Shown here: positions 1 to 64,000 of the stretch, piece after piece
Layout: each line of letters starts with the position of its first letter
Position numbering within the stretch: the stretch's first letter is position 1
Origin: Chrysomallon squamiferum
Lineage: Eukaryota > Animalia > Mollusca
Direction: 5' to 3'
Assembly (NCBI GenBank): GCA_012295275.1
Contig: CM022669.1
Location: 7,192,001-7,256,000 of the forward strand
Length of the DNA stretch: 64,000 nt
The notes under the pieces: model-generated
The model's database searches: none
What the model saw: only the letters and a program-made list of their open reading frames with translations
What the model was told of the DNA's origin: nothing
Position numbers and translations under genes: made by a program

Positions 1-3000
1 ATATTTGGCTCTTTACTCTACAAAATCTCAGCTGTAGATTCAGTTGCAATGATACAGTTTCAAAGTAGAAAGAACGTAAGTTGACACCAGAAATCAGTGT
101 ACCAGTAGCATCACTACATAACTGAATTTCTTGATTGTGTTGTAAACAGATGTTGTAATTGATGCTGATGCTACATCGACATGCATGATTTTGTTAAATG
201 TGTAAATTACATAATTTTCATTTGCTGGTCAGTAGTCAGTTGTTCATTTTTTTAACTGTTGCAGTGAATAACTGTCCAGTATGGTGAGCAAATGTTCTAG
301 CACCATAAATATGAACCATTGATATAAAATGTAATGTAATGCAGTGGTAAATGTTTGTAAATAAATAAATAGTTTTATTCTAATAAATGAAGAAATTTAA
401 AATATGCCATCTGAAATATCATTTTGTGAATTACTTGCAGAGATAACTCAAGATTATTGAGTTGGCTAAAAAACAAAAAGAATCAAACAAAAATGCCCCA
501 CATAAACCACAAAGAAACAAAACAAATCAAAACAACATTAACAAAGTTAAACTTTACTTAAATAAGGAAAAAAATAAGCAAGGAAACAGAAAAATAAATG
601 AAACTGAAGGAAAATTGTATTAATAAAAAAGCAAAAAGAAAATAACATTATTTTTAGACTAAATTATTTTATTCTGCACCAAAACTATATTGCTATTATT
701 CTACTGATACTAGAGTTTACACCAAAGCTCTAATAATTTAGTTACAACAAACACATTCAAACATTATTATCAGGGTTAAATTAAATGAAGACCAATTGTT
801 AAAAATCCAGGAGTTGAAGAACTCCCAAAAAGATGCATCAATAAAATAGATTATACACTGTCTTGTAAGCTTTCTGCTTGTAACTGATTCTATTCAATGC
901 CTTTGGATAATATTATTCTTTGTTGTTTATCACCAAATCTGGGCATTACACAAAACAGATTTGGTTAATTTGATTTTGATAAGAAAAAGCATTTAAACAG
1001 CTGGTATCACATGGCTAAATTTAAATCTGATTACAATAATTCTGCACACTACAAGCATGAAAAGTTTATTCAATAATAATGAATATTTAGAAGGCTAGAT
1101 CTTTTTGAACAAAACAAAAATTTGTTTCAATTCTATGAATAAATAAGAAAAAATAGACAGACAAATCTAAAACTAAAGAAATTAGCCATCTGCTTTATAG
1201 CAAGTAACTATACTGATTGTCATACAAATTAATATATTCAGCACAATAATAATTTAAAATGCAGTACTGTGTGTAATTTATTACATAAAACCTATAAAAT
1301 ATAGGATGATTAACAAGCAATGTTAAGTAATGAAAAAATCCCTCTGTGATTATAACAATTTCTTCATGCTTGCTTAGACTGTTGGCTTTGTTGAGATACA
1401 AAAATTTATTTTCGAAATGTCAATATCTTTGTTTTCTTATATAATTTGAAACTAAATGTGTCACTGTTGAATACTGGGTTATGTACAAATATAAGGATCA
1501 ACATAAAATGATAAGCAATTTGTTAATTTCATTAAACTGTGATACTTTTATTTTTGCACATCTCGTTAAACTATGTTTTAATTTTCTTTTCAATTTCTAT
1601 ATATAAAGTAACCATCACTTTGTTGTATTTGGTTTGACACCCAATAGCTGATATGTTTTTCATACTGGGTGTCATTAAATATTCATTCACTCACTCATTC
1701 CATTAGATAACAGTGCTACTTCAGAGTGTAATGTAACTAATATTTCATGATATTTAGAAATATTAGTAATAACTTGAGGTTTGTTATTCAGTAAATACAA
1801 GACATGACAGCTAAATCACAAAATAATATCCAGCAAGCGATAAAAAATATCAATAAGTTCTTGTGTTATTAAAGAAAACGATTCTTTTTTCATGTTATAT
1901 GATAATACATATTTTAGATTTCACCTCATCACACTCTCGCATTCTTCTTTCCCTGAAAAAAAATACAGAGTAAATTAAATAACTATTTTTAAAAACAGAC
2001 CATAAAGAACTGTTAAGAAATATTACTATAAAACTGAGGTTTTATAAAAGTGGTTGTTATGAGATCTTTACAAAGTGAAATAAAATGTAACGTTATTTAA
2101 GACCTTTCAGAAGCATCCTCATCCTGTTCTTCTGGTTTATTTTCTGACATTTCCGTCTCTACCTGACTGGCTGCTTTGATCTCATCTTCTTCAAGTTGTG
2201 AAAAAACAAGCAAACAATAAAAACATTCAAGGTTTCTTACATTAATGATTTACAAGCAGATTACTTATGCCATTATTTATCTCAATTAATAAATTATTTA
2301 TAACAATAAAAACATGAATAGTTATTGGTAAACTAAGTTATTGCAATAGCATTAGTTAGTATTTTCTACCACCTATATACTACACACCTTTTTTTATCAG
2401 CATAATACATAAACTGCCTGTCCCTTGTGAAAATAAAGAAAACAGATACATTGTTTTAGGTACTCATGTTATCAGATACTGGCTGGAATATCAAATGACC
2501 AAGAAGGATTCATTCCAGTATTCTCTATCTTAAGCTCAGAAAATTACATTTCGAGTTTCTCATTAAGCACTAAATATTAATGAGTTAGATGATCTTTTTT
2601 TTTGGGGGGGGGGGGTTGGTTGGTTTTGCCACGTGATTGATTTATCTACTGATTATTTTTGTCATAATTTTTCTTGACTAATAAGTTATTTCTATTATTA
2701 GTTACATATAATATCAGTCAGAATTCAGAAGCATCATTACATTACCTTTTGTTGATTAGCATAAAATATTTAATGAGCAATATGATTAATTATTACCTTC
2801 TGAAATCACTCAGCTCAAAGAAATTGTTTGGATATGAATTTAGTATCTTCTGTTAATATGTTCCATTCTTAAATTCACTGATGCAGGTACAAAACGATGA
2901 TAGACAGCATAGCAGCAATGTTAAGCAATGAAAGGTTTAAATTTACCTTTGTCGTTTTCCATTTGCTGACCAGAAGAACCTTTAATACTACATGGAGACT

Positions 3001-4653
3001 TTCTGAAAAACAAAAGAAATAAAAAATCAGACGACGTTAGTCTGAGCATCCATTGCTGAGAACAGCTGACAGACCACTAGATGAGTATCAGTGGAGAACC
3101 AGTGATTTCCATCCAAATTTGTGTTTGTGCTGTTCTCAGAGTGATGTTTGACCCTGATTATTTTCAGTGACATATACGTTATGTTTATAAAAGGTACACA
3201 ATTGAGTATTACGATTCTAATTTCACTGTAGCTTAATGTTTGTGACAGACAGAGAAAATATAAAGCTTTGACGTGTGTCTGCAGTAGTCATTTTGTCATT
3301 TTCACTTTCAGATGTTTGTTTTGATTTATTCGTATGTTGGACTTTCAGAGGCTGTGTCAGATTTTGAGTACTCCTGTAGCCTGTATTGTACAGAAAATAT
3401 TTAAAATTAAATAAATATCTATACCTTGATTCCTCTGCAGTATGAGAATGTGAATCTGATTTTTGTGATGAAGGATGATGTACCTAACACACACAAACAA
3501 TAATTATTTTTAGTTTAATTAACAGCATATTTACTGTCACAATTAATCAATTTTTATCATCAGTTAAATTGCATTTACTTCCTGAATTAAAACAATTTAA
3601 AATAAAATAGAATGAAAAAGGATTTGAAAATAACAAATATAAAAAATAGTGTTATCGTTGCAAGTTCTGATAAAGTCAAATTTTGTTAATTATATGCTTC
3701 TAAAATAGTTTACTTTTTTAGTTTCTGAAAGTGTTTGCATTACTTGAGCTGCAGTTGCAGACTGAGATTCTTGAGGTGGTCTGTTTGAAGAGATTTGATG
3801 TTCTGACTCTGGCGTCTCATTCTTAATTTCTAGAAGGAAAAAACAGAACATTTTGATAAATATATTTCTCATTGCAATTAGTATGTCATTCCAGATTTAA
3901 TTTTCTTTTTTCCACTTTAAAAAAGAGTTTTAATTTTTTTTAATAATTACATTTTCATCATCATCATCATTACAGGTGTTCTCCTGGGTTATGTGATGTA
4001 ACCTGTCTGGAACTGAGGGAGGTTTAGAAAATATTTTTATTTTTTATATTCTTATTACTTCCTGTGCTCAGATAGATTGCAAATTAAAGCCTTTTTATCT
4101 TTATATCCACTGGCAATTTAAATACTGATTACAATATGAACAAAAAACACATATAAACAAGAATCCTTACGATTACCTTTATCTTTTTCTCCATCCTGCT
4201 TGTTACGTGTATCATCTTTATTGACAGGATTTCCTTCTTGTGTTGGTCTGACATCAATTAAAAAAGAAACACTTATTAACAACAAACTGAATATTTTTTT
4301 CACATCTGCTATGGAATAAAAAACCACAATCCTGCAACAACAAATAATAACAAAGAAAAGATAAATAAATATTTAAAAAAAAAAAAATTTTTTTTTTTTA
4401 AAACTCCTCCCCCCCCCAAAGAAACAACATCTGTCAAGTTTTATTTGAATTATACAAATAATATTTCTTAATGTTCCTTTGTTTTTCAAAGATCACTTGT
4501 TGGTAAATGGAGTGGTAAATGAAGAAAAGAAGACTGATGATGAAATTCAGGATAAGTCAAAGTTCTGGATGGAGGCTTTTTTATACTTCTGTAAAATATA
4601 CATTTTATTCAACATATTTTTTGTTGTTATTATCCTTTGTTTAAAAATACTGT

Positions 4654-4719
<66 letters not shown>

Positions 4720-5103
4720 AAGTAATTCTTTACATTTCACACATCACATTGTGTTAGTTTCAGATGTAAATATATTATTATATTAAAGAACAAACAAGAG
4801 AGAATTATATATCTATATTACTATTTATGTATCTGTCTGTCTGTCTATATATATCTATCTATCTCTATCTATCTTTCTATATATAGGGATGTTGTCTTGT
4901 TTACGTGTTATTTCTTTACAAACAGATTTCTAAAAGAAGAATAACTTACTCTGTCTGTTCTTTTTCATCACTTGTGGAAGGTTTCTCAGTACTGTAAGCA
5001 TGTAGAAAATAATATATAATTATATGCATTCTTGAAATGTTTCATATCACTCCTATTGTACATGATAAGAACAGGAGTTACCCACCTTGATTCTTTAAAT
5101 ACA

Positions 5104-5138
<35 letters not shown>

Positions 5139-5300
5139 GTCTTGTGTATAATTTGTTCCTTTACTGGAGTGAAACAAATTATTAGTTAATTTATCATTTA
5201 ACTATTTTTCTTTCTTTGTTCTTGTGTCCTTAAGTTGCAAAGATCATATGTACAAGACAAGTTGGATATATTTTAATAACAAAGTTATAAAACAATAAAG
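1..5300. repeat. Segmental duplication, copy of ~38431-43500 (offset ~38.4 kb)
   Basis: Position 1 (atatttggctctttactctac…) recurs at 38431, and colinear high identity continues through the 3' flank and tail exons. The duplication probably extends left of the window. Confidence 0.95.
1895..4247 (-). CDS. C-terminal exons of TTC24-like locus A ending in CaaX (…EVKSKICIII*)
   Basis: Exons 4171-4247, 3714-3829, 3425-3483, 2947-3002, 2104-2188, 1895-1952. Phases 2-1-0-2-1-2 join perfectly, and the first five exons have the same lengths as in paralog B. Splice sites of 2104-2188 are weak. Confidence 0.72.
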
Positions 5301-7110
5301 TAACAAGACAAACTGTTGCTTGACTATCAACAATATTTATATTTGCAACTGATTCATATAAAATGAGAAACCAAAACATGGTTTTGTTTTGAATGGAGAG
5401 TCAACATAGGTGAAAATGAAGATGTACAACTATTAAAAGAACATATACCATTTACAAAGTAATTCTTTACATTTACACACTGAATTTATATTAGTTTCAG
5501 AAGTAAATATATTATTATAAAATACTGCAAAATGAACACCTTCAGTTATTAGAGAATATAAATAATAAATAAAATACACCAAAGCAAAAATAAAAACAAA
5601 AAAATCTCGTTTAGAAAGTAATTCTTTGCATTTCACACATTCAGCTGTTAGTTTCAGATGTAAATATGTTATCATAAAATACTGTAAGATAAACTTCTCT
5701 GATTACTAAAACAAAATACACACTTCATACAACATATTTCTTGTTGATGTTGTCTCATTTTTATAAAGTACTGCTAATATATATAGAAGTAGTTTTTGAT
5801 TGTGTGTGTGTAACTCTCTCTGTCTATCTTTACATATATATATCTGGATCTTGTCTTGTGTATGTGTTCTTTCTTTACTTACTCTCTCTGTTCTTCTGCA
5901 TCACTTGCAGACGCTTCTTCAGTACTGTAAGCACAGACAAAATAAAATATAATTATATGCATTTATGAAAGGTTTCATATTACACCTTGTTCCTTTACAT
6001 AGAAGTGGAGATAAGAACAAGACTTACCCACCTTGATTCTTTATGTACAATGTGTATGCATGTGTTTGCGTGTGTCTGTGTGTATGTGTTGTCTTGTGTA
6101 TAGTTTGTTCCTTTAGTGGAGTGAAAACAATTGTAATAATTCATTGTTAAAAAACAAATGATTAGTTAATTTATCATTTGACTATTTTTCTTTCTTTTCT
6201 GTTGTGTGCTCAAGTTGCAAAGATATGTACAAGACAAGTTGGATGTATTTTAATAACAAAGTGATAAAACAATAAAGTAACAATACAAACTGTTGCTTGA
6301 CTATGAACAGTATTTATATTAGCAACCGATTTATATAAAATAAGAAACCAAAACATGGTTTTGTTTTGATTGGAGAGTCAACTTAGGTGAAAATGAAGAT
6401 GTACAACTATTAAAAAAAAATATACTATTTACAAAGTAATTCTTTACATTTACACACTGAACTTATATTAGTTTCAGATGTAAATATGTTAGTATACAAA
6501 TACTGCCATTTGAACACCTTCAGTTATTAGAGAATATAAATAATAAATAAAATACACCAAAGAAAAATAAAAACAAGAAAATCTCATTTAGAAAGTAATT
6601 CTTTGCATTTCACATTCAACTAATGTTAGTTTCAGAAGTAAATATGTTATTATAAAATACTGTAAGATGAACTCCTCTGATTACTAAAACTACAACACAC
6701 TTCATTCAACATATTTCTTGTTGATGTTGTCTCATTTTTTAAAATACTTCTAATGTATATAGAAGTAATTTTTGATGTGTGTGTGTCTGTGTGTGGGTGC
6801 ACATGTCTGTCTCTCTTTCTGTCTAGCTGTAAGTATATATATATATAGATAGATAGGTAGATTGATAGATAGATAGATCGATATGGATGTTGTCTTGTGT
6901 ATGTGTTCTTTGTTTACTTACTCTGTCTGTTCTTCTGCATCACATGCATAAGCTACTTCAGTACTGTAAGCACACATAAAATCAAATATAATTATATGCA
7001 TTTATGAAATTTTTCATATTACACTTTCTTCCTTTACACAGAACTGGAGGTAAGACCAAGAGTTACCCACCTTGATTCTTTATGTACAATGTGGCATGTA
7101 TTTGTGTGTG

Positions 7111-7155
<45 letters not shown>

Positions 7156-7818
7156 TGTCTTGTATATATTTTGGAGTGATAAAAATTGTAATAATTCATT
7201 GTTAAAAAGTAAATTATTAGTTAATTTATCATTTCACTATTTTTCTTTCTTTTCTATTGTGTGCTCAAGTTGCAAAGATCATATGTACATGACAAACTGG
7301 ATATACTTTAATAACAAAGTTATAAAACAATAAAGTAACTAGACAAACTGTTGCTTGACTATCAACAATATTTATATTTGCAACTGATTCATATAAAATG
7401 AGAAACCAAAACAACTATTAAAAGAACATATACCATTTACAAAGTAATTCTTTACATTTACACACTGAACTGATATTAGTGTCAGAAGTAAATATGTTAT
7501 TATAAAATACTGCAAAATGAACACATTCAATTATTAGAGAACATAAAAAATAAATAAAATACACCAAAGCAAAAATAAAAACAAGAAAATCTCATTTAGA
7601 AAGTAATTCTTTGCATTTCACACATTCAGCTGTTAGTTTCAGATGTAAATATGTTATTATAAAATACTGTAAGATGAACTTCTCTGATTACTAAAACAAA
7701 ATACACACTTCATTCAACATATTTCTTGTTGATGTCTCATTTTTATAAAGTACTCCTAATGTATATAGAAGTAATTTTTGATTGTGTGTGTGTGTCACTC
7801 TCTCTCTCTGTCTATCTT

Positions 7819-7849
<31 letters not shown>

Positions 7850-9131
7850 GGATGTTGTCTTGTGTATGTGTTCTTTCTTTACTTACTCTCTCTGTTCTTC
7901 TGCATCACTTGCAGAAGCTACTTCAGTACTGTAAGCACACACAAAATAAAATATAATTATATGCATTTATGAAAGGTTTCATATTACACATTGTTCCTTT
8001 ACATAGAAGTGGAGATGAGAACAAAAGTTACCCACCTTGATTCTTTATGTACAATGTGTATGCATGTGTTTGCGTGTGTCTGTGTGTATGTGTTGTCTTG
8101 TGTATAGTTTGTTCCTTTAGTGGAGTGATAACAATTGTAATAATTCATTGTTAAAAACAAATGATTAGTTAATTTATCATTTGACTATTTTTCTTTCTTT
8201 TCTGTTGTGTGCTCAAGTTACAAAGATATGTACAAGACAAGTTGGATGTATTTTAATAACAAAGTGATAAAACAATAAAGTAACAATACAAACTGTTGCT
8301 TGACTATGAACAGTATTTATATTAGCAACCGATTTATATAAAATAAGAAACGAAAACATGATTTTGTTTTGATTGGAGAGTCAACTTACGTGAAAATGAA
8401 GATGTACAACTATTAAAAAAAATATACCATTTACAAAGTAATTCTTTACATTTACACACAGAACTTATATTAGTTTCAGATGTAAATATGTTAGTATAAA
8501 AATACTGCCATTTGAACACCTTCAGTTATTAGAGAATATAAATAATAAATAAAATACACCAAAGAAAAATAAAAACAAGAACATCTCATTTAGAAAGTAA
8601 TTCTTTGCATTTCACACATTCAACTAATGTTAGTTTCAGATGTAAATATGTTATTATAAAATACTGTAAGATGAACTCCTCTGATTACTAAAAAAACAAC
8701 AATCTTCATTCAACATATTTCTTGTTGATGTTGTCTCATATTTTAAAATACTTCTAATGTATATAGAAGTAATTTTTTATGTGTGTGTGTGTGTGGGTGC
8801 ACATGTGTGTCTCTCTTTGTGTCTAGCTGTAAGTGTATATATATATTTATAGATAGATAGATAGATAGATAGCTTGATAGATAGATAGATCGATATGGAT
8901 GTTGTCTTGTGTATGTGTTCTTTGTTTACTTACTCTGTCTGTTCTTCTGCATCACATGCATAAGCTACTTCAGTACTGTAAGCACACATAAAATAAAATA
9001 TAACTATATGCATTTATGAAATTTTTCATATTACACTTTGTTCCTTTACACAGAACTGGAGGTAAGAACAAGAGTTACCCATCTTGATTCTTTATGTACA
9101 ATGTGGCATGTATTTGAGTGTGTGTGTGTTT

Positions 9132-9173
<42 letters not shown>

Positions 9174-9912
9174 TGTCTTGTATATATTTTGGAGTGATAA
9201 AAATTGTAATAATTCATTGTTAAAAAGTAAATTATTAGTTAATTTATCATTTCATTATTTTTCTTTCTTTTCTATTGTGTGCTCAAGTTGCAAAGATCAT
9301 ATGTACATGAGAAGCTGGATATATTTTAACAACAAAGTTATAAAACAATAAAGTAACAAGACAAACTGTTGCTTGACTATCAACAGTATTTATATTAGCA
9401 ACCGATTTATATAAAATAAGAAACCAAAACATGGTTTTGTTTTGATTGGAGAGTCAACTTAGGTGAAAATGAAGATGTACAACTATTAAAAAGAATATAC
9501 CATTTACAAAGTAATTCTTTACATTTACACACTGAACTTATATTAGTTTCAGATGTAAATATGTTAGTATAAAAATACTGCCATTTGAACACCTTCAGTT
9601 ATTAGAGAATATAAATAATAAATAAAATACACCAAAGAAAAATAAAAACAAGAAAATCTCATTTAGAAAGTAATTCTTTGCATTTCACACATTCAGCTGT
9701 TAGTTTCAGATGTAAATATGTTATTATAAAATACTGTAAGATGAACTCCTCTGATTACTAAAAAAACAACAATCTTTATTCAACATATTTCTTGTTGATA
9801 TTGTCTCATATTTTAAAATACTTCTAATGTATATATAAGTAATTTTTGATGTATGTGTGTGTGTGTGGGTGCACACGTGTGTCTCTCTCTGTGTCTAGCT
9901 GTAAGTGTATAT

Positions 9913-9945
<33 letters not shown>

Positions 9946-10187
9946 TATGGATGTTGTCTTGTATATGTGTTCTTTCTTTTCTTACTCTGTCTGTTCTTCT
10001 GTATCACTTGCATAAGCTTCTTCAGTACTGTTAACAAACATAAAATAAAATATAATTATATGCATTTATGAAATGTTTCAAATTACACTTTGTTCCTTTA
10101 CACAGAACTGGAGATAAGAACAAGAGTTACCCACCTTGATTCTTGATGTACAGTGTGGCATGTATTTGAGTGTGTGTCTGTTTGTGG

Positions 10188-10242
<55 letters not shown>

Positions 10243-11517
10243 TTGTCTTGTATATATTTTGGAGTGATAAAAATTGTAATAATTCATTGTTAAAAAGTAA
10301 ATTATTAGTGAATTTATCATTTCACTATTTTTCTTTCTTTTCTATTGTGTGCTCAAGTTGCAAAGATCATATGTACATGACAAACTGGATATATTTTAAT
10401 AAAAAAGTTATAAAACAATAAAATAACAAGAGAAACTGTTGCTTGACTATCAACAATATTTATATTTGTATCTGATTCATATAAAATGAGAAACCAAAAC
10501 ATGGTTTTGTTTTGAATGGAGAGTCAACATAGGTGAAAATGAAGATGTACAACTATTAAAAGAACATATACCATTTACAAAGTAATTCTTTACATTTACA
10601 CACTGAATTTATATTAGTTTCAGAAGTAAATATATTATTATAAAATACTGCAAAATGAACACCTTCAATTATTAGAGAACATAAAAAATAAATAAAATAC
10701 ACCAAAGCAAAAATAAAAACAAAAAAATCTCGTTTAGAAAGTAATTCTTTGCATTTCACACATTCAGCTGTTAGTTTCAGATGTAAATATGTTATTATAA
10801 AATACTGTAAGATGAACTTCTCTGATTACTAAAACAAAATACACACTTCATTCAACATATTTCTTGTTGATGTTGTCTCATTTTTATAAAGTACTGCTAA
10901 TGTATATAGAAGTAATTTTTGATTGTGTGTGTGTCACTCTCTCTCTGTCTATCTTTACATATATATATATATATATATATATATGGATGTTGTCTTGTGT
11001 ATGTGTTCTTTCTTTACTTACTCTCTCTGTTCTTCTGCATCACTTGCAGAAGCTTCTTCAGTACTGTAAGGACACACACAATAAAATATAATTATATACA
11101 TTTATGAAAGGTTTCATATTACACATTGTTCCTTTACATAGAAGTGGAGATATGAACAAGAGTTACCCATCTTTATTCTTTATGTACAATGTGTATACAT
11201 GTGTTTGCGTGTGTCTGTGTGTATAATAAATAAAATACACCAAAGAAAAATAAAAACAAGAAAATCTCATTTAGAAAGTAATTCTTTGCTTTTTACACAT
11301 TCAACTAATGTTAGTTTCAGATGTAAATATGTTATTATAAAATACTGTAAGATGAACTCCTCTGATTACTAAAAAAACAACAAACTTCATTCAACATATT
11401 ACTTGTTGATGTTGTCTCATTTTTTAAAATACTTCTAATGTATATAGAAGTAATTTTTGATGTGTGTGTGTCTGTGTGTGGGTGCACATGTGCGTCTCTC
11501 TTTCTGTCTAGCAGTAA

Positions 11518-11584
<67 letters not shown>

Positions 11585-11812
11585 TGGATGTTGTCTTGTG
11601 TATGTGTTCTTTCTTTACTTACTCTCTCTGTTCTTCTGTATCACTTGCATAAGCTTCTTCAGTACTGTAAGCACACATAAAATAAAATATAATTATATGC
11701 ATTGATGAAATGTTTCAAATTACACTTTGTTCCTTTACACAGAACGGAAGATAAGAACAAGAGTTACCCACCTTGATTCTTTATGTACAATGTGGCATGT
11801 ATTTGAGTGTGC

Positions 11813-11876
<64 letters not shown>

Positions 11877-12548
11877 GTGTATGTTGTCTTGTATATATTT
11901 TGGAGTGATAAAATTGTAATAATTCATTGTTAAAAAGTAAATTATTAGTTAATTTATCATTTCACTATTTTTCTTTCTTTTCTATTGTGTGCTCAAGTTG
12001 CAAAGATCATATGTACATGACAAACTGGATATACTTTAATAACAAAGTTATAAAACAATAAAGTAACTAGACAAACTGTTGCTTGACTATCAACAATATT
12101 TATATTTGCAACTGATTCATATAAAATGAGAAACCAAAACAACTATTAAAAAAGAACATATACCATTTACAAAGTAATTCTTTACATTTACACACTGAAC
12201 TGATATTAGTGTCAGAAGTAAATATGTTATTATAAAATACTGCAAAATGAACACATTCAATTATTAGAGAACATAAAAAATAAATAAAATACACCAAAGC
12301 AAAAATAAAAACAAGAAAATCTCATTTAGAAAGTAATTCTTTGCATTTCACACATTCAGCTGTTAGTTTCAGATGTAAATATGTTATTATAAAATACTGT
12401 AAGATGAACTTCTCTGATTACTAAAACAAAATACACACTTCATTCAACATATTTCTTGTTGATGTCTCATTTTTATAAAGTACTCCTAATGTATATAGAA
12501 GTAATTTTTGATTGTGTGTGTGTGTCACTCTCTCTCTCTGTCTATCTT

Positions 12549-12579
<31 letters not shown>

Positions 12580-13570
12580 GGATGTTGTCTTGTGTATGTG
12601 TTCTTTCTTTACTTACTCTCTCTGTTCTTCTGCATCACTTGCAGAAGCTACTTCAGTACTGTAAGCACACACAAAATAAAATATAATTATATGCATTTAT
12701 GAAAGGTTTCATATTACACATTGTTCCTTTACATAGAAGTGGAGATGAGAACAAAAGTTACCCACCTTGATTCTTTATGTACAATGTGTATGCATGTGTT
12801 TGCGTCTGTCTGTGTGTATGTGTTGTCTTGTGTATAGTTTGTTCCTTTAGTGGAGTGATAACAATTGTAATAATTCATTGTTAAAAAACAAATGATTAGT
12901 TAATTTATCATTTGACTATTTTTCTTTCTTTTCTGTTGTGTGCTCAAGTTACAAAGATATGTACAAGACAAGGTGGATGTATTTTAATAACAAAGTGATA
13001 AAACAATAAAGTAACAATACAAACTGTTGCTTGACTATGAACAGTATTTATATTAGCAACCGATTTATATAAAATAAGAAACGAAAACATGATTTTGTTT
13101 TGATTGGAGAGTCAACTTACGTGAAAATGAAGATGTACAACTATTAAAAAAATATACCATTTACAAAGTAATTCTTTACATTTACACACAGAACTTATAT
13201 TAGTTTCAGATGTAAATATGTTAGTATAAAAATACTGCCATTTGAACACCTTCAGTTATTAGAGAATATAAAAAATAAATAAAATACACCAAAGAAAAAT
13301 AAAAACAAGAAAATCTCATTTAGAAAGTAATTCTTTGCATTTCACACATTCAACTAATGTTAGTTTCAGATGTAAATATGTTATTATAAAATACTGTAAG
13401 ATGAACTCCTCTGATTACTAAAAAAACAACAATCTTCATTCAACATATTTCTTGTTGATGTTGTCTCATCTTTTAAAATACTTCTAATGTATATAGAAGT
13501 AATTTTTTATGTGTGTGTGTGTGCGTGCACATGTGTGTCTTTCTTTCTGTCTAGCTGTAAGTATATATAT

Positions 13571-13607
<37 letters not shown>

Positions 13608-13826
13608 TATGGATGTTGTCTTGTGTATGTGTTCTTTCTTTACTTACTCTGTCTGTTCTTCTGTATCACTTGCATAAGCTTCTTCAGTACTGTAAGCACA
13701 CATAAAGTAAAATATAATTATATGCATGTATGAAATGTTTCATATTACACTTTGTTCCTTTACACAGAACTGGAGATAAGAACAAGAGTCACCCATCTTG
13801 ATTCTGTATGTACAATGTGGCATGTA

Positions 13827-13864
<38 letters not shown>

Positions 13865-15330
13865 GTCTTGTATATATTTTGGAGTGATAAAAATTGTAAT
13901 AATTCAGTGTTAAAAAGTAAATTATTAGTTAATTTATCATTTCACTATTTTTCTTTCTTTTCTATTGTGTGCTCAAGTTGCAAAGATCATATGTACATGA
14001 CAAGCTGGATATAATTTAATAACAGAGTTATAAAACAATAAAGTAACAAGACAAACTGTTGCTTGACTATCAACAATATTTATATTTGCAACTGATTCTT
14101 ATTAAATGAGAAACCAAAACATGGTTTTGTTTTGAATGGAGAGTCAACATAGGTGAAAATGAAGATGTACAACTATTAAAAGAACATATACCATTTACAA
14201 AGTAATTCTTTACATTTACACACTGAACTTATATTAGTTTCAGAAGTAAATATGTTATTATAAAATACTGCAAAATGAACACCTTCAATTATTAGAGAAC
14301 ATAAAAAATAAATAAAATACACCAAAGCAAAAATAAAAACAAGAAAATCTCATTTAGAAAGTAATTCTTTGCATTTCACACATTCAGCTGTTAGTTTCAG
14401 ATGTAAATATGTTATTATAAAATACTGTAAGATGAACTTCTCTGATTACTAAAAAAACAACAAACTTCATTCAACACATTTCTTGTTGATGTTGTCTCAT
14501 TTTTTAAAATACTTCTAATGTATATAGAAGTAATTTTTCATGTGTGTGTGTGTGTGTGCGTGCACATGTGTGTCTCTCTTTCTGTCTAGCTGTAAGTATA
14601 TATATATATAGATAGATAGGTAGATTGATAGATAGATAGATAGATATGGATGTTGTCTTGTGTATGTGTTCTTTCTTTACTTACTCTGTCTGTTCTTCTG
14701 CATCACATGCATAAGCTACTTCAGTACTGTAAGCACACATAAAATAAAATATAATTATATGCGTTTATGAAATGTTTCATATTACACTTTGTTCCTTTAC
14801 ACAGAACTGGAGATAAGAACAAGAGTTACCCACCTTGATTCTTTATGTACAATGTGGCATGTATTTGAGTGTGTGTGTGTTTCTGTGTTTGTGTGTGTGT
14901 TTGTGTGTGTGTTTGTGTGTGTGTGTGTTGTCTTGAATATATTTTGGTGTGATAAAAATTGTAATAATTCATTGTTAAAAAGTAAATTATTAGTTAATTG
15001 ATCATTTCACTATTTTTCTTTCTTTTCTATTGTGTGCTCAAGTTGCAAAGATCAAATGTACATGACAAGCTGGATATATTTTAATAAAAAATTTATATAA
15101 CAATAAAGTAACAAGACAAACTGTTGCTTGACTATCAACAGTATTTATATTAGCAACTGATTTATATAAAATAAGAAATAAAAACATGGTTTTGGTGTGA
15201 ATGTAGAGCCAAGACAAGTGAAAATGAAGATGTACAGCTATCAAAAAATATATCATTTATAAAGTAATTCTTTGCATTTCATACACTGAACTCATGTTAG
15301 TCTGATTTGCAAATATGTTATTATATCAAA
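4700..15330. repeat. ~1-kb tandem (intron + micro-exon) repeat, ~10.5 units, with embedded (TG)n, (TA)n and (GATA)n and an internal ~150-bp sub-duplication
   Basis: Micro-exon spacing is 933, 1039, 965, 1047, 1052, 1036, 601, 994, 1031 and 1037 bp. The motif aaagtaattcttt(a/g)cattt…gtaaatatgttattataaaatactg occurs twice per unit. Confidence 0.95.
4950..14726 (-). CDS. Array of 11 symmetric 42-nt micro-exons encoding acidic 14-aa repeats (locus A)
   Basis: Exons 14685-14726, 13648-13689, 12617-12658, 11623-11664, 11022-11063, 9986-10027, 8934-8975, 7887-7928, 6922-6963, 5883-5924, 4950-4991. Each reads (t/a)acag|TACTGA…CAGAVAGA|gtaag, is phase 2-2 and has no stop codon. Confidence 0.8.
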
Positions 15331-15449
15331 TCATAAACTTTCAACAAACAAAAAAGCAAAAACAAACAAAAAACAACTTTGATGCACTTTTAGACTACAC
15401 TCATTATTACAAATAATAAACATCTGAAGTAAGAACAAAATAGACAAAC

Positions 15450-18749
<3,300 letters not shown>

Positions 18750-18764
<15 letters not shown>

Positions 18765-21700
18765 TAAATATAAAATATTTTGCAACCAAACTTTGCAGAA
18801 ATGCCAATAAATGATAATAATTATATAAGAAGATTATTATGCACTACATTAATCAAAGATATGTACAACTGAAAAAGACGCATCTGTTTATTTACATAAT
18901 CTCCATTGACAACCGAAAGAGTTAACTCCCTTTTAATAATTTGTAATATTACGGAGATTGCCGAAAATTGATAAATAAATCAATAATTCGGTACACATAA
19001 ACAAACTTTATTATATAATTATTTAATCATAAAATTATCTAACGTAATATTACAAATCTTTTAAAGTAAACCAGCAGTTTGAATACAGATCTTATCAGCA
19101 GCACCTATAGTGAATTTATTGCTACGATTTTATTTTTGCTGCTAGTGCCAAGTATTACAAAATATTGAACATTTTCCTTTTTTCAGACCCCTTCTGAAAA
19201 GACGACGACGACATTATGAGAGACAAGTCGCTGTTCTTCTAATGAATTTAAGAAGAAAAAAGGAGGTCTATTCAAGACAGACCATGCAGACCATTAGTCC
19301 AGCTTTGTATTCGTATCAGTTTTCAAGCATTTAGTTTTTTAGCACCAGTTTAGTTTATCAACATCAAATAAACTGACAGCTCCTTCGGTACTTATTTTTC
19401 TCAAATGAATGAAGCACATTTTGATATTCCTAGAAGTCAAAGTCATCCAAAGCCCATACCAGGTCAATGAAAACACCATGAAAATAATAATGGTAAAAGT
19501 AGTAGTAATTCATTGTCATATGTTGACAACAGCAAATTTTTATTTTCAAATTAAATTAGTTTAACTAAATTTAATGATTCTGAATGTACAGCCACTATTC
19601 ACTTGAACAACAAGAACAAATGTTAATTTCTTAATAATAAATTTAATTTCTTCAATGAAAAATATGTACAGAGATCAGTTACACAAGAACAAAATATTAC
19701 ATGCATCAATGCAGACCTTTATTATCTTAAACTGTCTGAATTTCCACCTTAAATCTCAGTACATACAAATATGATACATACAAATATGATTAGACCAGCT
19801 TTATTTTAATAAAGAACATTCTATAAAGACCTGAAATAAATCCACATGTGCAACCAACCCTTAACAAATGGCAATGTCATTGCAGACTGTTTTGTTTTTA
19901 TTCTAGAAAATTAAAATGGAGACTGCTGCACGTTTTAATTCTCCTTGGCAATGTTTCTGCCAAAGACAAGATTCAGTTTCTCAATCCAGAACTTAAAACA
20001 TTCCAGAGCAAAACTGTCATTGAACATGGTATCGACATGATTTTTCTAAATTTGTTTTTCTATTTATGTTTTATCCTCAGATATTGTACTGATCATTTTG
20101 CAGACTATTTGGATAATGTAAACTAAATTAAATATTAAACACTATAACACATTTTATTTAATGATGCAACATTGTTGTTATGTTTTAACATTAAAACATA
20201 AAGTTCATTTCAATTTCCAAACAATTTATTTCGTTTCAAAAATTGCTACAAACAAAACTGACGCACGCTCCCGGTGACTTCATATAATAATGTCCCCTCT
20301 TCCGGTTCCCTTAAACATCGTAAACTGTAACAATGTTAACTATAACACCATTTAAATACAACAATTGTATTCAGCTATATAACACATTTTATTTATGATC
20401 GTATAGTTTTGGACATATAGTTCAGAACAACCCAGATAACAAGAGATAATTTGAAACTGCCAATCTACTTTTATTTCTACATGTATACACTAATAGTCAT
20501 GCTCGTCACAAACTTTATAATACTTTTTGCCACCAATTTTAGTCTTTTTACATTATTATTCTTTGTAGTGATAGTAACTTGAGATGTTTAATAATGTTTA
20601 TTCAGAGGATTAGATAATAAATGCACAATGAACACTGATTTTGTACAAGAACATTAACTTGAGGTGTTTGATAAATGCACAATCTACACTCTGAGTTTAG
20701 ATGAAGATCCTGCAACAAAGAAGAAAGCATTGGCAACACACACAAGTTACTTATCTTGGACATATTAAGAACTACTGTTAATTAGAAACTGTAATTTTCT
20801 TTTGTACTGTTTATATTTTGATGTAGAACTAAATGTGTTTGCATATTTTTATTTTGTTTCCAATGGATGCAATTTATATTTTGAAAATTAATCTAATGAG
20901 AATTAAGGATCAAGTTGAAATTTTTATACTAAACATGTGATTATTGCACAAAAAAAAAAAAAAAAAATGGTCTAAACTTACCAATCGTTTACACACAGAG
21001 TGTATATTTGCTTATGGAGATTTATTAGTCTCATTGTTGTCAGTTATTTGGCACATTATTACATTATAATAAATGAAATAATTATTTTAAGTTATGTATT
21101 GATTTCAGTTTGTTATTTCCAACAAGAAAGAATGAATTTTTATGTGTTTTGATATGTAAACAAATTTTGAAAATCACCTTTTTGTTTATTTAATAACAAT
21201 AAAATACAAGCCAGTCATAATTATATATTACTAGTCATTTACAGATTTGGGTTATATAGTTAAATGGGACCACAGTTCTTTGTCAGAAGTGCAATATTAT
21301 GATTTTGTTTTTATCTTTTTGCATTTATATTAATAGCATTTTATTAACATGTGCAAGATTTCTGTTGTTAATATCTGGATAGCATAATAATAACAAAATG
21401 TTTAGCTTATTGAGTGTACATAATAATGAATTTTAAGTTGTTGTAATTTAGGTCTGTGAACACAAAATAAAATATAACTATATGCATTTATGAAAGGTTT
21501 CATATTACACCTTGTTCCTTTACATAAAACTGGAGAGAAGAACAGGAGTTATCCATATTGAGTTGTTAAATACAGTGTGTCTGTGTGTGTGTCTGTTTTC
21601 TTCTGTATATGTTGTTCCTTTACTGGACTAAAAAAATTGTAAGATTTTATTTTTAACAAGTAAATCATAATTTTAATTTATCTTTTAACCCTTGTTTTTT

Positions 21701-24418
21701 TTCTTTCTTTTTTGTTGTGAGCTCATGTCACAAAGATAATATGTACAAGACAAGTTGGATATATTTTAGTAACAAAATGTATTAAAAAAAGTATGAAAAA
21801 AATAAAATAAAATAAGAAACAGTTTCTTGACTATCAACAATATTTATATTAGCAACTGATTTATATAAAATAAAAAACCAAACATTGTGGGTCTTTTTAA
21901 TGGAGAAACAAGACAGGTGAAAACAAAGATGTACAACTATTAACAAAATATATCATATACAAAGTAATTCTTTACATTTAAACACTGAACTTATTAGTTT
22001 CAAATGTAAATATGTTATTATAAAATACTGCAAACTGAACACCTTCAATTATAAGGGAATTTAAAAATAAAATTCATCAAAGAAAAATAAAACCAAAAAT
22101 TTCTCATTTAGAAAGTAATTCTTTGCATTTCACACATTCAGCTAATGTTAGTTTAAGATATAAATATGTTATTATAAAATACTGTAAGATGAACTCCTCT
22201 GATTACAAAAAAAATTTACACACTTAATTCAACATATTCCTTAATGATGTTGTCTCATTTTTATAAAGTACAGCTAATGTATTTAGAAGTAATTTTTGAT
22301 TGTGTGTGTGTCTATCTCTGTCTATCTGTCTATATAATATATATATATATATGTGTGTGGATGTTGTCTTGTGTATGTGTTCTTTCTTTACTTACTTTGT
22401 CTGTTCTTCTGCATCACTTGCAGAAGCTTCTTCAGTACTGTAAGCACACACAAAATAAAATATAATTATATGCATTTATGAAATGTTTCATATTACACCT
22501 TATTCCTTTACATAAAACTGGAGATAAGAACAAGAGTTACCCACCTTGATTCTTTATGTACAATGTGTATGCATGTGTTTGAGTGTCTGTGAGTTTGTGT
22601 TTGTGTGTGTGTTCTCTTGTATATATTTTGGAGTGATAAAAATTGTAATAATTCATTGAAAAAAGCAAAAACTAAAAAAAACGATATTTTAATAAAAAAT
22701 GTATATAACAATATAGTAACAAGACAAACTGTTGCTTGACTATCAACAGTATTTATATTAGCAACTGATTTCTATAAAATAAGAAATGAAAACATGTTTT
22801 GGTTTCAATGGAGAGCTAAGACAAGTGAAAATGAAGATGTACAGCTATCAAAAAATATATCATTTATAAAGTAATTCTTTGCATTTCATACACTGAACTC
22901 ATGTTAGTTTGAGTTGTAAATATGTTATTATATCAAATCATAAACTTTCAACAAATAAAAAGCAAAAACAAACAAAAACAACTTTGATGCACTTTTAAAA
23001 CTACACTCATTATTACAAATAATAAACATCTGAAGTAAGAACAAAATAGACAAACCTTTGTTTTTTATTTCTACTGCTGGTGAGAGTTGATGGATCACAT
23101 AGTTTTAACATATAACCACTGCTCGAATTCTGACCAAGAAATGAGAATTATTCAAAAAATTAACCACATACTAGAATAGTGAAAAAACATTTGGAAATTA
23201 AATAACAATTAATATACTTGTTTTCATACATTTCAAAATTACAATTTCAATTAATTTAAAATAATATATTTTATTTACTCTGCACGTTTTTGTTTGTTTG
23301 TTGTTCGAAGCTTTATCATAGCTTTATCATATTTATATGTGACTGTACACATCTGCTTTCCAAATTCTAGAGGCATATATTTTGAAATTTATTATGACCA
23401 ATTTTATTACTTAGCAGTGTTCGTGAAAGGGATGGTGGGAATCGGCGTAGCTGGTGCAAGTTAAATGAAGGGATGCTACAGAAAATGTTCAGGTTACAAG
23501 TACTGTGAACAATATTCAAATTACTTGTTTGTCAAAAATACTCCTATAAATAATTGCATCAAATGCATTAACTATTAACAAGTTTATGTTACTAGCAATT
23601 AAATAAAATCAAAGTGTCTGTTCAATTTATTATGCAAAACGAAGTTCACTAGATAAACGGTTAGCAGATATTGCTGCCATTGCTGACAAATGGCAGGTGA
23701 ACTGGTCTTAAGCTGTAAGGTATGGCATGTAGTGAGACCTCTGCTTAGAGTATTCAATTAGTAAGAAAACTGGAAACTAGTACTGACTGATAATAAAGTA
23801 ATTTACTCCAAAACCAAAATAGCTATCAATACTTTAGTCACCTTATTTCTACTTCCTTGTATAAAATTATTACTATAAAACAGAAATCTATACATCACTG
23901 CATTCTAAAAACTTGTTATTACCATTAGAAAAGGTTGCAACTGCTGTATAATTACTTCCAATTATACAAAACATGCTTATGAATTTTGTTTACAATACTG
24001 TATTAATAGCTGTATTAATTTATGTGTAAAATACAAAAAATGTCTAAAATAAATAATTACCGTGGTGACCGTATCTGACTGTTTAATTACACGTCTTAAC
24101 TTCTGGTAAATGCGTTCGTAAACAGAGCTGTACTGAGAACAAATATCTTTGGTTTTAGGAGCAAGATTAAGAGCTCGTTTGTAATAACCTTCTGCATTTT
24201 CAAAATCCTTCTGCTTTTCTTCCACAGAGCCAAGATTTTCTAGAGCTTGAACCGTTGAGTTAAGATCACCTAAAATTTAAAGAGATTAAAAACAATCAGA
24301 ATTAATTTATTATTAAATAAAAATTATATTTTAGTTTAAACAAAACTGAAAACAAGTGTTTTAAACCTAACAGTTAAATATAAAATGGCAAAAACAGTCA
24401 TTGTTGGAATGGGTTTTA

Positions 24419-24460
<42 letters not shown>

Positions 24461-25546
24461 TATTACAAAACAAATAATAAATAGACATCCATGCAAAAAG
24501 GTCATTAACTGTTATTCATCATTTTAGCACTAGTAGTTTAGTTTGTAAATCTGTAGTATTCAAATAGTTAGTATTATAAAACCAACACACACACACACAA
24601 ACACACACACACAAATGCACTATATTAAATGAACTTATACTTTAATTAAATGACATACGACTGTTCCTGGCTGCCCAAAGAGCATGTAAAAAAGCTTCTT
24701 TAGCATTTTCTATCTGTCCCAGCTGACTGTATGCATAGCCCTGATTAAGAAAGCAATGACCTTGATTCTGCATATTTTTTAATTTTGCTAAAAATAAAAA
24801 GAACCATACAAACATTGAAATATAAATAAATAAATAGTGTGTAATAAATGAAAAACATTCAGTAGTATAAAATTCATCACCTACCTTCTGTAAATAAATG
24901 ATACATATTCTGTGGTTTTCACATATATGTTACTCAGATTCAGTATTATTCACGTTTCCAGCTGCAGTTTTATTATACAGTAGACCTTCAATTAATGGAC
25001 TAATAGTAGTGTTTGTTATTTCTGAAGTTTGTTAAATCACAAATGTTTTAAAATGATAAGACTGCAAAATTGTAACTCTTTAATCACTTAATTCTAACAA
25101 TGTGAAAAAAAAATGGTCAGGCTGAGCATGATATGATATATGATAACATATTGAGAAATGCATGGGTGCATCATATCGGTTATTGATGGCACTGAGTCTT
25201 CCAGAGGAATACAAGAGGGTTTACATAAACTAAGTAACTTGCATTCAAAATTCTTTATAAAAATTATTCTTGATGTTTTGCATTTATCAAAATGTTTATC
25301 ATCTGACATGTGTTGTGCAGTACATACCAAATATTTCAGCAGCACATCTCTCAAGTCCAATAGCTTCATCACATTTGTTCAGGTAACATTTGACAACTCC
25401 ACTGTTTTGATTAAGTGCTGCTCTAACCTTAGATGGGTCTTGGGAAATCACCTCTAAACCTCGGGTAAAACAGTCATCTGCTTTGTCCACATCATTTCTT
25501 CGTACATAAAACAGACCCAGGCTGTTGTACATATTAGCTGTTTGTT

Positions 25547-25590
<44 letters not shown>

Positions 25591-28500
25591 ACAATAACTA
25601 CAACAACAACAATACAAAGTAATCAAAATAATAGCAGCAATATCAAAATACTATTATTAATAATTTAATAGCTATATATTATAATTATATTTATGCATGT
25701 TAAATGGTTATACATTTTTAATGATTTTATTTTATTTTATTTTATTTATTTATTTATTTATTTCCGTCATTTTATTATGTCTTAGATTCGCATTTACATT
25801 CCTGCTGGAATTTTAATAGGCCTATATATCATATATAAATATGAATTAGATTTTTACTTACTTACATATAGAAATTGTCTCATTGTTAATTGAATTATTA
25901 ACAACATAATCATATGTTTACATTATTATTATTATTATTATAAAATATACGTTTTGCATCAATTCGATTCGTTTTCACAACTTACCCAAAGTGGATGGCA
26001 AAATATTGTTCTTATGTTTCAAAAGAGCTGCATAACAGAAGTCTCCATCGACTTGATTATCGTTACCATTGTTGTCTGCTTCATCACACTCTACCAAATA
26101 TTCTAACAAAGTACTGATACATTTTTCATAATTTGCCATTTTTTCGTAAGCTGACGAAAGTTTCTTTAGCCATTGTACATTCGACTGGGAGTCGGTTCTT
26201 GTCAGATCGACCAATCTCTTCAATACGTAGACTTCGTTTTCAGCTGCCGTTTTATCTTTGCTGTATGCTTGGTAGGCTTTTTCGAAATATCTTAGCACCT
26301 GATCGTCACAACCCTTCTTTTCGGAAGTTTCTTTAGCCATTAAATATAAAATATTTTGCAACCAAACTTTGCAGAAATGCCAATAAATGATAATAATTAT
26401 ATAAGAAGATTATTATGCACTACATTAATCAAAGATATGTACAACTGAAAAAGACGCATCTGTTTATTTACATAATCTCCATTGACAACCGAAAGAGTTA
26501 ACTCCCTTTTAATAATTTGTAATATTACGGAGATTGCCGAAAATTGATAAATAAATCAATAATTCGGTACACATAAACAAACTTTATTATATAATTATTT
26601 AATCATAAAATTATCTAACGTAATATTACAAATCTTTTAAAGTAAACCAGCAGTTTGAATACAGATCTTATCAGCATCACCTATAGTGAATTTATTGCTA
26701 CGATTTTATTTTGCTGCTAGTGCCAAGTATTACAAAATATTGAACATTTTCCTTTTTTCAGACCCCTTCTGAAAAGACGACGACGACATTATGAGAGACA
26801 AGTCGCTGTTCTTCTAATGAATTTAAGAAGAAAAAAGGAGGTCTATTCAAGACAGACCATGCAGACCATTAGTCCAGCTTTGTATTCGTATCAGTTTTCA
26901 AGCATTTAGTTTTTTAGCACCAGTTTAGTTTATCAACATCAAATAAACTGACAGCTCCTTCGGTACTTATTTTTCTCAAATGAATGAAGCACATTTTGAT
27001 ATTCCTAGAAGTCAAAGTCATCCAAAGCCCATACCAGGTCAATGAAAACACCATGAAAATAATAATGGTAAAAGTAGTAGTAATTCATTGTCATATGTTG
27101 ACAACAGCAAATTTTTATTTTCAAATTAAATTAGTTTAACTAAATTTAATGATTCTGAATGTACAGCCACTATTCACTTGAACAACAAGAACAAATGTTA
27201 ATTTCTTAATAATAAATTTAATTTCTTCAATGAAAAATATGTACAGAGATCAGTTACACAAGAACAAAATATTACATGCATCAATGCAGACCTTTATTAT
27301 CTTAAACTGTCTGAATTTCCACCTTAAATCTCAGTACATACAAATATGATACATACAAATATGATTAGACCAGCTTTATTTTAATAAAGAACATTCTATA
27401 AAGACCTGAAATAAATCCACATGTGCAACCAACCCTTAACAAATGGCAATGTCATTGCAGACTGTTTTGTTTTTATTCTAGAAAATTAAAATGGAGACTG
27501 CTGCACGTTTTAATTCTCCTTGGCAATGTTTCTGCCAAAGACAAGATTCAGTTTCTCAATCCAGAACTTAAAACATTCCAGAGCAAAACTGTCATTGAAC
27601 ATGGTATCGACATGATTTTTCTAAATTTGTTTTTCTATTTATGTTTTATCCTCAGATATTGTACTGATCATTTTGCAGACTATTTGGATAATGTAAACTA
27701 AATTAAATATTAAACACTATAACACATTTTATTTAATGATGCAACATTGTTGTTATGTTTTAACATTAAAACATAAAGTTCATTTCAATTTCAAACAATT
27801 TATTTCGTTTCAAAATTGCTACAAACAAAACTGACGCACGCTCCCGGTGACTTCATATAATAATGTCCCCTCTTCCGGTTCCCTTAAACATCGTAAACTG
27901 TAACAATGTTAACTATAACACCATTTAAATACAACAATTGTATTCAGCTATATAACACATTTTATTTATGATCGTATAGTTTTGGACATATAGTTCAGAA
28001 CAACCCAGATAACAAGAGATAATTTGAAACTGCCAATCTACTTTTATTTCTACATGTATACACTAATAGTCATGCTCGTCACAAACTTTATAATAATTTT
28101 TTGCCACCAATTTTAGTCTTTTTACATTATTATTCTTTGTAGTGATAGTAACTTGAGATGTTTAATAATGTTTATTCAGAGGATTAGATAATAAATGCAC
28201 AATGAACACTGATTTTGTACAAGAACATTAACTTGAGGTGTTTGATAAATGCACAATCTACACTCTGAGTTTAGATGAAGATCCTGCAACAAAGAAGAAA
28301 GCATTGGCAACACACACAAGTTACTTATCTTGGACATATTAAGAACTACTGTTAATTAGAAACTGTAATTTTCTTTTGTACTGTTTATATTTTGATGTAG
28401 AACTAAATGTGTTTGCATATTTTTATTTTGTTTCCAATGGATGCAATTTATATTTTGAAAATTAATCTAATGAGAATTAAGGATCAAGTTGAAATTTTTA

Positions 28501-31500
28501 TACTAAACATGTGATTATTGCACAAAAAAAAAAATGGTCTAAACTTACCAATCGTTTACACAGAGTGTATATTTGCTTATGGAGATTTATTAGTCTCATT
28601 GTTGTCAGTTATTTGGCACATTATTACATTATAATAAATGAAATAATTATTTTAAGTTATGTATTGATTTCAGTTTGTTATTTCCAACAAGAAAGAATGA
28701 ATTTTTATGTGTTTTGATATGTAAACAAATTTTGAAAATCACCTTTTTTGTTTATTTAATAACAATAAAATACAAGCCAGTCATAATTATATATTACTAG
28801 TCATTTACAGATTTGGGTTATATAGTTAAATGGGACCACAGTTCTTTGTCAGAAGTGCAATATTATGATTTTGTTTTTATCTTTTTGCATTTATATTAAT
28901 AGCATTTTATTAACATGTGCAAGATTTCTGTTGTTAATATCTGGATAGCATAATAATAACAAAATGTTTAGCTTATTGAGTGTACATAATAATGAATTTT
29001 AAGTTGTTGTAATTTAGGTCTGTGAACACAAAATAAAATATAACTATATGCATTTATGAAAGGTTTCATATTACACCTTGTTCCTTTACATAAAACTGGA
29101 GAGAAGAACAGGAGTTATCCATATTGAGTTGTTAAATACAGTGTGTCTGTGTGTGTGTCTGTTTTCTTCTGTATATGTTGTTCCTTTACTGGACTAAAAA
29201 AAATTGTAAGATTTTATTTTTAACAAGTAAATCATAATTTTAATTTATCTTTTAACCCTTGTTTTTTTTCTTTCTTTTTTGTTGTGAGCTCATGTCACAA
29301 AGATAATATGTACAAGACAAGTTGGATATATTTTAGTAACAAAATGTATTAAAAAAAGTATGAAAAAAATAAAATAAAATAAGAAACAGTTTCTTGACTA
29401 TCAACAATATTTATATTAGCAACTGATTTATATAAAATAAAAAACCAAACATTGTGGGTCTTTTTAATGGAGAAACAAGACAGGTGAAAACAAAGATGTA
29501 CAACTATTAACAAAATATATCATATACAAAGTAATTCTTTACATTTAAACACTGAACTTATTAGTTTCAAATGTAAATATGTTATTATAAAATACTGCAA
29601 ACTGAACACCTTCAATTATAAGGGAATTTAAAAAATAAAATTCATCAAAGAAAAATAAAAACCAAAAATTTCTCATTTAGAAAGTAATTCTTTGCATTTC
29701 ACACATTCAGCTAATGTTAGTTTAAGATATAAATATGTTATTATAAAATACTGTAAGATGAACTCCTCTGATTACAAAAAAAATTTACACACTTAATTCA
29801 ACATATTCCTTAATGATGTTGTCTCATTTTTATAAAGTACAGCTAATGTATTTAGAAGTAATTTTTGATTGTGTGTGTGTCTATCTCTGTCTATCTGTCT
29901 ATATAATATATATATATATATGTGTGTGGATGTTGTCTTGTGTATGTGTTCTTTCTTTACTTACTTTGTCTGTTCTTCTGCATCACTTGCAGAAGCTTCT
30001 TCAGTACTGTAAGCACACACAAAATAAAATATAATTATATGCATTTATGAAATGTTTCATATTACACCTTATTCCTTTACATAAAACTGGAGATAAGAAC
30101 AAGAGTTACCCACCTTGATTCTTTATGTACAATGTGTATGCATGTGTTTGAGTGTCTGTGAGTTTGTGTTTGTGTGTGTGTTCTCTTGTATATATTTTGG
30201 AGTGATAAAAATTGTAATAATTCATTGAAAAAAGCAAAAACTAAAAAAAACGATATTTTAATAAAAAATGTATATAACAATATAGTAACAAGACAAACTG
30301 TTGCTTGACTATCAACAGTATTTATATTAGCAACTGATTTCTATAAAATAAGAAATGAAAACATGTTTTGGTTTCAATGGAGAGCTAAGACAAGTGAAAA
30401 TGAAGATGTACAGCTATCAAAAAATATATCATTTATAAAGAAATTCTTTGCATTTCATACACTGAACTCATGTTAGTTTGAGTTGTAAATATGTTATTAT
30501 ATCAAATCATAAACTTTCAACAAATAAAAAAGCAAAAACAAACAAAAAACAACTTTGATGCACTTTTAAAACTACACTCATTATTACAAATAATAAACAT
30601 CTGAAGTAAGAACAAAATAGACAAACCTTTGTTTTTTATTTCTACTGCTGGTGAGAGTTGATGGATCACATAGTTTTAACATATAACCACTGCTCGAATT
30701 CTGACCAAGAAATGAGAATTATTCAAAAAATTAACCACATACTAGAATAGTGAAAAAACATTTGGAAATTAAATAACAATTAATATACTTGTTTTCATAC
30801 ATTTCAAAATTACAATTTCAATTAATTTAAAATAATATATTTTATTTACTCTGCACGTTTTTGTTTGTTTGTTGTTCGAAGCTTTATCATAGCTTTATCA
30901 TATTTATATGTGACTGTACACATCTGCTTTCCAAATTCTAGAGGCATATATTTTGAAATTTATTATGACCAATTTTATTACTTAGCAGTGTTCGTGAAAG
31001 GGATGGTGGGGGGAATGTAGCTGGTGCAAGTTAAATGAAGGGATGCTACAGAAAATGTTCAGGTTACAAGTACTGTGAACAATATTCAAATTACTTGTTT
31101 GTCAAAAATACTCCTATAAATAATTGCATCAAATGCATTAACTATTAACAAGTTTATGTTACTAGCAATTAAATAAAATCAAAGTGTCTGTTCAATTTAT
31201 TATGCAAAACGAAGTTCACTAGATAAACGGTTAGCAGATATTGCTGCCATTGCTGACAAATGGCAGGTGAACTGGTCTTAAGCTGTAAGGTATGGCATGT
31301 AGTGAGACCTCTGCTTAGAGTATTCAATTAGTAAGAAAACTGGAAACTAGTACTGACTGATAATAAAGTAATTTACTCCAAAACCAAAATAGCTATCAAT
31401 ACTTTAGTCACCTTATTTCTACTTCCTTGTATAAAATTATTACTATAAAACAGAAATCTATACATCACTGCATTCTAAAAACTTGTTATTACCATTAGAA

Positions 31501-31990
31501 AAGGTTGCAACTGCTGTATAATTACTTCCAATTATACAAAACATGCTTATGAATTTTGTTTACAATACTGTATTAATAGCTGTATTAATTTATGTGTAAA
31601 ATACAAAAAATGTCTAAAATAAATAATTACCGTGGTGACCGTATCTGACTGTTTAATTACACGTCTTAACTTCTGGTAAATGCGTTCGTAAAAACAGAGC
31701 TGTACTGAGAACAAATATCTTTGGTTTTAGGAGCAAGATTAAGAGCTCGTTTGTAATAACCTTCTGCATTTTCAAAATCCTTCTGCTTTTCTTCCACAGA
31801 GCCAAGATTTTCTAGAGCTTGAACCGTTGAGTTAAGATCACCTAAAATTTAAAGAGATTAAAAACAATCAGAATTAATTTATTATTAAATAAAAATTATA
31901 TTTTAGTTTAAACAAAACTGAAAACAAGTGTTTTAAACCTAACAGTTAAATATAAAATGGCAAAAACAGTCATTGTTGGAATGGGTTTTA

Positions 31991-32035
<45 letters not shown>

Positions 32036-33118
32036 TATTACAAAACAAATAATAAATAGACATCCATGCAAAAAGGTCATTAACTGTTATTCATCATTTT
32101 AGCACTAGTAGTTTAGTTTGTAAATCTGTAGTATTCAAATAGTTAGTATTATAAAACCAACACACACACACACAAACACACACACACAAATGCACTATAT
32201 TAAATGAACTTATACTTTAATTAAATGACATACGACTGTTCCTGGCTGCCCAAAGAGCATGTAAAAAAGCTTCTTTAGCATTTTCTATCTGTCCCAGCTG
32301 ACTGTATGCATAGCCCTGATTAAGAAAGCAATGACCTTGATTCTGCATATTTTTTAATTTTGCTAAAAATAAAAAGAACCATACAAACATTGAAATATAA
32401 ATAAATAAATAGTGTGTAATAAATGAAAAACATTCAGTAGTATAAAATTCATCACCTACCTTCTGTAAATAAATGATACATATTCTGTGGTTTTCACATA
32501 TATGTTACTCAGATTCAGTATTATTCACGTTTCCAGCTGCAGTTTTATTATACAGTAGACCTTCAATTAATGGACTAATAGTAGTGTTTGTTATTTCTGA
32601 AGTTTGTTAAATCACAAATGTTTTAAAATGATAAGACTGCAAAATTGTAACTCTTTAATCACTTAATTCTAACAATGTGAAAAAATGGTCAGGCTGAGCA
32701 TGATATGATATATGATAACATATTGAGAAATGCATGGGTGCATCATATCGGTTATTGATGGCACTGAGTCTTCCAGAGGAATACAAGAGGGTTTACATAA
32801 ACTAAGTAACTTGCATTCAAAATTCTTTATAAAAATTATTCTTGATGTTTTGCATTTATCAAAATGTTTATCATCTGACATGTGTTGTGCAGTACATACC
32901 AAATATTTCAGCAGCACATCTCTCAAGTCCAATAGCTTCATCACATTTGTTCAGGTAACATTTGACAACTCCACTGTTTTGATTAAGTGCTGCTCTAACC
33001 TTAGATGGGTCTTGGGAAATCACCTCTAAACCTCGGGTAAAACAGTCATCTGCTTTGTCCACATCATTTCTTCGTACATAAAACAGACCCAGGCTGTTGT
33101 ACATATTAGCTGTTTGTT

Positions 33119-33156
<38 letters not shown>

Positions 33157-33890
33157 ACAATAACTACAACAACAACAATACAAAGTAATCAAAATAATAG
33201 CAGCAATATCAAAATACTATTATTAATAATTTAATAGCTATATATTATAATTATATTTATGCATGTTAAATGGTTATACATTTTTTTAATGATTTTATTT
33301 TATTTTTTATTTTATTTATTTATTTATTTATTTCCGTCATTTTATTATGTCTTAGATTCGCATTTACATTCCTGCTGGAATTTTAATAGGCCTATATATC
33401 ATATATAAATATGAATTAGATTTTTACTTACTTACATATAGAAATTGTCTCATTGTTAATTGAATTATTAACAACATAATCATATGTTTACATTATTATT
33501 ATTATTATTATAAAATATACGTTTTGCATCAATTCGATTCGTTTTCACAACTTACCCAAAGTGGATGGCAAAATATTGTTCTTATGTTTCAAAAGAGCTG
33601 CATAACAGAAGTCTCCATCGACTTGATTATCGTTACCATTGTTGTCTGCTTCATCACACTCTACCAAATATTCTAACAAAGTACTGATACATTTTTCATA
33701 ATTTGCCATTTTTTCGTAAGCTGACGAAAGTTTCTTTAGCCATTGTACATTCGACTGGGAGTCGGTTCTTGTCAGATCGACCAATCTCTTCAATACGTAG
33801 ACTTCGTTTTCAGCTGCCGTTTTATCTTTGCTGTATGCTTGGTAGGCTTTTTCGAAATATCTTAGCACCTGATCGTCACAACCCTTCTTT
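18750..33890. repeat. Near-identical 7.57-kb direct tandem duplication (~18750-26320 / ~26320-33890)
   Basis: Constant offset of ~7566-7576 (e.g. 22396/29965, 19848/27423, 21461/29027). The differences seen are mostly homopolymer or microsatellite lengths. Confidence 0.92.
22396..26340 (-). CDS. TTC24-like locus A, module A2: 5'-truncated exon 1, TPR exons 2-5, one micro-exon, no tail
   Basis: Exons 25986-26340, 25328-25537, 24659-24787, 24061-24269, 23056-23129, micro-exon 22396-22437. All are in frame and nearly identical to A3. Confidence 0.6.
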
Positions 33891-34264
33891 TCGAAGGCAA
33901 CTGCCAAATTAAAATACAAATCTCCTCTCGGAAAATCAATGACTGAATCTTCAGGCGGTAACGCTCTTCGAAGATATTCGATGCCTTTGTCTACTGACTC
34001 TTTGTTATGGCTAGCTGTATATGCCGCACCAAGATTTAAAGCACATTTTTGCTTAATGACTGGAGATCGTAAAGATACTGAACTTTTGTAAGCTTGTGTA
34101 AAGTAACTCACTGCTTTGTCCAACTGTCCTCTGTTCTTGTGTTTTTCTCCAAGTGTAGAATATTTCTTGATATCAGAAACAATTTTCTTCCTTTCTCTCT
34201 GGTTTTTGCTTTTCATTATGTTTATTAGTTCTTCTTCTTTTAATCCATTATATTCGCTTTCCAT
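29965..34264 (-). CDS. TTC24-like locus A, module A3: full ATG exon + TPR exons + one micro-exon, no tail of its own; +2 frameshift in exon 4
   Basis: Exons 33556-34264 (MESEYNG…CALNLGAAY…GDLYFNLAVA), 32900-33109, 32234-32362, 31631-31841 (211 nt vs 209 in sister copies; A5 vs A3 run at 31690-31694), 30627-30700, micro-exon 29965-30006. Confidence 0.7.
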
Positions 34265-34799
34265 TACTATTTACTAGTTGTTGTTTTTTAATCCTTTTAA
34301 TTTTTTAATTATTTGTCTCCCTTGAATTTCTGTAATTAAAAATAATAATTATAGCCTACCATTGTTTAAAACAAAAATTAAAAATACTATCCATACATGT
34401 ATATATTATAATTTATAATAATTATTATTTTTTTAATTACTGTTGGTAAATTAAATATTATAAATCCAAGTGTAAATTCTCTCTGTGTGTGTGTGTGTGT
34501 GTGTGTGTGTCGTTTTAGTTTTGCACTGTATGTATATATGTATATATATATATACTGCGTGTGCGTTTAACACACGAACGTTAATTTTTATCCTTACACG
34601 TACATAATTAGTATAACAGGTATATTATTTTATATAGATAAAACAACTATAAATTTATTACCTAAAAATGGCAATTATATTTTAATATTACCTAAAATGA
34701 ACATAAAAATGAAAAGACTGACTGTTGAAAAAAAAAAAAAAAAAAAAAAATGCCAAAGACACTGTATAATTTCAATACATTGATAGTAATTTTATTTAC

Positions 34800-35030
34800 C
34801 ATAGCCCGCAAGAAATGGCCTCTATGGAGATGTTGGAAATGTGTTTCACCGTTTCGAAGTTATTCGTCTGTAAATATAACCCATATTAAATATTTTGCAA
34901 CCAAATTTTGCAGAAATGCCAATAAATGATAATAATTATATAAGAAGATTATTATGCACTACATTAATCAAAGATATGTACAACTGAAAAAGACGCATCT
35001 GTTTATTTACATAATCTCCATTGACAACCG
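34800..35030 (-). promoter_or_regulatory. Putative non-coding first exon / promoter of locus A (paralog at 49881-50115)
   Basis: Conserved donor G|gtaaat at 34799/49880 and acceptor ttacag at 34330/49230 upstream of the ATG. There is an X-box-like ATCTCCATTGACAAC (35014-35028; 50101-50115) next to a forkhead-like GTTTATTTAC. Confidence 0.35.
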
Positions 35031-37283
35031 AAAGAGTTAACTCCCTTCTAATAATTTGTAATATTACGGAGATTGCCGAACATTGATAAATAAATCAATA
35101 ATTCGGTACACATAAACAAACTTTATTATATAATTATTTAATCATAAAATTATCTAACGTATTATTACAAATCTTTTAAAGTAAACCAGCAGTTTAAATA
35201 CAGATCTTATCAGCATCAGATTTAGTGAATTTATTGCTACGATTTTATTTTGCTGCTAGTGCTAAGTATTACAAAATATTGAACATTTTCCGTTTTTCAG
35301 ACCCCTTCTGAAACGACGACGACGACATTATGAGAGGCAAGTCGCTATTCTTCTAATGAATTTAAGAAGAAAAAAGGAGGTCTATTCAAGACAGACCATG
35401 CAGACCATTAGTCCAGCTTTGTATTCGTATCAGTTTTCAAGCATTTAGTTTTTAGCTCCAGGTTGGTTTATCAACAGCAAATAACTTGACAGCTCCTTCG
35501 GTACTTATTTTTCTCAAATGAATGAAGCACATTTTGATATTCCTAGAAGTCAAAGTCATCCAAAGCCCATACCAGGTCAGTGAAAACACCATGAAAATAA
35601 TAATGGTAAAAGTAGTAGTAATTCAACAAGAACAAATGTTAATTTCTTAATAATAAATTTAATTTCTTCAGTGTAAAATATGTACAGAGATCAGTTACAC
35701 AAGAACAAAATATTACATGTATCAATGCAGACCTTTATTATCTTAAACTCTGTCTGAATTATCACCGTAAATCTCAGTTTTATACATACAAATATGATTA
35801 GAAGACCAGCTTTATTTTAATAAAGAACATTCTATAAAGACCTGAACTAAATCCACATGTGCAACCAACCCTTAACAAATGGCAATGTCAGTGCAGACTG
35901 ATTTGTTTTTATTCTAGAAAATTAAAATGGAGACTGCTGCAGGTTTTAATTCTCCTTGGCAATGTTTCTGCCAAAGTCAAGATTCAGTTTCTCAATCCAG
36001 AACTTAAAATCTTCCAGAGCAAAACTGTCATTGAACATGGTATCGACATGATTTTTCTAAATTTGTTTTTCTATTTATGTTTTATCTTCAGATATTGTAC
36101 TGATGATTTTGCAGACTATTTGGATAATGTAAACTAAATTAAATATTAAACACTATAACACATTTTATTTAATGATGCAACATTGTATTCAGCTATATAA
36201 CACATTTTATTTATGATCGTATAGTTTTGGACATACAGTTCAGAACAACCCAGATAACGAGAGATAATTTGAAACTGCCAATCTACTTTTATTTCTACAT
36301 GTATACACTAATAGTCATTGTTTGCCCATGCTCGTCACAAACTTTATAATACTTTTTGCCACCAATTTTAGTCTTTTTACATTATTAATCTTTGTAGTGA
36401 TAATAACTTGAGATGTTTGATGTTTATTCAGAGGATTAGATAATAAATGCACAATCAACACTGATTTTGTACAAGAACATTAACTTGAGGTGTTTGATAA
36501 ATGCACAATCTACACTCTGAGTTTAGATGAAGATCCTGCAACAAAGAAGAAAGCATTGGCAACACACACAAGTTACTTATCTTGGACATATTAAGAACTA
36601 CTGTTATTTAGAAACTGTAATTTTCTTTTGCACTGTTTATATTTTGATGTAGAACTAAATGTGTTTGCATATTTTAATTTGTTTCCAATGGATGCAATTT
36701 ATATTTTGAAAATTAATCTAATGAGAATTAAGGATCAAGTTGAAATTTTTATACTAAACATGTGATTATTGCCAAAAGAAAAGGTCTGAACTTACCAAAC
36801 GTTTACACACAGAGTGTATATTTGCTTATGGAGATTTATTAGTCTCATTGTTGTCAGTTATTTGGCACATTATTACATTATAATAAATGAAATAATTAGT
36901 TTAAGTTATGTATTGATTTCAGTTTGTTATTTCCAACAAGAAAGAATGAATTTTTATGTGTTTTGATATGTAAACAAATTTAGAAAATCACCTTTTTTGT
37001 TTATTTAATAACAATAAAATACAAGCCAGTCATAATTACATGTTGCTAGTCATTATCAGATGTGGGTTATATAGTTAAAAGGGACCACAGTTCTCTGTCA
37101 GAAGTGCAATATTATGTTTTTGTTTTTATCTTTTTGCATTTATATTTATAGCATTTTATTAACATGTGCAAGATTTCTGTGTTCTGTTGTTAATATCTGG
37201 ATAGCATAATAACAACAAAATGTTTAGCTTATTGAGTGTACATAATAATGAATTTTAAGTTGTTGTTATTTAGGTCTGTGAAC
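34890..37283. repeat. Upstream flank repeated before every TTC24-like module (also ~18775-21461, ~26350-29027; partial diverged copy ~49980-51310)
   Basis: Colinear sequence starting at aaatgccaataaatgataataattatataagaagatt. The A copies end at taggtctgtgaac. Confidence 0.9.
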
Positions 37284-37324
37284 TTGTGGATATTTTCAAA
37301 GTATGCATGGCCACAAGCATAATT

Positions 37325-37339
37325 TGTACATACATGTAT

Positions 37340-37372
<33 letters not shown>

Positions 37373-37525
37373 GTCATGTACAATTATTTTTTTAGAAATG
37401 TTTGTATGTTCATGTTTGTACAAATGCATATTCTGAGTATGTCTGTATGTACGTACATATGTACATATGCATGTATGTATGCATGCATGTTTGTATGTAT
37501 GTATGTGTGTATAGACACACTTATG
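37325..37525. repeat. Degenerate (TATG)n/(TA)n low-complexity tract between locus A and paralog B
   Basis: Direct read. Confidence 0.8.
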
Positions 37526-38064
37526 TAGTGTATAGCAATGCTTTTATTTCAGAATTTTTATTCACGCACACTATATTAATATTTTAGGTAAAATAAGCCT
37601 GCATTAAGAATTGTATGTACTCAAATGTATGTAAAATGTTATAGTCCTTTTATTTCAGATTTTTAGTTTTAAGTAGAATATTAAGAGAAAAAAACAAAAA
37701 CAAAAAACAACAAGAAGAAAGTATTATTTACAGTGACAGTAGTTGGGGAAAGCAGGCAATAATTGTTGTTTTCATTTATATTTTGAAATAAAAAATTGTC
37801 TTTGTAGTGTTTACTGTTTATGAAATATTCTGATCATTGAAATTTACATTTGTTTCTTAATTGTGTGTTTTTTGTATGCATACTATTGTTTTTGAGTCTT
37901 AAAGGATATTTAAAATTTTTGGCTCGTTTTATGTTTTAGATGCTTTAAGATCTTTAAATGCATTTACTGGCACTTTGAAAAACATTTATCATGTCTGATA
38001 TTAAAATACCTTTTTATTATTTTTTTCCCCCTCATTTACATTTAGATTAAAAATTTGGACCTGA

Positions 38065-38280
38065 CAGGTATGCTTCATACACTTGACTCAGTCAGCATGG
38101 CAAAAGATTTTGGATCTAGAACATATTAACCTGTATCATACCAACCCTGACATCAAACACTTCTATGGTATGCTTGGCAGACTTGCACTTCTTCCTTTAG
38201 GTAAGTTAGAGAAGGAATGGACTGGTCACAGAATAACACACCGGCTGAGCCGGATGACCTCCCTAGCTACTTTGTGTCAA
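38065..38280 (+). mobile_element. Degenerate Mutator-like (MULE) transposase fragment
   Basis: Translation QVCFIHLTQSAWQKILDLEHINLYHTNPDIKHFYGMLGRLALLPLGK, then after a frameshift VREGMDWSQNNTPAEPDDLPSYFV. This shows the MULE CxxH motif (C.FHL.Q..W.KI) and the downstream LAFLP…YF pattern. No TIRs were identified. Confidence 0.7.
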
Positions 38281-40345
38281 GCACAGTCAGGAGAATTTAA
38301 CCAGTGCTATTCAATCCAGACCATCTTTGCTCTTCAGAAGACTGCCTCCCCTCTTCCCAAACTGTCACAGTGAAGTTTGAAATAGGACAAACAAAATATG
38401 TGAATGCTTGAACTTTGTATTTATACACATATATTTGGCTCTTTACTCTACAAAATCTCAGCTGTAGATTCAGTTGCAATGATACAGTTTCAAAGTAGAA
38501 AGAACGTAAGTTGACACCAGAAATCAGTGTACCAGTAGCATCACTACATAACTGAATTTCTTGATTGTGTTGTAAACAGATGTTGTAATTGATGCTGATG
38601 CTACATCGACATGCATGATTTTGTTAAATGTGTAAATTACATAATTTTCATTTGCTGGTCAGTAGTCAGTTGTTCATTTTTTAAACTTTTGCAGTGAATA
38701 ACTGTCCAGTATGGTGAGCAAATGTTCTAGCACCATAAATATGAACCATTAATATAAAATGTAATGTAATGCAGTGGTAAACGTTTGTAAATAAATAAAC
38801 AGTTTTATTCTAATAAATGAAGAAATTTAAAATATGACATCTGAAATATCATTTTGTGAATTACTTGCAGAGATAACTCAAGATTATTGAGTTGGCTAAA
38901 AAACAAAAAGAATCAAACAAAAATCCCCCACATAAACCACAAAGAAACAAAACAAATCAAAACAACATTAACAAAGTTAAACTTTATTTAAATAAGGTAA
39001 ATAATAAGCAAGGAAACAGAAAAATAAATGAAACTGAAGGAAAATTATATTAATAAAAAAGCAAAAAGAAAATACCATTATTTTTAGACTAAATTATTTT
39101 ATTCTGCACCAAAACTATATTGCTATTATTCTACTGATACTAGAGTTTACACCAAAGCTCTAATAATTTAGTTACAACAAACACATTCAAACATTATTAT
39201 CAGGGTTAAATTAAATGAAGACCAATTGTTAAAAATCCAGGAGTTGAAGAACTCCCAAAAAGATGCATCAATAAAATAGATTATACACTGTCTGGTAAGC
39301 TTTTTGCTTGTAACTGATTCTATTCAATGCCTTTGGATAATATTATTCTTTGTTGTTTATCACCAAATCTGGGTATTACACAAAACAGATTTGGTTAATT
39401 TGATTTTGATAAGAAAAAGCATTTAAACAGCTGGTATCACATGGCTAAATTTAAATCTGATTACAATAATTCTGCACACTACAAGCATGAAAAATTTAGC
39501 CTAATAAAAGAAAATTCGATAATAATGAATATTTAGAAGGCTAGATCTTTTTGAACAAAACAAAAATTTGTTTCTAATCTATGAATTAATAAGAAAAAAT
39601 AGCCAGACAAATCTAAAACAAACTAAAGAAATTAGCCATCTGCTTTATAGCAAGTAACTATACTGATTGTCACACAAATTAATATATTCAGCACAATAAT
39701 AATTTAAAATGCAGTACTGTGTGTAATTTATTACATAAAACCTATAAAATATAGGATGATTAACAAGCAATGTTAAGTAATGAAAAAATCCCTCTGTGAT
39801 TATAACAATTTCTTCATGCTTGCTTAGACTGTTGGCTTTGTTGAGATACAAAAATTTATTTTCGAAATGTCAATATCTTTGTTTTCTTATATAATTTGAA
39901 ACTAAATGTGTCACTGTTGAATACTGGGTTATGTACAAATATAAGGATCAACATAAAATGATAAGCAATTTGTTAATTTCATTAAACTGTGATACTTTTA
40001 TTTTTGCACATCTCGTTAAACTATGTTTTAATTTTCTTTTCAATTTCTATGTATAAAGTAACCATCACTTTGTTGTATTTGGTTTGACACCCAGTAGCTG
40101 ATATGTTTTTCATACTGGGTGTCATTAAATATTCATTCACTCACTCATTCCATTAGATAACAGTGCTGCTTCAGAGTGTAATGTAACTAATATTTCATGA
40201 TATTTAGAAATATTAGTAATAACTTGAGGTTTGTTATTCAGTAAATACAAGACATGACAGCTAAATCACAAATTAATATCCACCAAGTGATTAAAAAATA
40301 TCAGTAAGTTCTTGTGTTATTAAAGAAAACGATTCTTTTTTAATG

Positions 40346-43300
40346 TTATATGATAATACATATTTTAGATTTCGTCTTTTGTCTTGTGGACTCCTTGCTT
40401 GTTTGCTTCTTCTCATCTTTCACCTGATGACTCTCTGGCATTCTTCTTTCCCTGAAAAAAACACAGAGTAAATTTAATAACTATTTTTAAAAACAGACCA
40501 TAAAGAACTGTTAAGATATATTATTATAAAACTGATGTTTTATAAAAGTGGTTGTTATGAGATCTTTACAAAGTAAAATAAAATGTAACGTTATTTAAGA
40601 CCTTTCAGAAGCATCCTCATCCTGCTCTTCTGGTTTATTTTCTGACCTTTCCGTCTCTACCTGACTGGCTGCTTTGATCTTATCTTCTTCAAGTTGTGAA
40701 AAAACAAGCAAACAATAAAAACATTCAAGTTTTCTTACATTAAAGATTTATAACCTGATTACTTTATTTATCTCAATTAATAAATTATTTATAATGATAA
40801 AAACATGAACAGTTATTGGTAAAAACTAACTGCAATAGCATTAGTTAGTATTTTCTACCACCTATATACTACACACCTTTTTTTTATCAGCATAATACAT
40901 AAATTGACAGTCCCTTGTGAAAATAAAGAAAATAGATACATTGTTTTAGGTACTCATGTTATCTGATACTGGCTGCAATGTCAAATGACCAAGAAGGATT
41001 CATTCCAGTATTCTCTATCTTAAGCTCAGCAAATTACATTTCGAGTTTCTCATTAAGCACTAAATATTAATGAGTTAGATGATTTTTTTTGGGGGGGGGT
41101 TTGGTTGGTTTTGTTACTTGATTGATTTATCTACTGATTATTTTTGTCATAATTTTTCTTGACTAATAAGTTATTTCTAATAGTGAAAAAAAAATAACTA
41201 TTATTAGTTACATATAATATCAGTCAGAATTCACAACCATCATTACATTACCTTTTGTTGATTAGCATAAGATATTCAATGAGCAATATGATTAATTATT
41301 ACCTTCTGAAATCACTCAGCTCAAAGAAATTGTTTGGATATGAATTTAGTATCTTCTGTTAATATGTTCCATTCTTAAATTCACTGATGCAGGTACAAAA
41401 CGATGATAGACAGCATAGCAGCAATGTTAAGCAATGAAAGGTTTAAATTTACCTTTGTCGTTTTCCATTTGCTGACCAGAAGAACCTTTAATACTACATG
41501 GAGACTTTCTGAAAAACAAAAGAAATAAAAAATCAGACGACATTAGTCTGAGCATCCATTGCTGAGAACAGCTGACAGACCACTAGATGAGTATCAGTGG
41601 AGAACCAGTGATTTCCATCCAAATTTGTGTTTGTGCTGTTCTCAGAGTGATGTTTGACCCTGATTATTTTCAGTGACATATACGTTATGTTTATAAAAGG
41701 TACACAATTGAGTATTACGATTCTAATTTCACTGTAGCTTAATGTTTGTGACAGACAGAGAAAATATAAAGCTTTGACGTGTCTGCAGTAGTCATTTTGT
41801 CATTTTCACTTTCAGATGTTTGTTTTGATTTATTCGTATGTTGGACTTTCAGAGGCTGTGTCAGATTTTGAGTACTCCTGTAGCCTGTATTGTACAGAAA
41901 ATATTTAAAATTAAATAAATATCTATACCTTGATTCCTCTGCAGTATGAGAATGTGAATCTGATTTTTGTGATGAAGGATGATGTACCTAACACATACAA
42001 ACAATAATTATTTTTAGTTTAATTAACAGCATATTTACTGTCACAATTAATCAATTTTTATCATCAGTTAAATTGCATTTACTTCCTGAATTAAAACAAT
42101 TTAAAATAAAATAGAATGAAAAAGGATTTGAAAATAACAAATATAAAAAATAGTGTTATCGTTGCAAGTTCTGATAAAGACAAATTTTGTTAATTATATG
42201 CTTCTAAAATAGTTTACTTTTTTAGTTTCTGAAAGTGTTTGCATTACTTGAGCTGCAGTTGCAGACTGAGATTCTTGAGGTGGTCTGTTTGAAGAGATTT
42301 GATGTTCTGACTCTGGCGTCTCATTCTTAATTTCTAGAAGGAAAAAACAGAACATTTTGATAAATATATTTCTCATTGCAATTAGTATATCATTCCAGAT
42401 TTAATTTTCTTTTTTCCACTTTAAAAAAGAGTTTTAATTTTTTTTAATAATTACATTTTCATCATCATCATCATTACAGGTGTTCTCCTGGGTTATGTGA
42501 TGTAACCTGTCTGGAACTGAGGGAGGTTTAGAAAATATTTTTATTTTTTATATTCTTATTACTTCCTGTGCTCAGATAGATTGCAAATTAAAGCCTTTTT
42601 ATCTTTATATCCACTGGTTTAAATACTGATTACAATATGAACAAAAAACACACATATAAACAAGAATCCTTACGATTACTTTTATCTTTTTCTTCATCCT
42701 GCTTGTTACGTGTATCATCTTTATTGACAGGATTTCCTTCTTGTGTTGGTCTGACATCAATTAAAAAAGAAACACTTATTAACAACAAACTGAATATTTT
42801 TTTCACATCTGCTATGGAATAAAAAACGACAATCCTGCACCACAAAATAATAACAAAGAAAAGATAAAAAAAGATTTAAAGAAAAAAAAAGAAGAAAATC
42901 ACCTCCCTCCCCAAGAAACATCTGTCAAGTTTTATTTGGATTATACAAATAATATTTCTTAATGTTCCTTTGTTTTTCAAAGATCACTTGTTGATAAATG
43001 AAGAAAAGAAGACTGATGATGAAATTCAGGATAAGTCAAAATTCTGGATGGAGTCTTTTTCTACTTCTGTACATATTTTTTGTTGTTATTATCCTTTGTT
43101 TAAAAATACTGTTGATATATATATATATAAAAGTAATTCTTTACATTTCACACATCACATTGTGTTAGTTTCAGATGTAAATATATTATTATATTAAAGT
43201 ACAAACAAGAGAGAATTATATATCTATATTACTATTTATGTATCTGTCTGTCTGTCTATATATAGGGATGCTGTCTTTTTACGTGTTATTTCTTTACAAA

Positions 43301-44272
43301 CAGATTTATAAAAGAAGAATAACTTACTCTGTCTGCTCTTTTTTATCACCTTGATTCTTTAAATACAGTGTGTGTGTGTGTGTGTTGTCTTGTGTATATT
43401 TTGTTCCTTTACTGGAGTGAATAAAATTATTAGTTAATTTATCATTTAACTATTTTTCTGTCTTATGTACAAGACAAGTTAGATATTTTAATAACAAAGT
43501 TATAAAACAATAAAGTAACAAGACAAACTGTTGCCTGACTATCAACAATATTTATATTTGCAACTGATTCATATAAAATGAGAAACCAAAACATGGTTTT
43601 GTTTTGATTGGAGAGTCAACTTAGGTGAAAATGAAGATGTACAACTATTAAAAAAATATATATCATTTACAAAGTAACTCTTTACATTTACACACTGAAC
43701 TTATATTAGTTTCAGATGTAAATATGTTATTATAAAAATACTGCAAAATGAACACCTTCAGTTATTAGAGAATATAAAAAATAATAAAATACACCAAAGA
43801 AAAACAAAAACAAAAAAATCTCATTTAGATAGTAATTCTCTGCATTTCACACATTCAGCTGTTTTATTATAAAATACTGTAAGATGAACTCCTCTGATTA
43901 CAAAAAAAAGTACACACTTAATTCAACATATTTCTTGTTGATGTCTCATTTTTATAAAGTACTGCTAATGTATATAGAAGTAATTATTGATTGTGTGTGT
44001 GTCACTCTCTCTCTGTCTATCTTTACATATATATATAGATATGGATGTTGTCTTGTGTATGTGTTCTTTCTTTACTTACTCTGGCTGTTCTTCTGCACCA
44101 CTTGCAGAAGGTTCTTCAGTACTGTAAGCAAACACAAAATAAAATATAATTATATGCATTTATGAAAGGTTTCATATTACACATTGTTCCTTTATATAGA
44201 AGTGGAGATAAGAACAAAAGTTACCCACCTTGATTCTTTATGTACAATGTGTATGCATGTGTTTGAGTGTCT

Positions 44273-44306
<34 letters not shown>

Positions 44307-46874
44307 TGTCTTGTGTATATTTTGTTCCTTTACTGGAGTGATAAAAATTGTAATAATTCATTGTTAAAAAGTAAATTATTAGTTAATTTATCATTTAACT
44401 ATTTTTCTTTCTTTTCTGTTGTGTGCTCAAGTTGCAAAGATTATGTACAAGACAAGTTGGATATATTTTAATAACAAATTTATAAAACAATAAAGTAACA
44501 AGACAAACTGTTGCTTGACTATGAAAAATATGTATATTTGCAACTGATTCATATAAAATGAGAAACCAGAACATGGTTTTGTTTTGATTGGAGAGTCAAC
44601 TTAGGTGAAAATATACCATTTACAAAGTAACTCTTTACATTTACACACTGAACTTATATTAGTTTCAGATGCAAATATGTTAGTATAAAAATACTGCAAA
44701 ATGAACACCTTCAATTATTAGAAAATATAAAAAATAAATAAAATACACCAAAGAAAAAGAAAAACAAAAAAATCTCATTTAGAAAGTAATTCTCTGCATT
44801 TCACACATTCAGCTAATGTTAGTTTAAGATATAAATATGTTATTATAAAATACTGTAAGATGAACTCCTCTGATTACTAAAAAAACAATAATCTTCATTC
44901 AACATATTTCTTGTTGATGTTGTCTCATTTTTATAAAGTACTGCTAATGTATATAGAAGTAATTTTTGATTGTGTGTGTGTGTCTCTCTCTCTCTGTCTA
45001 TCTTTACATATATATATATATATATATATGGATGTTGTCTTGTGTATGTGTTCTTTCTTTACTTACTGTCTGTTCTTCTGCATCACTTGCAGAAGCTTCT
45101 TCAGTACTGTAAGCACACACAAAATAAAATATAATTATATGAATTTATGAAATGCTTCATATTAAACCTCACTCCTTTGTTCCTTTACATAGAACTGGAG
45201 ATAAGAACAAGTTACCCTCCTTGATTCTTTATGTACAATGTGTGTGTATGTGTTTGAGTGTGTATGTGTGTGTGTGTGTTGTCTTTTGTATATTTTGTTC
45301 CTTTACTGGAGTGAAAAAATTTATAATAATTTACTGTTAAGAAGCAAATCATGATTTTAATTTATCTTTTCACTCTTGTTTTTTTCTTTCTTTTTTGTTG
45401 TGTGCTCGTCGCAAAGATAAGCTGGATATATTTTAATAACAAATTTATTAAAAAATAAATTAACAAGACAAACTGTTGCTTGATATGAACAATATTTATA
45501 TTAGCAACTGTTTCATATAAAATGAGAAACCAAAACATGGTTTTGTTTTAAATGGAGCGTTAAGACAGATGAAAACGAAGATGTTAAGCTATTAAAAAAA
45601 TATAACATTTAGAAAGTAATTTCTTACATTTTACACGCTCAACTTGTGTTAGTTTCAGATGTAAATATGTGATTATATCAAAGCCCAAACCTTCAGAAGT
45701 TGGAAAACAAATAAAAAAGCAAAAACAAACAAAAAAGGTACTTTGATACAGTTTTAGAACTACACACTTTATTAGAAATAATAAACCTCTGAAGTAAAAA
45801 CAAAATAGACAAACCTTTGTTTTACATCTGGACTGCTGGAGACAGTTGGTGCTTCAGACTGTTTTAAGTCACTATCTCTGCACGAAGTCTGACCAAGAAA
45901 TGATAATTACTCGGCAAGTGCTGTATAATTACTTCCAGTTATACAAAACATGCTTATGAATTTTGTTTACAATACTGTATTAATAGCTGTATTAATTTAT
46001 GTGTAAAATACAACACTATAAATTTCAGAAATAAATAATTACCTTGGTGACTGTATCTGATTGTTCTTGACCCTGCTGTTTAATTATGTGTATTAGCTTC
46101 TTGTAAATGCGGTCATAAATAGAGCTGTATTGAGAACAAATATCTTTGGTTTTAGGAACTAGTTCAAGAGCTTGTTTGTAATAATCTTCTGCTTTTTTAA
46201 GCTGTAAGGTATGGCATGTAGTGAGACCTCTGCTTAGAGTATTCAATTAGTAAGAAAACTGGAAACTAGTACTGACTGATAATAAAGTAAATTACTCCAA
46301 AACCAAAATAGCTATCAATACTTTAGTCACCTTTGTTCAACTTCCTTGTATAAAATTATTACTATAAAACAGAAATCTATACATCACTGCATTCTAAAAA
46401 CTTGTTATTACCATTAGAAAAGGTTGCAACTGCTGTATAATTACTTCCAATTATACAAAACATGCTTATGAATTTTGTTTACAATACTGTATTAATAGCT
46501 GTATTAATTTATGAGTAAAATACAAAAAATTTCAAAAATAAATAATAACCTTGGTGACCGTATCTGACTGTTTAATTACACGTCTTAACTTCTGGTAAAT
46601 ATCTTTTTTTTGAGGAGCTAGGTTAAGAACTTGTTTGTAATAATCTTCTGCTTTTTTAAAATCCTTCTGCTTTTCTGCCACAGAGCCAAGATTTTCTAGA
46701 GCTTGAACCTGTGAGTTAAGATCACCTAAAATTTAAAGAGATTAAAAACAGTGAGAATTAATTTATTATTAAATAAAAATTAGATTTTAGTTTAAACAAA
46801 ACTGAAAACAAGTGTTTTAAAAGTAACAGTTAAATATAAAATGGCAAAAACAGTCATTGTTGAAATGGGTTTTA

Positions 46875-46949
<75 letters not shown>

Positions 46950-48457
46950 TATTACAAAACAAATAATAAATAGACATCCATGGAAAAAGGTCATTAACTG
47001 TTATTCATCATTTTAGTAGTTTAGTTTGTAATTCTGTAGTATTCAAAGAGTTAGTATTATAAAACCAACACACACACACACACACAAATGCACTATATTA
47101 AATGAACTTATACTTTAATTAAATGACATACGACTGTTCTCGGCTGCACAATGAGCACGTATAAAAGCTTCGTTTGCATTTTCCATCTGTCCCAGATGAC
47201 TGTATGCATAGCCCATATTAAGAAAACAATGACCTCGAGTCTCCATATTTTTAAATTGTGCTAAAAATAAAATGATATACAACATTGAAATATAAATAAA
47301 TAAATAGTGTGTAAAAAATGAAAAACATTCAGTAGTATAAAATTCATCACCTACCTACTGTAAATAAATAATACATATTCTGTGGTTTTCACATATATGT
47401 TACTCAGATTCAGTATTATTCACGTTTTCAGCTGCAGTTTTATTATACAGCAGACCTTCAATTAATGGACTAATAGTAGTGTTTGTTTTTTCTGAAGTTT
47501 GTTAAATCTCAAATGTTTTAAAATGATAAGACTGCAAAATTGTAACTCTATAATCAGTTAATTCTAACAATGTGAAAAAATGGTCAGGATGAGCATGAGA
47601 TGATATATGATAACATATTGAGAAATGCATGGGTGCATCACATCGGTTATTGATTGCACTGAGTCTACCAGGGGAATACAAGACTTTTTTTTGGAGGGTT
47701 TACATAAACTAAGTAATTTGCATTCAAAACTCCTTATAAAAATTATTCTTGATGTTTTGCATTTATCAAAATGTTTATCATCTGACATGTGTTATGCAGT
47801 ACATACCAAATATTTCAGCAGCAGATCTCTCATTTGTAATAGCTTCATCGTATTTTTTCTGGGAATATTTGGCAGCTCCTTTGTTTTGAAGAAGTGCTGC
47901 TGTAACCTGAATATCAGGTGGAGATGTGTCTTGGGCAATTTCTTGTAAACCTTGGGAAAAACACTTATCTGCTTTGTCCACATCCTTTCTTTGTAAATAA
48001 AACACACCCAGGTTGTTGTACATTTTAGCTGTTTGTTGTAAAAATAAATAAATAAATAAATAAAATAAGAAACAAATAATAATAACAAAACAGTAACTAC
48101 AACAATAACAATAGTATAAAGTAATAAAAATAATAACAATATGAAAATACTATTATTATTAATAATTTTACACACACACACACATATATATATTATAATT
48201 TTATTTATGTATTTTATTTTATTCTTTTAATAATTTCCGTCAGTTCATTATCATGTCTTAGGTGTACATATGCATTTGTATTCCTTCTGGAATTTTAATA
48301 GGCCTATATATCATATATAGATAATTATTAGTTGCTAAATTATTAAATATACCATACATATTTATCAAGATACAATATTATGAATATAGAAATTGTCTAT
48401 TATGAACAACATTATTATGTGTATACATTATTATTGTTATTGTTATTGTTATTGTTA

Positions 48458-48514
<57 letters not shown>

Positions 48515-49170
48515 GAAAATATCATAATATGCGTTTTGCATCAATTGGATTCTTTTAACAACTTACCCAAACTTTCCGGTTTCGGAATTTTACGTTTCTT
48601 AAGTTCATCATACCAGAAGTCTCCACACCTTTTATCTGCTTTATCACACTCTAAAGATTCTAACAAAGTAAAAATACATTTTTCATGACATTCCAATTTC
48701 ATTTGTTCGCAAGCAGACAAAAGTTCCTTTCGCCATTGTTCATTCGATTTGGAGTCGGTTATCGTCAGACAAAACAATCTGTTCAAAACGTAGATTTCGC
48801 TTTCAGCTGCCGTTTTATCTTCGCTTTCAGCTGCCTTTTTATCTTCGCAGTATTTTCGGTAAGCTTGTTCGAAATATTTCAGCACCTGATCGTCACAACC
48901 CTTCTTTTCGAAGGCAACAGCCAAATTAAAATACAAATCTCCTTTCGGAAAATAAATGTCTGAATCGTTAGACAGTAATTTTTCAAGTTTTTGAAGATGT
49001 TCGATGCCTTCGTCTACCTCACCGCTATCTATACACGCCGCACCCCGATTAAAAGCACGTTTTTGTTGTACTTTGTCCAACTGTCCTTTGTTCGTATGTT
49101 GTTGTGCAAGTGTAGAGTTACTAGAGTATATCTTGAAATCAGACAGAGTTTTCTGATTTTTGCTTGCCAT
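40346..49170 (-). CDS. TTC24-like TPR protein, paralog B (complete: TPR head, micro-exon, low-complexity tail, CaaX)
   Basis: Exons 48567-49170 (ATG), 47807-48028, 47132-47260, 46550-46725, [46043-46201], 45815-45888, micro-exon 44080-44121, 42674-42750, 42218-42333, 41929-41987, 41453-41508, 40602-40686, 40346-40451 (…KTKSKICIII*). All phases join if the 40-nt micro-exon 45067-45106 is skipped. TPR motifs (GDLYFNLAVA, MYNNLGVFY, GHCFLNMGYAYSHLGQ, QALENLGSV..KAEDYYKQ) resemble the TTC24 family as recalled from memory. Confidence 0.75.
43120..45680. repeat. Short version (~3 units) of the same ~1-kb repeat in paralog B
   Basis: Same unit sequence. Micro-exons at 45067-45106 (40 nt) and 44080-44121 (42 nt), plus a remnant at 43328-43349 whose acceptor is deleted. 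Confidence 0.9.
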
Positions 49171-49757
49171 TACTATTCACTCGTTTTTTAATCCTTTTTA
49201 TTTTTAAATTATTTGTCTCCCCTGAAATTCTGTAATTAAAAATAATAATTATAGCCTTCCATTGTTTAAAACAAAAATTAAAAATACTATCCATATATGT
49301 AAATATTTTAATATTTTCATTTTTTAAATTACTCTTGGTCAATTAAATATAATATTATAAATCTAGCATATATAGCATATCACTGAAAGAATGAATTAAT
49401 GTATGAATAAGAAATGAATGACAGAATATATAAATAAATGAACAAATGAATGACAAAATAAAAAGATTATCTCATTATGTCAAAGATAATTTATTATTTG
49501 TGCTGATTTCCTTAACATTCAGTTATATTTTCATTCAGTATTTTCTTTGTGTGGGTGCGTGTTTGTGTTTACCGTTTTAGTTATGCACTGTATATATATT
49601 TGCGTGTGCGTTTAACACAGGAACGTTAATTTTTATCATTACCATTACACGTACTAAATTATTTTATATAGGTAATGACAAACATAAATTTATTAACAAA
49701 AAAATAGCAATTATATTTTAATATTCTCTAAAATCTACATTAAAATGAAAGATTGAC

Positions 49758-49758
<1 letters not shown>

Positions 49759-49843
<85 letters not shown>
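49759..49843. repeat. (AAT)n-(ATT)n perfect inverted microsatellite
   Basis: An aat run switches to a tta run at ~49804 with no spacer. Confidence 0.9.
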
Positions 49844-49844
<1 letters not shown>

Positions 49845-51516
49845 AAAAAGAAAAAATGCATTGCTAGTAATTTTATTTACCACGGCCCGCAGGAAATAGC
49901 TTCTAGTTCTTTTGAGATGTTGGAAACATGTTTTACCGTTTCTAAATTATTAGTCAGTAAATAAAACCCAGATTAAATGTTCTGCGACGAAAATATGGCA
50001 AAATGCCAATAAATGATAATAATTATATAAGAAGATTTCTAAGCACTACATTAATCAAAGATATGTACAACTGAAAAAGTCAAATCAGTTTATTTACATA
50101 ATCTCCATTGACAACCAGAAGAGTTAACTCCCTTCCAATAATTTGTAAATATTACGGAGATTCACGAAAATTGTCGTCTTACAGATGATAAATAAATCAA
50201 TAATTCGGTACATCTAAACAAACTTTATTATTATAATTATTTAATCATAAAATTATCTAAATGTAATATTATAAATCATTTAAAGTAAACCAGCAGTTTG
50301 AATACAGATTTTGTCAGCACCAGATTTAGTGAATTTATTGCTACGATTTTATTTTGCTGTTAGTATTACAAAAGATTGAACGCTTTTCTTTTTTCACACC
50401 CCTTCTGAAACAACAACAACGACAACTTCATTATGGGAAGCAAGTCGCTGTTCTTCTTATGAATTTAAAAAAAAGAAGAAAAAAGGTCTGATCAAGGCAG
50501 ACCATACAGGTCTTGAACTAGATTAGTCCAGCTTTGGATTCATAACAGTTTTCAAGCATTTAGTTTTTTAGCTCCAGTTTGGTTTATCAACATCAAATAA
50601 ACTGACAGCTCCTTCGGTACTTATTTTTCTCAAATGAATGAAGCACATTTTGATATTCCTAGAAGTCAAAGTCATCCAAAGCCCATACCAGGTCAATGAA
50701 AACACCATGAAAATAATAATGGTAGAAGTAGTAGTAATTCATTGTCATATATGTTGACAACAGCCATTTTAATTTTCAAATTAAATTCGTTTAACTAAAA
50801 TGATTCATGTACAGCCACTACTCTCTTGAACAACAAGAACAAATGTTAATTTCTGAATAATAAATTTAATTTCTTCAATGTAAAATATGTACAGATATCA
50901 GTTACACAAGAACAAAATATTACATGCATCAATGCAGACCTTTATTATCTTAAACTGTATCTGACATTCCCACCACAAATCTGAATTTTATACAATATGA
51001 TTAAAAGACCAGCTTTATTTTAATAAAGAACATTCTATAAAGAGCTGAAATAAATCCACAAGAGCAACCATCCCTTAACCCTCCCAGGCAATGTCGTGCA
51101 GACTGCTGCAGGTTTTAATTCTCCTTGGCAATGTTTCTGTCACAGACCAGATTCAGTTTTTCAATCCAGAACTGGAAACATTCCAAACCAGAACTGTCAC
51201 TGAACATGGTATTGACATCATTTTTCTATTTTTTTAATTTTTTTTTATCCTCAGATATTGTAGTGATGATTTTGCAGACTATTTGGATAATGTAATATAA
51301 ATTAAATATTTAACAACCCCCCCCCCACAAAAAAACCCCCAAACAAATAACAACAAAATAAAAGGAGAAGAAATAAAAAAATTAATACAAATTTAAACAT
51401 TTAGAATTAAAAAAAAATAAATCAAAAATAAAATCTAATTTTAAACAAAAACCAAAGATACCAAGAAAACAAATTTTTCTTAATAAAAAATATACAAAAG
51501 TAAATATATTACTAGC

Positions 51517-51580
<64 letters not shown>

Positions 51581-52302
51581 CAATAATCCAAAAACTGAAT
51601 GTTAGTTAATACACTTTTTCTTTTTTTTGTAATTTAACTTAAAGCACAGAGAAAAGAAAACAAAAACAAAATAAATGCAAGTATTTTGTACACTTTGAAT
51701 GTTATTCTCTAAAACTTTATGATCAGAAATTAAATTCCACTCTTTGTATGTCACATTATCTTTGTCATGTTCCAATTGTATTCATTATACTGGTGATTTG
51801 TTTGTCATTTTGTTACAAATTAATTTTGGAACTGCAAGTCTGATATACAACCTGCAGTTCTACTGAACAATTACGTGTATATTTATTTTAATCTCCATTC
51901 TTCTTGAAGACACACTAAAAACACTGACTACTTTCAGAGGCAGAAAACATTTGGATTTTAATCTAGTATCTATCTTTTCTAACTGATCTAAAAAAAAATT
52001 ATATCCATTTTCTGTCATGTCAGTACAAGTAAAAATTATAAATACAGCAAAGAATTGTTTGCTATAAATGTATTTACATAATAAATTTTTTTTCATTTGA
52101 ATGTTCAGATGCAATGATCAACTAGAAATCTATTGTTCACACTTACACCTTAAATTAATGTCATTTAACACTTTAATTTAGATTAAATTAATAACAAAAA
52201 AAAAATGATACTGAATTAAATTAAAATAACAATCAATTCATTTATTTGGTAATGTGAATTAACAATCATCAACTGAATTGCCTGAAACATTTTAGAACCT
52301 TT

Positions 52303-52423
52303 TTGATTATCAACTTACAGATGTTTATGTTGAGTAAATTCCGAGTGTAATGTGTTTGATTATCAACTTACAGATGTTTATGTTGAGTAAATTCTGAGTG
52401 TAACATGTCTAATTTGATTATCA
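52303..52423. repeat. ~53-bp tandem repeat (~2.3 copies) in the CEP120 3' UTR/flank
   Basis: ttgattatcaacttacagatgtttatgttgagtaaatt(c/t)gagtgtaa occurs twice, followed by a partial third copy. Confidence 0.85.
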
Positions 52424-52521
52424 ACAACAGTCTTTTGTTTCTTAAATTACAATCCTGATCTCTTTCTGCTGTGTGACACAAACAACAAAACAGTGAAGAG
52501 AAGAACGTCTAGATAAATTTT

Positions 52522-53023
52522 TCAGCTGTTTTTCTGGCTGATTGTTTCTCTGATCTGTCTGTCGAGCTCGGCAATGATTTTGTCCTGCGTTGTGTACACA
52601 CCTGTACGCAGCAGTGTGTCTCTCTCCTCTATCAGTCGAGTGATGTGATCATCCAAACTAGAGTTCATGTCACCTTTGCCATCAAGTATTGTTCTTGGGC
52701 TGGTAATTAGAATATTCGAGTCCGATGACTGTTTTATTTTCTCCTCCTCCAGCTGTCGCAATCTGTAATTTATGATGGTAACAACATGTATCGGTCAACA
52801 GTTCATTATTACAAGTTCCAAATGTAATTTGTGTTTTACTTTTGTCTGTTTTTCTCTCTTGGATTTAAAAAAGAATTGTTTATAATTGTTTATTTGAAAT
52901 CTATTTAATGAAAAAAACATTTCAAAAAACATTTAAACAATTTTTTTTTTTTTTTCACATTCTATTTCTTGATTTCCATTCCTTCTAAAAATATATGAAA
53001 TGTGACCTTTTACTTATATGTAC

Positions 53024-53068
<45 letters not shown>

Positions 53069-56000
53069 ATAGTTTAGGATTTTGAATATTCTCTGTCTTT
53101 TGTACGTCTGAACAGACTCTGCACATAGACTCTATATGGGAACGCACTGGTGTATGAATATATGTATGTACACATATACACACACACACACACACTTATT
53201 AAATTCCAAATTATAACTGATACGATCATAGTAACAAACATACTTATTAAGTTCATTTTTGATTTCCTGGAGTTCTTTCTTCTCCGAGTTGACGACATCT
53301 TTCTCCTCAGCAGCAAGGTAGCGAAGTCTCATGTGCTCCAGTTCCTGCTGCTGTCGCTTGAGCTGAGCCTTTGCCATCTCCTGCTCCTTCTGTTTGAGCC
53401 GGGCTAGCTCCTTCAGAGCACGACCCCACTGTTGTTTGTAGTGGACTTTAGATTTGGACACTGCATCCAGTTTCCTCTCTAGTTCAACCTGAAGAAAAGA
53501 AGAAGAAAACAAAAAAACAACAAAAAAATTAATTATATTCTGAACATATTATTATGAGAGGAGAAAGAAAGACTAGAAAGGGGGAAAATAGATGGAAAAA
53601 AAAAAAAAAAGAGTGAGAAAATAAATGAATACTAACCAAGCAATATAAATAAGTGAAGCTCTGTATTAGAACACCAACCTCCCCAACAAAAAAACAGATC
53701 TCATCAAGGAGAATTAAAAATGTATTAAAAAGTAAATGCTACAGCTAAATCATTTTCAATAAAAATTGGCCTCGTAAAAATAATTTAAAAGCAGCTGCAT
53801 ACAGAATCTGAACATTTGAAAGAAGGAAATAAACTTTCAACATTTAGAAATGTTAACTACAACACGAAAATAATAATAATGCTAAAAAGAAAAATAAGCA
53901 GAGAAGCAGTAGTTTATTATCTGCATTATCATTGTAAATAAAGATGATTTACCTTTTCTAATGTAAGCAGGTTAATTTCAGACTGAAGTCGTACTTCAGG
54001 CTTGGTGTTCTGCTGTTCTCTGTATACAGCAAATTCTTTTTCAAGATTTTTATATTTTTTCTCTGCATCTTGCAGCTGTAAGAATAATGATCAAAAATAA
54101 TAATAATAATAATCAAAAATAATAATAATAATAATAATACACACACATATTTTTATAAACAACAACCAAAAAAAAGCGCACATTCATTTTAAATAATACA
54201 CATTATGCTAAAATATTTTGTTATGAAAAAAAAAAAAAAAAAACTTGAAAAAATTAAATCACATGTTGTCGTTAATATTAACATTTTAATTATTAAAATT
54301 TGATCAGTTATATAAATCTTTAATTTTTGTAGATAACAGATAACAAAAGTTTAAATTTCATGTCTTAATACTCCTCCAAGCCTTGTTTTAATTCAAAACT
54401 TTGCAGATAAAATAATATATCATACCTCTTGTTTATATCTAGCAATTATTTCTTCATACTCTTTTACTCTCATTCTGGAATTTATAAAAAAAGAAAAAAA
54501 TATATGCTGGCTTGCAATGTCTAAAATGAACATCTGATCAATAAAAGAGAAACTGCATTAAGAAAAAATATATATTACAGAATAAAATCCAAAATAAAAC
54601 AAAAAGAAAAAAGAAACAGACCTGAACAAGGACACTGATTTTTACACTAGATATCTCGTATTCCTTTCCTGACCTCCCATTTCAGAAATTAAAAAACATA
54701 GAAAAAAAGAAGTAATAAAAAGCACAAAAATAATAATTGTAATAAACCAAAATATATAAAGAATAAAAAAAAAAAGAAGAACATAATTAATAACAAAAAA
54801 AAAATGCCTACCGCCTTTTCCATATTTAATTTATCACTTATCTAAGTTCCAACTCTATTATATAAAAAAAAAATAACAAGACAAATTCAGAATATAGTTC
54901 ACAGCAAAACCAAATCCCAATACAAACAGCCAACAACAACCTACCAAAAAATAACCAAGTGAAATGGATAGATAAACTGTTTATTATCAAGAGGGTATTG
55001 CCTTGAAATTCAATAATCTGAACTAAGGTGCAAGTACACTCTACCTAGATGTTTGGACCATACCACTGAAATTTTGAAAAAAATGATTCACCAGATAGTC
55101 ATTTGTAACTCAATGTGACTACTGAATCAACTGCTGTAAATTCAAGTAAGTCAAAATTCTGACTACCATGGGGATAAAAGCGAAAGAAATGTGTGATTAC
55201 CTTTCTAGTTCTATCTGGTGGTCACAATCCAGTTTCATCCGATAGGAAGCTTCTTTCATTTCCTGTAACGTACGATCGTGTTCTCTTTGCAAATCTACTC
55301 TCAGTTGTGTCACCTAAATATACAATGTTTGACTGCAGACAATGTCATGTTAAATATATATTAAAAAGTTTACATAACTTTACAACATTTTTTATATGGA
55401 CGTAAGAGACATAAAAAGAGCATGTAATAAAGCAGAAGAACAATAGAAACAAAATAATGTATTTTTAAAATATTTTTAAATTCATAATATTTGTATCCAG
55501 CAAAAGCTATCAAGAAACACTTTGCAGTTATGAATTATTCTGATTTCTTTGATGTAATGGATTTGGTATCTAAATAAAGTTTTAACATTAGATTGTTTTT
55601 GTGGTTTTTTTAATGTATTTTGAAACTGCCACTGTTATCTTTTAGGAATTTTATGAAAAGAAATAAGTATCTGCAATTATACATTTTGTTGATGCTAATT
55701 TCATTTTTGTTTTATCTTGCTCGAGATGAGCAAAGTTCAACAAAAATTGCTAGAGATTTTTTAATTATCAAGCAGGCAGACATGAAAATCGGAAACAAAC
55801 CCAAAACAAAAGGTTTTAATTTTTTAAAGTATGGAAATATTAGACAGTGATGATCAGTCCAAACAAACCTCTTGTTCCTTAGCAACCAGTTGTTTTTCCT
55901 TCTTTTCTGTTTCAGCTAGAGTTTTCTGAAGTTTTTCTTGTAGTCGAGCATATTCCGTTACCTAGTTCCCCAAAAAATAATTACATATACATAATATAAA

Positions 56001-59000
56001 ATAAAATATGTATGTTAATCTTCTGCATTAAAGCTACTTTAAATAGTTTTTCTAAGTAGATATGCTCAGCATTTTATGCAAAAATCAAAATCAAAAGTGT
56101 TGCTCATAATATTAACAAATATAGTATATTAATGATGAAATCTGTGTTGTTGTATGACGGTTTACAGATGGAAATATTTATAATGAAAAAGTAGCAAAAC
56201 TGGAAAAAACTATTCATAAAGTAACTTTCATATATATATATATATATATATATAAATAATTATTATATATGTATTTTACAATTTTATTTTATTTTATTCC
56301 ATAATTTACGTTACTTTACTTTTTTATTATTATTTTCTAACAAAACAAAAAATATATTCTTTTTTTTTTGTTTGTTTGTTATACCTTTTTCTGCATGAGT
56401 ACTTCCCTCTCTCTGTCTCTCTTCTTCCATTCTTCACCTATAGCTTTCAAACACATCATCTCCTTTTCTTTCAGCTGAAACAGACAGCATACTGTTAATA
56501 TATCAGTGCTGGAACAGCAGTTTGAGAGATTTGAACCATCTGATCACAATAAGTAAAATTAACCATTTTGATGAATGAGCAAAAAGCTATTTTCTGCACC
56601 AGTTCAAAAGAAGGATGGAATAATGGGAAAAAAAGGCAGCCTAGAGGTATTAAAAATTGTATTATTATCAATGATGATCTATGGTGGGAAATAAAACTAT
56701 GGTTTACACACTGCAAAATTTATTTCTGTCCTGTTTGCATCATCTCAGGTTAATTCAATGTTAACATTATGACGATATAGTAATGTGATGATAACAATAA
56801 TTATATCACTGGCAAATAATAATAAATAATAATAATAATAAATAATAAATAATAATAACAATAACAATAATAAATAATAATGATAGTATCACTAATAAAC
56901 AATAATAACAATAAAACAACTGGATGAACAAACCTGCTGTTCAAAGAGTTGTTGTTGTTTTTCTTTCCACATTTCCAACTCTAGAGCAGTTTTGTACTCC
57001 ACTGTCTCTCGGGGGTCAGTAGGGATGTCTGTGGTGGGGGGGAACCTTGACTGGAGGTTGGGCTGAAACCGGCAAACATAAAAAAAGAAAATGAATGAAT
57101 AAATAAATAAATGGATATGCATACAATACATGAAATCATGGAAAAGAACAAACAAATCGTATGCTTATGAACGTCCTATCTGATAACGTATTAAACGCGA
57201 ATACCTGCAAAGGGGCTGCTTGTATGGGTGGAGCTGAAAAGATGGGCTGTACTGGCATCGGACCCCAGTCTTCTAAACTCAACACGACACTTATTTCTGC
57301 AATCTGTAACTGCTTCCTGTTCATACATAAAAGTTTCTTTTCAAAAATATGTTAGTAAAGAAATATATAATTCTATGAAAAAAAAAAAAAAAAAAAAAAT
57401 AAGCATTTTAAAAAAATCCCCAAAATCCTCCCCAAAAACAACAACATTTAGAGCTAATTTAAAAATCATATGTTTTCCAAGCATGTAGAATATAAATAAA
57501 TATTAAAGATTAGTAGCTGTCAGATGTGGAAATATTATTTAATTTTATTACAACAGTATCTGCAACAGAATTTAAAGTTATCAGGTGTTACAAGAATTAG
57601 AACATAAAAAAAAAAATAAAATAAAATACCAATACTAATACTAATACTAAGAATATTAATAATAGCAACAAAAATATAAAACAAATTTACAATTAAAAAT
57701 ATTTTGTAAAAAAAAAAAAAAAAAAAAAAATAATAATACATTTTTTAAATATTACCCATCTGTGGCTGTGACTGGTACACGTGCACTAAACTCTTGCCTC
57801 CACCCACTGACACCTGACTCTCCCTAGAAATAAACAGACAAACAAACCTGAAAAGAATTACACTAAAAACAAAATTCTATCAAAAATAGAAATAAATAAG
57901 TAAAAAAAACATAAAAGAAAAAAAGAAAAATTCGATGAATCGAATGTCTTCCCAAACAATGTCAGTTAAGTTATAAATCTGAAAACATAACAAGAATTGG
58001 CTGTATATAAAGGTGTATAACAAACAGACAATGGACAATGATATCTGTTGGTAACCATGTTAAGAAGATCAACAAACCAAATAAAATAAATAAATAAAAG
58101 CAAAGAGAAATGACCTCACCATGACCTTTGACCTGTCAGCTGATACAATGTCAGAAAGAGGAAGCCTGGCTGCACCTATCATAATGTCCTGTGACTTCTG
58201 CCTGTCATGGATCCACATCTCAACAATCAGTGGAACGCTAACAAAATAAAGTTAAATATCATACAGAATTTTTAAATGAAATGATTCATTTGTTTATTAC
58301 ACCTCTTTTCCACATTACAGCCATTAACCATTAAAGTATCTAGCATATAATTATTATTTTTTAAATGATCATTTTTCTCTTCTTTTTCTTTCTTTTTCTT
58401 TTTTCATTTTTTGAAACAAATGAGGAAACATTTTATGATAAATATCATTTCTTGAAGCTAGATTTATACTGCCTTCTATTTATTGCACTAAAAGTGATAG
58501 TGGTACCTGACAAATGTGTCCTGGAGCTGTCTCAGAGTGCAAGCAAAGTCAAATGCACAGAACGAGCGAGGGAGGAGGACTTCAGAGCCTTTCCTGATTT
58601 CAACAGGAGGGTGAGTGAGGATAGGAGCAGCACTGCCAAAAAACTGGTAGGTATATCTGAAAAAAATCATGAATTTTATCAGATATAGGTAATTCCTTCT
58701 AGCTTAAACAATGTCAATTTCAAAAGTAACAATCAAGAACAATAAATCTGTATTCTTGTATTCGCAATGTCACAAAGTTTCAATTGACTCTATAAGGTTG
58801 TATGTGTATGTGCATGTGTATGTAGTGTGCTACACTCAAAATAAATATTAAAATCTAGGTTAAAAACATTACACGTCACAAAAAGAATAATGAACTGAAG
58901 AATAAAGATGAGATAACATTCCTTCACACTTAATTCAGTAAACAGAAAATACTAACTTTGGATTAATTAAAAACAACAGTGACAACAATAATAATAATAA

Positions 59001-61339
59001 TTAAAAAAAAAAACTTCTTACAGTTAGTTATAACTTATTTATGTAAATTTCTCTGTATTTCAGTGTTACCAAAGAAATGAGTGAAGTTTAACTATTCTCA
59101 TTCCCCTGCTAGAACAGACTATCTGTGTTTACCTGAGGAAGATGTGTTGGGTCGTGGTGGAGAAGAGATCCCGGATACTTCGGAGATCAATGGAGAAGGT
59201 GAAGTGATGAGACTGTGGTGGAATGGCAACATGATGTAATGTAGTGCTCTCTGAGGACACTGCAAGGCAAGAGATTAATAAAGAATGTTGTGTATCAGAA
59301 ACATCAAGAAAATAAAAAATAAAAAAATGAATAAAAAAATAAACAAATAAAATAAATTTCTGTCAAATAGTCAGGATTTATAAAACAAAAACCATTAAAA
59401 ACATTCTCAAAATTTGGAAACTGATAGAAAAGAAGCTTAAACCAATTTAAAAAACAATAAGCAAAAATTTATTTTTATTAAAAACAAAAATCCAGTTTGA
59501 TACTGTCATTTGTGGCTGATGAGCAATTACTGAAAATATCTGAAAAAAGAAAAAGAAAAACAACAAAAGAAAACAAAATTAAATTTCAAACATTATTAAT
59601 AAATAACATTTAAAACCCAAACCTTTTTCCAATTACTTAATAAAGAACAATAATTGTCTATGCTGACAACAACAAATTTTCAGTTAGTACTTAATCACAA
59701 TATCCTTAAAGTTCTAATTCCACAATTTACACAAATTAATGAAGAAAAAAAGTGTTTCATGTTTTAACAGTTTAGTTGGAGAACTGTTTAGTCACTGTTA
59801 ATGAAAAATGATTACATTCTTCAGTTGAGATTTGTGGACGTTCATCATCTCTGACATGATCAGAAATTTCTTTATCAGTCTCAGGTTCAGACTTCTCTGA
59901 AAGTAAACAATATTTGTTTACAAGTGTGTTTGTATGTGTATTTATGTGTGTGTTTGTGTGTGTCCTTTATATTTTTGGCCACTTTAAAAATATTTTTAAA
60001 ACAGTAATAACATTGCTACATAATAAATATCACTTTTCACTAATCTTCACTATCAGTCTTCTGTTTCCAAACTTATAATTAGCTTAAATCAGTCAACATT
60101 TCAGTACATCCCTGCAACTCTCTGTAAACTCTACCATCCTTTAACTAACTTACCCTGCTCTTGTGCTCTGTTCCTGCTGACAACATCCACACTGTGCTCA
60201 TCATCACCATCATCATCATCATCAAAGTCATCAGTATAATGATCATCATCAACTTTCTCTTTTTCTTCTACCTTTGGTTTTGGAGCTGGTTTTGTTTTTT
60301 CTTTTGTGTCTTCCGGTTTCTCTCTGACTTCTGGTCTAGTTTTAGCAGCAGCTTTCTGCCTATTGGCTTTCTGTGGAGCTTCAGTAGTCCTTGAAAATTC
60401 TTTCTTTATTGGTGATTTCAACACAGGAGATGCATCACCTGCTGCTAACATCTTTTCTGGTGATCCTTTCACTGGAGTTTTTACAACCTTAAAATGTTTA
60501 TTAATTATTATTATTCAGTGCATTTTTAAGCCAAAAAACAGAAGATCAACCATACACATCCCATTCAAAAGTGCAATAATTTCTATATTTTCATTTACAA
60601 AAATTTATATCTTTATTAAGTTTTGAACTTTTAGTTTATGTTTGTTTAAAATTCTGAAGATTTCATTTATGACATTTTTACAAGTCTTTTATAATTATTA
60701 ATATAGCTGAATTTTAGCACTGAACGCTTCTTTCCATCACATATTCATGGATTTCAATCTTTTATTTATTCTTCATTCTAACAACTTTTTACTGTACAGA
60801 TAGAACATCTTTCTTTCTTCTTAAAAAAAAAACCCTGTTACAGTGTTTAAAGTGAACAGATTTAATACAAAGACTTGTTATAAAAACCTTCTGTTGAATA
60901 CATACCATATCTTCTTTTCTTAAAACCACACACACACCAACTGTAGGCATCAGATCAGATGCAAAGGATGTGGTTTCTTTGTTAGTATTTGGAGGGACAA
61001 GCTTAAAAAACAAAATAATAATAATAATAACTATCATTTTATTAGCTTTGTGAATAATGTTAATTTTAGTCATTCAAATTATAATGTGTGAATTAAAACA
61101 AGAATCAGAAAGTAGAAATGAAAAAACAAGTTGTCAGGTTTTATGCTGGTAGTATGAAACTGGACTGCTTATCACTTCTGTTTATGTGAGTAGTAAAATT
61201 AACAATAGTGATAAAAACAAACTGATAGTGAAGTACAAAAGTATGTATTTAGAAATTTAGACTTTTATCTTAATATTTAGTAATTAATTTGAATACAAAT
61301 AATCTAAATGACAAGATTATCTGAATGCAAATGAAACAG

Positions 61340-61373
<34 letters not shown>

Positions 61374-63473
61374 GAAGAAGAAGATGATGAATAAACAATT
61401 TTTTTTTTTGTTGAATATATAGAAAATAAACAATTAAATGTTGATGACAGTTTAACTTATACCTCAAAGGAACCTTCAATGGTGAGAGGTCGCATATATA
61501 TTTCTGTACTCCCTTTTTTAATCAGGGATTGAAGAGGAACATTGGAACTTCCTAAAGATAACTCCCCACAACACAGGTGTACCTGAAAATTCAAAATTTC
61601 ATCATTTACTGCTGTGTACGTTAAATTCTCTTCTCCGTTCATCTCAAGCTGTAATATAATAATTAATCTCACTCAACACACATTTTTTTCTGCACCTAAA
61701 AACAAAATTTCATCATTCTCTAAGAATATACACATGTACATTAAACTGTTTCATCACCATTAGTAATATACATGTATTAAATATTCTCTCTTCTTTTTAC
61801 TTGTAAAAATGCAATTAATATTTCACCACTAATAACAATGAAGACATTAGCAAAAATTATAATAATAATAGAAATGTTACTGTATCTTCTTTAATTTAAA
61901 TGTATGTACACTCTCTTCTTCCTAGTTCCAGCTTAGTGATTAATGAGATTTCAAATCAATGTAATAACTATAACAGTACTAAATATCTGTTACTACTGTT
62001 AACTATGTTAACTACTGTGCATTAACTACACTGTCAAATTTTTTAAACAATACAAATCTAACAAAACTTAACAAATCATCCTAGTGGAATTTCATCACAT
62101 CTAAATAAAATAAAAAATGTTTTTCTCTCTGCATATAGTGATTATATTTCTGTAAGAAACTATCTGTATTAACACGTCATACAAGACAAATAACAAATTC
62201 ACCTGTAAACCAGGCTGATTGGACAAAAAGATGCGGAGGGCATCAACACTGCTCCTGATTCGTACTGATGCTCGCTCTGCAGCAAAGTTAGCTGTCATAA
62301 GATCTCCAAAACTCTCTGTTGTGATATCATTACCAAGCAATGAGTAATAGAAGAAATAACCATGAGATCCAGCTGGCAGAGGGACTGTGCTTGGTATCAG
62401 CTGAATCAGTGAAAGAATATACAGATGGATAGACATGTGGATAAATGAATGAACAATAGTTGTATGAAATGATGAATGAAGATGTGTTTATTTATTAGTT
62501 ATCAAAGCATAGTTGTATTTTGGTATAATTATATATATGAGAGATAAAACACAGTGCATCTTATTTTCATCTGAGATACATAACTAACAAACTGCCGTAT
62601 CTTTCAGTCTTAAATATTATTTTTACCTATCAATAAAGGAAATTATGAACCTGCACGAAACTCATATCACATGGGTTTTATTAAAATAAAATCATCCTAC
62701 TTTATTAGTAATATTGATAGATTAATAAAACCAAATAAAACAATCATATACAAAATACACACTTATTTACAAAGACACTTTAAATGGACTTACCTGTATT
62801 AAGTTTGAGGCATAACCTATTGTTACAGACAATAAAAACTGATCTGTGTGTTTGTCTGCTGAGCCTATCTGATAATAACCTTCATCCTCATTAAGTACAG
62901 GGACGAGAGATTTCAGATCCACACCATCTCTGTTACCTCCTGTAAACACCAACATAACACAAATAAATGAGTGTCTGTTAAACAGCCGTTTAAATTACTT
63001 TGGTATCAATGTTTAAACATTAAAACAGCTTGTTAGTAATTGTATTGTTGACAAAAATGAGAAAACATTCTGCCTTCACTCAAACAGGATTATTTTTTGC
63101 ATCTTAGCAACAGAATGAAAAGCACTTAATATGTATTAAAAATAATATAAAAATATGAGGAGGTATTTTATAGTGAGATTTGAATGCATCGGTGTGTAGA
63201 TATGAAAATGCTTGATTGTGTGGCTAGGTGAATTTTTATTTGTACACATGTGATTGCATTTGTCTGGTGATGTTTTAATGTTTGTGTATATAAACCATAC
63301 AAAAGTCCAAATCCATGTTATTAAACAAACATACGATTAGCAGTTGGAATGACAATAGGTTTTTCCTTTGTTTCAGCATCTGGAGTTTGTCCATCATCAA
63401 GATACAGAGCTAAACGTATCTCTGGCTTAGTTTTGTGATACTTGGAATGTAAGATCTGATAATATTTGGCAAC
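52522..63473 (-). CDS. CEP120: Centrosomal protein 120 (C2 domains + coiled coil), 5'-partial; 20 exons visible
   Basis: Phase-consistent GT-AG exons: 63335-63473, 62794-62939, 62203-62400, 61463-61582, 60906-61001, 60154-60487, 59816-59896, 59133-59259, 58507-58656, 58120-58237, 57756-57823, 57205-57316, 56934-57062, 56385-56474, 55869-55961, 55201-55313, 54426-54474, 53953-54075, 53244-53488, 52522-52762 (TGA). Recognised CEP120 motifs: [25 protein letters not shown]...[115 protein letters not shown]. Confidence 0.95.
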
Positions 63474-64000
63474 CTAAAAATATTCATTTAAAAATGTAAA
63501 TCAAGCAGTAGTACCACTAATAGTAAAAAGCATAAGACATTTCTGTCAAAATGCAACAATATATTTAAGTCAAACTGCACTACACATTAACTAACAAACA
63601 ATATTCAAGTCATGTCAGAGGTATAACAACAACAACAAAAATAATAATATAAGTGTACACTTTCAATAATGATTTTCTAACTTGAGAGTAAATACAATGC
63701 ATTAATGAATGACACCAGTTTTAGAAAGGCAAGTAGCTGCAAAATGTTTTATTTGGCAAAGTTGAGTAAAATACATCACAGAAATCAAAACTGTAATGTA
63801 ATCAGTACCAAGTGAGAAATTGCTTACTACTTGAAAACAGTTTGAAAGGTTAATTTTTTTAATGATTATATGACAACACTGTTACAAAAATTAACAATTA
63901 AAAGTTTAAAACTATTTCACAACAAATGAAAATGACCATTTCTTTTTTCAATTTTAATTTCACATTTGCTTGGGAGACAGTATATGTCATAGTATTTTTT

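What the first reader, a model, noticed from the sequence alone, without database searches (positions are those of the whole stretch)
4950..14726. Hidden micro-exon array: a ~1-kb 'satellite' encodes a tunable acidic spacer
Seen: every ~1-kb unit carries exactly one 42-nt minus-strand segment with acag| acceptor and |gtaag donor. All 11 keep length, phase 2-2 and an open frame, while the surrounding intron has many indels. In transcript order: TEVAYACDAEEQT, TEEAYASDTEEQT, TEVASASDAEEQR, TEEAYASDTEEQR, TEEASASDAEEQR, TEEAYASDTEEQT, TEVAYACDAEEQT, TEVASASDAEEQR, TEVAYACDAEEQT, TEEASASDAEEQR, TEKPSTSDEKEQT, joined by Asp across junctions. The phases match the upstream exon (…KQ+AG) and the downstream exon (A+PTQEG). 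Paralog B has only one intact copy. Inference: any subset can be skipped in frame, so both splicing and copy number could set linker length in 14-aa steps (up to 154 aa). This is reminiscent of schistosome micro-exon genes. The ORF track cannot show it.
Basis: partly seen in the sequence, partly recalled or inferred. Interest (0 to 1): 0.9.

Follow-up and report, generated by a model that had tools for sequence, protein, structure and literature searches.

The report
Amplified micro-exon in a broken duplicate
A 42-base, exon-like piece of an invertebrate TPR-protein gene is repeated eleven times together with its intron, but this gene copy has a stop codon just upstream, so the repeat is likely a neutral duplication rather than a working, length-adjustable protein spacer.

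Summary
The 11 segments are real: 42 nt, ACAG|…|GTAAG, stop-free in phase 2. They lie in copy A of a TTC24-like gene (TPR repeats, acidic tail, CaaX end) present four times in the window (A-D). The segments are no more conserved than their introns (6.6% vs 7.3% divergence; 5 amino-acid-changing to 1 silent change; all-intact by drift about 0.11). RNA contigs show the gene's 3' exons spliced, but neither confirm nor exclude micro-exon inclusion; only copy 11 could be examined. Best reading: a likely real cassette exon amplified by unequal crossing-over in a disabled duplicate (0.5). A translated, splice-variable linker remains possible (0.3): upstream copies C/D could splice into the array in frame, the deletion could be an assembly error, and a scallop homologue has two skippable 9-aa tail repeats. 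The architecture is a known kind; it is not a schistosome MEG.

The parts
14685..14726 (-). 42-nt segment A1 (phase 2-2)
13648..13689 (-). 42-nt segment A2
12617..12658 (-). 42-nt segment A3 (unit 98.9% identical to unit 8)
11623..11664 (-). 42-nt segment A4 (followed by the short 601-nt unit)
11022..11063 (-). 42-nt segment A5
9986..10027 (-). 42-nt segment A6 (donor GTAAGA)
8934..8975 (-). 42-nt segment A7
7887..7928 (-). 42-nt segment A8
6922..6963 (-). 42-nt segment A9
5883..5924 (-). 42-nt segment A10
4950..4991 (-). 42-nt segment A11, the most diverged unit
15450..15522 (-). Copy A exon 5: 73 nt (74 in B, C, D); TAA at 15501-15499 in the frame delivered by exon 4
16442..18764 (-). Copy A exons 1'-4 (18764-18410, 17889-17674, 17143-17015, 16650-16442), TPR repeats; exon 1 is 5'-truncated, with a new in-frame ATG at the junction
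4177..4247 (-). Exon downstream of the array (phase 2 to 1); predicted, no junction listed in RNA
1895..3829 (-). Copy A 3' exons 3829-3744, 3483-3425, 3002-2947, 2188-2104, 1952-1895, ending CIII*; junctions between them seen in RNA contigs
21455..26340 (-). Copy C: 5'-truncated exon 1, exons 2-5 in frame, one 42-nt segment (22437-22396), cut off at the acceptor of a further unit
29020..34264 (-). Copy D: full exon 1, exons 2-5 (exon 4 has 2 extra T in a homopolymer), one 42-nt segment (30006-29965), no 3' exons
40346..49170 (-). Copy B: complete predicted ORF of 569 aa with one intact 42-nt segment (44121-44080) and two damaged ones (45106-45067; remnant near 43350-43330)

Best explanation
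The ~1-kb repeat is a likely genuine 42-nt cassette exon of a TTC24-like TPR gene, duplicated with its intron to 11 copies, likely by unequal crossing-over and without selection, in a gene copy whose reading frame stops just upstream, so the array is likely not translated from that copy. SHOWN: 11 in-phase segments; intron and segment duplicated together; four gene copies; the 73-nt exon 5 and its stop; the 5' truncation of A. INFERRED: that the segment is a spliced exon (moderate splice signals, fits phase 2-2, acidic like the family's tail); that the mechanism is unequal crossing-over (units 88-99% identical, two pairs five units apart at 98-99%, and C and D break off exactly at a unit's acceptor with microhomology); that A's mRNA would be a nonsense-mediated-decay target (established rule: a stop with many junctions downstream); and that B or copies outside the window supply the working protein.
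For: Exon 5 is 73 nt in A and 74 in 3 of 3 other copies; first stop at codon 311. The deletion is not in a homopolymer, unlike 13 of the 20 indels listed between C and D. A's exon 1 has 355 nt against 709 in D. The rescue acceptor 8 nt into exon 5 scores -1.7, against 5.3-15.9 for 23 training sites; the one other donor giving phase 1 among the last 8 GT sites of exon 4 scores -0.5. No selection signal: 6.6% vs 7.3% divergence; 5 N: 1 S in A1-A10 and 12 N: 3 S in 13 copies, against about 86: 25 possible; joint intactness about 0.11. In B, 2 of 3 copies are damaged while the ORF stays open. In run X2, exons 3829 and 2188 are joined upstream to an exon that does not occur in the window, so other copies or haplotypes are expressed.
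Against: A-type 3' ends are present as spliced RNA: joint 1951-2103 in 2 of 3 RNA runs, and one X1 contig matches 1750-1951 with 0 differences, including A's own 48-nt in-frame deletion. A's 3' exons and CaaX end remain in frame. A model running D exons 1-3, C exons 4-5 and C's segment into the array gives an open 749-aa ORF. The assembly shows indel-type differences between near-identical copies (3 substitutions vs 20 listed indels over 6.7 kb, of which up to 3 are alignment-end effects), so a 1-nt error is possible. Zero of 11 copies damaged leans mildly towards selection. Scallop homologue isoforms skip two tandem 9-aa tail repeats independently.
Confidence: 0.5

Rival explanations
1. The array is translated: exon 5 is intact in most animals (assembly error or rare allele), or D/C exons 1-5 splice past A's broken block into the array. 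This gives a TPR domain held from a predicted prenylated C-terminus by an acidic linker whose length varies in 14-aa steps with splicing and copy number.
For: Open ORFs of 616 aa (alternative acceptor) and 749 aa (D/C into the array). Spliced A-type last exon in X1 and X2. 11 of 11 copies intact. The linker would hold 60 D/E against 7 K/R in 155 codons. A CaaX-like end in 18 of 21 hand-picked homologues, against 3 of 100 other long hits. In-frame tail deletions among database isoforms of scallop (9 of 9 compared), Babylonia and amphioxus homologues.
Against: It needs an error or the skipping of four well-formed exons across a spacer with 18 AATAAA hexamers (the DNA is AT-rich, so this is weak). 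No selection signal. Segment-like letters in RNA contigs appeared only still attached to their own intron (X1 loose end at 4986, X3 record 22). No long array-like repeat in the tails of the 21 homologues (best self-match 19 of 28 columns).
Confidence: 0.3
2. The 42-nt segments are pseudo-exons within an intronic satellite and are not spliced in any copy.
For: All copies descend from one unit, so the signals count once. Splice scores are in the low range of real sites (acceptor 5.1-7.8, donor 4.5-5.5), and 1-5 comparable stop-free pairs occur by chance on the 64-kb opposite strand. B's frame stays open without the segment, because exon 5 ends and the next exon begins in phase 2.
Against: The length is a multiple of 3, and phase 2 is the only frame open in all 11 copies (frame 0 has a stop in 11 of 11; the third frame in 5 of 11). 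Its composition fits the family's acidic tail. The segment is 40% GC against about 28% around it. The diverged A11 keeps length and both splice sites despite flanking indels.
Confidence: 0.15
3. The array, or the C/D/A arrangement, is largely an assembly artefact.
For: C and D differ by only 3 substitutions over 6.7 kb, plus mostly homopolymer indels, as in a false duplication.
Against: Array units differ from each other by 1-12% with structured indels. Several distinct variants of the unit's flank are present in run X5 and in the RNA runs.
Confidence: 0.05

Closest known systems
Tetrahymena LRR genes with tandem 90-bp phase-2 exon arrays (PMC6564038; 12 of 66 passages seen)
   Same: Equal-length exons flanked by phase-2 introns, a junction codon shared between exons, expansion by duplication with unequal crossing-over implicated.
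   Different: There each exon encodes a folded LRR, thousands of genes are involved, and RNA-seq supports inclusion. Here there is one locus, a 14-aa low-complexity unit, and inclusion is unproven.
Disordered proteins built from symmetric, tandemly duplicated exons, e.g. calpastatin, MAP2, ameloblastin (PMC3632108; abstract and section 19 seen)
   Same: Symmetric exons encoding disordered modules, arising by internal tandem duplication and prone to alternative splicing; an exon repeated up to 10 times in AMBN.
   Different: Those are intact, expressed genes. This array sits behind a stop and shows no selection.
LPA kringle IV-2 copy-number repeat (PMC6314250; 9 passages); titin PEVK exon repeats (PMC6469411; 2 passages); NBPF/Olduvai repeats (search listing only)
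   Same: Intragenic exon-plus-intron repeat units; copy number (LPA) or splicing (titin, recalled) sets protein length.
   Different: Larger units or many more exons, with demonstrated protein isoforms. Copy-number polymorphism was not testable here.
Schistosoma micro-exon genes, MEG (10.1101/2023.06.21.545858; first third of the text seen)
   Same: Short exons in multiples of 3 between long introns, permitting in-frame skipping.
   Different: MEGs consist almost wholly of 6-81-nt exons, encode secreted proteins and are schistosome-specific. Here near-identical recent copies of one exon make up 25% of a modelled TPR-CaaX coding sequence.
Invertebrate TTC24-like proteins, e.g. XP_035666388.1 (amphioxus, named TTC24-like), XP_033749631.1 (Pecten maximus)
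   Same: N-terminal TPRs collinear with exons 1-4, a long acidic/Ser-rich tail, a C-terminal CaaX-like motif; database isoforms differ by in-frame tail segments, including two tandem 9-aa repeats in scallop.
   Different: No comparable long tandem repeat in the 21 homologue tails examined. Here the gene is locally multiplied, with truncated copies.

Membership tests
Schistosome MEG | Coding sequence made almost entirely of micro-exons | tested here: not met
   462 of about 1850 coding nt (11 of 22 exons) in the rescued A model; 1 of 12 exons in B
Schistosome MEG | Short exons in multiples of 3 between long introns | tested here: met
   11 of 11 are 42 nt, phase 2-2, spaced 601-1052 nt
Schistosome MEG | Secreted protein | not tested
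   No signal-peptide predictor run; the N-terminus is hydrophilic TPR and the C-terminus CaaX-like, which argues against secretion (inference)
Schistosome MEG | Specific to Schistosomatidae | tested here: not met
   Homologues in molluscs, a brachiopod, a nemertean and amphioxus
Schistosome MEG | Many splice variants verified in transcripts | tested here: inconclusive
   Only copy 11 was laid against RNA contigs; no joint listed, output tables cut
TTC24-like TPR proteins | N-terminal TPR repeats collinear with family members | tested here: met
   Pfam TPR hits in all four TPR exons tested; exon 3 hits all 21 picked homologues in order, 36-62% identity
TTC24-like TPR proteins | Low-complexity tail ending in a CaaX-like motif | tested here: met
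   A and B end CIII*; C at position -4 in 18 of 21 homologues
TTC24-like TPR proteins | Orthology to vertebrate TTC24 by tree | not tested
   The name rests on amphioxus cluster members and an Atlas hit at rank 16 of 30; no tree built
Tandem symmetric exon-plus-intron arrays (Tetrahymena 90-bp, LPA KIV-2 type) | Exon and intron duplicated together, same length and phase | tested here: met
   Units 88-99% identical along their length, the short unit aside
Tandem symmetric exon-plus-intron arrays (Tetrahymena 90-bp, LPA KIV-2 type) | Array lies in an open reading frame | tested here: not met
   As assembled, a stop at codon 311 upstream; open only in rescue models
Tandem symmetric exon-plus-intron arrays (Tetrahymena 90-bp, LPA KIV-2 type) | Copy number varies among individuals | not testable with these tools
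   No genome held; contig depth is not copy number; paralogues carry 11, 3, 1 and 1 units

The most novel reading that the evidence does not exclude
Truncated copies D and C and copy A form one compound gene that splices round A's broken exon 5 into the array. It makes a membrane-anchored TPR scaffold whose acidic tether is set in 14-residue steps by both exon skipping and heritable copy number: a molecular ruler between a TPR domain and a prenyl anchor.
Probability: 0.15. Interest if true: 0.6.

Novelty: new member of a known kind. Interest (0 to 1): 0.3.

Why it matters
If the best reading holds, this is a clear snapshot of how disordered protein tails grow: a symmetric exon and its intron are copied as a satellite at no frame cost and with no sign of selection, and the repeat unit also marks rearrangement breakpoints in the gene cluster. 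It also shows that 'all copies intact' in a young array is not evidence of function. If the rival holds, a little-studied family (TTC24-like) gains a natural linker-length series with which to test what the spacing between TPR domain and membrane anchor does.

Tried and rejected
RNA absence: no joint 4950-4247 or 4177-3829 was listed in 3 of 3 RNA runs, and X1 and X3 show no cover at 4951. This is not used as evidence: the data are contigs from one study, and 74 loose-end rows and 215 piece rows were hidden. X2 bins over exon 4247-4177 are deeper than their neighbours (14.7 and 23.1 vs 4.9 and 0.8), which hints the other way and is equally unusable. No whole genome is held, so copies outside the window could not be located. 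Word-seeded protein searches gave 1 weak hit and none. A segment pattern matched 0 metagenome contigs. Rfam gave 0 matches. PDB gave only generic TPR hits. The Atlas gave generic TPR clusters. Earlier scan findings: none. I first suspected a second frameshift in A (2 extra nt at 3273-3274 relative to B) and dropped it, because the RNA-supported chain bypasses that segment and is open. For the column statistics I left out unit 4 (430-nt deletion, misaligned) and A11's unit. The 21 homologues were picked by hand from 150 hits (N-terminal match, longer than 390 aa). The splice-site matrix used only 23 + 23 sites, and its training scores are inflated. Literature searches listed no paper on micro-exon arrays in TTC24-like genes, judged from listings (20 of 38 TTC24 papers shown); subscription journals are not covered and no supplements were read.
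Full report
OBSERVATION. A mismatch scan of both strands with the first segment found 15 full-length matches, all on the minus strand. All 11 in A are 42 nt, flanked by ACAG and GTAAG, and stop-free in phase 2 with the stated peptides. Spacing is 933-1052 nt, with one 601-nt unit. Joined, they would give 60 acidic and 7 basic residues in 155 codons.

THE GENE. Self-comparison shows four same-strand copies of one gene downstream of a CEP120-like gene (that name is recalled from the peptide, not tested). Exons 1-4 carry Pfam TPR hits. A HMMER search with D's exon 1 gave 803 hits at E<=0.001, with 150 listed. I picked 21 that match at their N-terminus. All 21 also match exon 3 in order, and 18 of 21 have Cys at position -4, against 3 of 100 other long hits. 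Of ten looked up, eight carry names: they come from molluscs, a brachiopod, a nemertean and amphioxus, where two isoforms are called TTC24-like. A and B end CIII*. The family plan is therefore TPR domain, long acidic tail and CaaX-like end; prenylation is inferred from recalled knowledge of the motif. Copy B gives a complete 569-aa ORF with one segment. D has a full exon 1 but no 3' exons. C and A share a 5' deletion that creates a new ATG. C and D end at the acceptor of a further repeat unit, with microhomology to the spacer.

A's exon 4 ends in phase 0. A's exon 5 is 73 nt; in B, C and D it is 74 nt. The delivered frame hits TAA at the exon's eighth codon (codon 311), upstream of the whole array. 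The KQ+AG frame is the shifted one. Skipping exon 5 does not help, since frame 0 of every segment begins Tyr-stop. Three rescues exist. An acceptor 8 nt inside exon 5 gives a 616-aa ORF but scores -1.7, against 5.3-15.9 for training sites. Splicing from D/C exons into the array gives a 749-aa ORF. The deletion could also be an assembly error: C and D differ by 3 substitutions and 20 listed indels over 6.7 kb, 13 in homopolymers, but A's deletion is not in a homopolymer.

IS INTACTNESS MORE THAN CHANCE? Units are 88-99% identical, the short one aside, and units 2/7 and 3/8 are 98.2% and 98.9% identical. In 9 of 10 full units, exon divergence is 6.6% and ungapped intron divergence 7.3%. Changes in A1-A10 are 5 amino-acid-changing to 1 silent, against 86:25 possible. 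Of 726 non-microsatellite intron windows, 214 are indel-free and 106 also have four invariant edge columns; multiplied by the chance of no stop, this gives about 0.11. There is no demonstrable selection. The splice signals count once, as all copies share one ancestor, and lie in the low range of real sites; 1-5 comparable pairs occur on the 64-kb opposite strand. I still judge the segment a likely exon, from its phase, its composition and its persistence in the diverged A11.

RNA. Five runs hold part of the region, four recorded as RNA from one study. Three RNA runs and run X5 were laid as contigs on 1750-5090. Joints 3480-3741 and 3002-3425 and 2188-2947 appear in 3 of 3 RNA runs, and the A-type joint 1951-2103 in 2 of 3. 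They define an open tail frame to CIII*. So an A-type 3' end is transcribed and spliced, which counts against a simply dead copy. A B-like 3' end with further variants is also present. In X2, exons 3829 and 2188 are joined upstream to an exon absent from the window, so expressed copies or haplotypes exist that this window does not show. Segment-like letters were seen only attached to their intron (X1, X3). No joint involving copy 11 was listed, but the tables were cut, and exon 5 and copies 1-10 were not examined. Inclusion is therefore open.

FAMILY PRECEDENT. Database isoforms of the scallop homologue differ by in-frame tail deletions of 4 to 81 aa, including two adjacent 9-aa repeats that are dropped singly or together; Babylonia and amphioxus isoforms also lose tail segments. 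These are automated models, and exon boundaries are inferred from the proteins. They make in-frame tail variation plausible for the family. None of the 21 homologue tails has a comparable long array.

MECHANISM. Shown: segment and intron were duplicated together, in phase, inside a copy with an upstream stop. Inferred: a symmetric exon in a disordered tail can be duplicated at no frame cost; once two units exist, unequal crossing-over adds more; drift explains their state; and A's own transcript would be an NMD target. Confidence is 0.5, against a translated variable linker 0.3, pseudo-exons 0.15 and an artefact 0.05.

COMPARISON. It works like the Tetrahymena 90-bp phase-2 exon arrays (PMC6564038, passages), symmetric-exon disordered proteins (PMC3632108, abstract and one section) and LPA KIV-2 (PMC6314250, passages). 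At 42 nt it fits the <=51-nt micro-exon definition (PMC4317164, listing). It is not a MEG: two defining features were tested and not met (membership table). My eight literature searches listed nothing on such an array in TTC24-like genes.

VERDICT. A real, neat, recently amplified exon-like array of a known architectural kind, whose headline function is undercut by an upstream frameshift and neutral-looking divergence. Interest 0.3.

Noticed in passing
window 52520-63500, minus strand: Multi-exon gene with a coiled-coil C-terminus that resembles CEP120 (name recalled; one exon had no Pfam hit; ORFs).
   Followed up: no
window 17945-33896: 7.6-kb tandem duplication (98.7% identical) with ends in the (AAT)n repeat of intron 1; mostly homopolymer differences, so either very recent or a false duplication.
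   Followed up: partly
window 46043-46600, minus strand: Copy B has an internal duplication of the 3' part of exon 4; the first copy has a 33-nt in-frame deletion, and the second partial copy is out of phase with it.
   Followed up: partly
window 3829 and 2188 (loose ends in run X2): Two similar exon ends (translated about KTTTTEQHA and KTTTTEHQT), absent from the window, are spliced to two different tail exons; this suggests another copy with a duplicated tail block. They loosely resemble the end of segment 3373-3273.
   Followed up: partly
window 3464: All contigs laid at this place in 4 of 4 runs read G, where both A and B in the window have T: a different haplotype, further copies, or an assembly error.
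   Followed up: no
window 2188-3425: A joint skipping exon 3002-2947 is seen in X1 and X3; in A's frame it would shift the frame and remove the CaaX end, or it comes from another copy.
   Followed up: partly
window 4964 and 4970: Run X5 has a segment variant lacking 3 nt, and X3 has one with a different 3' half: further diverged copies of the unit exist outside this assembly window.
   Followed up: no
window 1895-1952 vs 40346-40451: A's last exon is 48 nt shorter than B's, in frame, and both keep CIII*.
   Followed up: yes
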